The notes beneath the pieces are model-generated. The model was not told where the DNA came from. It was given only the letters and a program-made list of their open reading frames with translations, and did no database searches. Of a stretch of 64,000 nucleotides of DNA, positions 1 through 64,000 are shown piece after piece. Position 1 is the first letter of the stretch. Every line of letters starts with the position of its first letter. Both the position numbers and the translations under genes were made by a program. The DNA is from a virus (taxonomy: Duplodnaviria > Caudoviricetes): the IMG/VR virus record IMGVR_UViG_3300036766_002286, one strand, 5' to 3'.

Positions 1-544
1 GTTTTAGATCTGCTCTTTGTAAATTAGCATCCTCAAGGTCTGCATCTTGCAAATTTGCGAATTGCAAGTCTGCGCCAGTCAAATTTGCCCGAGTTAGACC
101 TGCAGTCTTAAGGTTTGCGTATCTAAAGTCTGCTCTTTTTAAGTTAGCATCTACCAAAAATGCATCCTCTAAATCTGCGCAATATAAGTTTGCTTTTTGT
201 AAGTCTGCTAAACTAAGATCTGCATTTTTTAAACACACGCCTCCAGATAAGTTCGCCTCAAATAAGTTTGCTCCTTGCAAGTTGGCGCAAGTGAGATCCG
301 CATTCATCAAGTCAGCAAATCGTAAGTCAGCGGAAGTAAGATTTGTATCACACATAATCGCACCGCTAAGAGTTGCTCTAAACAAAGACACTCTTTGTAG
401 ATCAGCACCAGTTAAGTTCGCGTTAGCTAAGTTGCCACCATCCAAATCTACATCCTTTAAGTCTATGCAAGTAAGGTTTGCTCCCCATAAGCTTATCTTG
501 GCGTTCACTTTCGCTATAACTTCTTCTCTAGTAAATTCACTCAT
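1..544 (-). CDS. Pentapeptide repeat protein, runs off window start
   Basis: Manual translation from ATG 544 (SD AAGGAG): MSEFTREEVIAKVNAKISLWGANLTCIDLKDVDLDGGNLANANLTGADL..., A(D/N)Lxx repeats. Confidence 0.9.
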   Translation of the reverse strand, partial: MSEFTREEVIAKVNAKISLWGANLTCIDLKDVDLDGGNLANANLTGADLQRVSLFRATLSGAIMCDTNLTSADLRFADLMNADLTCANLQGANLFEANLSGGVCLKNADLSLADLQKANLYCADLEDAFLVDANLKRADFRYANLKTAGLTRANLTGADLQFANLQDADLEDANLQRADLK

Positions 545-596
545 AGTATTTCTCCTTTGTTTTTAATGCGTTTCCCTATTACAGTTCTCTGTCCAT

Positions 597-1064
597 TTAG
601 ACAAATGTTGCTTGAGCTTGTTGACCGGCTGATAAATATTGACGATGCGATTTATCAATTTTCGCGTTTGTCAGATCAGCGCCATTAAAATTAGTATCCT
701 CCTTTCGATTAAGACCAATCCCTAAGTTAGCCTGACTCAAATCAGCGTCTGTTAGATTAGCATCACTCAAATTAGCACCTTTAAGATTAGCTTTAGTAAA
801 ATTAGCACCCTGCAAGTGAGCGTACATCAAACACGTCCAACTCAAATTAGCACCACTAAAATTCGCACCCTCAAGGTACGCACACCATAAAGTAGCTTTC
901 GTCAGATTAGATTCACTAAAATTAAACGCCACTAGTTCGCTATAATTAAAATCGACGTCTGTTAAATCCATCCCACTTAAATTAGGATCATCTATAAGAA
1001 CTTCACTTTAACTGTCCCGGCTTGCACTCTTCTTAGTACTTCCCCCTCTAGTAAGCCCGACCAT
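597..1064 (-). CDS. Pentapeptide repeat protein, N-terminus disrupted (intact ORF 597-971)
   Basis: A(N/D)L repeats; ATG 1064 with SD AAGGAGG is in frame but hits TAA; shifted frame gives LTRGEVLRRVQAG, like paralogue N-caps. Confidence 0.8.
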
Positions 1065-1225
1065 TATAGTCCTCCTTTAATTGTTTGATCTTTAATTTTA
1101 TACTATTTATCACTAGGTTATATTACTATATAGGCTAGCGATTAATACACAATACCTATAACATATAATAGAGTATTATAATAGCAGCTATAGGCATTAA
1201 CGCTAGACCAGGCACAATATATTAT

Positions 1226-2752
1226 ATGACATCTATTCTCGCGACTAATATAGATCTAAAGAATCTTGCTAATCGAGCTCTCGCTAGCTGCTCTATTCCT
1301 TGGCAGCTTGACACAGGCTCAGTTACTGTCCGTACTCCTATTACTGGCTCTATCTTGGGCAAGGTTCCATATCATCAAGTAGATCTAGACGAAACAACCA
1401 AAATAGCTACTAATGTATTCAAAATTTGGCGTAGTATCCCAGCCCCACAAAGAGGGGCTGTTATTCGTAATTTAGGTAATTTACTTATAACAAATAAAGT
1501 TGCTTTAGCTAATCTTATTCAAATAGAAGTGGGTAAAATTCGCTCTGAAGCTTTAGGTGAAATTCAAGAAATGATTGATATTTGTGAATTTGCAGTAGGG
1601 CAATCTCGCCAGCTTTACGGCCGCACTATTGCATCAGAACGCCCTGATCATACGCTAAGCGAATCTTGGCTTCCCGCCGGACCTGTTGGCATAATTAGTG
1701 CTTTCAACTTTCCAGCAGCAGTCTGGGCCTGGAATGCAGCTCTCGCTATTGTTTGCGGGGATCCTGTAATATGGAAACCAAGTGAACTTACACCCCTAAC
1801 ATCTCTAGCTATCAATCATCTGGCTCGCCAAGCAGCCAAGGCAGCCAATGCTCCAGAGGATTTATTTCAAATTGTTTTAGGTGGTGCTGACCTTGGTGCA
1901 AAAATGTCTGCATCTCCGCAACTGCCTATTATCAGTGCTACCGGGTCAACTTCAATGGGCCACAAAGTAGCCCTAGCTACGGCCTCTAGGTTTGCAAAAA
2001 GTATTCTTGAGCTTGGTGGCAATAATGCAGCTATTGTTACCCCGACAGCTAATTTAGATCTTGCCATTCGTGCCATAACATTTTCTGCCGTCGGCACTGC
2101 TGGTCAAAGGTGTACTACCCTACGACGACTAATCGTAGCTAACCCAATATATGATGAGCTATGTGAGCGTCTCATTGCCACCTATGCTAGTCTCACCATA
2201 GGAGATCCAAGAAAAACAGAAACTCTAGTCGGTCCTCTTATCAATATGACCGCTGCTATAAACATGGAGGCCGCAGTTGAACAGAGCAACTTTGACGGAT
2301 GCCAACTTTTAACCCCGGTTAACCGCCTTTTATCAGGTCTCTATCCTCAAGCTGCCTATTATTCACCTTTGCTAGTTGCCATGCCTAAACAAACAGAAAT
2401 TGTCCGTAAAGAAACTTTTGCCCCTATTTTATATATTATGAAATATGATGATCTAGATGAGGCTATTGCGATCCACAATGACGTACCTCAAGGCCTGTCT
2501 TCAAGTATTTTTACCACCGATATTCAAGATTCCGCGCGATTTTTAGGACCAAGTGGCTCTGATTGTGGAATCGCAAATGTAAATATTGGACCTTCAGGAG
2601 CTGAAATTGGTGGAGCTTTCGGTGGAGAAAAAGAAACCGGCGGTGGCCGAGAATCCGGATCCGATGCTTGGAAAGGATATATGCGCAGGGCTACTAATAC
2701 TGTTTGTTACTCGGACACTCCACTTTTAGCCCAAGGTGTAACATTTATTTAA
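1226..2752 (+). CDS. pcd: L-piperideine-6-carboxylate / alpha-aminoadipic semialdehyde dehydrogenase (ALDH7 family)
   Basis: LELGGNNA, TAGQRCTT, ETFAP, GAEIGGAFGGEKETGGGRESGSDAWK; adjacent to lat. Confidence 0.9.
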   Translation: MTSILATNIDLKNLANRALASCSIPWQLDTGSVTVRTPITGSILGKVPYHQVDLDETTKIATNVFKIWRSIPAPQRGAVIRNLGNLLITNKVALANLIQIEVGKIRSEALGEIQEMIDICEFAVGQSRQLYGRTIASERPDHTLSESWLPAGPVGIISAFNFPAAVWAWNAALAIVCGDPVIWKPSELTPLTSLAINHLARQAAKAANAPEDLFQIVLGGADLGAKMSASPQLPIISATGSTSMGHKVALATASRFAKSILELGGNNAAIVTPTANLDLAIRAITFSAVGTAGQRCTTLRRLIVANPIYDELCERLIATYASLTIGDPRKTETLVGPLINMTAAINMEAAVEQSNFDGCQLLTPVNRLLSGLYPQAAYYSPLLVAMPKQTEIVRKETFAPILYIMKYDDLDEAIAIHNDVPQGLSSSIFTTDIQDSARFLGPSGSDCGIANVNIGPSGAEIGGAFGGEKETGGGRESGSDAWKGYMRRATNTVCYSDTPLLAQGVTFI

Positions 2753-2758
2753 CACAAA

Positions 2759-4114
2759 TTAGCTATTAACTTCAGCTATTGTTTCTCTTAAAGCTTCAAG
2801 TACAAAATTTATACTGTCCGCATCAATACATAGTGGTGGCCGAAAACGTATAGAGTTTCCTCCGCATCCCAGAATTATTATAAAGTGCCGAGCTAGCCCT
2901 TCAAGTACTAAATCACGCATCTCAAGGGTTTTAAATGATATTGCACACATCAACCCGCGACCCCGCGGGTTAAATACTACCTCCGGGTACTCAGCGGCGA
3001 TCTTTTGCAGTCCGTTTAGTAACAGCGACCCCATGAAGTCCGCATTCGCAAATAGGTTTTCTGTCTCAAACACTTCTAAAATACGGGTCGCTCTCACCAT
3101 ATCTGTCAAGTTTCCACCCCAAGTAGAATTTATGCGCGACGGCACGCAAAACACGTTAGAGGGTACCAAATCAACTCTACGACCAGCCATGATTCCGCAC
3201 ACTTGAATTTTTTTACCAAATACCACAATATCAGGCTGTAGACATAACTGTTGGTACGCCCAGGGGGTACCAGTAATGCCACCTCCAGATTGAATCTCAT
3301 CTAAAATAAACAAAGCATCGAATTCTATACACAGGTTCTGTAATGCTAGTAAAAACTCAGCTCTCAAATGGCGGTCTCCACCTTCGCCTTGAATTGGCTC
3401 TGCGATAAAACAAGCAATATCATCTTTAAATTCTATAAATGCAGCCCTAGCTTGTGCGATCGCATTCAATTCTAGCTGTTCAAGTTTTTTGTTGTCATTA
3501 TCAGAAAAGTTCTCTGCTGGAGCTTCAATGCGTGGCCAGTCAAATTTTGGAAATCTAGCAATTTTTACTGGATCAGTATTTGTTAAACTTAGTGTATAGC
3601 CACTGCGCCCATGAAAAGCATGTTCCAGGTGGAGAACTTTTGTACCAAGTTTCTCTGATTTACCCAGCATAGCATTATGTTGTTGCTTCCAATCAAAAGC
3701 CACTTTCAATGCATTCTCAACAGCCGCAGCGCCGCCTTCAATAAAAAACAAATGAGGTAGTGCCGAATCTCCCATTACTCGACTAAATGTTTCTATGAAC
3801 TGCACCATCTCCAAACTAGAAAAGTCAGAATTTGCCGGTTTGTTTATAGCAGTCGTCAATAATTTATCTAAAAATGCGCCATTTTCAGCTAAAGCCGGGT
3901 GATTCATTCCTAAAGCACTTGATGCAAAAAAGCTTCCAAAGTCCAACCAATTTTCATCATTTTTAGCGTCATATAGATAAGGAGTACGTGATAATTCTAA
4001 GTCTAGCTCGATCGGATCCATGCCAGCAGCTAAAATATGTTTTGAGAGTCGCTCATGGAGAGTTTTAGTATTTTCACAAGTCTCCTTGTCGATAATTTTT
4101 CCATTTTCATTCAT
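2759..4114 (-). CDS. lat: L-lysine 6-transaminase (class III PLP aminotransferase)
   Basis: AVENALKVAFDWK, AFHGRSGYTLSLTNT, EPIQGEGGD, FGKK, SRINSTWGGN. Confidence 0.92.
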   Translation of the reverse strand: MNENGKIIDKETCENTKTLHERLSKHILAAGMDPIELDLELSRTPYLYDAKNDENWLDFGSFFASSALGMNHPALAENGAFLDKLLTTAINKPANSDFSSLEMVQFIETFSRVMGDSALPHLFFIEGGAAAVENALKVAFDWKQQHNAMLGKSEKLGTKVLHLEHAFHGRSGYTLSLTNTDPVKIARFPKFDWPRIEAPAENFSDNDNKKLEQLELNAIAQARAAFIEFKDDIACFIAEPIQGEGGDRHLRAEFLLALQNLCIEFDALFILDEIQSGGGITGTPWAYQQLCLQPDIVVFGKKIQVCGIMAGRRVDLVPSNVFCVPSRINSTWGGNLTDMVRATRILEVFETENLFANADFMGSLLLNGLQKIAAEYPEVVFNPRGRGLMCAISFKTLEMRDLVLEGLARHFIIILGCGGNSIRFRPPLCIDADSINFVLEALRETIAEVNS

Positions 4115-4143
4115 AATATACAGTCCTCAATTACCAGATATAG

Positions 4144-4533
4144 TTATTTTAGTCTCTCGACTAGTTCACTTGGTGAAGCAATAATTTCTCTAAAAAGCAC
4201 ATGGCGGCACAGCTCATTATCATCGGCATTCAAGGCGTAGATTGGTTTTCCAACCGCAACAGCATACCCAATTTCCAAAGTCGTACTATTACCAGTATAA
4301 CCATCTTTATTAAATACAAAAACAACATCAGCCATTTGAATTTTGTAAAAATGATCATGAGTAAGCCCAAGGGCTATAAATTTTTTATAATCATCAGACA
4401 TTGCTGCCCACTCATCTTGGCCAGAGTGTAGATAGGGCTCAAAAACAACAACCCCAAGATCTTTTAACTGCACGGCAGATTTTCTCATTTCCGACTTAAA
4501 GCGGCGACTTCCGCACATGACAATTGTTTTCAT
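4144..4533 (-). CDS. Nucleoside 2-deoxyribosyltransferase-like protein
   Basis: KIQMADVVFVFNKDGYTGNSTTLEIGYAVAVGKPIY motif. Confidence 0.65.
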   Translation of the reverse strand: MKTIVMCGSRRFKSEMRKSAVQLKDLGVVVFEPYLHSGQDEWAAMSDDYKKFIALGLTHDHFYKIQMADVVFVFNKDGYTGNSTTLEIGYAVAVGKPIYALNADDNELCRHVLFREIIASPSELVERLK

Positions 4534-4638
4534 ATACTATATAGTGCTCTACATGTGAATTTCTGCAATTGTTACCACTATGTCCAAGTAATCTTTATAA
4601 AGCTTGCCAAATCTCAAATTAAACGCACTAATATATCA

Positions 4639-5136
4639 ATGACCCTCTCTCAGACAATATTTTCTATAATTCCAAGCGTCCGCCAAGCTCCAGCCCAAGA
4701 ACAAATAAGTATGGCCATTTCCATTTTATGGGCTATGGCTCTTGGCGCTATTATTGGTCTCGAGCGTAAAAAAGCTGCTAAAGCTTCTGGTATTCGTACT
4801 AGTATGCTTATAGCAGGTGCCTCTGCTTTAGTTGTGGCAGTCTCCGTCTCTCTAACCGCTGCTGGCACTCTCGGTGACGCTAGTCGAGGCATTCATGGAG
4901 TTATCACTGGTATCGGCTTTCTTGGCGCCGGAGCCATTTTTCGCCCTCAGGAAGGTATGGTGTCCGGCCTAACAACAGCTGCCTCTATTTTTTATACAGC
5001 CGCAGTCGGCTGCGCGGTTGCTGCCGGCTTTGGTATTGTAGCCACATTTTCTACCTTGTTTGCAATTTTCGTTCTCCGTGGTATTGGCGCTCTTCAACAT
5101 AAAAACCCCAATCATAGCACAACTGATTCTGATTAA
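4639..5136 (+). CDS. MgtC/SapB family membrane protein
   Basis: LGAIIGLER, GIRT, VITGIGFLGAGAI, GLTTAA. Confidence 0.9.
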   Translation: MTLSQTIFSIIPSVRQAPAQEQISMAISILWAMALGAIIGLERKKAAKASGIRTSMLIAGASALVVAVSVSLTAAGTLGDASRGIHGVITGIGFLGAGAIFRPQEGMVSGLTTAASIFYTAAVGCAVAAGFGIVATFSTLFAIFVLRGIGALQHKNPNHSTTDSD

Positions 5137-5669
5137 AGGTCAGTCGTAGGGTATAAACTATTTATTATTTCGTCCCCCAAAGCTTTTATAGCTTTCCATT
5201 TCGCAGACTCATCACTTCCAGGCACCAGCCGTGCAAAACCCAAAGTTATACTATCCCCTTGTCCCCTACTGCCTATGCTGGTTTCGCCTAAAACCGAAGC
5301 ATCCCCTACGTATAAAATTCCTTGGCAGGCATCTAGAACAGATTTAGAGAAGTTCGCTACATCTATATTAGATTTACAAGCCATAAAAGACACCACCACC
5401 GGCCTTGACGCTAAAGGAAGATTCCGGTCTCCAACTAACCAGCCGTTTGGTCTGGCAGATAACATCATTATACCTAAGTTACGTTCAAAGTTTTTTGGCT
5501 TCGACCACACAGTTTTCAGTTTAGGGTTACGTCTAAAGTTACTTTTAGATTGTAGAGCTAGGGGTACGGCTATCCAAAATGCCTGTTCCCAGGCTTCATT
5601 AACTATCAAGTTACTTGTTGGCATTAGCATACATCTTATTGTGCAAGCCATCTGAAACATGGCACTCAT
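5133..5669 (-). CDS. RusA-like Holliday junction resolvase (divergent)
   Basis: SKSN..R and DVANFSKSVLDACQGILYVGDASV resemble RusA DxDNxxKxxxDxxxGxxxxDD; some acidic residues substituted. Confidence 0.55.
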   Translation of the reverse strand: MSAMFQMACTIRCMLMPTSNLIVNEAWEQAFWIAVPLALQSKSNFRRNPKLKTVWSKPKNFERNLGIMMLSARPNGWLVGDRNLPLASRPVVVSFMACKSNIDVANFSKSVLDACQGILYVGDASVLGETSIGSRGQGDSITLGFARLVPGSDESAKWKAIKALGDEIINSLYPTTDL

Positions 5670-5776
5670 TGTTCTCTAGAATTTGGTATTTAAAGTATAT
5701 TTATCAAGTGATTATCCTTGACAGTATGCTCAGCCCCAATAGTATAGGATATAATTATAAGTATCAAAAGGAATTT

Positions 5777-6046
5777 ATGACTCAATCTAAATTTATAAAT
5801 AATGCCAAATCTGATTACAATGACTTTTCTCAGCCCAGGTTTGCTTCTTATGCAGATTTAAAAAATGCTCATAGGCTTGTCTGGGAAAAGCATTTTATAG
5901 CTTATGGTGTTTTACTGCCAGACACTTCTCAAGAAGTCAGAGATATCGCTTTTTTACTATGGACTACATCAAAGGCAGCAAGTCCGATGGCTATATTTGC
6001 TTATTGTCTAAAAGTAGCTTACGCTCTAAGCGAACAGGTTGTTTAG
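5777..6046 (+). CDS. Hypothetical protein
   Basis: TTGACA...TATAAT promoter-like sequence and AAGGA SD before ATG 5777. Confidence 0.55.
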   Translation: MTQSKFINNAKSDYNDFSQPRFASYADLKNAHRLVWEKHFIAYGVLLPDTSQEVRDIAFLLWTTSKAASPMAIFAYCLKVAYALSEQVV

Positions 6047-6108
6047 AATTTTTCATTTGTACTATCGAACAGCGCCGCAAGAGTATATCTTATACATAGG
6101 AGTTTATA

Positions 6109-6435
6109 ATGAAAAAATGGTACAAAGATGAGCTGAAACAGAACATAGGCATACCAGCGTCCATACAATTTTTGGCATGGCTTAATGACGATTGCAATAA
6201 GACCCAACGAGATTTATGTACAATAAAGGTAGCAAGATTTCTTGTTGGTGTGTATATTGATGATGGTCCTCATCCCTATCGTTACCTAGATGCTGGCATA
6301 AATCCTACAGTAGAACTTCCGGTTTCATTATTATGGGCTCGTTTAGCCAAAATCTCACCACCACTTACTTTTGTATCAAGACCTAATAAGAAAGACTATC
6401 CACCAGATAGTAAAATACTGTCCTCTAGACAGTAA
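6109..6435 (+). CDS. Hypothetical protein
   Basis: AGGAG SD, 108 aa ORF. Confidence 0.6.
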   Translation: MKKWYKDELKQNIGIPASIQFLAWLNDDCNKTQRDLCTIKVARFLVGVYIDDGPHPYRYLDAGINPTVELPVSLLWARLAKISPPLTFVSRPNKKDYPPDSKILSSRQ

Positions 6436-6503
6436 TTGTTACTAGTTGAAATGAGCAAGTATTAGAAGTTGCATATTTTAGCATTCCCGGCACAATATTT
6501 ACT

Positions 6504-7241
6504 ATGACTGCTCTCTCACTTCCAGATCTAGATTCTCGTTTTAAAGACTTTACTGACTTCAGTCCAATAGAGATACTGGCTTGCTTAAATAACGATTATG
6601 ACATATCAGATCCTTTTGCAGCAAGACTTATCAGCTACAGCTCTAAAGCTATTCAACGTTGGCACACTCTAACCTCAGCTGCAGTCACACAAAATCAGCA
6701 TGATATAGTAGAAGCAGCTAAGTTACTTTTAGCTTTTTGTAGTCTTATTAAAGAAAAACACGATGATGTACCTGCATGGTTTGAATCTTATCCCTTGGAT
6801 GGAATTCTTATATCTCGTACCGACCTTTTTGCGGTCTCTATTAACAAAGCGGACCCTTCTAATTTTTCTGCTCTTTTATACGACGCTTATGGTCTTGTAG
6901 ACTCTCCCCGTTCTTTGTTGGCTTCCATAGTACCACAGTTTGCAGATATTTATGGTACTGATGCTGGTCTTGCGGGTGCGTGGTTTAGCTGGTCAGAATG
7001 TGTTTGGTTAGCAGAGCTTGCAGGCCTCCATTTTGTGGTTGACGGGACTTCTAAAGAAAATGCCTGTGATAATTTAGTAGAGTTAATTCTAGACGTAGTA
7101 CCTATGATAGCTGATGATGAACTGGCATGGAACGATGACCCAGATATTTTCGCTAAAATAAAAACTTTAATCGATAATGAGCATGATCTGCGTATTTTAC
7201 TATTTGGTAAAAAACATTTCTACAAGGAAACCACAGGATGA
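6504..7241 (+). CDS. Hypothetical protein, possible Xre/MbcA-like plus HicB-like antitoxin fusion
   Basis: ARLISYSSKAIQRW (HTH-like), VPAWF, C-terminal WLAELAGLHFVVDGTSKENACDNLVELI (HicB-like); ATGA-coupled to pth. Confidence 0.45.
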   Translation: MTALSLPDLDSRFKDFTDFSPIEILACLNNDYDISDPFAARLISYSSKAIQRWHTLTSAAVTQNQHDIVEAAKLLLAFCSLIKEKHDDVPAWFESYPLDGILISRTDLFAVSINKADPSNFSALLYDAYGLVDSPRSLLASIVPQFADIYGTDAGLAGAWFSWSECVWLAELAGLHFVVDGTSKENACDNLVELILDVVPMIADDELAWNDDPDIFAKIKTLIDNEHDLRILLFGKKHFYKETTG

Positions 7242-7810
7242 ATACCATTTTGATAGTTGGTTTAGGTAACCCAGAAGACAGATTTGCTAGAACCCCTCAT
7301 AATGTAGGTTTCGATGTTATAGATATTTTAGAAAATAGCTATAAACCACTAATACAGGCAAATCTGTCAAACGTTCTAGTTCGCACCGTAACTACCCAAG
7401 ATCTCACAATAGTACTAGCCAAGCCCCTTACTTACATGAATGGCTCTGGTTTAGCTGTTAAAGCCCTTATGGAAAAATACAGTGTCGTAGATCCAACAAA
7501 TATTATAGTAATTCACGATGAGCTTGATTTCAATCCTGGTCAAGTGCGCATCAAACTGGGCGGCGGTATAGCCGGCCACAATGGTTTGCGTTCCATAGTT
7601 GAACACATTGGTACTCCAGAGTTCATTAGAGTCCGCATTGGGGTAGGCAAACCCCCAGCCGGCACCTCTGGTCTAGACTATGTGCTAGCTGTCCCAGATA
7701 AAGCCACCTTGATTATATTAAATGAGGCCATCAAAGTAGCGGCAGACGCCACTGAGTTTATATGCTCTCGCGGTATATCATACGCCACACAACAAATTAA
7801 TTCTCTATAA
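7238..7810 (+). CDS. pth: Peptidyl-tRNA hydrolase
   Basis: IVGLGNP, TPHNVGF, KPLTYMNGSG, HDELD, GHNGLRSI, RVRIGVG. Confidence 0.97.
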   Translation: MNTILIVGLGNPEDRFARTPHNVGFDVIDILENSYKPLIQANLSNVLVRTVTTQDLTIVLAKPLTYMNGSGLAVKALMEKYSVVDPTNIIVIHDELDFNPGQVRIKLGGGIAGHNGLRSIVEHIGTPEFIRVRIGVGKPPAGTSGLDYVLAVPDKATLIILNEAIKVAADATEFICSRGISYATQQINSL

Positions 7811-7815
7811 TCACA

Positions 7816-9060
7816 CTAGCGTCGGGTATTTACCCACCCGTAATACGCCGGCCCGAAGTTTATTAAGTCCCGCATAATAGTTTTCGTCGTACATGTTTGT
7901 CCGGAAGTTGCAGCTGTACAAGTTTTTGTTATTGTCGTAGTCATGGTCTCTATTATAGTTATAATAGGAGCACTTATCACATCAATAGGCGTTTCAACAA
8001 CCTCAGCTCGAACTTATGTCCTACTATATATTCTCAAAACTTTACGTGGAGTAATTGCCCCCGTAGTCTCTGATGGCGAACTTTGACCACCAGCATTTAC
8101 TGCTATAATTCTGAACTTATAAGCAACATTGTTTTTCAATCCCAAAATAGTAACACTTGTACCTGTTCCTCTATTAAAATTTCGCCCAGCCCAAAACATT
8201 CCACCATCTGAGCTATATTGTATAATGTAGTTTGTAATTGGAAAATTGCCAAAATATATAGGCATTCTCCAGGTCAAATATACTGATCCATCTCCAGGAG
8301 TACCTATAATTTTAAGCGGCCTATTAGGTGCTACATTTAATATAGTAGGCGGCAGAGTCTGTACTACAGGTGCTATAGTTACTACAACTGAAGTTACAGT
8401 AGCAGCCTGTTGTATGGTAGTAGATGTTGTTGCTGGAATCATTAAGATGCTTCCTGTCGGTACAGTTACTTTAATCGGGACTGTAATTGTTGTAGTAACT
8501 AGCACAGTCGTTGGAACTGCAGGTATTGTAGTAGTTTGTACTAACGTTGTAGGTATAATAGTTACCGCTGTTGTGGTAGTTTCCGCGTTCCCCGAAGTTT
8601 CTCCAGGTGATCTTGGTGTAACAAAAATTTGCTGCGATGCGAGCGACCTCTGTCCATTTTGGTCTATTGCTATCACCCGGAACTTATACGAAGTGTCATT
8701 TAGCAAATGCACTATCACATCTTGCGTGTTTGCTGAGGTACCTGAATTTTGGGTCATCCACGCTAAACTGTCTACTGTAGCATATTCTATAATGTAGGTA
8801 TCAACTGTCAATTCCCCAAGGCTCGAAGGCGCAGCCCAAGTCAAAGAAACTTTTTTATTTCCTGGACTACCCAGCACATCAGTTGGAGAGCTTAACTGGG
8901 TCCCCTCCACGGTTGTAGTGGAGGCCTTACTTTCACTAAGTGCATATTTAATAGGAGAAATTCTAGTACCAGTAGTTCCAGCCGGAACCAAAACGGCCAT
9001 GAGTACTATAACTGTGAATAACAGCAGCCAACGCTTAAAATTTAATCTAAAAGTACTCAT
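7816..9060 (-). CDS. Secreted protein, two fibronectin III domains, Thr-rich linker and conserved C-terminal domain; in-frame TAA at 8014-8016
   Basis: Signal peptide; LTW..P..., YKFRV.A Fn3 motifs; 65 codons after the TAA match the C-terminus of the neighbouring protein. Confidence 0.8.
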
Positions 9061-9197
9061 ACTATAATTGTGGCTACACGCCTTCGCCACACATTCCACA
9101 ATATTACTATATTAATAAGGCTTTAGCCACTTTAACCTTATTATTAAGGTTTTTGTCTATTTATAATAATATGTGTGCGACAAACCTATGACTAATT

Positions 9198-12100
9198 TTA
9201 TCGTCTAGAATCTATAAAAGAGTGTGATGAAAATCCATAGTTTATTAGTCTATGCATTTCTGTCTTTGTGGTGCACTTCTGACCACCTTTTTCTAACACA
9301 CAAGTTCTAGTGATATTTGTAGTCAAGGTTTCTATCACCGTAATGTTTGTAATTGTAATATTTCTAGGAACTGCTGTAGTCGTAGTAGTACTATTCTCTA
9401 CAACTGTTGTAGTAGTACTAGATGGAGTACTTACCGGCAATTCTAAGGTGACTCTAGGAGATACTGCAGATACAACACCCTCTCCCACCATATTGACAGC
9501 CCGTACCCTAAATTGATATGTTTTTCCACCTTTTAGATCTGCCAGAGTTACTCTAGGAACAGATGTTAAACTGTTCGCAAAAGTTGTCCAAGACCGTCCG
9601 TTATTTGTAGTGAATTCTACCAAATATACAATAATAGGTGCCCCACCCGTATTTTCAGGAGCTGACCATTTCAAAAATACTTTATTATTTTTTATAGTAA
9701 TTGTTATAGATGTCGGAGCATCTGGCACTGCTGGTGCTATTGTTGTTGTGGTAACTGGTGGCATAGTTGTAGTAGCAGGAATTGTTGTAGTAGTGGTGGT
9801 AGCTGGTGTTGTAGTTGTAGGAGCTGCTGTAGTAGTTGTAGTTACTCCAGGTGTAACATTCGAAGATGTAGCAGATACTGCTCCAAATCCTAACGCATTT
9901 TGTGCACTCACTCTAAATTGATGTACAGTTCCATTAGTAAGTCCAGTTACAGTTGCTCCAGTTGATGCGGACACTCCATCTGTAAAAGTTGTCCAAGATG
10001 TTCCAGAGTTTGTAGTGTACTCTACCAAGTAATCAGTAATTGCAGATCCACCCGTGTTCGGTGCAGACCATGTCAATGTAGCGGTTGTATTACCAGCTGT
10101 TCCACTAACCGTACCAACTCTTGCAGGTTCCGTAGTAACATTCACAATTCGTCCAGCACCAACATCTACAGCTAGCAGTAAATTACCCATACTTTCTTTG
10201 CTACTTCCAATTACTATTGTATTTTCATAACCAAGTCTTCCGACAGATCCAGCGCCCCAACATTTTATTTTACCTCCATTTAATAGAGCACAAGCATGGG
10301 CACCCGCAGCTACAACCGCTGAGACAGTACGCCCTGCACCAAAGTTTATTGCTAGTAAATTGTCTCCCATCTCGTTGGCATCATCACCTATTGAGTCAGC
10401 ACTACCCTGCCCAAGTTGTCCATTAGAACTAATACCCCAGCATTTTAGCGTTGTATTATCCAGAACTCCGCAAACAAAACCAGTCCCAGCAACTACAGCA
10501 GTTGCCGTACGTCCGGAACCCAAATTTACTGCTGGTAGATTATCACCCATTTCATTACTACCATCTCCACGATTACTAGTATCACCTTGCCCAAGTCGGC
10601 CGCTGGTTCCCGCTCCCCAACATTTCACAGTGTTATTATCTAATAATGCACATACAATATTATCTCCAGCGCTAATCTTTTGTGCGGTACGTCCAGTTCC
10701 TAGACTTACTGCAGATAAGTTATCACCCATCTCATTGGCGCCGTCTCCACGCGTTGCGGTATCACCCAAACCTAGCTCACCAGATCCATTAGATCCCCAA
10801 CATTTCACACTAGCATTATCTAAAAGTGCACAAACTTGTCCATTACCAGCAGTAATAGATGTAGCTGTGCGCCCACTACCTAAATTCACAGCAGGCAAAC
10901 TATCACCCATCTCTCCGGAGGCATCTCCACGGTTATCAGTGTCTCCTAAACCAAGGGAACCAACAGTATTTGCACCCCAGCACTTTACTGTAGCATTATC
11001 TAATATTGCACACGTAAAACCAGAACCAAGTGCTATAGCAGTAGCTGTACGCCCAGTTCCTAAATCTACTACAGGTAAGTTATCTCCCATTTCATTAGCA
11101 CCGTCTCCGCGCGTTGTGGTATCACCATAACCAAGCCTGCCCTGAGCCCCGTTCCCCCAACATTTTACTGTAGCATTGTCTAATATAGCACACGAATGCG
11201 CAGACCCCGCTACAACAATACTTGCTGTACGCCCAGTTCCTAAATCAACTGCTGGCAGATTATCTCCCATTTCAGATGTGGCATCGCCTCGATTATTAGT
11301 ATCTCCATAACCAAGTTGTCCATTACTATTAGATCCCCAACATTTTACAGCACTATTATCTAAAATAACACACGTGGCTGTTGCTTGTGAAGCCATGTTA
11401 CTACTTATAGCAGGCACTGTTCGACTACTGCCCAAGCTTACTTCAGCTAAATTATCACCCATAGCATTTAAGCTTTTTCCTCTATCTGTAATGTCTCCAT
11501 ATCCTAGTAGTCCATCGGAATTACCTCCCCAACATTTTATGGTAGAGTTATCTAATATCACACAGGTCTGTCCGCCTTCACCATTACCATTTCCAGCACT
11601 AAGTGTTTTAGCTGTTCGCCCCGATCCTAAGTCTACAACTGCTAAGTTGTCTCCCATTTCATTAGCACCGTCTCCCCTATCATTAACATCATTATAACCA
11701 AGATATCCTAAATTATTTGCTCCCCAACATTTCACAGTATCATTATCTAATATCGCACAGATCTGTCCAGCGCCGCCCGCACTCAATACTTTTGCAGTTC
11801 GTCCAGTGCCCAAGTCTATAGCAGGAAGATTATCTCCCATCTCACTTGTATTATCACCACGATTATTAGTATCTCCTAAACCAAGTTTTCCTTGTGAATT
11901 GCTGCCCCAGCATTTAGAAGTATTATTATCTAAAATAGCACAACTAACAAGAGCACCGGTACTAATAGTTCTAGCAGTTCGCCCGGTTCCTAAGTTAACC
12001 GCTAGTAAGTTGTCTCCCATTTCATTAGCACCGTCTCCACGTGATGTAGTGTCTTCATAACCCAAACGTCCTAGTGCTCCATTCCCCCAACATTTTACTG

Positions 12101-12860
12101 TATCATTATCTAACAAGGCACAAGTGTGATTTTGGCCACCAGTACTAATTATTTTAGCTGTACGTCCAGTTCCCAAGTCAACTACTGGTAAGCTATCTCC
12201 CATCTCTCCGGCCCCATCACCGCGTGCAGCTACATCTCCCAATCCAAGCTGTCCAAAAGTATTAGACCCCCAACATTTCACAGTATCATTATCTAATAAG
12301 GCGCATGTAAAATTGGTTCCAGCACTGACCCTTTTGGCTGTACGCCCAGTTCCCAAATTAACAGCTAGTAAGCTATCTCCCATCTCTCCGGCCCCATCAC
12401 CGCGCCAGGTTACATCTCCATAACCAAGTTGTCCTTCCGTATTACGTCCCCAACATTTCACTGTGTTATTATCAAGTATCACACAAGTGTGTGCCGATCC
12501 AGCACTGATCATTTTGGCTGTGCGCCCAGTTCCTAAGTCAACTGTTGGTAAGTTATCTCCCATCTCATTTATATTATCACCACGTATAATAAGATCCCCG
12601 TAGCCTAATTGTCCGGAAGAATTACGTCCCCAACATTTCACTGTGTTATTATCAAGTATCACACAAGTATGCGATCCACCGGCTGATATGTAATATCCTA
12701 AACTTATTGCTTGCGTACCGAGTCCGTTCGCATCACTAATGACTGCTTCACCAGGCTCAGCTTGAACGCTATTATATGACACTAAACTTGGCAGTATTAA
12801 AAGCGCACAAACTACCAGCAATCCCATAGCTTGTTTGAAGGTTTTCGTAGTTACACTCAT
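9198..12860 (-). CDS. Large secreted RCC1/BLIP-II-like repeat protein with two Fn3 domains
   Basis: About 14 repeats of CWGxNxxGQLGxGDxxxRGDxxxEMGDNLPxVDLG; Fn3 motifs; Thr-rich linkers; signal peptide. Confidence 0.92.
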   Translation of the reverse strand: MSVTTKTFKQAMGLLVVCALLILPSLVSYNSVQAEPGEAVISDANGLGTQAISLGYYISAGGSHTCVILDNNTVKCWGRNSSGQLGYGDLIIRGDNINEMGDNLPTVDLGTGRTAKMISAGSAHTCVILDNNTVKCWGRNTEGQLGYGDVTWRGDGAGEMGDSLLAVNLGTGRTAKRVSAGTNFTCALLDNDTVKCWGSNTFGQLGLGDVAARGDGAGEMGDSLPVVDLGTGRTAKIISTGGQNHTCALLDNDTVKCWGNGALGRLGYEDTTSRGDGANEMGDNLLAVNLGTGRTARTISTGALVSCAILDNNTSKCWGSNSQGKLGLGDTNNRGDNTSEMGDNLPAIDLGTGRTAKVLSAGGAGQICAILDNDTVKCWGANNLGYLGYNDVNDRGDGANEMGDNLAVVDLGSGRTAKTLSAGNGNGEGGQTCVILDNSTIKCWGGNSDGLLGYGDITDRGKSLNAMGDNLAEVSLGSSRTVPAISSNMASQATATCVILDNSAVKCWGSNSNGQLGYGDTNNRGDATSEMGDNLPAVDLGTGRTASIVVAGSAHSCAILDNATVKCWGNGAQGRLGYGDTTTRGDGANEMGDNLPVVDLGTGRTATAIALGSGFTCAILDNATVKCWGANTVGSLGLGDTDNRGDASGEMGDSLPAVNLGSGRTATSITAGNGQVCALLDNASVKCWGSNGSGELGLGDTATRGDGANEMGDNLSAVSLGTGRTAQKISAGDNIVCALLDNNTVKCWGAGTSGRLGQGDTSNRGDGSNEMGDNLPAVNLGSGRTATAVVAGTGFVCGVLDNTTLKCWGISSNGQLGQGSADSIGDDANEMGDNLLAINFGAGRTVSAVVAAGAHACALLNGGKIKCWGAGSVGRLGYENTIVIGSSKESMGNLLLAVDVGAGRIVNVTTEPARVGTVSGTAGNTTATLTWSAPNTGGSAITDYLVEYTTNSGTSWTTFTDGVSASTGATVTGLTNGTVHQFRVSAQNALGFGAVSATSSNVTPGVTTTTTAAPTTTTPATTTTTTIPATTTMPPVTTTTIAPAVPDAPTSITITIKNNKVFLKWSAPENTGGAPIIVYLVEFTTNNGRSWTTFANSLTSVPRVTLADLKGGKTYQFRVRAVNMVGEGVVSAVSPRVTLELPVSTPSSTTTTVVENSTTTTTAVPRNITITNITVIETLTTNITRTCVLEKGGQKCTTKTEMHRLINYGFSSHSFIDSRR

Positions 12861-13013
12861 ACCCTACTATTATGCCGTATTTTAGCGCTTTTGCACTCAT
12901 TATGAATGTGGTATTATAACTATTACTCTCATATAAAAATCACATATTAACTGGTACTGGCTATATTACAGTCCGTGTATGCGCTGTATGCAATAACAAT
13001 AACAATAATATAA

Positions 13014-13916
13014 ATGGCATCCACGTCTACTTCCGAACCACACGACTTACGCTCTTTTTTCCGCGCGGTCGGTGGATTTTCTCCTGAACACGCTTTACTA
13101 CAAGCCCCACTAGTTAGAGCTGATTGCCAAGGTGTTGTAGAAATGTTGGATAAAGAATCTAGCAAAGTTACTTCAGAGCCATTGAAAGTTGAAGCTTTCA
13201 TCGATGGCATTCAAAGTGCATTGTGTATAACCTATAGGGAACATCGCCCAGTGTACTTAACTTACACAGCAGCCGGTGCTGTAGGTGCGCACAGCAAATT
13301 ACTAGAAATGAACGAAAAACTTTGTGTTGTTTATTCTAGAGCGGACAGCGAATGGATTTCTTCACTAAATACTTCTATTCCTGGAATCGAATTATTACAA
13401 GAACGTCCAGATGAACTTACTAATGCAGCTATCTCACAACTTGGCGCACAAAGAGATACATTAGAGCGCGCTCTTGTTTCTAGTTTAGTAGACTCCGGCC
13501 ACACCTCGCTGCTTATTGATGGATCTCTCCTTGGTAAAACTTATCGCCCCGAACTTGTAGGTGTTGTAAAATCACACGCCACAAAGTATTTACTAGATGA
13601 ATCTGCTCTCTGGAGTTTACCAGCAGGTTGGCGTTCAGCGCGATTTAAACTCCCCATTGGCATGCAAGGATCTACTACCGATAGATATTCATGTTATTTA
13701 CGTATGCATTCAGCTCAGTTTCAAGCTTGGAATTTCGGTCTTATTCGCCTAGAAAGTTTTGATCCAGATCTTCTTGATCCTCTAGCTGCATTAGCTCTTA
13801 ATGAAAAACAAGCCTCAGCTTCTAGAGATAAACGCTATGACCGCCATTTAGCCGGCGTACGTGCTGTAGAAGATGTACTAAGAGCCAGACGCCCGTCTGT
13901 GTTTACACTTGTATAA
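13014..13916 (+). CDS. nurA: NurA-like nuclease
   Basis: AFIDG, LLIDGSL, VGVVKSH motifs; directly upstream of HerA. Confidence 0.7.
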   Translation: MASTSTSEPHDLRSFFRAVGGFSPEHALLQAPLVRADCQGVVEMLDKESSKVTSEPLKVEAFIDGIQSALCITYREHRPVYLTYTAAGAVGAHSKLLEMNEKLCVVYSRADSEWISSLNTSIPGIELLQERPDELTNAAISQLGAQRDTLERALVSSLVDSGHTSLLIDGSLLGKTYRPELVGVVKSHATKYLLDESALWSLPAGWRSARFKLPIGMQGSTTDRYSCYLRMHSAQFQAWNFGLIRLESFDPDLLDPLAALALNEKQASASRDKRYDRHLAGVRAVEDVLRARRPSVFTLV

Positions 13917-13976
13917 CATATACTATGACTTTTTCAACATTTCAGCACAGTAATATTTTAATATTAGGAGTTTCAA

Positions 13977-15842
13977 ATGCCTACAGAAAATAACACAACA
14001 CCGCAAGTAAAACTAGGTCGAGTGTATTTACCTACTACCCCAGGTACTCCAGTCGGACGTTTTGAATTCGTAGTTGAACGCAATGACGGCAACTCTGTAG
14101 AAGTAGGTATGCCCGTAGCAGCCGATACAACAGAAGGTACTGTTGTTGGTACTATTGTAGACATGCGTACTGTGGGTTCTGATCACGATCCTATTACAGC
14201 TGATCTCGCATCTGATGGCAGATGTGCTGATTTACCAGAAGTTGTCGTAGCCCAAGTTCAAGTCTTTCACTCTAAATTACTTCGTCCAGTTAGAGCAGGT
14301 ATAGTTAGAGCTGCAACCAAAGATGAGATGTTACTTGCTACCGGTTATGATCGCATGGACTGGCCTATTCCAGCAGGTGTTGTTCCACTAGCCGACGGCA
14401 CAACTGCTCGTATTTGTTTTGATGGCACTTCTCTTCTTGGCCCGGAAGCGGCTCACTTAAATGTAGGAGGCTTAAGTGGTCAGGCCGCTAAAACATCTTA
14501 TATTGGAATGCTTCTAAGATCTGCTATCCATTCTGGTGGTCCACAGCATCGAGTGGCCTCCTTAGTATTTAATGTTAAAGGTGAAGACTTGATTTGGTTG
14601 GATGAAAAACCTACGTCTGGTTATGAGCTCACCTCAGAAGACTTAGATATGTATAAATCATTAGGTATTCCAGCTACCCCTTTCGAAGATGTCACAGTCT
14701 ATGCCCCATCTCTTCCAGCTGGTTCAGACGCTACAAGGTGCCCAAGACAAGATGCTTTACCGTTAGGCTGGGACCTAGCCATGGTTTGGCGTTATTTGAA
14801 ATATTTTATTAACACAAGTTTTTATGATGACGAAAAACTAACTTCATTTTTATATGAATTTGGAGCTGAATGTCTTAATAATCCAGATCACACTAAGCGT
14901 GTAGATACTTTTGATAAGCTGGATGCTTGGTTTAAAGGAATTTTAGAGCGGCCACTAGAAGAACATGAAAAAGAAAGTCCTATTGTTTGGCGGGCCCATC
15001 ACAGAGCAACCGTCTGGCGTATTCGTCGTATGTTATCTGGCGCAGTACTGGCCGGTTCCCAAGGTTTAGTTGTTCATGGTAAAGCAACGAACGGCACTGA
15101 CATTCCAGATTCTAACTGGCATCATGGTCAAGTTATTGTTGTAGACATCGCAGGCCTGTCTACAAATGTGCAGTCAGCTGTTATTGCACGCACTATTGAA
15201 AGACTTCTAAAAAGTGCCGCCGACGGAGAACTTGGTGTAGATCACTTGGTTGTTGTCGCAGACGAGCTTAATGCATTTGCTCCATCTCAGGGAGCTGAAA
15301 TGTCTAACGTTAAAAAAGTTCTCCAAAAGGTCTCAACTCAAGGTCGTTATGCTGGTATTTCTCTTTGGGGTGCTGGCCAAAAATTAAGTAAGATAGATGA
15401 AATGATACGCGATAACGCAGCCACCAGAGCACTCGGTATCACTTCTGATGGCGAGCTCGCTTCTGGCATTTATGGCTCTATGTCATCTGGTCTAGTAGAA
15501 CGTATTGCAACTTTACCTAAAGGATATATGGCATTATCACATTATTCTTTTAGAAGCACGTTAATCGTACGCTTTCCCAGACCTGCCTGGCGTACAGGTA
15601 AATCTCGCACTACTGGTGGTACAAAACTTAAAATCACTAGTGTTTTAGATTTATCTCCTCGTTCACTTGAGCGCCTCAGTGAAGGTAATTCGCCTGAAAT
15701 TGTCGATAGCATAATTTCTAGTGCAGGTTCTCAACAAGAAGCTTTAGAGAAGTTACAAAAAGCCCGTATTCCAGATATGAAAAAAGTCGCTTTGCACGAA
15801 CCTTCAACGTACGATCCAGAAAATCCCTACGATTTTGATTAA
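13977..15842 (+). CDS. herA: HerA-like ATPase/helicase
   Basis: N-terminal barrel; HLNVGGLSGQAAKTSY (variant Walker A), FNVKGEDL, VVVADELNAFAP (Walker B), QGRYAGISLWGAGQ. Confidence 0.85.
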   Translation: MPTENNTTPQVKLGRVYLPTTPGTPVGRFEFVVERNDGNSVEVGMPVAADTTEGTVVGTIVDMRTVGSDHDPITADLASDGRCADLPEVVVAQVQVFHSKLLRPVRAGIVRAATKDEMLLATGYDRMDWPIPAGVVPLADGTTARICFDGTSLLGPEAAHLNVGGLSGQAAKTSYIGMLLRSAIHSGGPQHRVASLVFNVKGEDLIWLDEKPTSGYELTSEDLDMYKSLGIPATPFEDVTVYAPSLPAGSDATRCPRQDALPLGWDLAMVWRYLKYFINTSFYDDEKLTSFLYEFGAECLNNPDHTKRVDTFDKLDAWFKGILERPLEEHEKESPIVWRAHHRATVWRIRRMLSGAVLAGSQGLVVHGKATNGTDIPDSNWHHGQVIVVDIAGLSTNVQSAVIARTIERLLKSAADGELGVDHLVVVADELNAFAPSQGAEMSNVKKVLQKVSTQGRYAGISLWGAGQKLSKIDEMIRDNAATRALGITSDGELASGIYGSMSSGLVERIATLPKGYMALSHYSFRSTLIVRFPRPAWRTGKSRTTGGTKLKITSVLDLSPRSLERLSEGNSPEIVDSIISSAGSQQEALEKLQKARIPDMKKVALHEPSTYDPENPYDFD

Positions 15843-15849
15843 TTAGTAG

Positions 15850-16194
15850 TTATTTAACGTTTATACACCTAAAAGCAATTCTTTTCGCTACTCCTAAAAC
15901 CATAGAGCTTATTGAAATATCTGGCCATATGCCTTTAGTCTTCCAATCATCTACCAATACTTGAGCAGCAGCAGCTGAAGTAAATTTTGCTTCCCACATA
16001 TTAAATAACCTTCTGGCTAAATTATCCGTATCTTTAACAAGGATCTGATCAAACTGTTCTTGTGTAAGGCCTTCACCATCAAGTATAGAATAAGTATTAT
16101 CAAGCCATCTATTGTACGCTATATAGCGTTTTTCATCTACACTATTTAGAAACTCATCTGTATTGTTTGGATTTATTTCTTCTGATTCATTCAT
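15850..16194 (-). CDS. Hypothetical, 'GLTQE' family
   Basis: W..GLTQEQFD..MW.AK...AA...W motif shared with 5 paralogues. Confidence 0.75.
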   Translation of the reverse strand: MNESEEINPNNTDEFLNSVDEKRYIAYNRWLDNTYSILDGEGLTQEQFDQILVKDTDNLARRLFNMWEAKFTSAAAAQVLVDDWKTKGIWPDISISSMVLGVAKRIAFRCINVK

Positions 16195-16222
16195 ATTATC
16201 TCCTTGGAGTATATTTATTTAG

Positions 16223-16522
16223 TTATAAAGATTCCGGCCATAATTTTTCAGTTTTCAAGTACTCTATTAAACTTGTCGCAGCACCCTCTGCAGAAAGTTT
16301 TGCGATCCACATTTCAAACATTATTTTGCCGATAGCATTATATGCATCTTTTTCGATAATTTTGTCATACTGTTCTTGGGTAAGTCCCGCAGCACTTAAT
16401 ACAATATGGATCATAACCCGCCAATTCCAATACGCCGCAAAGTCATCACGATCCACCGGCTCTTGAGTATACCCAATAACGTTATTTACATTATTTGGAT
16501 TTATTTCCTCTGATTCGTTTAT
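16223..16522 (-). CDS. Hypothetical, 'GLTQE' family, apparent ATA start
   Basis: Upstream frame reads (I)NESEEINPNN, matching the neighbour's MNESEEINPNN; GGAGG SD. Confidence 0.7.
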   Translation of the reverse strand: MNESEEINPNNVNNVIGYTQEPVDRDDFAAYWNWRVMIHIVLSAAGLTQEQYDKIIEKDAYNAIGKIMFEMWIAKLSAEGAATSLIEYLKTEKLWPESL

Positions 16523-17016
16523 AAAAGCCCTCCACTTCCAACAGGCCCTGTACTACTAGCTAAATTTGCATATTTAACATCAAGTTTCGTACCAGTGAAA
16601 TCAGCACCTTTAAAGCGTCTCGTATCTAAGTTATTAACATTTGTAAAATCAGCATTAGTCAAATTAGCATTGGTAAAGTCGGTCTCCTTGCATTGAGCAT
16701 TAGTCAAATTAGCGCGAGTAAAATTTCCATAGCCAAAATCCGCCGCCCACAACTCGGTATTTGTTAAATTAGCATCGGTGAAATTTGCTCCACCCATCTC
16801 AGCAAATCTAAAATCCGCTTCTGAAAAATCCGCTCCAGAAAAATTGACATCACACATACAAGCCCCTGAAAAATCAGCATTTCTAAAATCACAGCCAGTA
16901 AAATCTGTAGTATAGTCATTTAAGCCTAATGCCACGTCCCCGTCCCCTAAAATCATGATAGCAGGGCTTCCGTTTTTATCTATATATGCCACTTTACGAT
17001 ATGATGGTGTAGTCAT
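16519..17016 (-). CDS. Pentapeptide repeat protein
   Basis: ADF/ANF/ANL repeats. Confidence 0.92.
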   Translation of the reverse strand: MTTPSYRKVAYIDKNGSPAIMILGDGDVALGLNDYTTDFTGCDFRNADFSGACMCDVNFSGADFSEADFRFAEMGGANFTDANLTNTELWAADFGYGNFTRANLTNAQCKETDFTNANLTNADFTNVNNLDTRRFKGADFTGTKLDVKYANLASSTGPVGSGGLL

Positions 17017-17203
17017 TGTTACACTCCTTGATCAAAGTATACTATTAGGGCGATTCGCATATTTAGTATAATATCACAGTGATCAATAAATAAAATCCCT
17101 ACGATTTTGATTTATTTCATTGTAATACTGACAATTTCAGGGGCAAGTTTCAACACCAAACCTTATTGCCTTAATGATGTTAGCCTACACAATATTATAA
17201 ATA

Positions 17204-20200
17204 ATGTCACAAACCAAATCATTCTCTACAAAAGCACCTTCCAGTAAAACTAGGCACGCATCCAAGCATCACTCGCGCACCCTAGCCCAAATAGTATTAG
17301 GTGTTCTCATTACTGCAGTCAGCGTGCTAGGCTTTAGTATAGGAGACGTCGCTCACGCCGCAGGCGCAAGAGTAACTATATGTCACAGGACAAGAAGCAC
17401 AACAAATCCTTATCGCCAAATCACAATATCTAATAGCGGCGTTAATAGCCATCGCAATAATCATACAGGCGGGGTTTGGGATTCTAGTAAACTTAATGGT
17501 GGGTCTTGGGGAGATGTTGTACCTGGCGGAGATTCTGACGCAGACGCTTTTTGGAGTACCGGTTCAGCTGGACCAAACTCACTAAACTGGGATGCAAGCG
17601 GTAAAGCCTTTCTCATGACTGGTGGAGCAAATCTTACAAAATGTGGTAAAATGACCGCTCAACAATTTTATGAAATATCTAAAGCCGCAGGAGATTCTGA
17701 TGCCACTATAGCAGCAGATCTAGAAGAACAAGCCGCCAACGAAGACGCAGCTCTTCGCCCAAGTGGGGGTTGGACGTCTAGTAACGTAGCTGCAGCGGTA
17801 GGTACTGTATCAATTACCACTAATAATCCAACATCTGTTGGTGTAAGCACAGCAACCTTAAATGGTACAATTGTAACAGGTGGCACATCAACTACTCCTA
17901 AATTTGAATATGGTACTACCACAAGTCTAGGTACAACTGTTTCTGGTGGGAGTGCTGCTACCGGCACTATCACTTCAACTGCGTCACTAAGCGGGTTAAG
18001 CACAAGTACCACCTATTATTATAGAGCAATTGGAGAAATTGGCTCAACGGATACTTTGGGAACTTATTACGGGGATATTTTATCTTTTACCACCGGTAAG
18101 GATACTCGTACAGTCACACTCTCTGCTAGTGCAACTCCTATCAACAATTCTGCAACTTCCACATTAAGCACAACAGTCTCGACAGGTACTGCTGGAACAA
18201 CCACATACACCGTTATAACAGGTACTATATATTGCACAATTAGCGGGACAACTTTAACTGCACATGCAACCAATACCGGAACATGTACAGTACAAGCTTC
18301 CGATGCCGGCGATAGCACGTATAATCCAGCCGTATCAAATATAGTTTCTATTACAGTGCAAGCACTCACGTCTAGGACTTTAACATTAGCCGGAAATAAT
18401 GCCAGCTATGTATTTACAGCTACTCCACCAACAATGACTTCCACGCCCTCAGCTGGTGTTGGATCTGGCACAAAATCTTTCTCTAGTTCCACAACCAGCA
18501 TATGTACAATAAACTCAACAAGCGGTTTAGTTGCTTTTGTAGATGCCGGCACCTGTACTATTGGTTCTTCAATTACCTCCGGCGGCGGATTTGCGGCAGC
18601 TACAGCTACAAACGTAAGTTTTGATGTTACAGCAGCTGCCAGAACACTTACTTTAAGTGGTGACTCTGGTCCGTATGTGGTTACAGATACCCCACCAACA
18701 ATGAGCGCCACGCCCTCAGTCGGCACTGGAACGAAATCATTTTCCAGCTCGACTACAAGTGTTTGTACAGTTAATTCCTCAAGTGGTTTAGTAGCTTTTG
18801 TTGCCGCTGGTACTTGTACTATTGGATCTTCAATTACAGCCTCATTAGGGTATGCATCAGCTACTGCCAGCACAAGAAGTTTTACAGTTACAGCAGTACC
18901 AGCTACGACTACGACTACAACTACCACGACTACAACCACCACCGTGCCGGCCACAACTACAACCACGACAACAGCACCAGCTACAACCACAACTACTACA
19001 ACTACGACCACAACAACCGTACCAAGTACAACAACAACCACCGTACCAAGTACAACAACAACCGTACCAAGTACAACAACCACACCAACTACGACAACTA
19101 CGACTAGTATACCAAAAGCTTCACATAACACTTCCACATCTACAATTCCACGACCCATAACCACTCCCCCCGGCCGCCAATCTACAACTACTACAACCAC
19201 AACCACAACTATCCCACCAGTTACAACTACGACATCTGTTACGACAACTACAACAGAAACTAGCATAGTCACAAACACACAGCCAAGTATATTTAGTAGC
19301 CCGACTACAGCAACCAAAACAACAATTCCAGCTACACCGCTACAGACCACATTAGCAACTGATAATGCAATAAATACTATTGATCTAGGTTCTGGACCGG
19401 TGACTGTAGCTAACACAAACGAACAATCTATTGCTCAAAGTAGTCAAGCCCAAAGATCTTTAACACAAATATCTGCAGAAAAAGTTCAAGGCTTTACTCC
19501 AGGTTCTGGAGTAACTGTAGAGATAATTGGTGCTCGCACCGTTGGACAGTTTGTTATTCTACCCAGCAGAACTGTTGATAGTATCACAATTGCCGCAGCC
19601 TTACAAGAATCAATCAATAGAACCGCTACCGATTTTGCCAGTATTGACACCGCAACCGCCATACAAAAACCATCTAGTATAATACTGCAATCAACAAACT
19701 TAACTTTATCAACTGATAAACAAATGGAACAGACCTTCAAAGATTCTGAGCTAACAAACCCTGTACGGCTAAGCACTCTAGATACTACACAAAGTAAAGC
19801 CTGGGTTAAAGTTGGAGCAAAAGTTGCAGGCTATACACCCGGTAGTATAGTTTATCTAGCACTCACATCGAGCCCAATTATTATAAGTGAAGCACTTGTT
19901 GATAGTCAGGGGAACGCAACGGTTTCTGGCATGTTTCCAGCAGAAATTGCCGGTAATGGCGGACATAGTTTACGTGTTGTAGGAACTCGCCAATTCGGAG
20001 ATGTGACAGTTAACGCTAAAGGAGAAATTCAACTATCAGATGCAACTCTAGCAGAAGTTGTGCGCTTTGATATGCAAACAAGCGCCACCGTCAGATACTC
20101 AGGTCAAAATCCAACCGGCGGTAATAGCATCGCAATTAGAGTAGTACCTTTGCGCGCACCATTACCATGGTGGACGCTGTGGATATGTAGTTGGACAGTA

Positions 20201-20443
20201 TTTTTAGGATTAATATTGAAACTTAGCCGTAAACTGCGCGGCTATAAAGAATTGATTATAGGCACAGCTGTGCTTCTAATATCCATGTTCCCAGCCCTAT
20301 ATTATGGTTGGCGCGAAATTGCCTACCCAGTCATGTATTGGGGTGCAGGAATAGCTTTGCTCGGAATTATACTTCTATGGCTAGTCCCAGCAATTAGGCG
20401 TCGACAAAAACCACAAACACCTAAAGCCGAAAGTCAATTATAA
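17204..20443 (+). CDS. Large surface protein: signal peptide, beta-rich repeats, mucin-like Thr tract, three C-terminal TM helices
   Basis: VTICH N-domain, duplicated SSSTTS.CT.NS.SGLVAFV.AGTCTI repeats, poly-Thr, hydrophobic C-terminus ending RRRQK. Confidence 0.88.
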   Translation: MSQTKSFSTKAPSSKTRHASKHHSRTLAQIVLGVLITAVSVLGFSIGDVAHAAGARVTICHRTRSTTNPYRQITISNSGVNSHRNNHTGGVWDSSKLNGGSWGDVVPGGDSDADAFWSTGSAGPNSLNWDASGKAFLMTGGANLTKCGKMTAQQFYEISKAAGDSDATIAADLEEQAANEDAALRPSGGWTSSNVAAAVGTVSITTNNPTSVGVSTATLNGTIVTGGTSTTPKFEYGTTTSLGTTVSGGSAATGTITSTASLSGLSTSTTYYYRAIGEIGSTDTLGTYYGDILSFTTGKDTRTVTLSASATPINNSATSTLSTTVSTGTAGTTTYTVITGTIYCTISGTTLTAHATNTGTCTVQASDAGDSTYNPAVSNIVSITVQALTSRTLTLAGNNASYVFTATPPTMTSTPSAGVGSGTKSFSSSTTSICTINSTSGLVAFVDAGTCTIGSSITSGGGFAAATATNVSFDVTAAARTLTLSGDSGPYVVTDTPPTMSATPSVGTGTKSFSSSTTSVCTVNSSSGLVAFVAAGTCTIGSSITASLGYASATASTRSFTVTAVPATTTTTTTTTTTTTVPATTTTTTTAPATTTTTTTTTTTTVPSTTTTTVPSTTTTVPSTTTTPTTTTTTSIPKASHNTSTSTIPRPITTPPGRQSTTTTTTTTTIPPVTTTTSVTTTTTETSIVTNTQPSIFSSPTTATKTTIPATPLQTTLATDNAINTIDLGSGPVTVANTNEQSIAQSSQAQRSLTQISAEKVQGFTPGSGVTVEIIGARTVGQFVILPSRTVDSITIAAALQESINRTATDFASIDTATAIQKPSSIILQSTNLTLSTDKQMEQTFKDSELTNPVRLSTLDTTQSKAWVKVGAKVAGYTPGSIVYLALTSSPIIISEALVDSQGNATVSGMFPAEIAGNGGHSLRVVGTRQFGDVTVNAKGEIQLSDATLAEVVRFDMQTSATVRYSGQNPTGGNSIAIRVVPLRAPLPWWTLWICSWTVFLGLILKLSRKLRGYKELIIGTAVLLISMFPALYYGWREIAYPVMYWGAGIALLGIILLWLVPAIRRRQKPQTPKAESQL
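18903..19260 (+). repeat. Low-complexity ACN (Thr) coding tract with tandem ACCGTACCAAGTACAACAACA units
   Basis: Directly visible. Confidence 0.9.
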
Positions 20444-20473
20444 GCATTTCGCTGTCTTGTTTTTCTGATATTA

Positions 20474-20484
20474 GCCGGTACAGT
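20474..20484 (+). promoter_or_regulatory. GCCNN + -10 promoter (GCCGGTACAGT)
   Basis: Recurrent motif upstream of SD-led genes. Confidence 0.65.
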
Positions 20485-20509
20485 AATACTTAAGCCAGGA
20501 GATCAAAAA

Positions 20510-20806
20510 ATGAGCAATAATAACTTCTCGAACCATACTATCCCGCCAAGTTTTGATTTCTCTCCAGAAGATATTACATCTGGCCGCGCGTCTGCTTATG
20601 TAAGACAGATTGTATCACACCATACTGTAACAAAAATTCTTGAAAATGGAACCTATATCACCTCAACTCCACTAATAGTTGGTATTTTCGGTTCTGGTGC
20701 AACTCCAGAAAAAGCAAGTATTGCTTTTCTAAAAGCAATAGAAGAGACACTTTGCGGGCCTTTAGGCAATCTCGACTTCAAAATACCAACAATAAACAAT
20801 AACTAA
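20510..20806 (+). CDS. HicB-like antitoxin domain protein (orphan)
   Basis: ENGTYITSTPLIVGIFGSGATPEKA; paralogue of 27309. Confidence 0.6.
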   Translation: MSNNNFSNHTIPPSFDFSPEDITSGRASAYVRQIVSHHTVTKILENGTYITSTPLIVGIFGSGATPEKASIAFLKAIEETLCGPLGNLDFKIPTINNN

Positions 20807-20820
20807 TTAAAGGAGATTAT

Positions 20821-20997
20821 ATGACTATTGAAGAACAACTCACAGACGTAACTATCCAGCGCGATAAATGGGAAGCTTTAGCCAAATTATTAGGGTTGCA
20901 TTTAAGCGCCGCTTGCGGGGGTTGGGAATACGAACCCGGTAACTGTTGTTATGCTGCTGTAGAAGAATTAAAGCGCGTTGAAAAACACGGTTTTTAA
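20821..20997 (+). CDS. Small hypothetical protein (58 aa, not in ORF track)
   Basis: AAGGAG SD; MTIEEQLTDVTIQRDKWEALAK... Confidence 0.6.
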   Translation: MTIEEQLTDVTIQRDKWEALAKLLGLHLSAACGGWEYEPGNCCYAAVEELKRVEKHGF

Positions 20998-21024
20998 TAA
21001 AAACTAAAGATATTTATTACAGTT

Positions 21025-21765
21025 TTAGAATCGCTCGGGATTGTAACCTTTCACGCCTTCTAAGACAGCATCTGTAAATATAGTTTTAGTTAAATTAGCT
21101 CCACGCATATCCACTCCAGTTAAATTAGCGCCTGTAAAGTTAGCTTCTTTCAGGTCTGCTTCATATAGATCCGCTTCACTCAAGTCAATTCCTGTAAAGT
21201 CTGCTCTGTGTAAATCTGCATTTCTAAGATTAGTTTTTTTAAAGTTAGCACCTTGTAATTTAGCTTCCCCTAATTTAATACCAGAAAGTTCTGCATTCTC
21301 TAGATTGGCCTCACGCAAGTCAACGTCGCACATATTTGCATTATGCAAACAAGCCGATCGCAAGTCTGCTTTATATAAAATTGCTGCAGTCATGTCAGAT
21401 TTTTGTGAGTTCAAGCCAAAACACTCAGTATTTGTCATATTAGCAAATCTTAGAGTAGCTCCATTCATACGGGCCCGAATCAAGCATGCACCTGTCAGGT
21501 CAGTTGAACTAAGATTAATATCTCCAAGCCACGCCTCTTGCAAATTAGCACCCTGCAAATGAGATTCTGATAGGTCATACTTATTTTTATCTACCAAAAT
21601 ATATTCAGCTAAAAATAGTCCTCTAAAATCAACTTCATCTAAAGTCACGCCCCGCCATGATTCCCCACGAGTTAAGGTAACTTTACCCCATCTTTTATGC
21701 TTGCATACAATAGTATTATTTCCTTTTGATTTCCATAATTGTACCATAAAAATTCTCCTTTTCAT
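21025..21765 (-). CDS. Pentapeptide repeat protein
   Basis: A(N/D)L repeats; GESW N-cap. Confidence 0.92.
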   Translation of the reverse strand: MKRRIFMVQLWKSKGNNTIVCKHKRWGKVTLTRGESWRGVTLDEVDFRGLFLAEYILVDKNKYDLSESHLQGANLQEAWLGDINLSSTDLTGACLIRARMNGATLRFANMTNTECFGLNSQKSDMTAAILYKADLRSACLHNANMCDVDLREANLENAELSGIKLGEAKLQGANFKKTNLRNADLHRADFTGIDLSEADLYEADLKEANFTGANLTGVDMRGANLTKTIFTDAVLEGVKGYNPERF

Positions 21766-21868
21766 AGAAACTATTAGCGCTATAGTCTTAAAGCCAATAA
21801 GTTTGACATAGCATATAATTGCTTTTAGCTACTAAGCCATCATAGTAATTATATAACCCGGAGGATAC

Positions 21869-22150
21869 ATGAAAAACTCAATTGAAGGTACTAAGGCGAT
21901 CACGAAATGTATAGATCTAGCAGCAGACAAATCTCTGTATCGCCCGCACGCTCTACAAGCCAGAAGCGAGCTGCAAGCTTTGTTAGATACGCAGGAGAGA
22001 ACATCAAAAATAGCAACTCAGCTCTACAACGAATTAAAACTTCATGACTTCTGTCGCGCTACCAGCGAAGAGTATGATCGAAGAGATGATCTAGGCGAAA
22101 GCTTCGAACAAGCCCTAGCTGACTATGAGCAAACCTTTCTAGGTAAGTAA
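21869..22150 (+). CDS. Hypothetical, related to the 29.4-31.7 kb cassette family
   Basis: TKAITKCI...ARSELQALLD. Confidence 0.7.
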   Translation: MKNSIEGTKAITKCIDLAADKSLYRPHALQARSELQALLDTQERTSKIATQLYNELKLHDFCRATSEEYDRRDDLGESFEQALADYEQTFLGK

Positions 22151-22217
22151 GCACAAAAAATAAATATTTGTAATAAGCCCTTTAGCCACAACAGTAATAA
22201 CTTAACCCGGAGGATAT

Positions 22218-22526
22218 ATGGAAAGCTCGACTGCAAACAATGAAGATATTGAATACGATTTTGATCTTATCGTAACACTGCAAGACGGTACATCCGCCAC
22301 AGTCGGCGCAATGTTAAATGATGACGGTACTATTCAATTTGATGAAAATGCCTCACCTCTAGTCACAGAAGCAGTTAATAAACTTATGAATGGCAAAAGC
22401 ATTAGTAATGCTATCCTTGATAACAGATCCAATGACTCGGTATCTATAAAATCTTTTACTTTTACAGACTCATTATCACCAGACGGCGAAACTTCCCTGG
22501 AAATTAAAGCGATAATAAAAGAGTAA
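22218..22526 (+). CDS. Hypothetical protein
   Basis: Promoter motif and GGAGG SD. Confidence 0.7.
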   Translation: MESSTANNEDIEYDFDLIVTLQDGTSATVGAMLNDDGTIQFDENASPLVTEAVNKLMNGKSISNAILDNRSNDSVSIKSFTFTDSLSPDGETSLEIKAIIKE

Positions 22527-22530
22527 TCTA

Positions 22531-22923
22531 ATGACTACCGAAGAAGTTAGCAACGATATACAAGCCCGCATAAAAGAACTCGTAGCCCTAGAAAATGGCT
22601 GGCTAGATGGCGAGGGCGTACAAATCAATAATGAAACAGCCGAGCTAGTACTTCAGGTGTTAGATCAGCTAAAAGATATCAAAAAAACCACTTTAGGAAT
22701 ATTTCCAACCGAAGAAGGCGGACTGCGCTGTCAATGGGTTGTTGGTAAGCACGAAGTAGTTTGGGAAGCCAACGCAAGTACGCAATTTATGTCGCGACGA
22801 CAAATAATGCAACTCGCTTCCATTTCAATTGAGGTGCCAACAGATGAATTAAATATTATAGAATGCGTACACCACTTAACAAATTTTTTAACTGGAAATG
22901 TAAAATCATACGACGTATCTTAA
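22531..22923 (+). CDS. Hypothetical, 'GW...PTxEGG..W' family
   Basis: LVALENGWLDGEG...IFPTEEGGLRCQW. Confidence 0.75.
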   Translation: MTTEEVSNDIQARIKELVALENGWLDGEGVQINNETAELVLQVLDQLKDIKKTTLGIFPTEEGGLRCQWVVGKHEVVWEANASTQFMSRRQIMQLASISIEVPTDELNIIECVHHLTNFLTGNVKSYDVS

Positions 22924-23038
22924 AGCATTTTCAAAGGTGCAATTAAATAATCGTTAAAGATCCCTAAAGCAATGTACATGCTTACATACCGGCAGTTAGG
23001 CTTGCCTAGGCCGTAATAAAAAACCGTGTTACTGCAGA

Positions 23039-23362
23039 CTAAGGGTCTGCATCAAAGAAAATTTTACGTTTTCGAATAATTTTATTACGAGCATCAGAAA
23101 TCATAGAATTAGTGACCTTCTGCCACTTACCCTCAGTCTCCAATTTAGTCCTTAGCTTTAATGCACATGATTCAATAGACTCATTAGCGTTGAACATATC
23201 TTCAAGAAAGGACGATAAAAGATCCGGGTGTCCTGCTGTATTGTCATGAATACTAAGCATATTAAGCTCTTCTTCAGTCAGACCTGTAACCATACGGCAC
23301 ACATCATCACACCAAGCAAAAAAAGTCAACATCTGCCCTAAAACGGTCTCTGCTTCCGACAT
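23039..23362 (-). CDS. Hypothetical, 'GLTQE' family
   Basis: WCDD...GLTEEEL...MFNA...GKW. Confidence 0.7.
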   Translation of the reverse strand: MSEAETVLGQMLTFFAWCDDVCRMVTGLTEEELNMLSIHDNTAGHPDLLSSFLEDMFNANESIESCALKLRTKLETEGKWQKVTNSMISDARNKIIRKRKIFFDADP

Positions 23363-23413
23363 ATCTTATCTCCTAGCAGTTATCTCTGTTAAGGTTATTT
23401 ATAAGATCAACAC

Positions 23414-23713
23414 TCATCGCTTTACCTTGTACATATTCGCCCCATAAAAACTAGCGCCCTCACACCGAGCATTCGTAAAGTTAGCATTGAGGCAGTTAGC
23501 ACTAATGAAATTAGCGTCTTTTAAATTAGCACCTTGAAAATTAGCGTCTTCTAAATCAGCACCTTGAAAATTAGCGTGGTATAGATTAGCGCCCTCAAAA
23601 TCAGCTCCCCGCAAGTCGGCACCACATAAAAGAATTTTTGGTAAATTGGCTCCACGTAAACTCTCTTTGGCCGCCACCTTTCTCACTATTTCTCTCTTTT
23701 TAGATCCAAACAT
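23414..23713 (-). CDS. Pentapeptide repeat protein
   Basis: ADL/ANF repeats. Confidence 0.92.
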   Translation of the reverse strand: MFGSKKREIVRKVAAKESLRGANLPKILLCGADLRGADFEGANLYHANFQGADLEDANFQGANLKDANFISANCLNANFTNARCEGASFYGANMYKVKR

Positions 23714-23821
23714 TTGGTTCTCCCTTGTCCATTTTCTTTGACTTGTTTGTATCTTATCTTCCAGTAATTATCTAAGTTAATGCCATTGCGTCCAAATTTA
23801 TCTGTAAAATATTTCTTTAAT

Positions 23822-24247
23822 TTAATATCGTTCCCACGGCCACAGGCCTATGGATTTTCCTTTGTCTGTTATGGTATTAACTGCTTCCTGTACAGAGAGT
23901 TTTGATTCCCACATTTTCACAAAAAGTTCATTCGCATCATTCGTATTTACATCAAAAATCTACTCGAATTGTTCCTGTGTGCAACCCATAGCCACAAGTG
24001 CCTCACCTATCTTATCATACCAGCTCCAATACGCCGCGTCCGCCGGGTCTCGCATTGCTTTTGTAATATCTTCGAGCATATCTGTACCAAACTCTGATTT
24101 AAACATATCTTGAAACTCTTTATATTCCTGCTCTATTTCAGCAGCTAACGCGTAGTAATTTTCCTCTATAATATCCCAGTTAATTCCAGCTGCGCTCGAT
24201 GCTGGTTTCTTTGTGGGTTTCTTTGTGGGTTTCTTTGCTTTTGTCAT
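23822..24247 (-). pseudogene. 'GLTQE' family gene with in-frame TAG at 23960-23962
   Basis: TQEQFE*IFDVNTNDANELFVKMWESKLSVQEAV...GLWPW; homology continues past the stop. Confidence 0.75.
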
Positions 24248-24264
24248 ATCCTTTCTCCTTTAAT

Positions 24265-24552
24265 TTAATTGTTAGCGTTTTTCTGGTTTTCATTTCTGGC
24301 GTTTCCCAGGTCCACAACAACCGCTCCCGCAGTAAACGGCCGAACCCCCGCACCAAACATTGTTCTCAAAAGTTCAACATTATCGGCCACAACAGTAATA
24401 TCATGGTCAAGCTGTTTTGCCGCAGCATATACCTCATTACACCACTCAAAAAAGCCAGATTCTACCAATTGTAGCACCGTATTAGCAGCAGCTTCAAATC
24501 TTTTAGCCACCGTGTCTGATACTGTTGGTTCTACTTTTTCTGGCTCAATCAT
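24265..24552 (-). CDS. Hypothetical, divergent 'GLTQE' family
   Basis: FFEWCNEV...MFGAG. Confidence 0.6.
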   Translation of the reverse strand: MIEPEKVEPTVSDTVAKRFEAAANTVLQLVESGFFEWCNEVYAAAKQLDHDITVVADNVELLRTMFGAGVRPFTAGAVVVDLGNARNENQKNANN

Positions 24553-24562
24553 AATTCATCTC

Positions 24563-24928
24563 CTAGTAGTTGGGCATCGCTGGGGGTATTTTTAAATTCT
24601 GTTTTAATTTATCAGGATCAAAAATCTTATAGGGCCCTAGCTTTTGAGCTTTCCAGCGATCTGTGAGCATTTTTGCACCTTCTTGTGTTGTCCGGCCAGC
24701 ATTGTACATTTTCTCCAATTCCTCATTCGCATCCCATTCCATGTCTTCTTCAAAGGTAATCATATCCAATTCCTCTTGAGTGAGCCCAGTTGCGTCAAAT
24801 GCATCGTCACACCACTTAAATTGCAAGATGAAAGCAGCATCTATAGCTGCTATATCTGCTGGAGTTTTTGCATCTGCGTAAAACTCGGAATCATATAGAA
24901 ACTCTGTTGGTTTAGTGTCATCATTCAT
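24563..24928 (-). CDS. Hypothetical, 'GLTQE' family
   Basis: WCDD...GLTQEEL...MYNAG...WK. Confidence 0.75.
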   Translation of the reverse strand: MNDDTKPTEFLYDSEFYADAKTPADIAAIDAAFILQFKWCDDAFDATGLTQEELDMITFEEDMEWDANEELEKMYNAGRTTQEGAKMLTDRWKAQKLGPYKIFDPDKLKQNLKIPPAMPNY

Positions 24929-24988
24929 ATTTTTCTCCTCAGTATTTGTTTATGTTACTATTGGCGCTAAATTTTAACTAAAGTTAAG

Positions 24989-25222
24989 CTAGACGGATCT
25001 CGACTTTTTTGGCTTCCCGCTACCACCTATTTTACCTTGAATATAAGATCTTCTATTAGAACTTACTTTCTTTTTCCGGCGGCCTACCTCATTTCCAATA
25101 AAATCAATTCTTACCTCTTCTAAAAAAGTATCTGGAGCCATTCGACGTTCGCTAGAATCTCTGGAAGCTTTAGCTCTTTTGTTTAGACGCTTTTGGCTTT
25201 TGGATATAGCCTTATTGCTCAT
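24989..25222 (-). CDS. Small basic hypothetical protein
   Basis: K/R-rich, AGGAG SD. Confidence 0.6.
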   Translation of the reverse strand: MSNKAISKSQKRLNKRAKASRDSSERRMAPDTFLEEVRIDFIGNEVGRRKKKVSSNRRSYIQGKIGGSGKPKKSRSV

Positions 25223-25272
25223 TGGTTTCTCCTGCCATCTGTATGCTGCAACAGCTCATATTGCAAAGCAAA

Positions 25273-25485
25273 TTATTCTTCCTCTTTGTTTACAGCGTCA
25301 GCTACAATTTTCTCTATTTTTTGACTTAGTTCTTTCATCACTTTATCTAAGGTGCATTGCAGTTCATTACGTTCTTCGCTTGGAGGAATGCGAAACAATT
25401 GTTGTGTCAAATCCTGGGCGCAGTCACCAACCACCTCTGCAAAGTCTCTATAAAGAGTTTTTTTGTCGAATTTTGATTTTGTCAT
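25273..25485 (-). CDS. Hypothetical protein
   Basis: AAGGAG SD. Confidence 0.65.
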   Translation of the reverse strand: MTKSKFDKKTLYRDFAEVVGDCAQDLTQQLFRIPPSEERNELQCTLDKVMKELSQKIEKIVADAVNKEEE

Positions 25486-25566
25486 ATTTGCTCCTTTTAG
25501 GTATTAACATTAATATACTGTCAGCGCCTACAGCATAAAAACAAGTAGTTACTCAGACATATTGTT

Positions 25567-25923
25567 TTATATGCGCTTGAATTCTCTATCTAATTCCCAC
25601 TCGCTTATAGCTACTGTAGGCAAGTCGCGGTCTGAGTCCATTACAATATACTGTCCTTCTCTAGCAGACATGCTGTCATTAGCCTCATCATAGTATAGAC
25701 GTATATTAATAGCACCATAAGGGTCTATACTAGTATCTGTTAAATTATATCTGTTGCGAAATTCATTTTGTCCACCGCACCACATAGCTATAAAATCACA
25801 TTGTTCCAAGAATTCTTTTACAGCTTGTTCACTTTTATTTTTCGGGATCATAGGTACTTGCATAACACTAAACACCGCCGATGACATGTAGTTTCCGGGT
25901 TCTCGTGTTAAATCTTTGTTCAT
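25567..25923 (-). CDS. Phage-type hypothetical protein
   Basis: MSAREGQYIV...F C-terminal pattern resembles common small phage proteins; coupled gene array. Confidence 0.6.
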   Translation of the reverse strand: MNKDLTREPGNYMSSAVFSVMQVPMIPKNKSEQAVKEFLEQCDFIAMWCGGQNEFRNRYNLTDTSIDPYGAINIRLYYDEANDSMSAREGQYIVMDSDRDLPTVAISEWELDREFKRI

Positions 25924-26114
25924 ATAATTACCTCGCGGTCGTACATGTCCTCCAGATCCTCATTTTTCTGCAATCTTTTTGCAATAGACGCTCTGCGTGC
26001 ATTTATGATAGCTATTTCACTAGCATCTAGCTCGTCGGTATCCCAAGGTTGTAACAAAGTCAAGCTCTCTATAAGTTTTTGTTTGGCTTCATCTGGTGTT
26101 TGTTCTGTGGTCAT
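25920..26114 (-). CDS. Hypothetical protein
   Basis: AAGGAG SD, coupled array. Confidence 0.65.
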   Translation of the reverse strand: MTTEQTPDEAKQKLIESLTLLQPWDTDELDASEIAIINARRASIAKRLQKNEDLEDMYDREVII

Positions 26115-26115
26115 T

Positions 26116-26382
26116 TTATTTCTCCTTTGTTTCTAGTGCGTGGATTATTTCGCGCAGATATTCGTCTTGCTCACGGATTTCTTTGAGGAAAAAATCTTTG
26201 AGCCACTGTTCACGCGGTGCTGAGTGGAATGCAACCTCATTGCGTAGCCATGCGGCATCTCCTCGTTCCATGACACTTTCTTCACTCCAATAGTCGTCGG
26301 GTCGGGTGAAATAAGTTGCTCGCCATTCCTCGCGACTTCTCCCGTCTTCTTGACCAAAGTGCTTAAATCTTGGCTCGCTCAT
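26116..26382 (-). CDS. Hypothetical protein ending ALETKEK
   Basis: Coupled array; shared 3' end. Confidence 0.7.
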   Translation of the reverse strand: MSEPRFKHFGQEDGRSREEWRATYFTRPDDYWSEESVMERGDAAWLRNEVAFHSAPREQWLKDFFLKEIREQDEYLREIIHALETKEK

Positions 26383-26383
26383 A

Positions 26384-26584
26384 TTATTTCTCCTTTGTTT
26401 CTAGTGCATTAAAATTGATAAGCAAGTTATGCAGGTCTGACTCCACTTCTGCTAAATCTGCTGTCATCGTCGCCAGGGCATTTGCGGCAATATCTACTCT
26501 TTGCTGTGCTATACGCTTCGCTTGGCGCGCGTCGCTTATTTCCTGCAACAGTTCTAAACGATTTTCGTCAGATGGCACATTCAT
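26384..26584 (-). CDS. Coiled-coil hypothetical ending ALETKEK
   Basis: Coupled array; shared 3' end. Confidence 0.7.
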   Translation of the reverse strand: MNVPSDENRLELLQEISDARQAKRIAQQRVDIAANALATMTADLAEVESDLHNLLINFNALETKEK

Positions 26585-26585
26585 T

Positions 26586-26903
26586 TTATTTTCCCTTTTT
26601 TAGTTCACTTTTAAGTCTTTTAATTTCGCGTTTCGCTTCCTCTAGTTGTTCTGGCATTTTCTCTTTTTTCTTTCGTTCTCTTTTTTTAGCTCTATCTTCT
26701 TTAATTTTTTCAAGCCGCACTCTTTCTAGATTCTCATCATATTCTCGCAACAATCTGGCGCTAGTTGTACCAATAGGCAACTGTAGTACACAGTCCTGGA
26801 CCTCAGGTGCGTACAGACTACTATCTTCTGAGTAAGCCTCTTCAGCATATTCTTCTAGTTCGCGTGCAATTTTTTCTCTGATATCTTTTTCTGTTTGTGA
26901 CAT
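26586..26903 (-). CDS. Charged coiled-coil hypothetical protein
   Basis: First gene after GCCATTACAGT promoter (26935-26945). Confidence 0.7.
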   Translation of the reverse strand: MSQTEKDIREKIARELEEYAEEAYSEDSSLYAPEVQDCVLQLPIGTTSARLLREYDENLERVRLEKIKEDRAKKRERKKKEKMPEQLEEAKREIKRLKSELKKGK

Positions 26904-27078
26904 ATATCCCTCTTGCAGCTCATCCTTGGTTTATACTGTAATGGCTAGCTCCACTCCCCCAAATCTCTATTATATACTACCAGTCTTTAGCAGCACACTA
27001 AGTATCGCCAAGGCTCTGATGCTACTTGCGCTGGTACCGTAAGCCGGTATAGTAATACATAAACCCTGGAGGTTACAG

Positions 27079-27312
27079 ATGAGCAGAGCAGACTACAAGA
27101 ATCAGAAAGTTCCAAATGATCTAACAACACCATTAGCTAATGTTCCTTTTAACGAAGTTCAAAAAAAGTCAGAAGAAGAATTCATGGCACTTTGTACAGA
27201 GGCAGAAAGACGTCTGACGACACCAGCAGCATTAGAGCAAGATCGCCGGTGCAAGGCAATCTTCCACGCAGCAGCTAAAGGTACTGCAGAACAAAAGGAG
27301 ATATCAAAATGA
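27079..27312 (+). CDS. Hypothetical protein
   Basis: GCCGGTATAGT promoter, GGAGG SD, ATGA overlap with HicB-like gene. Confidence 0.7.
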   Translation: MSRADYKNQKVPNDLTTPLANVPFNEVQKKSEEEFMALCTEAERRLTTPAALEQDRRCKAIFHAAAKGTAEQKEISK

Positions 27313-27641
27313 GTAACAGCAATCTCTCAAACCATAAACCATCCTTCAATGCTTCTCAACCAACCGGTTGCATTCCAGAGCAACTTATAGCAGCATATAT
27401 CGAACGTGTACTCAAACACATTACACTTGAACTTCTAGATGACGGCACTTGGTTTGCTATGACTCCATTAATTACAGATGTTTGGGGCGCTGGGACAAAT
27501 TCAGCCGCAGCCGAAGCTGACCTTCGTGAAGTCTTAGAAGAGTGGATTTTTATGACCCTAAGTGACTATAATAGTGAGGTACCAGTAATAGATGGCATGG
27601 ACCTAAATGTAATCAGGCTAGCAAGCTCACCTGGCCAGTAA
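27309..27641 (+). CDS. HicB family antitoxin-like protein (orphan)
   Basis: LLDDGTWFAMTPLITDVWGAGTNSAAAEADLREVLEEWI...VPVIDGMDL. Confidence 0.75.
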   Translation: MSNSNLSNHKPSFNASQPTGCIPEQLIAAYIERVLKHITLELLDDGTWFAMTPLITDVWGAGTNSAAAEADLREVLEEWIFMTLSDYNSEVPVIDGMDLNVIRLASSPGQ

Positions 27642-27737
27642 ATATTTAATTTCAATGCCATGCAACAAAGCCTGTAGTACTTGCAGTTGTAGAATTTGCC
27701 ATTACAGTAATAATATAGTTATTGAAGGAGAAGTGCA

Positions 27738-28388
27738 ATGAAACCCAATGTAAAATATACTGACCGCTATGGTAATTCCCAAGAATTACAATGGAACAAG
27801 TCATGGGAAGGTATAGATTTGGCCGGAGCTGACTTAAGAAACGTTAATTTGCGTGGTGCCGACCTGTCTGGCGCAAATTTACGTGAGGCCAATTTGCAGC
27901 ATGCGAACCTATACAGTGCTCGTTTACAAAAGACTGATCTGCAGCATGCTAATCTATCTGATACCGACCTGCGGAGTGTTTATATGCACAGTGCTGATCT
28001 AAAAGGCGCTAATTTAAGCGGAGCAAACACCGCCGGTGCTAATTTGGCTTTTGCTAACTTGCAAGGTGTTACTTTACATCCCAACAGTTTAAATGGCGTT
28101 ACCCTAGGTGGAGCTAATTTGACTAATATTAATCTATCTGGTATTGATTTGCGTTACACTAATTTTTTTGGTGCTTGTCTGGCTGGCGCTGATTTATCTA
28201 ACACCGAGTTGCTCGCCACTGACCTGACTAACGCTGATTTGACTGACGCTAATCTTTACGGTGCTAATTTAGAAGGCGCTAATCTGGGCAATGCCATACT
28301 ATCTATCAAACAACAAACCGAGTGCATCGGGTATAATCTAGCTTTACGGATAGACAAGTCACAGGTAAATTGCGGTTGTGATGAATAG
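27738..28388 (+). CDS. Pentapeptide repeat protein
   Basis: VKYTDRYGNSQELQW N-cap, ADL/ANL repeats. Confidence 0.93.
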   Translation: MKPNVKYTDRYGNSQELQWNKSWEGIDLAGADLRNVNLRGADLSGANLREANLQHANLYSARLQKTDLQHANLSDTDLRSVYMHSADLKGANLSGANTAGANLAFANLQGVTLHPNSLNGVTLGGANLTNINLSGIDLRYTNFFGACLAGADLSNTELLATDLTNADLTDANLYGANLEGANLGNAILSIKQQTECIGYNLALRIDKSQVNCGCDE

Positions 28389-28635
28389 TTTAACAAAAGT
28401 TACAGACGGGAGGCATCAATGTAATCTTCCTTATAAAAGTTCCGAGTATCCCAAGGGCGAGTATGGATACGCAGGTGATATTTACCAGTGCGAGTGTGGT
28501 ATCTACTATCAAGTTAAAAGAGAAAGCGAATATGGTAGGTTAATAGAATGGAAAAAACTTTCGAAAAGCATGGTCGCCTCTATGGTAAAAGGCAAGCAAA
28601 TCACAAAGAAACTAAAAGGGCGGTCCAATGGGTAA
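28381..28635 (+). CDS. Small Cys/His hypothetical protein
   Basis: HQC..CECG; coupled between pentapeptide genes. Confidence 0.65.
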   Translation: MNSLTKVTDGRHQCNLPYKSSEYPKGEYGYAGDIYQCECGIYYQVKRESEYGRLIEWKKLSKSMVASMVKGKQITKKLKGRSNG

Positions 28636-29044
28636 GAAAAATATAAACTATATTGATAGCCAAGGTACCAGACAAGAACTTATTTGGGGCGAATCTTGGG
28701 TAGGTAAAAACCTATCCAGTGTCGATCTATATGGCGCTGATTTACGTGAAGCTGACCTATCCAGAGCAAACCTAGCGCATGCTAATTTGTCTTGTGCCGA
28801 TCTGCAGGGTGCTGACCTGCATGTAGCTTATTTGTATGGTATTAAGCTAAAAGGAGCAAACCTACGAGACGTTAATTTGAGTGGCGCTAATTTATCACAT
28901 GCTAATCTTGTCAACGCTGACTTAACCAACGCAGAGTTGCATGGTACCAATTTATTGGGCGCTGATTTAACAAATGTCGTATTGTCTGAGCATCAAAAAG
29001 AAGTAAGCATAAATTACAGCGAAACTATAGGACAAGCTCTATGA
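28628..29044 (+). CDS. Pentapeptide repeat protein
   Basis: YID..G..QELIWGESW N-cap. Confidence 0.93.
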   Translation: MGKKNINYIDSQGTRQELIWGESWVGKNLSSVDLYGADLREADLSRANLAHANLSCADLQGADLHVAYLYGIKLKGANLRDVNLSGANLSHANLVNADLTNAELHGTNLLGADLTNVVLSEHQKEVSINYSETIGQAL

Positions 29045-29081
29045 AAATTGCAAAATTCAGTTTAACAGTACAGGCACCAAA

Positions 29082-29444
29082 ATGACCGTTCTATCAACTG
29101 GTGCAGAAAAAAGAATTACTGATGCCCTCATTAAAACGAATTTGGCGTTGGATGCAGTAATAAAAGCAAACAAGCAGCAGCTTGCAGCCAAGTCCGCGCT
29201 CCGCCTCGCAATCAAAGGTCCAACATCACTAGGCAACACGAGTATTACAGGCAAAGTCACATTAGCCAGAACAGACGGGCGTCAAGTCATAACCCCATAT
29301 AGAAGTTATTTAGCAGTTGATATTTCGTGGTTGGATTTTCTTGCCACCCAACCAGCCGCCGACTATATCCAAAAAGAGTGGGATGAAACAAAGCAAGGCG
29401 TTCTCCTTCGTTCCCCTGTTATTCGCCGCGGCAAGGAAGCATAA
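29082..29444 (+). CDS. Hypothetical protein
   Basis: 120 aa ORF in coupled array. Confidence 0.55.
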   Translation: MTVLSTGAEKRITDALIKTNLALDAVIKANKQQLAAKSALRLAIKGPTSLGNTSITGKVTLARTDGRQVITPYRSYLAVDISWLDFLATQPAADYIQKEWDETKQGVLLRSPVIRRGKEA

Positions 29445-29647
29445 TGACCACACCACTAATAGACCTATCGCCTCTAGTCCTTCGAGACATTTTGTCTACT
29501 TATTTGACTGAACACCCCAGGCAATCCATGTATGTGCTGCACGCAACATATATGCTGCAGCACCTCGTAGATGACAGGCAACAGTTGTAGGCCCGTGTTA
29601 CAGAATTAGAAACCGAAAACAAACAACTCAAAGGAGAAATGAAATGA
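29444..29647 (+). pseudogene. Cassette-family gene with in-frame TAG at 29588-29590
   Basis: MTTPLIDL...LVDDRQQL*ARVTELETENKQLKGEMK. Confidence 0.7.
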
Positions 29648-29985
29648 ATGAAACACAACAAGTGACTGCTCCACCAACCGACGCAATCTTGTGTTGCCTA
29701 GAACAAGTAAGATATCCATATTCTCGTGTCAAAGAGGCAAGAACAGAGCTGCAGGCATTACAGAATGCACTCGCAGTAAAAGACGGCATGTTGCAGGTAG
29801 CGAATGCAACAGTGAAAGCGCAAAGGGCGACGATAGCGGAACAAGATGTGCGTATCGCAGAACTAGAAACCAAATGTTCGGAAGCTGCAACTATTCTTGC
29901 GAAATTTTCTTATATTCTAACAACAAAAACTAGTGTCGAAAAAACGGTCGCATTGGCTCAACTAATAAAGGAATATCATCTATGA
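29644..29985 (+). CDS. Cassette-family hypothetical
   Basis: PPTDAI...ARTELQAL...RIAELE. Confidence 0.75.
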   Translation: MNETQQVTAPPTDAILCCLEQVRYPYSRVKEARTELQALQNALAVKDGMLQVANATVKAQRATIAEQDVRIAELETKCSEAATILAKFSYILTTKTSVEKTVALAQLIKEYHL

Positions 29986-30023
29986 TCACCAAAAACCAAC
30001 AACTCAAAGGAGAAATGAAATGA
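29982..30023 (+). other. 13-codon 'empty cassette' mini-ORF MITKNQQLKGEMK
   Basis: ATGA overlaps at both ends; 26-nt direct repeat of 29622-29647. Confidence 0.6.
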
Positions 30024-30280
30024 GCAATACGACCGCACCACCAACCACCGCAATTTATAAAGCTATCAAAGAGATGTGGGATCCTCGGGACAGAGAGGAT
30101 GCCGCCAACGAGATGCGGGCGTGGATAGATGACCGACATCGACTTCAAATCAGGGTTCTCGAACTAGAAAGCGCAAGAATGCTGTCTATCAGGGGGATAG
30201 GCATTCTCATTGATAAGTCAGACAACATGACTGAAGCCGAAAAAGCTGAAGCTCGCAAATTGCTTTTGGGGACGCTATGA
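30020..30280 (+). CDS. Cassette-family hypothetical
   Basis: PPTTAI...IDDRHRLQIRVLELE. Confidence 0.75.
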   Translation: MSNTTAPPTTAIYKAIKEMWDPRDREDAANEMRAWIDDRHRLQIRVLELESARMLSIRGIGILIDKSDNMTEAEKAEARKLLLGTL

Positions 30281-30486
30281 TAACGCCACTAACTGACCCA
30301 ATTCGAAGGGTGATTAACTGGGACGACGTTCAAGCCGAAGACGGACTTAGTGAACTCAAACTCGCAGTCGCCCATGCATGGAATGTTCCCGGATGTCAAA
30401 AGAGAGCTAAAGCTGAAGTGCAGGCATTGTTAGATGATAACCTGCAGTTACGAGCCGAAAACAAGCTACTCAAAGGAGAAAGTTAA
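30277..30486 (+). CDS. Cassette-family hypothetical
   Basis: PLTDPI...VQALLDD...LKGES. Confidence 0.75.
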   Translation: MITPLTDPIRRVINWDDVQAEDGLSELKLAVAHAWNVPGCQKRAKAEVQALLDDNLQLRAENKLLKGES

Positions 30487-30932
30487 TGAGCAATGAAATC
30501 ACACAAGCAATCGCCGCAAGCAACCACGAAGCGCTACGCCACCCGACCATTTCAGACAGCCTTATATACGGCGCAATCAGCGACTGTATTTATTGGGTTG
30601 ATAATTCACAACTCGCGGACGAAACATCTCCCAAAGCGTGGGAGCAGTTGTGGAACTTGTTGAATTCCCGTGCAACCAAAGACGCACGAATAGCAAAACT
30701 AGAAAGGCAACTCAGACGTCCAACCGAGGCAACCAATCACGTTGCACTACTCAACGAGAGCCTTCTTATATATGACGCAAGCATCGAATGCATCAAGTTC
30801 GCTGATGGTTCAAAAGTCTGGTTCGAAACAGTCCCCAAAGCGCGTAAACAGTTGCGAGACTTGTTGGTGGTGCTAACAACGAAAGACACACGAATAGTAG
30901 AACTAGAAAAGCAGCTCAAAGGAAAAAGCTAA
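30486..30932 (+). CDS. Cassette-family hypothetical with internal duplication
   Basis: Two copies of LIY.A...CI...D.S....ET.PKA..QL..LL....TKD.RI..LE.QL. Confidence 0.8.
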   Translation: MSNEITQAIAASNHEALRHPTISDSLIYGAISDCIYWVDNSQLADETSPKAWEQLWNLLNSRATKDARIAKLERQLRRPTEATNHVALLNESLLIYDASIECIKFADGSKVWFETVPKARKQLRDLLVVLTTKDTRIVELEKQLKGKS

Positions 30933-31231
30933 TGAGCAATGAAACCACACCACCAACCAACGCAATCCGCCGGGCAATTGAGCAAGCATGTGAAACCGGT
31001 TATGGTCCCAGACACAACGCGGACCACCAGTTGGATGCCTTGTTGGCTGCACTCAAAGAAACACAAACACTGGCTGGCAAGTTGTTGGATATGGCCACCG
31101 AAGCAGAAACGAAACTCACCATGAGGGATGCACGAATAGTAGAACTAGAAAACACCATTAAAAGGACTGAAATGGAAACAGAAAGAGAAATGGAACTTGA
31201 CGCAGAAATTGAGGCAGGGAAAGATTGGTGA
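30932..31231 (+). CDS. Cassette-family hypothetical
   Basis: PPTNAIRRAIE...DARIVELE. Confidence 0.75.
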   Translation: MSNETTPPTNAIRRAIEQACETGYGPRHNADHQLDALLAALKETQTLAGKLLDMATEAETKLTMRDARIVELENTIKRTEMETEREMELDAEIEAGKDW

Positions 31232-31479
31232 TGACTACGGAACTCCCACCAACCAACGCAATCCGCGAGGCTATCGAATTGGTTCAACTCGAAGATATAG
31301 AAAGTTGGCAAAAACTCGCAAACCAAGCCCCAGAGCAGTTGCAATTTTTGATAGATGACCACGCACGCGTGCAAAATCTAGTGACAGTGAACGGGGCATA
31401 TAGTGATAACCCAGAAGCGGACGCTTACTGGGACTCGTGGAGGGAATGCCATGACAACATTCAAAGAACAACTGGATAA
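31231..31479 (+). CDS. Cassette-family hypothetical
   Basis: PPTNAIREAIE...QLQFLIDD. Confidence 0.75.
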   Translation: MTTELPPTNAIREAIELVQLEDIESWQKLANQAPEQLQFLIDDHARVQNLVTVNGAYSDNPEADAYWDSWRECHDNIQRTTG

Positions 31480-31699
31480 AGATGTTAATGATGCGGTGAA
31501 CGCCTGCATCGCTGCAAATGAAACATTTGGTGCTCTTAAGTATGCAGTACGACTTAACCCGGAAACAGCCAATGGTGCTCAAGAAGATCTTGAAACTGCT
31601 CAGGCAGCAGCGTGGCACTCACAATCAGTACTCAGCAATGCAGTCTCGGCAAGGAACGAAGAAACCACCCGACTTGCACAAGGAGGTGCACCGCGATGA
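31451..31699 (+). CDS. Ala-rich helical hypothetical protein
   Basis: GGAGGG SD. Confidence 0.6.
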   Translation: MTTFKEQLDKDVNDAVNACIAANETFGALKYAVRLNPETANGAQEDLETAQAAAWHSQSVLSNAVSARNEETTRLAQGGAPR

Positions 31700-31849
31700 A
31701 ATATATCTGGAGCCCAGGCAAACGCACGAATAACAGAACTAGAAAACCAACCAAAGGAGAATCAACATGAGTAAACATACCAGTAAACAAGTCTTATCTA
31801 AAATAAGAAACAATAAGTTCGCTAGGAACTACCTGGCAGGAGGCATCTA

Positions 31850-32257
31850 ATGACTGATCAAATTTGGGCCGGCATTTATAGTGATAAGCTGGCAGCTCAA
31901 AGTAAATATGACACTGCTGTTTTTGCTAAACAAGCAGCACTAGACACCGCCAACCAAGCAGATCAAGCTTGGGTTTCTGCCAAAAAAGTTCTAATTAATA
32001 ATGAGAACGGTTGTTTAGATTCATATCAAGCAACTATTGAAGCCAAGAAAGTCTGCAATAAAGCATTTCATATTAAAATTGCGGCCCAATCTGTCTTAGA
32101 TACAGCAGTTGCTTTTCTAATGGAAGCCACAACCACACTCGAGACCGCAAATGCCAAATGGCACGCGGCTACGTCAACTTCAACACCAAGACACTTTCTA
32201 GCAGAGAGATCTGATAATGAGCACCAACCTCCAAATTGGTCTTGGCAAAATACCTAG
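31850..32257 (+). CDS. Ala-rich helical hypothetical protein
   Basis: AGGAGG SD. Confidence 0.65.
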   Translation: MTDQIWAGIYSDKLAAQSKYDTAVFAKQAALDTANQADQAWVSAKKVLINNENGCLDSYQATIEAKKVCNKAFHIKIAAQSVLDTAVAFLMEATTTLETANAKWHAATSTSTPRHFLAERSDNEHQPPNWSWQNT

Positions 32258-32278
32258 TATCTAGCAAACGTCTGAATT

Positions 32279-32857
32279 ATGTCTAGAAAACCTAAACTTA
32301 CTAGGGCCGATGTTATTGCATATTGTGCAGAGGGCATTGATTTATATAAAGCTGATTTACGTCATTTAGACTTTACAAATGCCGATCTAACCCATGCAAA
32401 ATTTAACGAAGCTAACCTGTCTGGCTGCAATTTAACTGGAGCAACGATGGCCGGCGCTGATTTATGCAATGCTAATCTTTCATCTGCTATTTTAGTAGAT
32501 GTTAATCTCACTAGAGTAGCAGCTGTAGGTGCTAATTTTATTAATGCAGACATGTCCCGTATTAACATGTGCGGATATGGCGACTATTCAACTAATTTAG
32601 CCGTCTCAAAACTTGCGGGATGTAATTTGCACAACTCCGATTTGCGTGGAGTTATTTTACTACAAGCAGATTTACGTAAAGCTAATTTTAGTTATGCTAA
32701 TTTACAAGGTGCGTATTTACGACAGGCGTATTTGTCTGGTGCTAATTTTTCATATGCTGAGCTGCATGGGACCAATTTATGGGAGGCTGACCTGACTGAT
32801 GTTATACTATCTGAGCACCAGAAAGCAGTAAGCAAACACTATGGAACAAAACCTTGA
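32279..32857 (+). CDS. Pentapeptide repeat protein
   Basis: LTRADVI N-cap; VILSEHQKAVS C-cap. Confidence 0.93.
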   Translation: MSRKPKLTRADVIAYCAEGIDLYKADLRHLDFTNADLTHAKFNEANLSGCNLTGATMAGADLCNANLSSAILVDVNLTRVAAVGANFINADMSRINMCGYGDYSTNLAVSKLAGCNLHNSDLRGVILLQADLRKANFSYANLQGAYLRQAYLSGANFSYAELHGTNLWEADLTDVILSEHQKAVSKHYGTKP

Positions 32858-32965
32858 AAAACTTGGTTGTATTGGCTATAATGAGACCAAAAACATCTAG
32901 AGAAGTCCAAAACTACGCACACTAGAAATAACATCCAAAGATTTTAATACACCTATCTAATCAAA

Positions 32966-33262
32966 TTAATTATTCTTACGAGTTTTCTTTAAATTCAAAG
33001 CTAACCTAAGCCACTCCTGTAGTTTTTCGCCAAATTCTTTATTTAAGCCTGCTAAAACTTCCATATCATCAGCATCTAAAGCAGCAGACATTTTATTCAA
33101 ATGTACACTTAAATCCATAGCCGCTATGTCAATAGCCTCTTTTAGCCCGACATCCGACCCCTCAGGCACTTCTAGTACTTCATCAATCTTGAAATGCATT
33201 ACTTCTATGAGATCTCGTATTGCTATTTTTTCTTTATCGGTCATGTCATATTCATTGGTCAT
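32966..33262 (-). CDS. Hypothetical, 'LKEAID.AAM.LSV' family
   Basis: Shared motif. Confidence 0.75.
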   Translation of the reverse strand: MTNEYDMTDKEKIAIRDLIEVMHFKIDEVLEVPEGSDVGLKEAIDIAAMDLSVHLNKMSAALDADDMEVLAGLNKEFGEKLQEWLRLALNLKKTRKNN

Positions 33263-33304
33263 AATAAAATTTCTCCAATATATTTTATAGTTATATTTAC
33301 TATA

Positions 33305-33583
33305 CTATTTTTTCATATCCTCTGTGAGTCCTATCAGTATTTTATGTGCTAATATTGACCTGTCACAGGCTGCATTTATTATCTCATCATTGTCAGCACC
33401 AACCGCTAGTCGATAATTTTCCAAACACACGCTCAACGTCATCGCTGCCACATCGATTGCTTCTTTAAGTTTTTTATCTTCACTACTCGCGGTCTCATCT
33501 ATAGGCATACTTAAAGTCATGTTTATCCAATTTTGATTAGTAGCTATTTCTGTCAAGATCCGTTCCTTATGTTCAAAATTCAT
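33305..33583 (-). CDS. Hypothetical, 'LKEAID.AAM.LSV' family
   Basis: Shared motif. Confidence 0.75.
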   Translation of the reverse strand: MNFEHKERILTEIATNQNWINMTLSMPIDETASSEDKKLKEAIDVAAMTLSVCLENYRLAVGADNDEIINAACDRSILAHKILIGLTEDMKK

Positions 33584-33584
33584 A

Positions 33585-33890
33585 TTAGTTCTCCACTTCT
33601 TCATTAAGCATAGCATTAGTCATAGCAGTTGTGCAGTCTCGTGATATTTTTAGTGCTAGTTCTACTTTTTCAAAAGCTGCACATATTTTATCATCGTCTC
33701 CATCAACTACAGCCAAGCGGTAATCTTCTAAACACACACTTACAGCCATAATCGCTACATTAAGTGCCTCTCTAAGCCATTTGCGCTCGGCGCTTATATA
33801 TTCGTCTACAGGTACACTTAAAGCCATGTTCAGCCATCCCTGGCTAGCCTCTATAGATGCTATAACTTTTAGCGCATGTTCACTGTCCAT
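33585..33890 (-). CDS. Hypothetical, 'LKEAID.AAM.LSV' family
   Basis: Shared motif. Confidence 0.75.
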   Translation of the reverse strand: MDSEHALKVIASIEASQGWLNMALSVPVDEYISAERKWLREALNVAIMAVSVCLEDYRLAVVDGDDDKICAAFEKVELALKISRDCTTAMTNAMLNEEVEN

Positions 33891-33992
33891 AGCAACTCCC
33901 TAATAAATGTCTTAAGTAAACTAATAGTATACACTATACTATAGCGGCAACTTTTTAGTATCAAAATATCAGAAGCCAACGGCCGGACGTCG

Positions 33993-34466
33993 CTACGTCA
34001 CGTCAAATAGATGCTTTGTCTCTAGTATAATACGATCTAAATCATCCATCGCACAACGAAATGCTTCACTGTTTCTCATTAGATGCGCAAACTCAGGGCT
34101 TTCATAATAAGTGTGAATGTCAGGTCTTCCAAACTTTATTAGACGTTCTTTTTCTTTAGCTTGATCCGCCAAAGATACATCATGCAGCCTCTCAGCTTTC
34201 TGAGTATATGTTTTTATAACTAACAGCGCTTCATCTACGGTTTTTATTTTTTTCGCAAGGATCACTACAGCAGGATTTTTTGGTGGAAATAAATGTTTTG
34301 TGGCAGTCTCATGCTCATCTAATTCATTTTTTATCATATCCCAGTTATCTCCATCCCCCTCAAGATAACGAGCCATTATCGCCTTTTGTGTATCAACGGC
34401 CTGTTGCATAGCTGCACGTTGTTCTCTCAATTTGGCTATACGCTCTTCTCGTTTTTTCTCAAACAT
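33993..34466 (-). CDS. Helical hypothetical protein
   Basis: GGAGG SD. Confidence 0.7.
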   Translation of the reverse strand: MFEKKREERIAKLREQRAAMQQAVDTQKAIMARYLEGDGDNWDMIKNELDEHETATKHLFPPKNPAVVILAKKIKTVDEALLVIKTYTQKAERLHDVSLADQAKEKERLIKFGRPDIHTYYESPEFAHLMRNSEAFRCAMDDLDRIILETKHLFDVT

Positions 34467-34480
34467 TTTAAGCCTCCCAA

Positions 34481-34870
34481 TTATTGTTTAAAATTATTAA
34501 AAATATCTCGTACTATGCTTTTGAATGTAGTTTGGTTACCACTAGTTCTCTTCAGCCTGTTATACTCAGCCTTATATGGATAACTTGTTGTTCTTGACTC
34601 CGTTGTTGCTATTATGCATTTATTATTTGCCGCCTCAATTAGTTCAGGGTCACCAGTATCCATAGCGACAGCCAAATCGCTAAATCGTACGCTCATAATC
34701 ATAAGACCGGTATCTGCGGCATCTTTAAGTTCGCGCAATGCTTCAAGCTCTAACTTGCCAAGGTTTGGCAGCGCGCTCAACGGCAATGCTTCTCCTGTCA
34801 GGAACATTTCTATATTTTTTTGCACATTTTTTATAGACGCTTTGGTTTGTTCCATATTGTTACTATCCAT
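34481..34870 (-). CDS. Hypothetical, 'LKEAID.AAM.LSV' family (divergent)
   Basis: LKDAADTGLMIMSV..LAVAMDTGD.E.I. Confidence 0.7.
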   Translation of the reverse strand: MDSNNMEQTKASIKNVQKNIEMFLTGEALPLSALPNLGKLELEALRELKDAADTGLMIMSVRFSDLAVAMDTGDPELIEAANNKCIIATTESRTTSYPYKAEYNRLKRTSGNQTTFKSIVRDIFNNFKQ

Positions 34871-34897
34871 AATAATTCTCCAGATTAATGTTACTTA

Positions 34898-35245
34898 CTA
34901 AGGACGATATATAGCTACCATCATATCGTGTTTAAAAATAGCACTATAGTCGCATAAAATGTCTAAAATAAGATCAAAAGCTTCTAAGTCACATCTAGCA
35001 ATGTCAGCTTTTTCGAGCTCATTTTGCTGTCCTTGTGCTTTTGTTGCAGCTAGTTCACTGAGCATAGCAATTCCACCAGCACGCACTGCTTGCTTAAAAA
35101 TTTCTACTCTCTTTTTCGCGGCAGTTTTGCGACTCTCTTCACTACCGCGTGTAAGTGCATTAAATTCGACAGCTGTTAGATCTGTATTATCATCAAACCG
35201 GAATCCTTCAAGTAACGCAATTTTCTCAAGCGTTGTATTTAGCAT
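34898..35245 (-). CDS. Hypothetical, 'GQPD.QEK' family (divergent)
   Basis: KAQGQQNELEKADIARCDLEAF. Confidence 0.7.
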   Translation of the reverse strand: MLNTTLEKIALLEGFRFDDNTDLTAVEFNALTRGSEESRKTAAKKRVEIFKQAVRAGGIAMLSELAATKAQGQQNELEKADIARCDLEAFDLILDILCDYSAIFKHDMMVAIYRP

Positions 35246-35297
35246 TTTTCTCTCCTTTATTTAGTTACGTCTAATACTATTAGCGCTTTTTCAGCAT

Positions 35298-35636
35298 TTA
35301 GTTTTGTGCTACCACGTCCTGTATAATAGCTAACAAAGTTTCTTGTTGCTGGCCAGCCTTGGCGAGCGTTGTTATTAACAGCCAATTATCATCGCCAGTA
35401 GCAGCTTGCCTGGCGTCCTCTAAGCAAGCACTAAGAGTTACTGCAGCTAAATCTACAGCATCTTTAAGTTCCGCGAAAGAGGAGCTTACCTTGCCTTTAA
35501 GCGGGATACTTAAAATTGTATTTAACCAGTCCTGCATTTCCTCTAGAAATATCAGCAATTGTTCCTTATCTAGAAATATCAGCAATTGTTCCTTATCTTC
35601 AAATGGCTTCATGCTTTCGTTTTGTATATCACTCAT
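35298..35636 (-). CDS. Hypothetical, 'LKEAID.AAM.LSV' family
   Basis: LKDAVDLAAVTLSACLED. Confidence 0.75.
   Translation of the reverse strand: MSDIQNESMKPFEDKEQLLIFLDKEQLLIFLEEMQDWLNTILSIPLKGKVSSSFAELKDAVDLAAVTLSACLEDARQAATGDDNWLLITTLAKAGQQQETLLAIIQDVVAQN
35542..35598. repeat. Perfect 27-nt tandem duplication (DKEQLLIFL x2)
   Basis: TCTAGAAATATCAGCAATTGTTCCTTA twice. Confidence 0.95.
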
Positions 35637-35664
35637 AATAGTTCTCCTTCATTTTAAGCTCCTT

Positions 35665-36009
35665 TTATTTTATTGTTTTAGTAAATTTTATAGGCGTGAA
35701 TTTATGTGCTTTTTCGGCCTCGGCCATTGCCGCTTCAAATGCCCACAAGTCGCACCACGCCTGATTAAGTTTTTCATCTTCATCTGGCTGTCCGCTACTT
35801 GCTTTAGCGGCTGCATTACTAGCAACTGCCCTGTCTCCGATCTTTAGTGCCTTTTCTAATAGTTCTTCAGCATTACGGAGTTCTTCAAATCCGAGCTCCA
35901 TAGATTCTTTACTGGGAATATTGCGCTCCCCTAAAAGTGCTGCGCGAACGCGTTCTACCGCACGTACTATGATATTATTTTCTGGAAATATATTAGGGAA
36001 ATTAAACAT
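35665..36009 (-). CDS. Hypothetical, 'GQPD.QEK' family
   Basis: GQPDEDEKLNQAWCDL...AEKAHKF. Confidence 0.75.
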   Translation of the reverse strand: MFNFPNIFPENNIIVRAVERVRAALLGERNIPSKESMELGFEELRNAEELLEKALKIGDRAVASNAAAKASSGQPDEDEKLNQAWCDLWAFEAAMAEAEKAHKFTPIKFTKTIK

Positions 36010-36358
36010 CTGTGTCCTTGTTAGTTTCTTCAGGTTTATTGGATATTTTTACGTTATTTAATATAAGCATGTATGTGTTGAATGCTGTCGTATGTCTGGC
36101 TACAGCTTTCTTCAATTTTTCTATATTAGCGTGATTCTGTTCAGTAGCGGCCGCAAATGTTTCAGTTGCTGCTTTTAAGACATTGATATTATGGCCTCGT
36201 GCAGCTTCCAGAGCTGCCGCTTCTGCTTTCTTTACAAGAATGCTACTCGCGTCTGTCTTTGCAAATAATATGGCGCATTCCGCATCCGCGTCCGTGTACT
36301 CTGCAAATGCTGCTTCCAATTTTACTGTGTTATCTTCCAAAATTCCTCCCTTCTTCAA
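36002..36358 (-). CDS. Hypothetical, 'N.EKL' helical family
   Basis: VL..A.E.F...NIEKLKKAV.RH. Confidence 0.7.
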   Translation of the reverse strand: MKKGGILEDNTVKLEAAFAEYTDADAECAILFAKTDASSILVKKAEAAALEAARGHNINVLKAATETFAAATEQNHANIEKLKKAVARHTTAFNTYMLILNNVKISNKPEETNKDTDV

Positions 36359-36375
36359 TATCTACAATTCTCTGA

Positions 36376-36603
36376 TCAATCGTTTGAAATGGGCGTGCGC
36401 GGTTGGAATCCGGTACCATCCATATTACCTTTTTCGATACAGGTAGGACAACGTGTAGTTTCAAGCTCAACGATTCTAGCTGCCTGAGCCACATAGCTGT
36501 TTAAAATATCCTGTAATTGGTGACTGGCGGCTCTGATCTCGGCCGGTGTTCCATACTTATTTATAATATATTCTATTGCACTAGTTTGCCTTGAGAAGTC
36601 CAT
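36376..36603 (-). CDS. Cassette-family hypothetical (dispersed copy)
   Basis: TSAI...QLQDILN...ARIVELET. Confidence 0.7.
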   Translation of the reverse strand: MDFSRQTSAIEYIINKYGTPAEIRAASHQLQDILNSYVAQAARIVELETTRCPTCIEKGNMDGTGFQPRTPISND

Positions 36604-36844
36604 GACTATTTCTCCTGTTATTTGTTGTCTTTTTTATTATTGTCATATATTTTTTGTACTTCATATTCTACGTCTTCAGTTGCAACACCTGGATCTAATT
36701 TTCCTAGTTCTTTGAGTGCTCTAGATACTTTTGCCATTTTTCATACTCTGCTCCTTTCAATTACTACACTACTATACGGGCGGCAACTCGCTTGTCAACA
36801 GTTTTTCTATATTTTATACTAGGTATTGTTCTATATTATAGAGT

Positions 36845-37045
36845 CTAGTCAGTATCGTGTGCCAGCACACGCATGCAGGTTTCTTTTGGAATATCTATAG
36901 TCATCTCAAATCTTTTACGGTCCGCACGTGCCACATCTTCTTTTTCTTGGGCGTCTGGCCGGCCCACTGCGTTTTCCGCAGCAATTTTACTGGAAATTGC
37001 TGTGTGTAGTAATTGTTCTGTAGTATTGAATGCTTGCATTCTCAT
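36845..37045 (-). CDS. Hypothetical, 'GQPD.QEK' family
   Basis: GRPDAQEKEDVARADR. Confidence 0.6.
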   Translation of the reverse strand: MRMQAFNTTEQLLHTAISSKIAAENAVGRPDAQEKEDVARADRKRFEMTIDIPKETCMRVLAHDTD

Positions 37046-37066
37046 TCTCCAAATTCATCGCATTAT

Positions 37067-37426
37067 TTAAGATATTTTGTTAATTGACCTACGTGCTTGT
37101 AAAGTATTATAAATCTTGTCACATATTTTGACCGCAGCAAAATATGTGCCCTCGGCTTCTATAATGCCCTCGTACGCAATATCATCATGTCCTCTAGCGC
37201 CCACAAGAACACTTCTTAAACTTCTGGTCATTTCAGATTCCACTCCATTTCTGACTGTTGTATCTAGCATATTGCTAGTGTATACGTCCTGCCAAGCCAA
37301 GTTTCGCGCACCGTTTGTTACGCAATATTTTTCTCGTGCTCCCACGAGCGTCAAATAGGTTTTCTCAAGGGCAATGTTGGCTAGTAACAATTCTTGTTCT
37401 AGTGATGTAATTGTATTATCGTCCAC
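37067..37426 (-). CDS. Helical hypothetical protein
   Basis: AN.ALE..YLTL shared with 38086. Confidence 0.7.
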   Translation of the reverse strand: MDDNTITSLEQELLLANIALEKTYLTLVGAREKYCVTNGARNLAWQDVYTSNMLDTTVRNGVESEMTRSLRSVLVGARGHDDIAYEGIIEAEGTYFAAVKICDKIYNTLQARRSINKIS

Positions 37427-37763
37427 GATTCCCTCGTATTTGTTCCGCCGTTTTCATCATCCCTAAAAACTGCTCTAGAGCCACCCAGCTATCAGTATGC
37501 TTAATGTAGGCGTCTCTAAGCAACTCAATATCATTTCCTAACTGTAGCCAGATTAAAATCATATTATCATGCCTGGCGTCTAGCTCTGTTCTGTCTAGAT
37601 TGGCCCTATCTTTCGCTTGTCTAATTTTCTGGGCCGCTTGCACTGTCTGCCAAGACTCAGCAACCTGCCCAACTGCTGCTTCAATTGCTTCACCACTTGC
37701 AACATATTCTGCTTTTGTTTTTTCATCACTAGCTACCTTCCATGAGTCGTCCATAATTATCAT
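37416..37763 (-). CDS. Helical hypothetical protein
   Basis: GGAGG SD; similar to 38086. Confidence 0.7.
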   Translation of the reverse strand: MIIMDDSWKVASDEKTKAEYVASGEAIEAAVGQVAESWQTVQAAQKIRQAKDRANLDRTELDARHDNMILIWLQLGNDIELLRDAYIKHTDSWVALEQFLGMMKTAEQIRGNRGR

Positions 37764-37941
37764 CCTCCCTTGCTTTTCGTAATGTATCTTTTTTAATAAC
37801 GTATACCTCTGCTTTTTCTCGTGTTTTAAATGCTTTTAAGGATCGTGTATATGCACCAATTTGTGGATCAAACTTATAGATTTCCCACGGGTCATAGCTA
37901 TCTGAATTATACACAATAACTAATTTATTATAGTTACTCAT
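37729..37941 (-). CDS. Hypothetical protein
   Basis: Coupled array. Confidence 0.55.
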   Translation of the reverse strand: MSNYNKLVIVYNSDSYDPWEIYKFDPQIGAYTRSLKAFKTREKAEVYVIKKDTLRKAREDDNYGRLMEGS

Positions 37942-38086
37942 GTCGGTCCGGGGCCAGCTCTCTTAACATTTGTTTAGCTTCGGGCGACAAACCACGTCCT
38001 TCTGCTGATCCTACTGTTCGTGTTGGTTTGCTAAGTTTTCTAGCTCGCAATAAAGCTTTACCGGACAAAGTTCTCATTTTGTCCAT
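37934..38086 (-). CDS. 50-aa basic mini-protein (not in ORF track)
   Basis: MDKMRTLSGKALLRARKL...SAEGRGL; paralogue of 38367. Confidence 0.7.
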   Translation of the reverse strand: MDKMRTLSGKALLRARKLSKPTRTVGSAEGRGLSPEAKQMLRELAPDRHE

Positions 38087-38370
38087 CAGCTCCTATTCTC
38101 GGATTCTCTTTTAATAATAAAACCCGCAAATGCCTCCCAGGCATCGCTATATTTTGCACACGCTTCTTCAAACACCACAATCTGGCACTTCAAATGCTCC
38201 AAAACCAAGGCCGCATAAGCAAGCGTGGCTGCAGCACTAACTTTCACAACAATGTTAGGTGTCATTGCCTCATAAAACATATTCCAGTTATTCGTTAAAG
38301 TCAAGTAAGCAATTTCAAGTGCTGCACCATTTGCAGCGCAGTCTGTTTTTAGTTCTGCTTCAGTTTTCAT
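38086..38370 (-). CDS. Helical hypothetical protein
   Basis: ANGAALEIAYLTL. Confidence 0.7.
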   Translation of the reverse strand: MKTEAELKTDCAANGAALEIAYLTLTNNWNMFYEAMTPNIVVKVSAAATLAYAALVLEHLKCQIVVFEEACAKYSDAWEAFAGFIIKRESENRS

Positions 38371-38525
38371 TGGCTAACTCCACGCATCGGTTTGCCTAGT
38401 TTCTTTATAAGCCGCCTAGTTTCAGCAGGTAACCCGCGCCCTTCGGCAGATGGTACTCTGTAGTGGGGTTCTTTCTCTAGTCTCTTACGTGCTCGCAGTA
38501 GAGCTTTACCAGTCAAAGCTTTCAT
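38367..38525 (-). CDS. 52-aa basic mini-protein (not in ORF track)
   Basis: MKALTGKALLRARKRL...SAEGRGL. Confidence 0.7.
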   Translation of the reverse strand: MKALTGKALLRARKRLEKEPHYRVPSAEGRGLPAETRRLIKKLGKPMRGVSQ

Positions 38526-38526
38526 A

Positions 38527-38757
38527 CTAAAGTTCTTCTCCTGCTACACCAGCGCTATAAGCTTTCTCTTTTAATTCTTTGACATATGTCTCAATATCGT
38601 CATAGGCATTATATACATAGTCCTGTGAGCTGCCTATCTGAAAATCAAGGTCATCATCCTGAAAATCATGGTCATCATCGTCATCATCATGCTCCTCACT
38701 TAGACCGACTCGCTGGTCTCCATATTCTTCTACTAACTCAAATAAATTCTTGTCCAT
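38527..38757 (-). CDS. Acidic hypothetical, 'LFEL..EYG' family
   Basis: LFELVEEYG...IETYV. Confidence 0.7.
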   Translation of the reverse strand: MDKNLFELVEEYGDQRVGLSEEHDDDDDDHDFQDDDLDFQIGSSQDYVYNAYDDIETYVKELKEKAYSAGVAGEEL

Positions 38758-38766
38758 AAGGGTCTC

Positions 38767-38958
38767 CTAGTTATTTAATTCCCCAAGACACTGCTCTATA
38801 TTAGAATACGTTAAATCTATAGCATTCTGCAACCTCTTTTCGTCCAACCCGTCCAACCCTATTGAACTTGACATTGCAAGACTTTTACAGCGTTCTCCAT
38901 ATTCTCGCACCAATTCCAGCAGTTTTTCCTGAGTTATCTTTTCTTTACTATCTGCCAT
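38767..38958 (-). CDS. Hypothetical, 'LFEL..EYG' family
   Basis: LLELVREYGE. Confidence 0.7.
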   Translation of the reverse strand: MADSKEKITQEKLLELVREYGERCKSLAMSSSIGLDGLDEKRLQNAIDLTYSNIEQCLGELNN

Positions 38959-39030
38959 ATTTAGTCTCCTAGTTTTGTATAAACACCCACACAAACCTTA
39001 AAATAACGCTGCCTGCTCTAGTTTTAATTT

Positions 39031-39282
39031 CTACTTTTTGCTTTCGGCTTTTATCTTAGCGTCTTTTATCTTGCCTTTAGCTTTACCTACTAATGCCTGC
39101 GCTCTATCTCTGGCAGTTTGTGTTTCTATAACAACCAATTTGGCTGCTGCATATTCAGGGGTTATGGTGGCCTCTAGTGCTGTTCTTGCCGCACGTACAG
39201 CTTCTGATGCTTTAACCAAATCTGCTTCAAATTGCACCAAGTCTTCTTCACTATATTCTACTACATTTGCTGCATCACTCAT
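39031..39282 (-). CDS. Helical hypothetical protein
   Basis: Promoter/leader cassette; N- and C-parts shared with 39936 gene. Confidence 0.75.
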   Translation of the reverse strand: MSDAANVVEYSEEDLVQFEADLVKASEAVRAARTALEATITPEYAAAKLVVIETQTARDRAQALVGKAKGKIKDAKIKAESKK

Positions 39283-39409
39283 TATCTTCCCCTCCCGGGT
39301 CTATAGTATGGCTTATGCCATATGTATTACTATGTCGGCGTTTTTGCTCCGAGCAAGTATTTATATCTCAGTTACATGGATGAAAGTCTTAGAATATTCG
39401 AGCCAGCGC

Positions 39410-39793
39410 TTATCTTTTTTTGTCTTTCAGATACTTAATAATAAGATAGCGGTCAGCATTCTCATAGACGCTAATCTGATTATAAGGCGCTTCGTCCCAA
39501 ACCCGCAGTTCGCTCGCACCGTCTCTGGAGATTCCTACTTCAATGTGTGAAAATTGTTTTTTGGGACGTTTCCATGCTAAGTCTATCTTACCACTACCAA
39601 CCTGATTTGTAGGCCAAATATTATAAAAGTCAGGAAATTCAAGCTTTTCATGTGCTACCGCCTCAATTAAAGCAACCGCAGATACCACAGCTGCTTCAGT
39701 AACCATCCTACCATCGTCGGTCAACCAACCCGTCTCGCTTTTAGATAATTTTATTAATTCGCCCGACTCACATTTTAAAGTAACCTCATTCAT
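39410..39793 (-). CDS. Hypothetical, 'GW...PTxEGG..W' family
   Basis: GWLTDDG..EAAV...IWPT...LAW..IEVGI..G.SEL.VW. Confidence 0.7.
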   Translation of the reverse strand: MNEVTLKCESGELIKLSKSETGWLTDDGRMVTEAAVVSAVALIEAVAHEKLEFPDFYNIWPTNQVGSGKIDLAWKRPKKQFSHIEVGISRDGASELRVWDEAPYNQISVYENADRYLIIKYLKDKKR

Positions 39794-39935
39794 TATCTAA
39801 CCCCCAAGGTTCATAGCCAGATTTCTCTCGTATAGGTTATTATGCGGGTATTTTTGCTCTGGGCAAGTATTTATGCACTAAAGTATGTTTTACCATGATA
39901 ACGTGAAACACTAATAGCAATCGTTTTTGTCACCT

Positions 39936-40760
39936 TTATTCCATTGATGTACCAGGCTCCGTCGGTGCAGTTTGTGCCTCCTGCCTAGCCAAAAATCTAC
40001 TTCCTATAATCCAATAACCAATCAAAGCCAATACAGCTAATATAATAACGATCGGAACTGTCGGAAATGATGAACCAGATCCCGCGCCACTTGCTTCACT
40101 AATAACAAAAAGGTCAAATGCCTCCTGTCCAGTGCCAGATAACGAAACCGTATCATCATCAACTTGAGTGAACGCTGGACTTGCTTCAACAATTTTACCT
40201 GGGAATGAGATCTCAAAATTCATTGACCCACCAGTCACCTCCGAGGCAGAACCAGACGGGGCGTCTTGCTTGATCGAAAATTTAATACGACCGTCGGCCA
40301 AGACTTCTGCTTTCCCAAGGCCGTTCTCCAGATCTGTCAGTGGCATATCAACAAAAGTAAAAGTTTCCTCATAGCCGGTATCTGTTTCTTTTGTGGAAAT
40401 GGAACTCCCGGCAGGCAGGGGCGAATCACCGCTTTGCTCCACCATATCTTCAAACATTTGAGCATTCGTGATCCCAAAAGCTGAGGCTGCCTCTTTAGTA
40501 ATTTCGAGCTTAAAAGTTCCGGATGCCAAGGCTTTGGAGTCGAGAGCTATTTTCATATCAATCTTAATACAACCAGACAATAAAAGAACAGCACTTCCCG
40601 CAAGAAGTGCTAGCCTAACAAGCCTTATTTTACCCGTCATTTTACGGATCAGTAGTTGCATTCTGTTTCGGGCAGTCTGTGTTTCTATGGTAACAATGTT
40701 AACACCAGACTGTACTACGTTTTCTTCGCTATACTCTGCCACTGTTGTTGCATCACTCAT
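39936..40760 (-). CDS. LppM-like lipoprotein with C-terminal TM anchor, fused behind a native N-terminus
   Basis: Lipobox LLLSGC, FEISFPGKIV, C-terminal TM. Confidence 0.7.
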   Translation of the reverse strand: MSDATTVAEYSEENVVQSGVNIVTIETQTARNRMQLLIRKMTGKIRLVRLALLAGSAVLLLSGCIKIDMKIALDSKALASGTFKLEITKEAASAFGITNAQMFEDMVEQSGDSPLPAGSSISTKETDTGYEETFTFVDMPLTDLENGLGKAEVLADGRIKFSIKQDAPSGSASEVTGGSMNFEISFPGKIVEASPAFTQVDDDTVSLSGTGQEAFDLFVISEASGAGSGSSFPTVPIVIILAVLALIGYWIIGSRFLARQEAQTAPTEPGTSME

Positions 40761-40949
40761 TATACTACCCTCCTAGGGTTTTTATAGTCCGGACTTTGCT
40801 TTGACTACTATGTCGATGTTTTAATTATGGGCAAGTATTTGTGTACTAAAGTATGTTTTGCAGTCATTTGGGGAATAAATATCCCAGCCTAATAGTTGTA
40901 ATATAGTAATACTCCCAGACAGTATACTAGACCTATTTAGGAGATTATT

Positions 40950-41279
40950 ATGTCAGACAACATTATTGAGGCTACTTCTACTACGTTTGATGAACTTATT
41001 ACGTCCTCTAAACTCCCAGTTATAATAGATCTCTGGGCTCCCTGGTGCGGCCCTTGTTTGACTTTTGCCCCCATTTTAGCACAAGTCGCAATCAAATATA
41101 AAGATAAGTTAATTGTAGCAAAACTTAATGTAGACGAAAACAGCGATATTTCAAATCGCTATGATGTTAAAGGAATACCCACTCTTTTGGTATTCAAAAA
41201 TGCAAAATTACAAACCCGGCTTGTAGGTGCCAGATCAAAAATACAGCTTGAAGCAGATCTTAAAGAGTTTATCTCTTAA
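40950..41279 (+). CDS. trxA: Thioredoxin
   Basis: DLWAPWCGPC, KLNVDEN, GIPTL. Confidence 0.96.
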   Translation: MSDNIIEATSTTFDELITSSKLPVIIDLWAPWCGPCLTFAPILAQVAIKYKDKLIVAKLNVDENSDISNRYDVKGIPTLLVFKNAKLQTRLVGARSKIQLEADLKEFIS

Positions 41280-41728
41280 TACGATTCAAACAAAGCATTC
41301 CAATTTTGATGTGCCCAGTCTTTTACGTGCGCAACAACCGTAGCTGTATCAATATTTTCAATAATTTCAGGCCTTCGCTCCGAGCTATTTGGGAAAAAGT
41401 CACCACCATAAAGCCATAGTTCGGCTTCACCACTGCGAGCAATGTTTACTACAATATTTGTTTCTATCCGAACCCAATATAATTTGATTCCGCCCTCAGG
41501 CGTTGGATAGATATGAGGGCACGTGAGATATTCAGGGTCAACATTTTCTCGCCATAATACTATCAACATGTCCGAAGCTCTACGTATGGCGGCTTCTTCA
41601 ACTTTTTCTCCACTAGGTGTCCAACCTTTCTCGAGTTTGCTAGTCGCCAACAACGAGTCCACGGCACTTCTAAAATACGCATCATTACAAATACCATCTG
41701 GCATTTTGAGTTGATACAGGTTTTCCAT
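41276..41728 (-). CDS. Hypothetical, 'GW...PTxEGG..W' family
   Basis: MENLY..P, EAAIRRASD, IYPTPEGGIKLYW. Confidence 0.8.
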   Translation of the reverse strand: MENLYQLKMPDGICNDAYFRSAVDSLLATSKLEKGWTPSGEKVEEAAIRRASDMLIVLWRENVDPEYLTCPHIYPTPEGGIKLYWVRIETNIVVNIARSGEAELWLYGGDFFPNSSERRPEIIENIDTATVVAHVKDWAHQNWNALFESY

Positions 41729-41831
41729 GGTTTATATTGTGTCACCTCCCGTCTAATAAGCAACATTATAAATCCTCATAATACAGCTATAAAAGTCTTA
41801 AAGTTCCCGAGACAAGTCTCAATTTTTATTT

Positions 41832-42241
41832 TCATATATTTCGCAGCATTTCAATAATAGTAGCCATATCAACATCTTCAGTAAAACTCCCATTACTATC
41901 CGTAAACTGATCATCGAGCCCGTCAACCCGCCAAACTCGTAAATTGGCACTACCAGTAGGACGGATCTCGACTTCAATATACTGTTTTTTAGGAAATGCC
42001 ATTCTAGCTGTAAACCTCCCTCTTCGCTAGCATATATGGTTGGAGGTAAAAGTTTTCTTTGCCATAATTCTGTCATGATATCACTTGCCCGTCTAACAGT
42101 TGCTTCTGTAATTGCTTGGCCGCTGCCCCATAACCACCCATCTTCGAGGGTAGCCAACACAGCTAGTCTGTCAGCTGAAGCTTTAAAATCACTATCATTA
42201 TAAATAGCGTCCGGGAGTCCTATAGGATACAAATTTTCCAT
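41832..42241 (-). CDS. Same family, frameshifted near 41985
   Basis: Shifted frame gives QYIEVEIRPTGSANLRVW...DVDMATIIEMLRNI, the family C-terminus. Confidence 0.75.
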
Positions 42242-42326
42242 GATTTATATTGTACCGGCCGCCTTCTTACAGTCAACAACCTTAACTTATCTATATTTGG
42301 GTAATTGGCTTTTGCTTACTTACTTT

Positions 42327-42734
42327 TTAGTATTGTATATCTAATACTTTCACGTGTCCAATAATAGTAGCCATATCGACGTCTTTCAAAGTTTCATCAG
42401 GACCACTTAAATTGCCACCATCATTTTCATAAATAACTATATTGGCTTTACCATCGTTCTCAATTTCTATTCCAAAATCTCCTTTTACCAGATCCCAACT
42501 GATATAAGCACTGCCATCCCCACCTCTATAAATACAAGGAGCCGGTAGTTTTTCACGAAATAATCCTATAAGTATATCTCCTGTGCGACAAACAGCCTGC
42601 TCTTCGATTCTATCACTCGTCCCAGCCCAGTTCGAACTTGATTTGGACAGCCTCATTAAAGCATCTGCGGCTTGTTTGAAGTGTTTATCATTACAAATAT
42701 CATCAGGCAGTTCAAACGAATATAAATTTTCCAT
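42327..42734 (-). CDS. Same family
   Basis: MENLYSFELP...DVDMATII. Confidence 0.8.
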   Translation of the reverse strand: MENLYSFELPDDICNDKHFKQAADALMRLSKSSSNWAGTSDRIEEQAVCRTGDILIGLFREKLPAPCIYRGGDGSAYISWDLVKGDFGIEIENDGKANIVIYENDGGNLSGPDETLKDVDMATIIGHVKVLDIQY

Positions 42735-42847
42735 GATTTATATTGTGCCAAATGCTTTCCTGCCGGCAACAACTTAAATCATTATATAATAGGTTTAATA
42801 CTCCACCTAAATCTATCATATTTATTATAGAAACAGCCTCTATATAA

Positions 42848-43230
42848 CTAATCTCGCAGCTGTGTAATAATAGCAGCGAGATCAGTATCAATAATGGTTA
42901 CAGGTTCCCCTTCAAAGTCTGTAACACTGAAACTATCTTGGGAAAACAATTGCGCACTCCCATCTGGTTCTATTTGTACATAAATATCTCGCCCCATTAC
43001 GTCCCAGCTCAGCGAAACGCCGCCCCCAAAATTTCCGAATATGTATGGAGGCATAAGATTTTCCTGTAGCAACCCCACAAGCACATCACTAGCACGTCTA
43101 ACAGCTGGTTCTGCAATTCCTTTATCTGCAGCCAAGTCTAAGAGACTCATCGCAGCATCACTATAAACTTCAGAATTATAAACAGCCGCCGGTAACTCAA
43201 AAGGGTATAGATTTTTATTGTCTTTTTCAT
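42848..43230 (-). CDS. Same family, frameshift in A-run just after ATG 43230
   Basis: Upstream frame NKNLYPFELPAAVYNS continues into the ORF. Confidence 0.75.
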
Positions 43231-43252
43231 TTATTATTTTCAGACTTCTCTA

Positions 43253-43657
43253 TTAATCTTTGTTTGTTCCAAGTTTTAGATATGTAACAATATCAACAAT
43301 AGTAGCGTTTTCTACATATATAGCAGCTTCCTCTCCCCAAGGTTTTTCACCCATAGCGTGCATACACGCCGCACCATTAGTGTCAATATTCACCGAAATA
43401 TCTCGCCCGCCATGTTCCCACTCTAATTGTATTCCTCCTTCAGGCGTAGGATAGACAAGTGGCGGGGCAACATTTTCGCGTAGTAATTCTATTAAAATGT
43501 CTCCGGCCCGTCTAACGGCTATTTCAAAGGGTGTTTCTCCATCTTCATGCCAGCTTTCATCAATCTTGGATATTTCTATTAGGTTCGTAGCCGCTGCACG
43601 AAATTTCTTGTCCGCATAAAGGGCCTTCGGCACATCAAAAGTGAAGAGGGGTTTCAT
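43253..43657 (-). CDS. Same family
   Basis: AVRRAGDIL...VYPTPEGGIQLEW. Confidence 0.8.
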   Translation of the reverse strand: MKPLFTFDVPKALYADKKFRAAATNLIEISKIDESWHEDGETPFEIAVRRAGDILIELLRENVAPPLVYPTPEGGIQLEWEHGGRDISVNIDTNGAACMHAMGEKPWGEEAAIYVENATIVDIVTYLKLGTNKD

Positions 43658-43737
43658 ACTGTATATTGTGTCAAACAGTTCTCAATGTGCAATCAAGTAT
43701 TTTTATTACTTTTAATTCAATGTAAATGTATGTTCTC

Positions 43738-44115
43738 TTAGTTTTTCAAGACCGCAACCAGAGTTGCAATATCAATGTCTTTAGTAATCACAGCTGATTC
43801 ATACATTCTAGTAGGGTTCAAGGTTCTATCCCAGACATATAAGTTGGCACAACCATTATCTTTAAATCTCACCGCTATTTCTCCTCTTGCCACCACCCAG
43901 CTTAATACAAGCTCACCTTTTCTGTTAATATTAAAATATGGAGCAGGACAATTCTCAGCCACAAGACCTATAAGCATATCCCCGGCGCGGCGTATTGCCG
44001 CCTCTGAGTGCTCATTGTATTTAGCGGCCTCTAATAAACCGTTAACTGGAAAGCGGTAAGATTTATAGTTTATAACATTCTCCGGAAGTGCGAACGGGTA
44101 CATGCTATTTTTCAT
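43738..44115 (-). CDS. Same family
   Basis: EAAIRRAGDML...LSW...DIDIATLV. Confidence 0.8.
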   Translation of the reverse strand: MKNSMYPFALPENVINYKSYRFPVNGLLEAAKYNEHSEAAIRRAGDMLIGLVAENCPAPYFNINRKGELVLSWVVARGEIAVRFKDNGCANLYVWDRTLNPTRMYESAVITKDIDIATLVAVLKN

Positions 44116-44175
44116 TTCTTATACCACACGGCGAGCATGTTTTTACAAGGGCGGAGGAAGCATGACATACTTTAG

Positions 44176-44345
44176 GTCGCCAATAAGGTCCTCTACCGTT
44201 CCTTTTGAGTGTTGTTTAGTGACACTTTAGGAGCTCGATCTTGCGACCGAACAGTTCTTGTTTTATACAACCATTGCTGGTTGCTTTAAGATTGACGCTT
44301 CATCGGCCACAACGTTTATATCTGACATTAAAGATACTTTAGTTT
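44176..44345 (-). ncRNA. Putative omegaRNA of the first TnpB
   Basis: TCGGTC-GCAA-GATCGA hairpin; scaffold ends AACGG; guide would start TAGAGGACCTTATTGG; 5' limit approximate. Confidence 0.55.
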
Positions 44346-45707
44346 TATGTAGGCCTCCGCGTCCAGTCCCCGAGCTACTCTCGGAGGTATTGCATAAACC
44401 CAACTTTGCTAGGTTTATTGCTGCGTTCAGATCTCTATCGATGATAAGCCCGCAGTTATTACATTTGAACTCTCGTTCAGAGAGAAGTAGTTTGGCTTTC
44501 ACTACCTCACACCGTGAACAAGTCTTACTTGACGGATACCACTGGTCGGCTTGTATTAAAACAGATCCGTACCAGGCAGTCTTATATTTTAATTGCCGTA
44601 TAAATTCCCCCCAGCCGGCATCATATATTGCTTTGCTTAAATGATGATTCTGGGCCATACCAAGAATGCCCAATGTCTCAACTACGATAACGTCACAAGT
44701 TTTGGCTAGAAATGTGGTGCTTTTGTTAATGACATCCCGGCGGACGTTTGCGATATTGCGCTGAACTCTGGTTACTCTGCTGTTAGCTTTTTTCCAGCGT
44801 GCGGAAGGTTCCACTCCGGGAGCTGGACCTATCTTGCGGGCGGCCTTGCGTTGTGCTCGGCACAGTGACTGTTCTGATTGTTTAGTATGTTTAGGATTAG
44901 GAACGTCTAGTATAGTATTCCCATTACAGTCGGCTACCTTATATAGGGTTGTCACACCGAGGTCAACCCCAACTATTTTCACAGGGAGACGCGTCGGGGT
45001 GATCGCCGCTTCTACTTCTACCGTGAAGCTGACAAACCATTTCCCGCCCGAGCGCGAAAGAGTTGCACTCAAAATACGGGCAGTAGCTGCCTCAATTCTC
45101 CGAGCCAGCTTACGGGTACTTTCGTGAGTGCGGATCTGACCTATAACTGGAAGAAGTACATGGTGACGATCGACAGTCACCCCAATGTTCCCTGTCGTGA
45201 ACCGAACACTCTCATGTTGGCCGCGTTTATGGTACTTAGGAAACCCGACTGATTTACCTTTACGTTTTCCTGTTAAAGAATCGCGATGGTTCGATAACCC
45301 CAAAGATAATCGTTTAGTCCCATCCGAGTAGGCTTCTTTAGAGTTCTCTCTCCACCATGGAGCAACAATGTCTTTCTTTGCGTTCCAATGCTTTCTTAAA
45401 TCATAATGTGAGCTTGGAAAATAGGGTGTCAGTTCATTTTCCGCCACACCGGAGGCGATCTCAGCTTTTCTTTGATCGCGAGCGGCTTTCACACAGCTGA
45501 GAAGATAATTGTAAGCATATCTGGAGGCTCCCACATGAGAATGAAATGCTCGCTCCTGAGTAGGGGATGGATCTAGTGCGAACTTGTAAGCTCGATGGAT
45601 TACACTCATAAAGGTTTAACTTGTTCAAGTGCCAGCTTTGTCAGCCCAATCAGATGTAACATATACCTATTATCGTTACCAGATGTCATTAAATGACACT
45701 TGAGGCC
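44196..45707 (-). mobile_element. Non-autonomous IS607-like element (tnpB only)
   Basis: Right end ...GGAACGG; GG at proposed left end; AAGTGTCA near both ends; no tnpA. Confidence 0.6.
44263..45609 (-). CDS. tnpB: TnpB RNA-guided nuclease, RuvC triad intact
   Basis: AYKFALDP, VGVDLG, IVVETL, PSSKTCSRC, CxxC, DRDLNAAIN. Confidence 0.95.
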   Translation of the reverse strand: MSVIHRAYKFALDPSPTQERAFHSHVGASRYAYNYLLSCVKAARDQRKAEIASGVAENELTPYFPSSHYDLRKHWNAKKDIVAPWWRENSKEAYSDGTKRLSLGLSNHRDSLTGKRKGKSVGFPKYHKRGQHESVRFTTGNIGVTVDRHHVLLPVIGQIRTHESTRKLARRIEAATARILSATLSRSGGKWFVSFTVEVEAAITPTRLPVKIVGVDLGVTTLYKVADCNGNTILDVPNPKHTKQSEQSLCRAQRKAARKIGPAPGVEPSARWKKANSRVTRVQRNIANVRRDVINKSTTFLAKTCDVIVVETLGILGMAQNHHLSKAIYDAGWGEFIRQLKYKTAWYGSVLIQADQWYPSSKTCSRCEVVKAKLLLSEREFKCNNCGLIIDRDLNAAINLAKLGLCNTSESSSGTGRGGLHKTKVSLMSDINVVADEASILKQPAMVV

Positions 45708-45746
45708 ACTTGATCTTATACTGCTCGCAACCCTATTTCTCTTTAT

Positions 45747-46860
45747 TTGAACCTCTCTACGGACTTCTCCGAGAGATTTCGGAGAATTATCCGACATGGC
45801 ATAACTCTTTTATATTCGAGGCCAGCTCCTGGCCCAATATTAGAGTGTTCACAGCCGCGTTAATATCGCGATCGTGTTTGGTTCCACAACCACTACACTT
45901 CCAATGTCTTACTGTCATCATGTCCCAACCTGTAGGGCCTGTTAAGGCCTCACAGTTTGAGCATGTACGAGTGGAATTCTTAGAAGGAACTTCAATATAA
46001 CGCGTACCGAAGGCTCGGCTCTTGTATGCGAGTTGTCTTTGAAGCTCCCCGTGACTGGCTGCAGCCACTGACTTTCCTAGCTTTTTGCTATACCTCCAAT
46101 ATTATCTTTAGAGAATGCTATAAAAGAATTTTCTTGTACTAGACGTAGTGACTGTTTATGGTTACGGTCTTTACACTGGTTTTTGGTTCGTTCTTGTATT
46201 CTGGCCGCCAGTTTACGATTTTTACCGCGTTGAGCTTGGCCTAGACGTTTTTGGGATTGTTGTGCTTCTTTAGGATGAGGAATTTTCTCACCAGTTGATA
46301 AGGTTAGTAAATCTATAAATCCGGGATCTATACCAATTTTACCAAAAGCTTTACGCTCAATAGGTGCCCGGTCCGCATCAATAAAAAGACACAAATACCA
46401 TCCAGAGGCACGTTTTAATATACGACCGCATTTAATTTTACCTGTGGGAAGAGTTTGTTTATGAAAACGTACTTGACCTATACTCGGCAATTTAATGCAG
46501 TTACCTTCAGGCGCACTAATAGGGTCTGGAAATGGTATAGAGTTTAGCTTACGGCGGTTGCCTTTCAGTTTAGGTTTACCACCGAGTTTTTTGAAACACT
46601 TCTGCCAGGAGGTATAAACAGTATCTAATATGCCTTGAAGGGTGTGACTTGGAATACCAATTTTCTTTCCGTGGCCAGCGAGAAGATTTATGAAATCGTA
46701 GCGCGTATAATAAATACCATATTTAGCATCTTGCTCGATCTTACGAATAGCCCAGTTATAAACTCCAGTAAGAGAAAATAACCAGTCGTTCATTTCTTTT
46801 TCTTGTTTCGGTGTAAGTCTGAGTTTAACCTGGTGCTGGATCATATGATTGTTACGTACA
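45747..46860 (-). mobile_element. Non-autonomous IS200/IS605-like element (tnpB only); left end approximate
   Basis: Subterminal hairpin CTCTCGGA-GAAG-TCCGTAGAGAG followed by GTTCAA right end. Confidence 0.65.
45787..46844 (-). CDS. tnpB: TnpB, split by a single-base deletion near 46082
   Basis: KIGIDPG, restored GIAKKLGKSVAAASHG, STRTCSNC, WKCSGC, HDRDINAAVN. Confidence 0.88.
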
Positions 46861-46941
46861 CCGTGCTCGTCTTGGATCTATAAATATTCACATAGAATAT
46901 TGTGCATATATTTGATATATATATACAAGTAACTAGCATGG

Positions 46942-47262
46942 TTATTTTTGTTTTCTAAGCCACTTGTGTGTCTTATCTTCAAACGGCTCAAAGTTATGGG
47001 CCTCTTCTGCGATCTCGAGTGCTATTTTTAGCGCTTGTCTATCAACTTGGGCACAGTTTAGCTTTTCTTGCTCATCTGGTTGTCCTTTTGCATGCAGTGC
47101 TGCTACATCACTAGCATACGCCTTATCCGCTGCAATGTACACAGCCTTGAGCGAATCTTCGGCAAAAACAAGTTTGTCGATTGCTACCTTGTTACGTTTC
47201 TCGAATCTATAGTCGCTCCAGCGTCCGCAATAATATCTAATGCCTTCAAATATATCAACCAT
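46942..47262 (-). CDS. Hypothetical, 'GQPD.QEK' family
   Basis: GQPDEQEKLN.A..D...AEEAHNF. Confidence 0.75.
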   Translation of the reverse strand: MVDIFEGIRYYCGRWSDYRFEKRNKVAIDKLVFAEDSLKAVYIAADKAYASDVAALHAKGQPDEQEKLNCAQVDRQALKIALEIAEEAHNFEPFEDKTHKWLRKQK

Positions 47263-47507
47263 CAGGTTCTCCGATACTCGATAATTTCATCGCCGGATGT
47301 TACTAATAAACAGCCACTATCATCCCAAACCTCTTGTCTATCCTCATGATACAATTGTCTGATATCAGCAGTATCATCTATCTGATCCCAATTATCTTTA
47401 TTATCTGCACGAGGTATCGCATCTAAGGGTGTGTCAGCCATGACATCGCTAACACAGTGTATCAACTCGATTCGATGGACAGTATATTTCTTAAGTTCCA
47501 TATTCAC
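47262..47507 (-). CDS. Hypothetical protein
   Basis: Coupled array. Confidence 0.6.
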   Translation of the reverse strand: MNMELKKYTVHRIELIHCVSDVMADTPLDAIPRADNKDNWDQIDDTADIRQLYHEDRQEVWDDSGCLLVTSGDEIIEYRRT

Positions 47508-47806
47508 GATAACTCCTCTGTTTTTTTAGCGTAGTTAGCTAAAGTCAAATACTTAACACTGGCTTTTCCATGCCGGTCCACAGCGTCCCTTAATTTTTCC
47601 GTATTAGCTAAATTTCTTTCAACAATTATTCTATATTTTTCTATCGCCACACTAAAAGCAAATCCAGCATCATACCGATTAGACATTTCACAAACGTCAT
47701 GTGCCAATTTTTCAAGAATTTTACCTTCTTCAACTAATGCAAACAGCTCAACACACTCTGTCTCGGCCTGCCTATATTCCGCTTCAGCTATCTCTATTTC
47801 TGTCAT
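47504..47806 (-). CDS. Hypothetical, 'N.EKL' family
   Basis: NTEKLRDAVDRH. Confidence 0.7.
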   Translation of the reverse strand: MTEIEIAEAEYRQAETECVELFALVEEGKILEKLAHDVCEMSNRYDAGFAFSVAIEKYRIIVERNLANTEKLRDAVDRHGKASVKYLTLANYAKKTEELS

Positions 47807-48213
47807 TTTATCTTCTCCTGTGGGTATTTTTCTTTTAATTTATGAAATATATTCTTATAGTTAGTGAACGCTAAAGACAGCTTATCATCAGCCTCTCTTA
47901 GTTTCTCTAAGTTATCGTTGTATCTCTCATCAAGTATTTTAAACTCTTCCACAGCTGTTGCTAAAACATCTGTACCGTGGTCTAAAGGTGCTCTTTCGGC
48001 AGCGAGTTTCGTCGCATGAAACAAGGGCCAAATTGCTCCAATTTCTCTATTAATTACCTCTTTTTCATTAAACATCTCAAAGAATTTTTTTGTGGCTGCA
48101 TTTAGTTCTGTCATGTCATTATACAATCCCTCATCAAACGCCGACCAATCCGCACCAACTTCAAAGCGCTTTTCTCTGGCTGTTCTCAGCTCGCTAAAAT
48201 TATTATATTTCAT
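47803..48213 (-). CDS. Hypothetical, 'N.EKL' family
   Basis: VLATAVEEF...NLEKLREA. Confidence 0.7.
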   Translation of the reverse strand: MKYNNFSELRTAREKRFEVGADWSAFDEGLYNDMTELNAATKKFFEMFNEKEVINREIGAIWPLFHATKLAAERAPLDHGTDVLATAVEEFKILDERYNDNLEKLREADDKLSLAFTNYKNIFHKLKEKYPQEKIK

Positions 48214-48482
48214 GTTTCACTCCTCAAGCCTTCAGCAAATGGTTCTATACGGGTGGGCAGATTCGTTCCTTTTAATTCATTAAATATAGTCATATAAACC
48301 AAAAATGCCGCATCAAGTTTGACTCTCGCGGCTTTCAATTTCTCGATGTCAGCAAATTTCTTTGTCGTAAGCATTCTAACCTCCTCTGCAGCCGCCGCCA
48401 GAACCTCTACATCTTGACCCAGAGCTGCCTTTTTGGCAGCGATTTGTGCAGCTGGCAAGTCAAATGAATATAGATTTTTCAT
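48210..48482 (-). CDS. Chimeric hypothetical: 'MENLY' start plus 'N.EKL' body
   Basis: MKNLYSFDLP then VLAAAAEE...DIEKLKAA. Confidence 0.7.
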   Translation of the reverse strand: MKNLYSFDLPAAQIAAKKAALGQDVEVLAAAAEEVRMLTTKKFADIEKLKAARVKLDAAFLVYMTIFNELKGTNLPTRIEPFAEGLRSET

Positions 48483-48551
48483 AACATTTACTATATCGGG
48501 GAGTTTACTATAGACAACACTCTAAGCTCCTAACGTATTTCTCTTATTTAT

Positions 48552-48953
48552 TTAATTTTTCAGCTGTTCGATAATAGTAGATATAGTAGCATCACTATAG
48601 ACGTCAATATTAGCAGTTTTCAGTTTCTTTCTCCAAACCAGCAACTCCGCAGTTCCAGAGTATTTGATTTCTACTTCAATATGTTGTTTTCTGGTGGAGT
48701 TTATGTTAAATAGCAGCTTTATTGGAATATCCCATATTAAATGTATATTGCCAGTTCGAGCTGAATAAAATATATCTGGAGCTATAATCTTTTCTTGTAC
48801 CAGGCTGATCAGTATATCTCCTGCACGTCTAATGGCAAATTCTCCGATTTCTTTTCGTTCAGGCATTGCTAGTAAGGTATTTGCAGCGGATTTGAACTCT
48901 TTATGATCTACAACGACATTCGGCAGCTCAAATAGATACATTATAATCTCCAT
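48552..48953 (-). CDS. Hypothetical, 'GW...PTxEGG..W' family
   Basis: YLFELP...AIRRAGDIL...HIEVEI. Confidence 0.8.
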   Translation of the reverse strand: MEIIMYLFELPNVVVDHKEFKSAANTLLAMPERKEIGEFAIRRAGDILISLVQEKIIAPDIFYSARTGNIHLIWDIPIKLLFNINSTRKQHIEVEIKYSGTAELLVWRKKLKTANIDVYSDATISTIIEQLKN

Positions 48954-48981
48954 ATATCAGAACACTGCTAGAATACCTTAG

Positions 48982-49055
48982 TGGCGGAGGTAGGATTTGA
49001 ACCTACGACCTCCGGGTTATGAGCCCGACGAGCTGCCAAACTGCTCCACTCCGCA
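48982..49055 (-). tRNA. tRNA-Met(CAT), initiator type; CCA not encoded
   Basis: TGCGGAGTGGAGCAGTTTGGCAGCTCGTCGGGCTCATAACCCGGAGGTCGTAGGTTCAAATCCTACCTCCGCCA; 1:72 mismatch; three G-C pairs in anticodon stem. Confidence 0.95.
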
Positions 49056-49122
49056 ACTACTACTATGCCGGCGATTTCCAATTTGACAACCAGGTATTTC
49101 ATTAAATTCGCAATAAGGCAGT

Positions 49123-49470
49123 TTAGCTGTTTAATAGAGCTATGTCATCAGGATGAATACGCCCAATAGTTTTGCGCCAAAGCTCAGTAAGTGTACCATA
49201 GTGTGCTTGCATGAATGTACCATTAATAAGGTCACGAGCAACCAGGGCCAGACCACAGCCCACAACGACATCCCGAGTAAAATCCACAGAAGTAAGCAGC
49301 ATGGCCTCTATAGGAACACTTCGAACCGCATCCATCGTCGCGTTAAGAGTCCAACAGCGAGGAGCAAGATCTATGGTTAAACCAGCTGCAGCGCACGCTC
49401 TATCCAAATCAGTTCGATCAGCCACAGAAAGAGCAGTACCTAAAGTCTCAAGCTGCTTAAAATTTAACAA
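49123..49470 (-). CDS. Hypothetical protein (start uncertain)
   Basis: 115 aa ORF. Confidence 0.55.
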   Translation of the reverse strand: MLNFKQLETLGTALSVADRTDLDRACAAAGLTIDLAPRCWTLNATMDAVRSVPIEAMLLTSVDFTRDVVVGCGLALVARDLINGTFMQAHYGTLTELWRKTIGRIHPDDIALLNS

Positions 49471-49572
49471 TCGAAACGTTTCTAGCAGCTCTTCAATTTA
49501 GGGGTTTGAGGTCCATATCTGTCTTCCATTATATTCTTCTTCATCATTTGTTGTACATTATTTTATTACAAG

Positions 49573-49731
49573 TCAGTCATCTTCTTCTGCTGTAGTAAGA
49601 TCCCAACCCAAACACTCACCGCACATGTACGCTCCGGTAAACTCATCTGTAACCCCATCGGTAGTAGAGTCATCTCCGCAGCCAGAACATATTTTTAGCG
49701 GATCCAAATCTTCATAAGTGTCATCAAACAT
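49573..49731 (-). CDS. Small CxxC..CxxC zinc-ribbon protein
   Basis: CSGC...CGEC. Confidence 0.6.
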   Translation of the reverse strand: MFDDTYEDLDPLKICSGCGDDSTTDGVTDEFTGAYMCGECLGWDLTTAEEDD

Positions 49732-49919
49732 CACGCACTTCCTTGCATGAAGTCTACTATAGCCTGGTAGGCTTTTTTTAGTTTGGTATTTGACTCTTGA
49801 TACGACGCTTCCAATTGACTCGAGCAACCAGGCCCTCTATCTCTACTGAACAACTCCACGTCGCCCCACCAATGCGCATGCTCTGCTAGTAGGTCATTGA
49901 GCTTTTTTTCATCAAACAT
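49731..49919 (-). CDS. Hypothetical, distant 'LFEL..EYG' family
   Basis: EKKLNDLLAEH...AYQAIVDFM. Confidence 0.55.
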   Translation of the reverse strand: MFDEKKLNDLLAEHAHWWGDVELFSRDRGPGCSSQLEASYQESNTKLKKAYQAIVDFMQGSA

Positions 49920-50165
49920 TAGATACACTCCTTTACATAATTTAATAACGCCTCTCTAGTCAAGTGACAGGCAAGTATAGCTTCAGTTTTATCTTCGACA
50001 TTAATACATTCAGTTGAATGATGAAAATCAGCATCTATTGCTTCTTCGACTAATCCTTCAAAATGTGTCACATCAAATTTCATATTATTCTCCGTATTCT
50101 ATGTATACAATAATGGCGCACCTGCTTGCCCAAACAATAATATTTTATAATGAATATATAGATTT

Positions 50166-50483
50166 TTAATCATCATTTTCATCGTCATCATCCTCTTCAT
50201 CATAGTCAGAGATATTATCTTCTATAAACATGTTACCAGCGCTAACACCAGCCGATTCGCACACGTCCATAATATCGTCACCTAACTCATCAAATACTTT
50301 CGCACATTTTGCTTGTGACCAGTCTGGCCTTAGACAGGAAATATCTTTTACCGACCAGGAAATCGAAACTACCTCTGGGGGCGCGGTCGGCGTCGGCTTA
50401 TTTATATGTCGCTTTGGCTTTACACGACTCTTTCGTTTTTTGTCATTTTGCATTTTTCTCGCTGTTTTTGGACTCACTACCAT
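50166..50483 (-). CDS. Hypothetical, basic N-terminus and acidic C-terminus
   Basis: ISWSVKDI..LRPDW pattern typical of small phage proteins; GGAGG SD. Confidence 0.65.
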   Translation of the reverse strand: MVVSPKTARKMQNDKKRKSRVKPKRHINKPTPTAPPEVVSISWSVKDISCLRPDWSQAKCAKVFDELGDDIMDVCESAGVSAGNMFIEDNISDYDEEDDDDENDD

Positions 50484-50638
50484 TTCTGCCTCCGTTAGGT
50501 TTATAGCTACAGTTTACTATTATGGCAATCTTAGATAAAACAAGCAGGCATCTAGGTCCGCATCCAGTGTCATATTAAAAATATAAAAAGAGCCAGGTAA
50601 TCCATGCCCGGCAGCTACATTGTAGGACAATACCTAAT

Positions 50639-50923
50639 ATGCCTGATAATGACGCTATGATGAACCCGCCTATTGAAAAGTTACTCTCTAAAACAGGCAA
50701 TTCTAAATTCGCACTTGTTACCTTAGCAGCCAGGCGCGCTCGCGAAGTGCATTTATATTTTAATCAAATAGGTGGCGGTCTAAGTAACGTAGTTCCGCCT
50801 CAAGTTGCATCCATGTCCCGTAAAGCACTTTCTATCGCCTTTGAAGAGATCGCCGAAGAAAAAATTAAGAGCGTCCCTTTAACAACTCTTGAAGTTACAG
50901 AAGCACCTGCATCAGACTCTTAA
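50639..50923 (+). CDS. rpoZ: RNA polymerase omega subunit, actinobacterial type
   Basis: NPPIEKLL...SKFALVTLAARRAREV..YF...KALSIAFEEI. Confidence 0.93.
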   Translation: MPDNDAMMNPPIEKLLSKTGNSKFALVTLAARRAREVHLYFNQIGGGLSNVVPPQVASMSRKALSIAFEEIAEEKIKSVPLTTLEVTEAPASDS

Positions 50924-51002
50924 GTAAAAACGACACTTGAGTTTTGGTTTACTTAAGCTAGCACATATAGTATATGAAAGGGCATAACAAAGGAGAACAA
51001 TA

Positions 51003-51209
51003 ATGAGAACAACTAAGCGACCTATTGATGAAAAATTGGTTCTTGCACTCAAAGAAGTACTAAATCTCCCGCCGTACGCCTTCTATCACAGCCTAAACAT
51101 TATTGAAGTTAGAATTGAAAAAGACAAAGCAACAATTGTAACGAAAGACTCATCATCTGTATCTATGGATGGAACAACTTATGCAGAAGCCAGATATTAT
51201 GATTTATAA
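51003..51209 (+). CDS. Hypothetical protein
   Basis: AAGGAG SD. Confidence 0.65.
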   Translation: MRTTKRPIDEKLVLALKEVLNLPPYAFYHSLNIIEVRIEKDKATIVTKDSSSVSMDGTTYAEARYYDL

Positions 51210-51245
51210 CACCCGCACCAAAGTAAAAGCTACTAAAGGAGAAAA

Positions 51246-51938
51246 ATGAAAGAAAGAATAAAGTATATCGATGGCCAGGGCAACCCTCAAGAGCTAATAG
51301 GCGACCACCCCCAAACATCTATTAGTCTATCTAATGTCGCACTCGCCGGCGCAGATTTATCTGGCGCACAGTTGCCAGGAGTTAGCGCATATAACATGGA
51401 TTTGACGCGTATAAATCTATCCGGAGCAAATCTAGCTAATGCGGACTTTTCTATGTCGAAACTCTCTTACGCCAACTTATCCGGAGCCGATTTGTCTTTT
51501 GCAGATCTTAGCGGGGCTGATTTGACAAACGCTATTCTAACCAACACTAATTTGCGGTTTGCAATTTTAACAGACACAGACCTGTCTGGAGCTATCCTAT
51601 CCGGAGCTGTTTTAGCAGACGTATCTGCTCTCCGTGTTAACTTACAAGACACCTATCTAAAACATGCTGATCTATCTCGCGCTTTTCTGCAGGAAGCAGA
51701 GCTATCAAATGCTGATTTAACTGACGCAAATTTGACTAAAGCAGATCTCAGTGAAGCTAATTTATGTAAGGCCAACTTAACTAACGCTAATCTAACTGAC
51801 GCTGATTTAGAATTAGCGGCCCTGGTTCACACTAATTTAACTGGTGCTAATATAGAGGGCGCAAGTATAGAGCACAGTTTGCGTCAATCGACAATAATGC
51901 CAGACGGCACAACACAAGGTAATACTTATACAAAGTAA
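51246..51938 (+). CDS. Pentapeptide repeat protein
   Basis: IKYID..GNPQEL cap; ADL repeats; TIMPDG end. Confidence 0.93.
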   Translation: MKERIKYIDGQGNPQELIGDHPQTSISLSNVALAGADLSGAQLPGVSAYNMDLTRINLSGANLANADFSMSKLSYANLSGADLSFADLSGADLTNAILTNTNLRFAILTDTDLSGAILSGAVLADVSALRVNLQDTYLKHADLSRAFLQEAELSNADLTDANLTKADLSEANLCKANLTNANLTDADLELAALVHTNLTGANIEGASIEHSLRQSTIMPDGTTQGNTYTK

Positions 51939-51969
51939 GAACCAATACGGTAATAAGAGGAGAAAACTA

Positions 51970-52674
51970 ATGAGACCAAATGTAAAATACATGGATCGCA
52001 ACAGTGATCCACAAGAGCTGCAATGGGGAGAGTCCTGGATAAATATTGATCTCACCCGAGCAGACTTAACCGGCGCCGATTTATCTCTTGGGGAACTGGG
52101 AGGAGTACGCATATCCGGAGCCAACCTTACTAACGCTAATCTGTCTGGAGCATATCTTGAGGGAGTAGAGTTGATTCGAGCTAGTCTTTACGGTGCAGAC
52201 TTATCTAATACAAATATTATGAATGGGCAACTAGCTTATGCAAATTTATCTAATGCAAACTTGACAAAAGCTTACTTAGGCGGCGCCAACTTGAGCTATG
52301 CAAATTTTTCTCATGCAAATTTATCTAATACAGATTTTAAAGAAGCTAAGTTAATTGAAACAAACCTAGAAGCAGTAGATCTCTCTAATGCTGATTTATC
52401 GCATGCAGACTTAACTGGAGCAAATTTAACAAAAGCACGTATGATTAATACAGACCTAACCTGGTCAAATCTAACAGGATCTAATTTAACTATGGCAACT
52501 CTAACTCATGTAAATCTAGCTAATTCAGATTTAACTTGTGCGATCCTAGCTGGTACATTATTGGATAACTGTAATTTAAGTGACACAATCACAACTTATG
52601 TTGATTTGTTTAATATAAATTTAAGTACATGTACGCTCGTCGGCGCTAATGGGTATTATCAGGTATGGAAGTAA
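51970..52674 (+). CDS. Pentapeptide repeat protein
   Basis: VKYMD...PQELQWGESW cap. Confidence 0.93.
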   Translation: MRPNVKYMDRNSDPQELQWGESWINIDLTRADLTGADLSLGELGGVRISGANLTNANLSGAYLEGVELIRASLYGADLSNTNIMNGQLAYANLSNANLTKAYLGGANLSYANFSHANLSNTDFKEAKLIETNLEAVDLSNADLSHADLTGANLTKARMINTDLTWSNLTGSNLTMATLTHVNLANSDLTCAILAGTLLDNCNLSDTITTYVDLFNINLSTCTLVGANGYYQVWK

Positions 52675-52757
52675 TTAAAGCACCTATGCTAGTGTAATCA
52701 TAACTCCATGTTTCAAGTTGATTGCCATATTGAAAAATCACAGCACAGTTAGTATCA

Positions 52758-53468
52758 ATGAGACATGAACCTATAAATAGAAGAGAAGTAATTGGCATTC
52801 TCGGCGGTATTGGTCCAGCTGCAACAGCTCATATATTTTCGCAGTTAATAAAAACTTTTCAAACAAACGGCGCTGTTTTAGATAACGATTTCCCCGCAAT
52901 TCTTGTTCACAGTCTCAATATACCAGGCACCCAGCCAACTGGTGTACATAGTCACCCAGATCTTGTACGTTCATTACAAGCTGCCGTAAGTCAGCTTATT
53001 ACCTCTGGAGCGACTATTTTGGGAGTTGCTTGTAATAGTTTGCATGGAAAATTTGCAAACATTGGTATTCCATCTAACATAAAACTTTTAGACATGATAC
53101 AGCTCACAGTTGATGCGGCTAGAGATCGGTCGTGGCGAAGAGTTGGAATCTGTGCGTCGCGATCGACTCGGTCCGAGCAGTTGTTTAATAATGCTTTTTC
53201 TGAATATGAAATTACTACTATTGATCTTCCAGAAGAATTGCAATGCGCACTCGACTCAGCAATTTTATCCGTGATGGGCAATAAGGATATTACGAATGCC
53301 AGCAATATTTTAAAAACTACTATAGATACTCTTTTGCACATGGGAGCAGACGGGGTTATTGTAGGGTGTACCGAACTATCTATGATCGCACCTGTGGATT
53401 ATAGGGTGCTTGACTCAGCAGAACTTCTTGTTGCAGCCCTACATTCAAATTCTAGTATAATCAAATGA
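52758..53468 (+). CDS. Aspartate/glutamate racemase family protein
   Basis: GILGGIGPAAT, ACNSLH, GCTELS (both catalytic Cys). Confidence 0.9.
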   Translation: MRHEPINRREVIGILGGIGPAATAHIFSQLIKTFQTNGAVLDNDFPAILVHSLNIPGTQPTGVHSHPDLVRSLQAAVSQLITSGATILGVACNSLHGKFANIGIPSNIKLLDMIQLTVDAARDRSWRRVGICASRSTRSEQLFNNAFSEYEITTIDLPEELQCALDSAILSVMGNKDITNASNILKTTIDTLLHMGADGVIVGCTELSMIAPVDYRVLDSAELLVAALHSNSSIIK

Positions 53469-53475
53469 GGTAACT

Positions 53476-54447
53476 ATGCGCTTTATACCATTCACGCACT
53501 CTGTCCAGCTGCACCAAGAGCTTTCACATGTTCTCAAAAATATACGCGCTCAGCGTAACTTTAATGCCGAAAATGTCCTTATAGAAAAATGTGAGAGGCT
53601 TCAAGCCTACTTGTCTGCTTTTAATTTGCGTGCCCTAGTTGTTGGAGTTTCTGGTGGTATTGATTCTGCAGTTAGTTTAGGTATTGCATCCAACCTTCTT
53701 GAAAATGGACTTATAGACCGAGTTGTACCTGTACTTCTTCCTTTATCTGGAAATCTGGCTGCAACCGGTCAATTGGAGGCAACTACTCGCGGTATCCAAG
53801 TTTGTGCTAAATTCGCACTTAAACCCGTCATTATTGAACTTGACCCTACTTTTGAAACAACCTGTTCAGCAGTAGAGTCCGCACTACAATTATCAGGAAA
53901 CCCCTGGGCTCGCGGCCAGCTCACCTCTTATATACGCACGCCTGCTTTATATTACACTGCAAGTATTTTATGGGCCAATAAATTACCTGCCGCCGTCCTT
54001 GGCACCACCAATAGAGATGAGGGTGCTTACCTCGGATTTTTTGGTAAAGCCTCTGACGGTATGGTTGATATTCAGATTTTGAGCGATCTTCATAAATCAG
54101 AAGTATACGCTCTGGCTAAACAGCTAGATATTCCAGAAACAATAATTAATGCTATACCTACTGGTGATATGTACGATGGACGTATCGATGAAGAGGTTTT
54201 TGGTGCTCCATACGATTTTGTTGAATTGTTTTTAGCTATGCGTTGTATGACACCCATCAATCAATCTGTTATAATCAGCTCACTTGGCTCTCTTGCTCGC
54301 GAACAGTTTGATAAGTATTACTCAGCGCTTCAAGGTCTTCATAATTACAATGCACATAAATATCTCGTAGGCTCCCCCGCTATCCATTTAGATGTACTTG
54401 CCGGCCACGTCCCCGGTGGTTGGCGTTATGCGGTGTGGTATGCTTAA
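53476..54447 (+). CDS. nadE: NH3-dependent NAD+ synthetase
   Basis: GVSGGIDSAV, GTTNRDE, GFFGKASDG, DLHKSEV, PTGDM; no glutaminase domain. Confidence 0.88.
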   Translation: MRFIPFTHSVQLHQELSHVLKNIRAQRNFNAENVLIEKCERLQAYLSAFNLRALVVGVSGGIDSAVSLGIASNLLENGLIDRVVPVLLPLSGNLAATGQLEATTRGIQVCAKFALKPVIIELDPTFETTCSAVESALQLSGNPWARGQLTSYIRTPALYYTASILWANKLPAAVLGTTNRDEGAYLGFFGKASDGMVDIQILSDLHKSEVYALAKQLDIPETIINAIPTGDMYDGRIDEEVFGAPYDFVELFLAMRCMTPINQSVIISSLGSLAREQFDKYYSALQGLHNYNAHKYLVGSPAIHLDVLAGHVPGGWRYAVWYA

Positions 54448-55186
54448 TAACATTCCAGAAGTTTTGATTAAGCACCCAGTCCCCGTTCAAGAATTTGATA
54501 TAGATACAGCAAATTCTATTATTCAGCCCACATCTACTATTTTACCAGGCACAACTGATGTTTTACTTATTAAAGGTCTTCTTGCTATAAACGAGGTGCA
54601 AGCTCTACTTTCAGCTGTCCCAGATTCTAAATTTGTAACAGCTGACTCTCACGGTGTTGCTGGAAACAACCAGAAAACAGGTTCCTATAGAGCTTCACTT
54701 TGGGCTCCAAATTTTGCTAGTATTTTATTTGAACGTATTAGACCTTTTATCTCAAATCCCCTAATTGTGAACCCTTTCACACCAACAGACGCTCATGACA
54801 CTATCGCTTGGTCACCCGTTAGCATAAATCCGCTACTTAGATTAATTCACTATAAATCAAGCGGAACATTAATCCCTCACTACGATGGTCCGGTTTTTTT
54901 CCAAGACGGTACTCGTACTTTATACTCAGTTATAATAGGCCTCACCTCTGATTCATCTGGAGCCACCAGGTTTCTTTCAGACCCAAAAAGAGATTTGCCT
55001 TTTACTCGCCGCAGTCACGGCGATCAAGACAGGATACCAGAACCAAATGATGTCGATGCAATCATTGTCCTAGAGCCAACCGACGCCTTAATATTTCCTC
55101 ATCGTATTTTACACGACACAGCTCCTGTAAATCTAAACAAAACTATTTTACGTACAGATGTCATTTATACGCGAATTTCATTATGA
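54440..55186 (+). CDS. 2OG-Fe(II) oxygenase (prolyl-4-hydroxylase-like)
   Basis: HYD, ILHD, KTILRTDV. Confidence 0.88.
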   Translation: MLNNIPEVLIKHPVPVQEFDIDTANSIIQPTSTILPGTTDVLLIKGLLAINEVQALLSAVPDSKFVTADSHGVAGNNQKTGSYRASLWAPNFASILFERIRPFISNPLIVNPFTPTDAHDTIAWSPVSINPLLRLIHYKSSGTLIPHYDGPVFFQDGTRTLYSVIIGLTSDSSGATRFLSDPKRDLPFTRRSHGDQDRIPEPNDVDAIIVLEPTDALIFPHRILHDTAPVNLNKTILRTDVIYTRISL

Positions 55187-56877
55187 GTATAAATACGACT
55201 ACCAGTTCCCAAGCCGATATTGATACTTATCTAGCCTTAGACCCAATGTATAGTGCATGTGCTAAACATTACGGATACAATATGCTCGGCCCTGCCGGTT
55301 TTATTACTCATCCAGACCTACACGCTAGAGCCACAATCACTGATCATGCTTGGCTAAGCACTCCATTATTTAAGGTATCTGCTAATTTCGACACATCTTC
55401 ATCCCGAACTAAAAAGCAAGCCGTACTTTTAACAACTGGAGCATTTTCTCCTCTTCATACAGGACACATTGAAATGATGGATTGTGCCAAAGTCGCTCTG
55501 GAAGCCTCAGACATAGAGGTTGTGGGTGGTTTTATTTCTCCTTCTCATGATGCCTATGTAACAAGAAAGGCAAAAGGTGACGCACAAATGCATGCAGAAA
55601 TCAGAGTTGCCCTATGTGAAGCAGCTGTTGCTTCGTCCAGTTGGCTAGCAATAGATACCTGGGAAGCTCGCTATGTTCCAGACGAATGTAATTTTACTGA
55701 TGTTTTTCGCCACCTTAAGGGTATTTTAGATCATAATTTCGGTAAAGACGCAATTGAAGTTTGGTATGTATTTGGTAGTGATAATATCATGTTCGCAACC
55801 GTTTTCAAAGAGTCTGGTAATGCTGTTGTTGTACACAGAGGAGGCACAGAAAATCCAAGCAACACTCTGAAAGCATTGAATATGGATAGCACCAGAGTTA
55901 TCGTATCAGACATTACTACTACAGCATCTTCCACCGAAATTCGTCGCGGTGATTTTACATTACTCCCATCCCCTATACGAGACACTTATCCGCGTTTTGT
56001 TGATCCAGCCCCCTTTCCATCTGGTGTTATAATACTTCGCGATGATCTCACATATGCAACCAAACACTGGGCAACATCTTCAGTATTTGATAAAGCTCTT
56101 CAAACATTTTCCACAAATGTACAAACCGCACTTATTACTGCTTACGATAGTAATTTTTCAATTGTGCTAGCACAAGTTGCAGACCAACTAACCGCGGCTT
56201 CATTCGCACTTTTTGATACGAAAACTATCTCTTTAGATGTGTATTTTAAAGGCACCGCACATTTTGAGATATCTAGAAGTTTTGGCTGTTCAGACGGTCA
56301 AGTGCGCACGTCCGGCATCATAGCTCGTCCAGGCTCAGCTTCTATTGCCGAGCAAATTTCACAAATTGCTCCCGGAGATTATTGTATTGTTGATGATGAT
56401 ATTGCCTCTGGAACCACTATTAAACAGTGCATTGAGATGCTGCCAGTTCACGTAAAGCACACAGGACAATATGCTATGGTAGAACATATCGGACTTCTTC
56501 GATCAAAAATTATTGATGTTTGTGACCTCAGAGACTTTCTTCTCGGCACCTTACATGGAGGCCTAGCAGTAATTCTCCCCAGCGGGTTTCACGGCCGTGC
56601 TCCTTATATGCTCCCGTACGTTTCATTAGTTTCTCGTGCTAGCATTCCTCCCACAAAACATCTACAATGCGCTCTCGATTTATGGATTGCAAACGAAGAA
56701 TTTTTTCGCACCATACCGGTCACTTTGAAGCTTATCGATACTCCACAGTATACTCGCGATTTACTCACTTCTGCTGGCTTTACGCAAGATATCACACTTG
56801 CTGATATATGTGCCTATCATATTAAAATACTTAGTCACAGTGTTTCCGCCCAAACCAAGTTTGCCCCGCGCCAGTAA
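55183..56877 (+). CDS. NMN/NaMN adenylyltransferase (eukaryote-like) fused to type I phosphoribosyltransferase-like domain
   Basis: GAFSPLHTGH, VVGGFISPSHDAYV, SSWLAIDTWEA, FGSD, SSTEIR; C-terminal IVDDDIASGTTI PRPP-binding motif. Confidence 0.82.
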   Translation: MSINTTTSSQADIDTYLALDPMYSACAKHYGYNMLGPAGFITHPDLHARATITDHAWLSTPLFKVSANFDTSSSRTKKQAVLLTTGAFSPLHTGHIEMMDCAKVALEASDIEVVGGFISPSHDAYVTRKAKGDAQMHAEIRVALCEAAVASSSWLAIDTWEARYVPDECNFTDVFRHLKGILDHNFGKDAIEVWYVFGSDNIMFATVFKESGNAVVVHRGGTENPSNTLKALNMDSTRVIVSDITTTASSTEIRRGDFTLLPSPIRDTYPRFVDPAPFPSGVIILRDDLTYATKHWATSSVFDKALQTFSTNVQTALITAYDSNFSIVLAQVADQLTAASFALFDTKTISLDVYFKGTAHFEISRSFGCSDGQVRTSGIIARPGSASIAEQISQIAPGDYCIVDDDIASGTTIKQCIEMLPVHVKHTGQYAMVEHIGLLRSKIIDVCDLRDFLLGTLHGGLAVILPSGFHGRAPYMLPYVSLVSRASIPPTKHLQCALDLWIANEEFFRTIPVTLKLIDTPQYTRDLLTSAGFTQDITLADICAYHIKILSHSVSAQTKFAPRQ

Positions 56878-56900
56878 CCTGTCCCTGCAATAGTGCAATA

Positions 56901-57665
56901 CTATTGTACTATTTTGCTGTCATAGTATGTGCCGTCTTGACCGCAGAGTTCTATATATCTATGATAAGCACCTTGGTTGTTTGTAGTAACGTTCAATCTA
57001 TTAGACCCGCTCACGTCGCATCCCAACATCGTCGCTTCCGTTAGGTCCGCCCCTCTAAAATCTACATCTCTTAGATCAGACTTACTAAAGTCCGCTCCAG
57101 CTAATACACATCCAACCATACTAGCTCCTCTTAAATTGCTTCCTCTAATATTAGAAACAAGCATATAAGCACCGTCCAAGTTAGCATATTGTAAATTAAC
57201 ATCGTCTAAACAAGCAGCTATCAAGCCAGCACAGAATTTATCAATTCCAGCCATATTTATTTCACTCATATCAGCGCCCGTAAAATTTGCTCCATTTGCG
57301 CAAGCTCTAGTCAAGTTTGCGCACTTTAGATTACTTTTTGGAAACTGGGCTTCTTCTAGTATAGCTCCAGATAAATTAGCACGCCTTAAGTTAGCGCTTG
57401 CAAAAATAGCTTTTCCCATTGCAGATCTAACCATAGTGGCAGAAGCCAAATCAGCAAAACTAAAATCTGCACCCGTAAGCTTAGCTTCGTCTAAATGTGT
57501 TCCAATTAGAATAGCGCCTTTCAAATTCGCTCCATTCAAATTCGCACCACGTAAATCTAAGCCGGACAAGTCTATATTGGTTAGATCCCGCCCGCTCATC
57601 TCAATTCCACAAGCCACGTTTTCCAGCACCTCTTGTCGGCTTATTTTCGCACTCATCGAAGTCAC
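56901..57665 (-). CDS. Pentapeptide repeat protein
   Basis: ISRQEVL cap; repeats. Confidence 0.93.
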   Translation of the reverse strand: MTSMSAKISRQEVLENVACGIEMSGRDLTNIDLSGLDLRGANLNGANLKGAILIGTHLDEAKLTGADFSFADLASATMVRSAMGKAIFASANLRRANLSGAILEEAQFPKSNLKCANLTRACANGANFTGADMSEINMAGIDKFCAGLIAACLDDVNLQYANLDGAYMLVSNIRGSNLRGASMVGCVLAGADFSKSDLRDVDFRGADLTEATMLGCDVSGSNRLNVTTNNQGAYHRYIELCGQDGTYYDSKIVQ

Positions 57666-57677
57666 AGCATCTTAAGG

Positions 57678-58082
57678 TTATATTAATTGCTCAGATGTTA
57701 GAAGCATGTCATCGTCTAACTCAGCTGGTGTTGGTAGCATTCCAATCAACTTCTTAGTAGGAAATAATAACGGAGAGGCTTCCCGGCTGATTCGTGCCGC
57801 ACCACCAGGTTCACTAAGAGTTTGCTGGCGTGCTTGTCCATTTTCTCCAGTCCCACGCAACCACACTAGCATAGCTTCTAGGCCTAGTGTCTTTTCGAGT
57901 CCGACAATAACAGCGTCGATCTCAAAAAGTTGTCGTAGTGCAGCTAAAGCGTGCTCGCTGGGTGCATCAATCCAATTTTTAATAGACTCATAGTCAATTC
58001 CTGCAAGTTCTGAGGCACGTTTTTCTGATATATCAAACGTGTTGGAGATTCGTTCAATGGCGGATGCAACTCTTGTTTTCAT
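57678..58082 (-). CDS. Xre/MbcA/ParS-like antitoxin (orphan)
   Basis: HTH ASELAGIDYESIKNW; helical C-domain with VWLR. Confidence 0.5.
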   Translation of the reverse strand: MKTRVASAIERISNTFDISEKRASELAGIDYESIKNWIDAPSEHALAALRQLFEIDAVIVGLEKTLGLEAMLVWLRGTGENGQARQQTLSEPGGAARISREASPLLFPTKKLIGMLPTPAELDDDMLLTSEQLI

Positions 58083-58083
58083 A

Positions 58084-58440
58084 CTATTTACTAAGTCCGG
58101 TAACATATGCTACTATAGCCAAAAATGTCGTATCTATAGCCTTTTCTGCTCTTTGCATGTCACCATCATAATCCTCACAGGATAGTTCCGTTACATTAAA
58201 ACGATCCATATAGCATTCACCATATTGTTCTATTAGCTTAAATAATTTATCATCTTCTGACAGAATAATTCCCTGGTTTGTAATGAACGTTTTTATAGCT
58301 AGCATTCCGCTCGCCGCATCCTTTTCTGCTTCAGGAATGTCAGTACGATTAATTGACATCTCCAACTCCCTAGCAAGCTCCTCACAGCATTTACCATATT
58401 CTTTTATTAATTCAAATAATTTTTTATCCTCGACCATCAT
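58084..58440 (-). CDS. 'LFEL..EYG' family, internal tandem duplication
   Basis: EDKKLFELIKEYG and EDDKLFKLIEQYG. Confidence 0.75.
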   Translation of the reverse strand: MMVEDKKLFELIKEYGKCCEELARELEMSINRTDIPEAEKDAASGMLAIKTFITNQGIILSEDDKLFKLIEQYGECYMDRFNVTELSCEDYDGDMQRAEKAIDTTFLAIVAYVTGLSK

Positions 58441-58822
58441 ATCCTCCTAGTTTTTGTATAAACATTTCCACATCTTCAAATGCCAATCTTACTTTGGCTA
58501 CAGCCACCTCATGCTCACGGGTCAAAAGTCCATATGTATGTATGCTAAGTTCTCTTTCCATTATAAGGTCCTGAAAACGAATTAATAGCGCCCATAGTCG
58601 GTTATCTTCAGTTTTCCCTATAGAAGCAACTTTCCGCGCGAAGGCTTCTATAGCATCTACCGCGGTACTTACTTCCCCGACACTTTCCTTGTACCATTTA
58701 CTTTCTAAGCCTTGCTCAAATTTACCCAGCTCTCGACCATATATAGCTTCATCTAAGGTCATCAGTAAAATATACATTTGCTCTGATTCATTTATAGGTT
58801 TGCATCCAAAATATGTATCCAT
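58424..58822 (-). CDS. Hypothetical with internal duplication
   Basis: REL...GL.......V..A...(I/V)E.F occurs twice. Confidence 0.7.
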   Translation of the reverse strand: MDTYFGCKPINESEQMYILLMTLDEAIYGRELGKFEQGLESKWYKESVGEVSTAVDAIEAFARKVASIGKTEDNRLWALLIRFQDLIMERELSIHTYGLLTREHEVAVAKVRLAFEDVEMFIQKLGGYDGRG

Positions 58823-58823
58823 A

Positions 58824-59350
58824 CTATTGCTCCTCTGTTCTATTTACGTCACTAACGTCATTCCACAGCGGGTTATCAGCATCCATAGCAAATGTATCCC
58901 CGCCTACCTTTTTTGGCCATATACTTGTCATCAGGTGTGGCTTATCCTTTTCATCTTTTTTTGATCCATCCCGATTCAGCCAACCAGCGATTGCAATAAT
59001 TTTTCTGGTAGCAGAGTCCTCATCACTACCGCCATATCCGTGAAGACTATGAAGGTTTGCATCTATCCAAAATTGAGTTGGCCCGTGTGGGCGCATTCCA
59101 GTTCTGTTACAATCAAGACAATCGTGGGTGATCACCTGCACGCTAGAATTGTTGGCCGGCAATGTTGTAAATCCACAACCACCACAATTTGGGCATTTTT
59201 CAGGCGTTCCTAATCGTATTCTTCGATTATATTGAATGGCGCCTCGCAAGCAAAGAAACTATAACCACCCGCTATTAAACAGTCTCGTTCAATAATTGAT
59301 ACAAAATCCGTACAATCCTCACGTCGGAAAGTTGTTGTTAGATCAGTCAT
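58824..59350 (-). CDS. CxxCxGxG zinc-finger protein, probably one gene frameshifted near 59211
   Basis: ...NIIEEYD(L)GTPEKCPNCGGCG...CLDCNRTG. Confidence 0.5.
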
Positions 59351-59495
59351 GCTTTGCACATCCCCGCTCACCAGGTCCACCGAAAAGCCAGTCATTAAAA
59401 TTTTCTATTAAAATTATATTTTTCCCATCGTTATGTAAACCAATACCTTCCCAAAAACATTTGAGAACTTTGATTTTATCCTCTGGCTCCGCAAT

Positions 59496-59783
59496 TCATT
59501 CCTCAGCACCCTCTTTTGTTAGAAATGCCCACTCGTCTAGTTTGTTAGGAATTACCCCGTACTGGCCTTCTTCATATTCAAAACGCACAATATATAGGTT
59601 TTTATCATCACGGACAATACTAAGTCCAGCAGTCCAGCCGCATTGCGCATGAATTACAGCAACCCCCATTGTTTGTTTCCAGTCTGGAACATACATTTCA
59701 GCTGGATGCTCATCTGGTTCTATAGGTCTAAAACATAATTCACAAATATCTTTTATTTTCCTTGTCTCCGTGCTTTCATTCAT
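59496..59783 (-). CDS. Hypothetical, CxxC...HxxC
   Basis: AAGGAG SD. Confidence 0.65.
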   Translation of the reverse strand: MNESTETRKIKDICELCFRPIEPDEHPAEMYVPDWKQTMGVAVIHAQCGWTAGLSIVRDDKNLYIVRFEYEEGQYGVIPNKLDEWAFLTKEGAEE

Positions 59784-59875
59784 ATTACTGCTCCTTGTTC
59801 TTAAAATTATTATATATTAAACTATAGTTGCGTTTTGACTACAACAAAACAAATTACAAATGTCTACATTTAATA

Positions 59876-60580
59876 TCAAATTATCTCTCCCATTGGCCCT
59901 AACTGGATCGTCTCCAGGCCTGTGCCACCCAAGGTTGCCTGTGTAAAGTTAGCACCGCGCATAAGATTATTTTCTGGAAGTATAGCGTAACTCAAATCAG
60001 CTCCGTAAAAGTCTGCTTCTGTTAAATTTGCGCAAGTAAAATTACAATTATTCAGTTTCGCGCCTGAAAATACAGCCCTATACAAATCTACTCCTAACAT
60101 ATTTGCATCTAGAAGATTCGCCCCAGTAAACTTCGCCCATCTCAAATCTGCACTATAAGATGAAAGTCCCGCCAGCATCGCATTACTCAGATTTGCATCC
60201 GCAAATGATGCAAATCGAGCCTCACTCCTAGTTAAATTAACAAAACTCATGTTAGCACCATTCAAGATACCACAAACCAAATTTACTCCAGCCATGTTAG
60301 CTCGAACCATAGTTGCGCATCTGAAGTTAGCCCCCTCCAGGTTAGCTCGAACCAATATCGTTTCAAATAGGTTTGCGCCTATAAAATTTGCCCCATGGCA
60401 ATTTGCAAAGCTTAAATTAGCGTAACTAAGATTTGTCTCAATCATTTGTGTATTATGGAGCTCTAAATAAGACATGTTAATATGAGACAAATCTAAACCG
60501 CTTAAATTTTTCTGCGCCATTGATTTGCCAGTTTTAATATTATCTATGACATCTTCTCGAGTTAGTTTTTTCTCCAACAT
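59876..60580 (-). CDS. Pentapeptide repeat protein
   Basis: LTREDVI cap; repeats. Confidence 0.93.
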   Translation of the reverse strand: MLEKKLTREDVIDNIKTGKSMAQKNLSGLDLSHINMSYLELHNTQMIETNLSYANLSFANCHGANFIGANLFETILVRANLEGANFRCATMVRANMAGVNLVCGILNGANMSFVNLTRSEARFASFADANLSNAMLAGLSSYSADLRWAKFTGANLLDANMLGVDLYRAVFSGAKLNNCNFTCANLTEADFYGADLSYAILPENNLMRGANFTQATLGGTGLETIQLGPMGEII

Positions 60581-60604
60581 GAAACCTACTTTAAGTCTTC
60601 AGTA

Positions 60605-60913
60605 TTAGTATACTTGATACCAAATGTTATCATGCACATCGAACTTCCAAAATATGCCGTCAACATATTCTATTTTTCCAAATCCAGACATTGGCCGCCT
60701 AGCTCCCGCCCCTCTTGTACCTAAATCTTTAGGTATTCTATTCGGGTCTCTATGGTCATCATATTCTCCTGCACCCCTCGTATCGAAATCTGCTACACCG
60801 CTCGTATCAAAATTCGTCGCCATTCCTTGCATAGCAGGATCTGAACTTTTGTTAGGGTCTCCTTGCATAGCAGGACAGCCAGAAACTGAATTTCCTGAGT
60901 TATTGTTGCTCAT
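60605..60913 (-). CDS. Low-complexity hypothetical with short repeats
   Basis: PAMQG x2, FDT.G x2, TRGAG x2; GGAGG SD. Confidence 0.6.
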   Translation of the reverse strand: MSNNNSGNSVSGCPAMQGDPNKSSDPAMQGMATNFDTSGVADFDTRGAGEYDDHRDPNRIPKDLGTRGAGARRPMSGFGKIEYVDGIFWKFDVHDNIWYQVY

Positions 60914-61115
60914 GTTTTTCCTCCGTTTGTTCTGTTATATCTAAACTCGCAAGTAAACACAAACCAATTTCTCTAGAAGTTTCTTCGTCATGGACGCACG
61001 GAGCCTCTAGTCGCGCCCATCGTGCAGCATCTGATTCTAGTCGCCATGCTTTTAACTCAGCAACCCCGTCTATAGGAATTTGTGGGTCTTCATTGGTTTC
61101 ACAACAGTCAGTCAT
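60900..61115 (-). CDS. Hypothetical protein
   Basis: AGGAG SD. Confidence 0.6.
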   Translation of the reverse strand: MTDCCETNEDPQIPIDGVAELKAWRLESDAARWARLEAPCVHDEETSREIGLCLLASLDITEQTEEKHEQQ

Positions 61116-61293
61116 AGGGCTCCTCTCTATATATTGTTAGCAATAGTCAAATTTATGCAATTAGCTATACTATGATTTTTTAAGCTGTTAGCTACTTTTT
61201 AGAGGCTTTAATATGATGCACAAATTGCGTAGGTAAAAAGGTTACCGGGGACACAAGGTGCTAGTTACTTGTGCAGGGCGCTAATTAGAGCAT

Positions 61294-62195
61294 CTAATTA
61301 CAGTAGTCGCTAGTTTTTCCATTAGTGCCATCCCGCGAGGGCAGATTACGAACTATGATTGCACTTTGCGCATCGAGCAAATCAAACCAACAAACGGCAT
61401 GTGTGGCCATCTCATCGTCGCCGGGGTGTTGGGCAGTCCAGTCGGGATTCGATGAACTCGTGTTAAATTTGCGCATGTCGTACACACCAAAATCAACGAA
61501 AATGTTTCTAGTTAGTTTCGTAAGCCCTACTTCAGTCGCTAATTTCTCTCCCTCCTTGATCAGTAGCGGAGGATTGAAATTTGTGCTGGCCGACGACTCA
61601 CTTGCGCTTGGCAAAGTATTAGCCAACGTTAGAAGCTTCGGGGTCAGAGTTAGCAGATGATCTACACGATACATAATACCACAGGTACTGATTACGTCAA
61701 ACGTATATTGTATTTCACCGCTCTCAATATATCGTGAACCCCGCATAACCATTCCAGTAAGGGGGCAACAACATTAACAGCCTGACCAAGGTTACTGTCA
61801 AAACCAAATCCTCCGTGAGGCTTGTAATTACCGCCACGATATTGCCCTGGGTAAAGAATTGAAATGACCGCGGTGAGGTTAACCGGGGATAAAATTCTCA
61901 ACGGACTTGGGCAAGCCGGTGGTTTGGCTGACGGCTTCCATCCATCATTAGTTTGGCTCCAAGTGACATCAGACCCATTACCCACGGCCGGCACGACCAC
62001 AACCCACCTCATGACACTTCCGCTTTTTTTACATATCAACTTTTTGTTGGCAATTGTTACAGTCGCATCTACTTTACCACACTTTGCGCCTTCCTTGTTG
62101 GCTGCCAACGCGGGCGAACTAAGTGCCAGCAACAAAGTCGCCACAAACGCCACAATAACAACTCTGTTAAATGCCGGCCAGCCTTTACGCGGCAT
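61294..62195 (-). CDS. Secreted M23-peptidase-like protein, split by a frameshift at ~61763
   Basis: Signal peptide; HGGFGFD; restored VVAPLTGMV; DHL; GEKLA. Confidence 0.6.
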
Positions 62196-62306
62196 TTAGG
62201 TGGAAGATTCTTTCATAGTTATTCATTAATAATCTCCTCAGTATGTAGTGTCAGCACCCAGTATCTATAAGCAACCAAGCATAGCACTCTTTCTATGCTG
62301 TTGCAA

Positions 62307-62777
62307 TTATTTTTTAGAGGCTTTAAGTTGTGCTACAAGGCGGTCGCGTCTCCATTCCTCTATACTGTCGCAATTCTCTACCATATCAGTTATTCGGGTT
62401 TCTCCCTGTCTATTTATTTTACTAATAGCCAGTTTTCTTTTGGCTGTCTTTACTGCTAAATGTTGTTGATTTTCAAAAATCTTCCAAAGCACCTCATCCA
62501 TATGTGAATTAAAGATACCCAGAACCTGCAGCGTACCGGGGCTCACGTCCCCATTGCTGATAGATTTTTCTAAAGATATAATACCAACATGAGAGTTCAT
62601 AACATCTTCCCACATTGCGGCCTGTGCGTGTTTGAGGGTACTCTCCCGTTTGGCATTTAGGCCAGCTATTCCTAAGCTCACAGTAGCTTTAATACTAAAA
62701 CCAGCTACTTTAACAGAAGTTTTTAAAGTGCCTTTAGCGAGTTTTCCTAGTTTACGAGTTATCATTTTTCTTTTCAT
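62307..62777 (-). CDS. Hypothetical protein
   Basis: 156 aa ORF, GAGG SD. Confidence 0.6.
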   Translation of the reverse strand: MKRKMITRKLGKLAKGTLKTSVKVAGFSIKATVSLGIAGLNAKRESTLKHAQAAMWEDVMNSHVGIISLEKSISNGDVSPGTLQVLGIFNSHMDEVLWKIFENQQHLAVKTAKRKLAISKINRQGETRITDMVENCDSIEEWRRDRLVAQLKASKK

Positions 62778-63100
62778 ATCTTAAATTGTCCTCATACTCC
62801 AGATAAGTGCACGTTACCAGCAGCTATAGGCGCAACCAGGGCTATATGTAGGCTTTTCCTTTCAGTTATATCTACCGTTATCATACCAATCAAACACACC
62901 CGCACAAGTCAAAGTTATTTCTATTTCTTAGCTGATTTACGCTCGGCTTTAGGCCTAAAGCCCCCTTCAATTTTTAATGGTGTGATATAATACATCAGCC
63001 GTTCATAGTCTGTTTTACTAACTTTAGTTTTAGGTACAATTCTCTCCTTTATGAAATTTTGAACCAATCCCTTAAGTACTCACTTGACAGCTTAGCATCA

Positions 63101-63295
63101 CTATTCTTTAACTAATTTTGGGGAGTCTTTATCTAGACCGGTACCTTTGCAAGTTGGACACACGATCATTTGTAGAGAGTCCATAAAGACTTCGCGTTTG
63201 CCTTTACAGTCACTGCACCAAACATTGATATATTTCATTCCCTCAGGCGCCTCTGGTAAATTTGAGCTAGTTTTGCTGTACATTATTACCTCCAT
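63101..63295 (-). CDS. Small DnaJ-type zinc-finger protein
   Basis: CSDCKG...CPTCKGTG. Confidence 0.65.
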   Translation of the reverse strand: MEVIMYSKTSSNLPEAPEGMKYINVWCSDCKGKREVFMDSLQMIVCPTCKGTGLDKDSPKLVKE

Positions 63296-63338
63296 TTCTA
63301 GCTAAATACTATAGCGGCGATACAGAGCTACTAAAACT

Positions 63339-64000
63339 TTATCTAGCATATGCTTCAATAATTTTCTTAGATAATTTCTCTGGTAATACCTCAAACTTTG
63401 CAAAGTCTCCTATATTATCACGCTTTAAATGTAGCTGACCTTCGCCACTGTTTCCTCTATGCTGACCAGTAGAATAAGCTTTGTTACCTTCAACCTCTTG
63501 TGATGAAAGTACCCAATACTTTATTACATCTTTCCATACACCAACCCAGATAAAAACATCACAACATTTTGGTTTAATCTGCTGAAAGTTCATGTCAAAA
63601 TATTTTTTCGAATTCCACTCAAGAGCTTTAACATACAGCGGTTCTCGGCTATTAAAATCAACTGCTCGTGAAGCTTTAACTTCGATTTTTATCATTTTCT
63701 TATCTAGCTTTGGGTATAAGAAGTCATACTGTCCGGAGTAGCTTTTTTCTATTTTTTTAGTTGGTTTGATAAGCCCCGGTACGAGTATTTTTAAGTGCCC
63801 CTGCGCCCATTTTTCACCAAACATTCGGGGAGCCGAAATTTCAAAAAGAGGGAGAAACACATTGCGCTTCATATATTCTTCCCTCATATTGAGATAATCA
63901 GCAAGCGTGATAGCTCCCAGGGCTAGTAAATTGGAAATAATATACTCTTGATCATTAAATGGGTACGAAGAGGTTAGCTCGCCAAAATGTTTTTCTATGG
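63339..64000 (-). CDS. PD-(D/E)XK restriction-endonuclease-like protein, 5' end outside window
   Basis: FGEKWA, YDFL..IKIEVKASR, FQQIK; frame open to window end. Confidence 0.7.
   Translation of the reverse strand, partial: IEKHFGELTSSYPFNDQEYIISNLLALGAITLADYLNMREEYMKRNVFLPLFEISAPRMFGEKWAQGHLKILVPGLIKPTKKIEKSYSGQYDFLYPKLDKKMIKIEVKASRAVDFNSREPLYVKALEWNSKKYFDMNFQQIKPKCCDVFIWVGVWKDVIKYWVLSSQEVEGNKAYSTGQHRGNSGEGQLHLKRDNIGDFAKFEVLPEKLSKKIIEAYAR

Follow-up and report, generated by a model that had tools for sequence, protein, structure and literature searches.

Why do the genes in a row of small, diverged neighbours keep similar beginnings and endings? The window, by which we mean the whole 64,000-nt stretch analysed here, carries seven overlapping genes at 29444-31777 on the plus strand. 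They make up eight units of one protein family and are accompanied by a 13-codon relic ORF and a stranded C-terminal block. A sequence-only reading took the shared gene ends for cassette boundaries and the row for a recombination-driven, diversifying array. Our preferred explanation, to which we give a probability of roughly 0.6, is an old tandem multigene family whose constant blocks are a dimer scaffold with an embedded Shine-Dalgarno (SD) site, and which has evolved by birth and death with occasional exchange.

The row opens with unit A (29444-29590; 48 codons; unit-profile E 1e-12), whose start overlaps by 1 nt the stop of the gene at 29082-29444 and which ends at an in-frame TAG (29588-29590). 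Past this stop, the frame continues at 29591-29647 into a C block (ARVTELE) and an LKGE tail that contains the SD of unit B; the TGA of this tail overlaps the ATG of B. Unit B (29644-29985; 113 aa) has all three family motifs and a long C-terminal tail. It is followed by the relic mini-ORF (29982-30023), in which a unit start of the A/D type is fused straight onto an end block within 13 codons, at a junction that matches the A/B junction at 33 of 35 nt. The mini-ORF has ATGA overlaps with both B and C and contains the SD for C, so it would work as a coupling relay. Units C (30020-30280; 86 aa) and D (30277-30486; 69 aa), the latter with the variant N motif PLTDPI and a shortened C block, lead to gene E (30486-30932; 148 aa). 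This gene is a head-to-tail fusion of E1 (30486-30713) and E2 (30714-30929) in which the intervening stop/start junction was lost. Its internal duplication has a 204-nt period at 71% nucleotide identity, and the gene registers as two domains in a search with a profile built from the units.

Unit F (30932-31231; 99 aa) supplied the protein for modelling and dimer prediction. Unit G (31231-31479; 82 aa) has a degenerate C block and shares a 21-nt N-block identity with F. Next comes ORF H (31451-31699; 82 aa), which overlaps G by 29 nt, has its own SD (GGAGGG), ends at TGA 31697-31699 and shows no family membership by the unit profile. Beyond that TGA and in the frame of H, the segment 31700-31777 holds a stranded family C block (ARITELE, at 31724-31750) that supplies a AAAGGAGA SD to a 27-codon ORF (31767-31850), the stop of which overlaps the start of the gene at 31850-32257. 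All of these lie on the plus strand. The sequence-only reading had already picked out some seven coupled genes, the start joined directly to an end block, the double unit at 30486 and the stranded end block, and each holds up. Among the points to correct in it, unit A is interrupted by TAG 29588 with its end block still in frame, and the ORF at 31451-31699 lies outside the family. The two dispersed members that it listed were both recovered by the unit profile at E ~1e-5 among 1285 six-frame ORFs. One (21869-22150, plus strand, 93 aa) is diverged, with E 1.3e-5, and appears as P0001 in the family search. The other (36376-36603, minus strand, 75 aa) has a tail containing CPTC; its nearest relative, P0028, comes from a metagenome contig of 81 kb, and their clade has support of 100/99.

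The shared ends are real at the DNA level. Exact repeats occur where they had been described, namely 26 nt at 29622 and 29998, 22 nt at 30889 and 31131, 21 nt at 30950 and 31246, and 15 nt at 30484 and 30930. The N-block pattern matches four times in the window (0.04 expected) and the C-block pattern five times (0.06 expected), and every match falls within the array. Part of this DNA has a second role. All junctions in 29082-31479 overlap by 1 or 4 nt (ATGA, TAATG or TGATG) and have an AAGGAG-like site 7-9 nt upstream, which at five junctions is AAAGGAGA; the chain of overlaps is broken only at the two in-frame stops. Stop and start codons thus overlap while the SD sits inside the last codons of the upstream gene, the sequence pattern of a coupled polycistron, and translation would proceed by putative termination-reinitiation coupling. 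The LKGE tail encodes the AAAGGAGA SD of the following gene, and since that site is made up of the tail's codons (CTC AAA GGA GAA), constraint on these acts at the nucleotide level. Judging from gene spacing, the array is probably co-transcribed within a longer same-strand gene run (27079-32857). Promoter-like and terminator-like sites are no commoner than in shuffled sequence.

The remaining shared DNA encodes protein motifs. Three recur in the family, with LPTDAI close to the N-terminus and then QLQALLDAL and KDARIAELE. The full set is present in units B, C, E1, E2 and F, and A, D and G carry degenerate versions. The gene cores had been called divergent; their middles do vary, but they contain a third conserved block, A-x2-(Q/E)L-x-ALLD. 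Searching 1.84 billion representatives with the unit profile gave 28 proteins at E<=1e-3, all from metagenomes. Family members are recorded on contigs of 94 kb (P0022), 81 kb (P0028), 53 kb (P0010, a canonical member), 32 kb (P0018) and 23 kb (P0016); P0023 and P0025 are each recorded with a 3,362-nt contig, and P0024 and P0029 each with a 1,554-nt one. Some 19-20 of these are small proteins on other metagenome contigs with the three motifs in the same order. The family can thus be described as helical proteins of 50-160 aa with three motifs in fixed order, acidic in most members (pI 4.2-5.2). Because unrelated metagenome proteins carry the constant blocks too, these blocks are family-wide protein motifs.

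Relatives beyond this set are scarce. Neither Pfam, PHROGs, PDB sequences, BFVD folds nor the ESM Atlas returned an informative relative: Pfam matches were weak coiled-coil noise, mostly under each family's cut-off, the fold search of viral models gave nothing at E<=0.001, and the ESM Atlas yielded only unnamed clusters and generic helical look-alikes. In a word-index search, unit F retrieved itself alone and the family profile one further protein. Scans of viral (IMG/VR), genome and metagenome contigs with the family alignment or single members gave no confirmed locus, and tblastn with P0017 found no match in 50,697 phage and 72,556 plasmid records. Literature searches of a general kind, on giant elements and on phage multigene families, turned up nothing of relevance. 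By these sequence comparisons the array family is a previously undescribed and rare one, with no Pfam, PHROG or PDB entry. Its members appear to occur as multi-copy arrays on large environmental mobile elements, in the neighbourhood of many pentapeptide-repeat (DNA-mimic-type) genes.

What the motifs do is suggested by structure prediction, which also bears out the small coiled-coil products first proposed. The AlphaFold2 model of unit F (pLDDT 89) consists of two helices, at residues 9-21 and 27-96. As a homodimer F scores 0.55, and the best of three controls scores 0.00. Of 30 proteins solved as one-chain pairs, 20 attain the mark applied to this score, as does 1 of 23 solved as single chains; these counts are only rough because the analyst's own alignment was used. 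Contact agreement across the dimer runs is at least 59% and partner pLDDT at least 77. The predicted contacts are i-to-i (72:72, 69:69 and 41:41) and include the conserved residues L34, L37, L41, I69 and L72, as well as I12 and I16 of the N-helix. F is probably a parallel homodimer with conserved residues at its interface, as modelled by methods for which coiled coils are easy targets. The prediction for the fused gene E was uninformative (pLDDT 55).

By extension from F, the product of each unit would be small and in most cases acidic. Its short N-terminal helix would bear (L/P)PTDAI-x3-I and be followed by a variable loop and then by one long helix, in which the heptad residues of QLQALLDAL and KDARIAELE would form a parallel, in-register homodimeric coiled coil. 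The N-helix would pack against this coiled coil, leaving the loop, optional coil inserts and the C-terminal tail as variable surfaces. Since the conserved heptad residues are predicted to form the dimer, the 'constant ends' would be a structural scaffold. The claim that they are cassette boundaries thus gives way on three counts: they are protein motifs found in unrelated metagenomes, they map to the predicted dimer interface, and LKGE is the next gene's SD. As the repeated gene ends combine the structural core with the ribosome-binding site that the following gene uses, no dedicated cassette-shuffling machine need be invoked.

A short motif among the first 12 residues stays invariant in proteins that are small, acidic and otherwise very variable, and it might also be a targeting or processing signal. 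The internal-protein (IP) genes of T4-type phages encode small, very variable proteins with a shared N-terminal capsid-targeting sequence from a plastic locus. The array proteins resemble them in being small and variable with a short conserved N-terminal peptide, and could by analogy be proteins that a virus-like particle packages or injects. They differ in conserving two more internal motifs and in having an N motif that is predicted to be structural, its helix forming part of the fold and touching the partner chain. No head or protease genes are known nearby, no capsid, portal or prohead-protease gene occurs among the window ORFs scanned, and the family has no matches in the 50,697 phage records or IMG/VR. 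We regard a targeting role as highly improbable.

How old is the array, and does it still recombine? Most paralogue pairs are synonymously saturated (NG86 dS 1-3, omega <1). Only E1, E2 and F are recent (dS 0.28-0.60), with omega of 1.0-2.5 based on 46-67 codons, values that relaxed constraint would fit equally. The family tree is nearly a star, so duplication order cannot be read from it; the window units are not monophyletic, and E1+E2 is their sole supported grouping (97/91). As dated from these sequence distances (dS 1-3; no window clade), the array is old and not actively churning.

Traces of exchange are nonetheless present. With E1 and E2 excluded, identical residues use identical codons in 48 of 73 N-block pairs (~26 expected) and 26 of 38 C-block pairs (~16 expected), but in the equally conserved middle block in only 31 of 74 (~27 expected). 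Codon identity is thus ~1.7 times expectation in the N and C blocks and not raised in the middle. Tracts of 21-26 nt identity connect neighbouring units, and F and G share 7 of 7 block codons but 0 of 3 at the identical residues directly after the block. Outside the window, family members are mosaics with their joints at the conserved blocks: P0017 equals P0022 over residues 1-37 and is unrelated beyond, and P0022 and P0016 have matching tails. Resemblance of the ends solely as protein, with saturated synonymous sites, describes the array only in part: it fits the dS of most pairs and not the codon identity of the N and C blocks. Identical codons showed no significant clustering along the pairs in a permutation test. 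The N-block excess may instead reflect selection on mRNA near start codons.

Could these traces mean that recombination at the conserved gene-end DNA is still shuffling variable cores in a cassette-like manner, making new effectors on short time-scales? The exact 21-26-nt tracts tie together otherwise diverged neighbours, N- and C-block codon identity is raised next to a saturated middle block, and fused, deleted and stranded pieces exist. The mosaic outside members and the omega of at least 1 among E1, E2 and F point the same way. Against this stand the saturation of most pairs, the lack of a window clade and the nature of the blocks, which are protein motifs shared with unrelated metagenomes and located in the predicted dimer interface. 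No recombinase or reverse transcriptase was found in the ~40 window ORFs scanned, and no structured site in 29400-31800. Furthermore, an independent assembly of the only public run found to contain the stretch, the probable source sample, gave one 24-kb contig with an identical array and no alternative joints at ~42x word depth, in contigs that can hide rare variants. Ongoing shuffling is very unlikely on this evidence. What stands of a recombination-driven, diversifying array is its footprints, in the fused, internally deleted and stranded pieces, together with the codon-identity excess and the outside mosaics; its activity and its machinery do not.

At the opposite extreme, the units would be static, ancient paralogues with zero recombination, and their nucleotide likeness would stem from protein constraint, codon bias and selection on translation-initiation regions. 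The tail block is an SD, and the N block lies 15-40 nt after each start; selection on initiation regions would account for the first through the SD itself and for the second through a preference for unstructured, A/C-rich codons directly behind the start. The skewed, T-poor codon usage of the array and the non-significant run-clustering test fit as well. However, the C block of B, C and F lies 80-130 nt from the next start and still shares GAACTAGAA and longer tracts, the F/G match stops abruptly at the block edge, and gene E, the mini-ORF with its 33/35-nt junction and the mosaic outside proteins require recombination or deletion. We consider complete stasis unlikely. Taken together, the codon identity, the fused unit, the deleted unit and the outside mosaics point to homologous recombination or gene conversion that has occasionally taken place at the motifs.

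Known systems of small variable genes help to place the array. PeSLs, which Arbiol et al. (2010, PMC2839356) described from the hyperplastic regions of T4-type phages, separate small non-essential genes of unknown function with short repeated DNA blocks, and genes are inserted, deleted or replaced when copies that lie close together undergo homologous recombination. In that account PeSLs are intergenic promoter-plus-terminator stem-loops that make each gene its own transcription unit (PMC2839356). The array is likewise a run of small genes with short repeated DNA blocks. Unlike PeSLs as described there, its repeats are in-frame coding motifs with an embedded SD; the array has no stem-loops, and no variant arrangement was seen. 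In PeSL-type cassettes, a sigma70-like promoter and then a terminator stem-loop recur in the spaces between genes, an arrangement that does not occur in the array. Its genes overlap by 1-4 nt, which leaves no intergenic space for PeSL-type cassettes.

Integron arrays have imperfect inverted repeats (attC) at cassette boundaries and an adjacent IntI tyrosine recombinase with attI and a Pc promoter. Our array shares with them a co-oriented row of short ORFs, a repeated sequence at each junction and presumed expression from upstream; unlike integron cassettes, which hold unrelated genes, its units all belong to one family of paralogues, and its repeats are translated. A search of 29400-31800 for attC-like inverted repeats gave one weak inverted repeat inside unit B and none at junctions. 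As first proposed, no integrase is visible: Pfam scans of ~40 ORFs across the window found none, the IntI type included. An integron was rejected on both counts. The same scans found only two IS605 OrfB/TnpB-like genes, 13-15 kb from the array.

Orphan toxin/immunity modules downstream of cdiA or rhs lack starts of their own and rely on being recombined into a large gene that is expressed, their tandem arrays serving as a reservoir for homologous recombination. Here too a conserved coding segment borders variable parts, and truncated and stranded pieces occur. In contrast, all array units come with individual start codons and SDs, their proteins of 50-150 aa are predicted to be helical dimers, and no toxin or immunity domain was detected in the array. 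Diversity-generating retroelements pair a reverse transcriptase (RT) with a template repeat whose adenines match the variable sites, and share with the array localised variability inside an otherwise conserved protein scaffold. The scanned ORFs (~40 in the window) have no RT domain, no template/variable repeat pair was found, and mismatches among the recent duplicates E1, E2 and F are spread over all four bases. Such a retroelement was rejected for want of an RT and of adenine-specific mismatches.

On the preferred reading, an old family with a dimer scaffold and embedded SD sites, the array resides on a giant mobile element of ~616 kb from sediment and would evolve by birth and death, with occasional duplication as in E1/E2/F. 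Two further processes would shape it: (i) unequal or illegitimate recombination and short-tract gene conversion at motif DNA, giving rise to gene E, the mini-ORF, the stranded tail and the 21-26-nt tracts; and (ii) nonsense mutations, as at TAG 29588 and TGA 31697. Our best guess is that the products are diversified acidic dimeric binder or inhibitor proteins, deployed by a mobile element against its hosts or rivals. In that case, the array would amount to a compact natural binder library on one dimeric scaffold. More speculatively, the motif DNA might double as recombination handles that swap the loops and tails of this scaffold within and between arrays, recombinase-free, and so change the binder or inhibitor repertoire; we hold this to be decidedly unlikely.

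More generally, DNA with conserved ends and a variable middle can arise without a cassette system, from a scaffold, a ribosome-binding site that lies within coding sequence, and homologous exchange now and then. Telling these apart should help searches for new diversification systems. The two in-frame stops, TAG 29588 and TGA 31697, each lie just before the zipper block; if the element's own unusual release factor allowed read-through there, isoforms that include the zipper might be made next to isoforms that lack it.

The array (29444-31777, plus strand) is most fittingly classed as a tandem multigene family: a set of accessory genes, with probably coupled translation, on a putative mobile element. 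It lies within a same-strand gene run at 27079-32857 (+) that also contains a UPF0150/HicB-like gene and three pentapeptide-repeat genes. The units begin at 29444 (A, truncated by a TAG at 29588), 29644 (B), 30020 (C), 30277 (D), 30486 (E), 30932 (F) and 31231 (G, ending at 31479), all on the plus strand. Each is built around some or all of four motifs: an N block ((L/P)PTDAI), a middle block (QLQALLDAL), a C or 'zipper' block (KDARIAELE) and a tail (LKGE). Gene E is two fused units (E1 and E2), the double cassette that a sequence-only reading had described at 30486. ORF H (31451-31699, +) falls outside the family; beyond its TGA, in its own frame, a stranded C block lies at ~31720-31765, as that reading had also noted. 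From the gene at 29082 through G, all stop/start pairs overlap by 1 or 4 nt (ATGA, TAATG or TGATG), and an AAGGAG-like site sits 7-9 nt 5′ of most starts in the array. Promoter-like and terminator-like sites were no more frequent in the array than in shuffled sequence. The simplest reading is therefore that the genes are transcribed together and coupled in translation. The composition of 30001-32000 is unlike its flanks (GC 0.46 versus ~0.39-0.42 nearby; AT skew +0.30), and the array's coding strand is poor in T, with codon usage shifted to CCA, GCA, ACC and ATC.

The tail block is the ribosome-binding site (SD) of the next gene. Its LKGE codons are CTC AAA GGA GAA, and AAAGGAGA within them falls 7-9 nt ahead of the next ATG at five junctions. 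The same LKGE-encoded SD is carried by a 13-codon relic mini-ORF (29982-30023, +), previously noticed as a start joined directly to an end block. This mini-ORF seems to be what an internal deletion left of an A/D-type unit, and its junction is identical to the A/B junction at 33 of 35 nt. Because it retains the SD and ATGA overlaps with both B and C, coupling would be kept across the apparent deletion. The overlap pattern is interrupted at only two places, by the in-frame stops TAG (29588-29590) and TGA (31697-31699). Each lies just 5′ of a zipper block that is intact and in frame, and reading either as sense would regain the overlap with the following ORF. Both stops fit recent nonsense mutations; programmed read-through is also possible.

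The repeated ends that had suggested cassettes are real. Exact repeats of 26, 22, 21 and 15 nt were found where they had been placed, and degenerate N- and C-block patterns matched four and five times, respectively, in the array only (0.04 and 0.06 expected). A unit-derived profile retrieved every unit (E 1e-12 to 1e-38) and also the proposed dispersed members at 21869 (+) and 36376 (-), at E ~1e-5. A word-index search with F returned F alone. When 1.84 billion representatives were searched exhaustively with the profile, 28 proteins reached E<=1e-3: the window's own nine and ~16-19 small proteins (48-156 aa) from separate ENA, Logan and JGI metagenome contigs of 0.5-94 kb. All of these outside proteins start M-(T/S)-x-(L/P)-P-T-D-A-I-x3-I, followed by 10-25 variable residues, A-x2-QLQALLDAL, (K/Q)DARIAELE (in some preceded by a coil insert) and a variable tail. 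The constant ends are thus motifs conserved in the proteins of a broader family. The cores are variable, as had been claimed, but not wholly so, since the conserved middle motif had been overlooked. Pfam, PHROG and PDB gave no family match except weak coiled-coil noise, and the protein family itself is undescribed. Among the metagenomic members (P00nn), P0023 and P0025 are recorded on contigs of 3,362 nt each and P0024 and P0029 on contigs of 1,554 nt each; these paired sizes hint that tandem copies are usual elsewhere too. The C-termini of P0010, P0018 and P0024 (QGDKQ, KGNKQ and QGDKP) resemble the window's KGE/KGK tails, and the DNA behind them could likewise contain a GGAG-type ribosome-binding site that serves a coupled gene further downstream.

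Small coiled-coil products had been proposed, and structure prediction agrees. An AlphaFold2 model of F, built with a 26-row family alignment (pLDDT 89), shows a short helix at 9-21 that leads through a loop into a single helix at 27-96. The homodimer prediction scored 0.55, against 0.00 for the best of three controls; this mark was reached by 20/30 proteins solved as one-chain pairs and 1/23 solved as single chains, a calibration that applies only approximately since our own alignment went into the prediction. Dimer runs agreed on 59% or more of contacts, with a partner pLDDT of 77 or higher. The contacts of lowest error pair equivalent residues (i-to-i; 72:72, 69:69, 65:65 and 41:41), so F is predicted to form a parallel, in-register homodimeric coiled coil. 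Its interface includes conserved L34, L37, L41, I69 and L72 together with T9, I12, R13 and I16 of the N-helix. As it contains conserved-block residues, the three conserved blocks are predicted to be scaffold, and the loop, inserts and tail to be exposed variable parts. The model of fused gene E was too poor for use (pLDDT 55).

Most unit pairs have Nei-Gojobori dS values of 1-3 and omega <1; the exception is E1/E2/F (dS 0.28-0.60, omega 1.0-2.5, from 46-67 codons). The window units do not group in a maximum-likelihood tree (8 label changes, the same as with shuffled labels), and support is found only for E1+E2 (97/91) and 36376+P0028 (100/99). It follows that the array is old, apart from one recent duplication and fusion within it. 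This saturation weakens the idea of an active cassette array, but codon identity at identical residues (E1 and E2 left out) exceeds expectation in the N block (48/73 versus ~26), C block (26/38 versus ~16) and tail (13/20 versus ~8). The middle block, equally conserved as protein, is near expectation (31/74 versus ~27). SD constraint explains the tail, and mRNA-level selection close to start codons could produce the N-block identity. Such selection cannot account for the C block of B, C and F, 80-130 nt away from the following start. F and G have 7/7 codons in common in a 21-nt tract and 0/3 at the identical residues directly after; the longest identity tracts join neighbouring units. Residues 1-37 are the same in P0017 and P0022, which are unrelated beyond them, and the P0022 tail matches that of P0016. 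As identical codons did not cluster significantly along pairs in a permutation test, we can only infer that this family has undergone homologous exchange or gene conversion, over evolutionary time-scales, in the DNA that encodes the motifs. The earlier interpretation of the array is supported in part. A system of coding cassettes that works without a recombinase, perhaps with isoforms made by read-through, is improbable.

Among ~40 window ORFs, Pfam detected neither an integrase or other site-specific recombinase nor a reverse transcriptase, in line with the lack of a visible integrase remarked on before. The integron and DGR models were rejected: the defining features of integrons (inverted repeats at array junctions, an integrase) and of DGRs (a reverse transcriptase, adenine-specific mismatches between recent duplicates) were not found in the array or among those ORFs. 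Of genes related to recombination or transposons, the window yielded only two, both IS605 OrfB/TnpB-like and 13-15 kb from the array: 44263-45609 (-), with a Cas12f1-like TNB domain, and 46077-46844 (-), shorter and without a TNB-domain match. The array is present in one public run only, probably the source sample. An independent Logan assembly of that run crosses it in a single contig of 24 kb, free of differences and joints, which is weak evidence because contigs conceal rare variants. In working principle, the closest described phenomenon is the shuffling of modules at the repeated PeSL cassettes that T4-type phages carry in their hyperplastic regions (PMC2839356). There, however, the repeats are intergenic promoter-terminator cassettes, whereas those of the array are coding motifs with an embedded SD.

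As to function, our tentative guess, more doubtful than not, is that the units would act as diversified binders or inhibitors of host or competitor proteins. We make it because the predicted dimeric scaffold appears to present variable loops and tails, most family members are acidic (pI 4.2-5.2), the paralogues have expanded with omega >=1 in recent copies, and many pentapeptide-repeat genes surround them on a large putative mobile element (the array-bearing contig is 616,293 nt). Packaged proteins with an N-terminal targeting peptide, as in T4 internal proteins, are less likely. Several family members carry Cys-rich inserts within their variable parts. CxxC-type clusters occur in 36376-36603 (-), P0028, P0012, P0018 and P0029 (CPTC in 36376 and P0028; eight Cys in P0029), possibly as small zinc-binding additions to the coiled-coil scaffold.

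The 64 kb contain at least ten genes for pentapeptide-repeat proteins (Pfam PF00805, E 1e-26 to 1e-51), at 597-971, 16519-17016, 21025-21765, 56901-57665 and 59876-60580 on the minus strand and 27738-28388, 28628-29044, 32279-32857, 51246-51938 and 51970-52674 on the plus strand. This density, with three genes within the array's run, is an unusual expansion of a DNA-mimic-type fold. By eye, H and the downstream 135-aa gene at 31850-32257 have in common a short (A/H)-(A/S)-QSVL-x2-AV motif and an Ala/Gln-rich, helical composition. The two may represent a second small helical paralogue family beside the array, possibly including 29082-29444 and 36002-36358 (-).

Follow-up and report, generated by a model that had tools for sequence, protein, structure and literature searches.

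Four adjoining genes at positions 52758–56877 of the window (the whole 64,000-nucleotide stretch of DNA analysed) encode a racemase, an NAD-synthetase-type enzyme (NadE'), a 2OG/Fe(II) oxygenase and a fused adenylyltransferase–phosphoribosyltransferase. They raise the question of whether the four form a functional unit and, if so, what an oxygenase and a racemase do beside enzymes of NAD assembly.

The operon and its four proteins

The four plus-strand open reading frames lie exactly where the preliminary description had placed them, and the tight coupling claimed there was reproduced from their coordinates: a 7-nt gap separates the racemase stop (53468) from the NadE' start (53476), the oxygenase ATG (54440) overlaps the NadE' stop (54447) by 8 nt, and the fusion start (55183) overlaps the oxygenase stop (55186) by 4 nt. 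The catalytic motifs, also described earlier as intact, were so in the translations and alignments of all four proteins. The host replicon is giant and AT-rich (616 kb). Pentapeptide-repeat genes lie on both sides of the block (51246–51938 and 51970–52674 on the plus strand, 56901–57665 on the minus strand), as had been observed, but this bracket was seen in none of the related loci and is incidental.

The racemase (236 aa, 52758–53468, plus strand) scored 80.8 bits against PF01177 (cut-off 31), and Cys92 and Cys204 are invariant across nine module-linked racemases; this score and the two catalytic cysteines mark it as a racemase of the Asp/Glu/hydantoin family. The nearest NCBIfam models, CuyB (129.9 bits, cut-off 190) and asp_race (82.8 bits, cut-off 93.1), both scored under their cut-offs.

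NadE' (323 aa, 53476–54447, plus strand) is a single-domain NAD-synthetase-type ATP pyrophosphatase lacking the glutaminase domain. It matched PF02540 with 107.9 bits and TIGR00552 with 107 bits, exceeding the nadE equivalog-domain cut-off of 63.65. Its P-loop motif is SGGIDS, and both the SGGxDS and HK motifs are invariant in the family alignment; the protein is thus predicted to belong to the PP-loop NAD synthetases, which amidate NaAD. NadE' was found in 38 genome loci, and those copies are 39–51% identical to the operon protein. The best solved relative was 3fiu, deposited as an NH3-dependent NAD+ synthetase (E = 1.1e-18), with a small lead over other NadE structures (70.8 versus 64.4 bits). 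3fiu is the NaMN-amidating enzyme of Francisella tularensis, and NadE' may for this reason act at the mononucleotide level. The Francisella route (NMN synthetase NadE* with NadM) resembles the module in this relative, but has no oxidase, racemase or PRTase fusion.

The oxygenase (248 aa, 54440–55186, plus strand) has a second in-frame ATG upstream at 54392, which would give 264 aa; homologue alignments begin at 54440. It had no match of its own among the Pfam, NCBIfam or PHROG models, and its fused relatives scored 27.5–34.5 bits against PF13640 (cut-off 27). The AlphaFold model (pLDDT 90.6) is a double-stranded beta-helix that compared with P4H, PHD2 and LH3 at Z scores of 14–15.5 (Foldseek, VIA-align). 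H147-x-D149, H225 and R238 are invariant in 25 sequences, so that the modelled fold, the HxD...H triad and a basic residue for the 2OG C5-carboxylate together indicate a probable 2OG/Fe(II) dioxygenase. The nearest folds were protein prolyl/lysyl hydroxylases; by Z score MysH was not specially close.

The fusion protein (564 aa, 55183–56877, plus strand) has 119 full-length homologues with about 25–39% identity, and its conservation spans the entire length. The first domain, an NMNAT of eukaryote type (approximately residues 70–271, 55390–55995, plus strand), matched PF01467, and its family profile matched 9rpk (6.5e-31) and human NMNAT1/3 (about 1e-18) in the PDB. Its score against TIGR00482 was 45.4 bits, below the cut-off of 112.45, and it is therefore not the bacterial NadD equivalog. 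The motifs HTGH and SSTEIR (HxGH and SSTxxR invariant in homologues) point to an NaMN/NMN adenylyltransferase. The second domain (approximately residues 281–564, 56023–56874, plus strand; pLDDT 93.1) is type I PRTase-like but divergent, and carries a helical extension at its C terminus. Its PRPP loop is DDDIASGTT, with DDDIASGxT invariant in homologues. In a wide VIA-align fold search, type I PRTases (OPRT, HGPRT, APRT) made up nearly all of the top rows, but only at middling Z scores (5–7.3), and profile matches to APRT/HGPRT were weak (E about 0.01); no Foldseek match at E ≤ 0.001 and no Pfam match, including PF00156, was obtained. Assignment as a type II PncB was rejected, given the type I loop and no PF04095 or NCBIfam PncB match in the four proteins.

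A conserved core with interchangeable oxidases

A census by tblastn and HMM searches returned 124 related loci from many phyla, one Streptomyces plasmid and three megaphages; 85 had enough flank for gene counts. An oxidase, either a 2OG oxygenase or a radical SAM protein, accompanied NadE' in 81 of these 85, in many cases fused to it. One locus has both oxidases, one has neither, and in three (two of them viral) NadE' was missing within the fetched flank. Since 49 loci have the oxygenase only and 31 the radical SAM protein only, the oxidative step is integral to the module, whether carried out by a P4H-like 2OG oxygenase or by a radical SAM enzyme. In more than 80 independent loci the module genes occur in synteny or as fusions; their linkage is far beyond chance.

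The core genes often form one protein of about 590 or 1100–1400 aa. NadE'–oxygenase fusions, with the oxygenase C-terminal, occur in many genomes; there are also single NadE'–oxygenase–NMNAT–PRTase proteins, and Pfam places NAD_synthase, 2OG-FeII_Oxy_3 and CTP_transf_like within one chain. Among the best 150 oxygenase-family representatives, 32 measure 320–700 aa, four 700–1000 aa and 32 at least 1000 aa; there are also oxygenase–NMNAT–PRTase fusions without NadE (P0233). By synteny and by these several fusion architectures, NadE', the oxidase and the NMNAT–PRTase protein constitute one conserved core, with NadE' as its hub: the oxidase is fused or coupled to NadE', not to the PRTase, and the order racemase–NadE'–oxygenase is constant.

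The racemase was present in 14 of the 85 loci and absent from 71. Wherever it occurs in the census (18 of 18 loci) it lies directly upstream of NadE', at a distance of at most 35 nt in 17 and of 353 nt in one (L003). It is an accessory member attached to NadE', outside the conserved core, so that its inclusion in the operon stood as regards position but not as regards the core. The preliminary description had made its case depend on the racemase and oxygenase recurring elsewhere with this NadE clade, and both do, the oxygenase in 50 of the 85 loci, fusions included.

MAGs and isolates with the oxygenase form belong to Streptomyces, Myxococcota, Armatimonadota and Obscuribacterales; the radical SAM form occurs in Clostridia of the gut and in several CPR lineages. 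On the tree of the fusion protein the two forms intermingle. Of the radical SAM substitutes, the commoner one scored 194–214 bits on the RaSEA model TIGR01210, at or near its cut-off, and its sole PDB sequence match was the queuine lyase 6p78. A second type (about 290 aa) is MoaA/viperin/HydE-like, with no similarity to the first, and a PLP decarboxylase-fold gene lies upstream of it. ATP-grasp ligases stand beside several module copies. In a sample of 201 genomes from a single CPR phylum only one carried the module, which is rare and horizontally scattered; the operon at 52758–56877 is its oxygen-dependent four-gene form. No description of the module was found in the searchable literature, and the claim that the operon is an undescribed functional unit is borne out.

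Product of the module and role of its oxidase

NrtR adjoins the module in nine loci. One locus (L049) has the order rSAM–NadE'–fusion–PncB–NadE(Gln)–NrtR, and in another (L033) a distance of about 2 kb separates PncB from the module. Where PncB and a glutamine-type NadE stand beside the module, a plain nicotinate-to-NAD role is partly redundant. In the small CPR genome G002 the module supplied the only PF02540 and the only PF01467 match, and NadA, NadC and PncB were not found. These three were likewise not found in G004, which gave no second TIGR00482 match, one weak second PF02540 match and two other PF01467 matches. The module holds the only NMNAT-type match in G001, where NadA and NadC are present. 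Because of the NrtR, PncB and NadE(Gln) neighbours, and because small CPR genomes have little or no recognisable NAD machinery outside the module, its product is, as judged from sequence, most likely ordinary NAD; in view of the frequency of one in 201, sole NAD genes in a CPR genome are no proof of essential NAD synthesis. The type I PRTase-like domain would couple PRPP with a pyridine base obtained by salvage, nicotinate being the likeliest, the eukaryote-type NMNAT domain would adenylylate the mononucleotide, and NadE' would convert the nicotinate carboxylate to the carboxamide.

The preliminary description had offered a modified pyridine dinucleotide as a possible product, in which NadE' would couple the nicotinate carboxylate to a (D-)amino acid that the oxygenase then hydroxylates or otherwise tailors; the compound could serve as a signal, as an inhibitor or as a cofactor resistant to NADases. 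The rare and patchy distribution, on a plasmid, in megaphages and on a giant replicon, is consistent with such a compound, as is the company of the anaerobic versions, which have more genes of a tailoring kind around them (for a GNAT, two more radical SAM proteins, an ATP-grasp ligase and a protein resembling methyltransferases). The PRTase domain stands apart from all nicotinate and nicotinamide PRTases known, and the PncB and NadE(Gln) of L049 and the PncB of L033 suggest that the module is not merely redundant. Against this, the NrtR neighbours and the genomes in which the module has the only NMNAT-type match (G001 and G002) or the only NadE match (G002) point to NAD itself; NadE' and the NMNAT domain remain near housekeeping families, and a C–N-cleaving substitute of the RaSEA/QueL group is easier to reconcile with a group being removed than with hydroxylation. 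With most copies cellular as well, the idea is weakened, and we regard it as unlikely.

If the product is ordinary NAD, the oxidase could serve the amidation step, a tentative proposal that draws on analogy. NadE' would ligate an amino-acid or amine nitrogen donor, a D-amino acid where the racemase is present, to the adenylated nicotinate; the oxygenase would hydroxylate the carbon adjoining the donor nitrogen, and the adduct would collapse to the nicotinamide (NAD or NMN) and a keto-acid or aldehyde. In a close variant the oxidase would deaminate an amino acid and pass the ammonia to NadE', replacing the missing glutaminase domain. Amino-acid nucleophiles are used by other PP-loop enzymes, aspartate by ArgG and lysine by TilS. 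The proposal is drawn from the constant gene order and the joining of the oxidase to NadE' rather than to the PRTase, from the resemblance of the commoner radical SAM substitute to the C–N-cutting RaSEA and QueL, and from the PLP decarboxylase-fold gene and ATP-grasp ligases adjoining some copies. The earlier suggestion that an amino acid ligated by NadE is then processed by the oxygenase fits this order, and also the substitution by radical SAM proteins whose characterised relatives cut C–N bonds.

RaSEA strips lysine from preQ0-Lys while the nitrogen stays (PMC11298593), and QueL regenerates preQ1 from queuine (PMC11130926). MysH, a 2OG oxygenase, has been proposed to alpha-hydroxylate a glycyl group, whereupon the amine stays and glyoxylate leaves (PMC10666671). 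The logic proposed for the module is that of ArcS/RaSEA and MysC/MysH, in which an amino acid is ligated as nitrogen donor and its carbon skeleton is then removed by RaSEA or, as proposed, MysH with the nitrogen left behind, and the radical SAM protein replacing the oxygenase in related loci is itself RaSEA-like by model score. The substrates differ, however (7-deazaguanine in tRNA; mycosporines), the ArcS and MysC ligases are unrelated to NadE, and MysH resembles the operon oxygenase no more closely than protein hydroxylases do; the parallel is one of inference, not of membership.

Several observations speak against a special donor. NadE' retains the ordinary NadE motifs, passes the nadE model and may simply use ammonia, which is plentiful in guts and sediments and so weakens the rationale for an amino-acid donor. 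Most loci have no racemase, and we know of no relative of the second radical SAM type with known C–N lyase chemistry.

Alternatively, the oxidase might act where NAD synthesis begins and turn a non-niacin precursor into the substrate or product of the novel PRTase; it might, for instance, demethylate, aromatise or oxidatively decarboxylate a ring that is a pyridine or derives from an amino acid, with the racemase or PLP enzyme preparing that precursor. HemF and HemN are an oxygen-dependent/radical SAM enzyme pair for oxidative decarboxylation and thus a precedent. The PRTase domain does not resemble PncB, NadC or NadV and may accept another base; some loci have PncB in addition to the module, and fusions such as P0233 dispense with NadE. 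Most architectures, however, join the oxidase to NadE' by fusion or translational coupling, and the racemase, where there is one, is always next to NadE'; the bonds cut by RaSEA- and QueL-type enzymes are exocyclic C–N bonds, and we could name no single oxidative step that leads from a common metabolite to nicotinate. An entry-step oxidase therefore appears improbable.

Relation to known NAD pathways

Formally, the module encodes the steps of the Preiss–Handler pathway (PncB, NadD, NadE): a base is joined to PRPP, the mononucleotide is adenylylated, and a PP-loop enzyme of the NadE family carries out the amidation. Some copies have the NrtR regulator, or PncB and NadE(Gln), alongside. It differs in its PRTase, which is divergent and type I-like rather than a type II PncB, in a eukaryote-type adenylyltransferase fused to that PRTase, and in the pairing of NadE' with an oxidase and sometimes a racemase, neither of which occurs in the known pathway.

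NARP1 consists of Adps (PRPS-like) and Namat, NARP2 of Nampt and Nmnat, and NARP3 of PnuC and a NadR-like protein. Like the module they are compact NAD-restoring gene sets on mobile genomes, and NMNAT activity is common to NARP2, NARP3 and the module. Components of the PRPS-like, Nampt/Namat-like, PnuC and NadR-like kinds are all absent from the module, which proceeds via NadE-type amidation and an oxidase and is found mostly in cellular genomes. The four proteins had no PRPS, Nampt/NAPRTase-family or PnuC match in Pfam, NCBIfam or PHROGs, and NadR models gave two marginal matches (15.8 bits against a cut-off of 341; 12.8 against 201).

A role of the module on this replicon as a further NARP-like pathway, rebuilding NAD while host NADase systems (SIR2, TIR, RES) deplete it, had also been suggested and is compatible with NAD-assembly chemistry. 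In three giant viral records NadE', the oxygenase and the fusion lie within about 10 kb; two of the records have terminal repeats and all three a terminase match, weak in one (G009). The location of homologues on the Streptomyces plasmid and on the present giant replicon and the established phage pathways NARP1–3 agree with such a role. Most copies, however, reside in cellular genomes, several under NrtR, and tblastn of deposited phage genomes gave no match. PADLOC returned no defence or anti-defence family, only a marginal generic 2OG model (E = 2.2e-4), nothing within the window marks the replicon as phage, and a deamidated route via NadE would be slower and costlier than NARP1–3. We consider counter-defence doubtful here.

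The chances are about even that the four genes are the oxygen-dependent form of a rare, scattered gene set that assembles NAD. No known NAD pathway has a step for the oxidase of this module.

Gene content and setting of the module

The module comprises four genes on the + strand. The first (52758-53468) encodes a racemase of the Asp/Glu family (PF01177, 80.8 bits). The NCBIfam models nearest to it, those of cysteate and aspartate racemases, both scored under cut-off, and its two catalytic cysteines are conserved without exception in module-linked relatives. The second (53476-54447, +) encodes a single-domain NadE-type synthetase, termed NadE' here (TIGR00552, 107 bits; cut-off 63.65), for which the closest solved relative is 3fiu, presumably the Francisella NMN synthetase. 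No match was obtained for the third product (54440-55186, +) in Pfam, NCBIfam or PHROG. A model built with 25 homologues showed a double-stranded beta-helix (pLDDT 90.6) that matched prolyl and lysyl hydroxylases at Z scores of 14-15.5; on this fold and the invariant residues H147, D149, H225 and R238 it was assigned as a P4H-like 2OG/Fe(II) oxygenase.

The fourth gene (55183-56877, +) encodes a fusion of an NMNAT to a PRTase-like domain, recognized from the NMNAT profile and an invariant PRPP loop. Residues ~70-271 form a eukaryote-type NMNAT (family profile against solved NMNATs, 6.5e-31) and residues ~281-564 adopt a confidently predicted fold (pLDDT 93.1) with the invariant loop DDDIASGxT. 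The top structural neighbours of the PRTase-like domain in a wide search with VIA-align were type I PRTases, at Z scores of only 5-7.3, and Foldseek returned nothing for it at E <= 0.001. The tight coupling of the four ORFs claimed in the preliminary description (a 7-nt gap, then overlaps of 8 and 4 nt) was confirmed on reading the sequence. A scan for promoters and terminators performed no better than on shuffled sequence. A nickel-pincer (LarB/C/E) pathway was considered and rejected, since NadE' resembles NadE far more than LarE (23 bits) and the racemase is not LarA-like.

The window, part of a 616,293-bp contig, has ~40% G+C and many short ORFs. Pentapeptide-repeat genes flank the module (51246-52674 and 56901-57665), a bracket noted in the preliminary description. 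It is taken to be incidental, since at least six such genes are scattered across the window (among them 21025-21765, −; 27738-28388, +; 59876-60580, −) and they are missing from every related locus. An IS605-family OrfB/TnpB with a Cas12f-like TNB domain is encoded at 44263-45609 (−), near a shorter OrfB-like ORF of 255 aa with no TNB domain match (46077-46844, −). The sole tRNA gene found by ARAGORN in the window is a tRNA-Met with a CAT anticodon (48981-49055, −). A protein of 1220 aa that combines RCC1-like repeats with fibronectin type III (FN3) domains (9198-12860, −) adjoins a second FN3 protein (8014-9099, −), and both are likely to be surface proteins. Ordinary metabolism is represented amid the many short uncharacterized ORFs by an aldehyde dehydrogenase gene (1226-2752, +) convergent with one for a class III aminotransferase (2759-4114, −).

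Distribution, fusions and the two oxidase forms

Pattern scans retrieved 39 related loci in species-representative genomes, five in viral contigs and 80 in metagenomes. A large protein collection yielded 119 homologues of the fusion protein (~25-39% identity), one of them joined to a NadE domain; in deposited phage genomes, tblastn gave no hit to the fusion. The genome loci lie in Streptomyces (a plasmid included), Gaiellaceae, Myxococcota, Armatimonadota, Obscuribacterales, Pseudomonadota, Clostridia and several CPR lineages. The module occurs in at least nine bacterial phyla, on a plasmid and in megaphages. No description of it was found in literature searches.

An HMM census was restricted to the 85 loci with sufficient flank. 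NadE' was accompanied by the oxygenase only in 49 and by a radical SAM enzyme only in 31; one locus had both oxidases, one had NadE' with neither and three had no NadE' inside the fetched flank, although for one of these, on a viral contig, both NadE' and the oxygenase turn up ~8 kb beyond within the same genome. ORF calling showed NadE' and the oxygenase as a single protein of ~570-620 aa in many loci, and all four domains in one chain (1114-1591 aa) in six of the genome loci. At E <= 1e-30, an exhaustive profile search for the oxygenase gave 306 representative clusters. Of the top 150, 82 were stand-alone, 32 were of NadE'-oxygenase size, 32 had at least 1000 aa and four were of oxygenase-NMNAT-PRTase size. 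Given these sizes and the fusion architectures, which Pfam bears out, the oxygenase family appears from sequence to exist essentially within the module. A chance gene neighbourhood was rejected in view of the synteny and the fusions.

The association of all four genes put forward in the preliminary description thus stands for NadE', the oxygenase and the NMNAT-PRTase protein, which are linked or fused, but not for the racemase, present in only 14 of the 85 loci and alongside either kind of oxidase. Where a racemase gene occurs it is directly upstream of NadE' (18 of 18 loci). We class it as accessory, tied to NadE' and outside the core.

The oxygenase-less loci bear one of two radical SAM families, between which no similarity was detectable. 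The first reaches 194-214 bits with the RaSEA model TIGR01210 (cut-off 212) and has queuine lyase as its sole PDB sequence match; the second (~290 aa, chiefly in gut Clostridia) has no more than a weak likeness to MoaA, viperin and HydE. In a fusion-protein tree built with FastTree, oxygenase-bearing and radical SAM-bearing loci intermingle, which implies repeated replacement. The oxidative step is integral to the module, in two forms, and the taxa fit oxygen-dependent and oxygen-independent solutions to one step. The fusion protein of the window lies on a long branch, loosely near copies from Actinomycetota and Myxococcota, and for this reason no donor was inferred.

A partner-protein family of the radical SAM loci, c12 (230-290 aa; pattern DLCPGxAPK / NHxxDD), occurs in 22 of 32 such loci (L004, L016, L018, L045, L047, L069, L082, L102 and others; e.g. 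L016:5567-6277) versus one of 50 oxygenase-only loci. Profile searches of Pfam, NCBIfam and the PDB with c12 were all empty; a protein atlas suggests, as no more than a lead, proximity to class I SAM methyltransferases.

Several other features of the related loci were recorded. In about ten loci, megaphage contigs included (L098:9424-10068, L108:2538-3146, L040:10635-11297 and six or seven more), the gene immediately downstream of the fusion encodes a member of an unannotated ~200-220-aa family; the window has no copy. Many fusion homologues carry a ~60-residue N-terminal extension resembling the start of a J domain (columns 1-60 of A1, the alignment of these homologues; e.g. proteins P0008, P0014 and P0048), which the protein of the window lacks. 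A cyanophycin-synthetase-like ATP-grasp ligase, another amide-bond-forming enzyme, is encoded close to the module in a number of CPR and metagenome loci (L016:3837-4826, L045:3273-5405, L046, L082, L095, L102); in L045 it forms a fusion with a radical SAM/SPASM domain.

Product and proposed amide chemistry

An NrtR regulator gene adjoins the module in nine loci, and one operon has the order radical SAM-NadE'-fusion-PncB-NadE(Gln)-NrtR. PncB and the module are ~2 kb apart in a Saccharibacteria genome. The sole NAD-synthase and sole cytidylyltransferase-like matches of a ~1.0-Mb Shapirobacteria genome lie in the module, and NadA, NadC and PncB/NadV were all missing when that genome was searched. 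A Curtissbacteria genome gave no NadA, NadC, PncB or second NMNAT-model match; one weak second PP-loop match and two other cytidylyltransferase-like matches were present. In a Collierbacteria genome, which has NadA and NadC, the module supplies the only NMNAT-type match. Because of the adjacency to NrtR, PncB and NadE(Gln) and the CPR genomes just described, we favour ordinary NAD as the product. For the wider reading, in which an oxidase is an integral part of a module that builds NAD, we consider the odds even.

As a caveat to NAD as the product, the module is rare and patchy, the fusion being found in only one of 201 sampled genomes of one CPR phylum, and many CPR organisms may make no NAD at all. 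Such a rare distribution would also suit the modified pyridine dinucleotide offered as an option in the preliminary description, as would the extra tailoring genes of the anaerobic loci; set beside the NAD-gene context, we judge this product unlikely. In Clostridia the radical SAM gene is immediately preceded by one for a PLP decarboxylase-fold protein. There the module stands within a larger co-directional cluster (L069:4876-16251 and ~20 related human-gut metagenome loci) encoding the PLP decarboxylase-fold protein, radical SAM enzyme, NadE', fusion, a GNAT protein and a second radical SAM enzyme, then an uncharacterized 619-aa protein, the methyltransferase-like partner protein and a B12-binding radical SAM enzyme; it looks like a more elaborate pathway.

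The path from nicotinate to ordinary NAD takes three formal steps, none of which requires an oxidant, and the oxidase must therefore contribute something further. ArgG and TilS are PP-loop enzymes with amino acids as nucleophiles. The oxidase is joined by fusion or coupling to NadE', not to the PRTase; the racemase, where present, always abuts NadE', and NadE' is without a glutaminase domain. On these grounds, and from the chemistry of RaSEA and QueL, the oxidase was placed at amidation. Both of these characterized relatives of the RaSEA-like substitute cleave an exocyclic C-N bond with the nitrogen retained, RaSEA in converting preQ0-lysine to archaeosine (PMC11298593) and QueL in converting queuine to preQ1 (PMC11130926). 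For the 2OG oxygenase MysH, glycyl alpha-hydroxylation has been proposed, with loss of glyoxylate and retention of the amine (PMC10666671). MysH ranked first for the oxygenase in Foldseek, yet was not specially close by Z score, and so serves as a chemical precedent only.

From this placement and the MysH, ArgG and TilS precedents we tentatively propose that NadE' would use neither ammonia nor glutamine; at the nicotinate carboxylate of NaMN or NaAD it would ligate an amino acid or amine as the source of nitrogen, a D-amino acid in modules that have the racemase. Oxidative cleavage of the N-C bond, leaving the carboxamide, would follow, by the P4H-like oxygenase or, in anaerobes, by a RaSEA/QueL-like radical SAM enzyme; in a variant, oxidative deamination would supply ammonia to NadE'. 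That amino-acid ligation and oxidative N-C cleavage constitute a new route to the NAD amide, together with the first pyridine-base type I PRTase, is similarly a possibility towards which we remain doubtful. As the PRTase domain is new, the oxidase might instead act at the entry step, on a base precursor; with the oxidase linked to NadE', we regard this as quite improbable.

Possible counter-defence role and significance

The other option raised previously, the rebuilding of NAD against NADase defences, is plausible from context, and we give it a low probability. Three giant viral records (391-436 kb) hold NadE', the oxygenase and the fusion, with terminal repeats in two and a terminase match in all three, weak in the third. 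Against this, nothing within the window marks the replicon as a phage and PADLOC gave no meaningful defence-related match. A 621-aa protein (13977-15842, +) weakly matches the PHROG terminase large subunit/FtsK-like ATPase region (E 3e-5), which is insufficient to call the replicon a phage. The enzymes of the known phage NAD reconstitution pathways, NARP1-3, differ from those of the module.

NAD biosynthesis is regarded as fully mapped, and to our knowledge neither an oxygenase, a radical SAM enzyme nor a racemase belongs to any known NAD route. The repeated fusion of a NadE paralogue to an O2-dependent or radical SAM oxidase points to an unrecognized chemical step by which a universal cofactor is made or remade, and the module yields a directly testable hypothesis for such an oxidative step, which would also give the new PRTase-like domain a function. 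If the module restores NAD under NADase attack, it would represent a fourth kind of counter-defence pathway, carried on giant mobile genomes.
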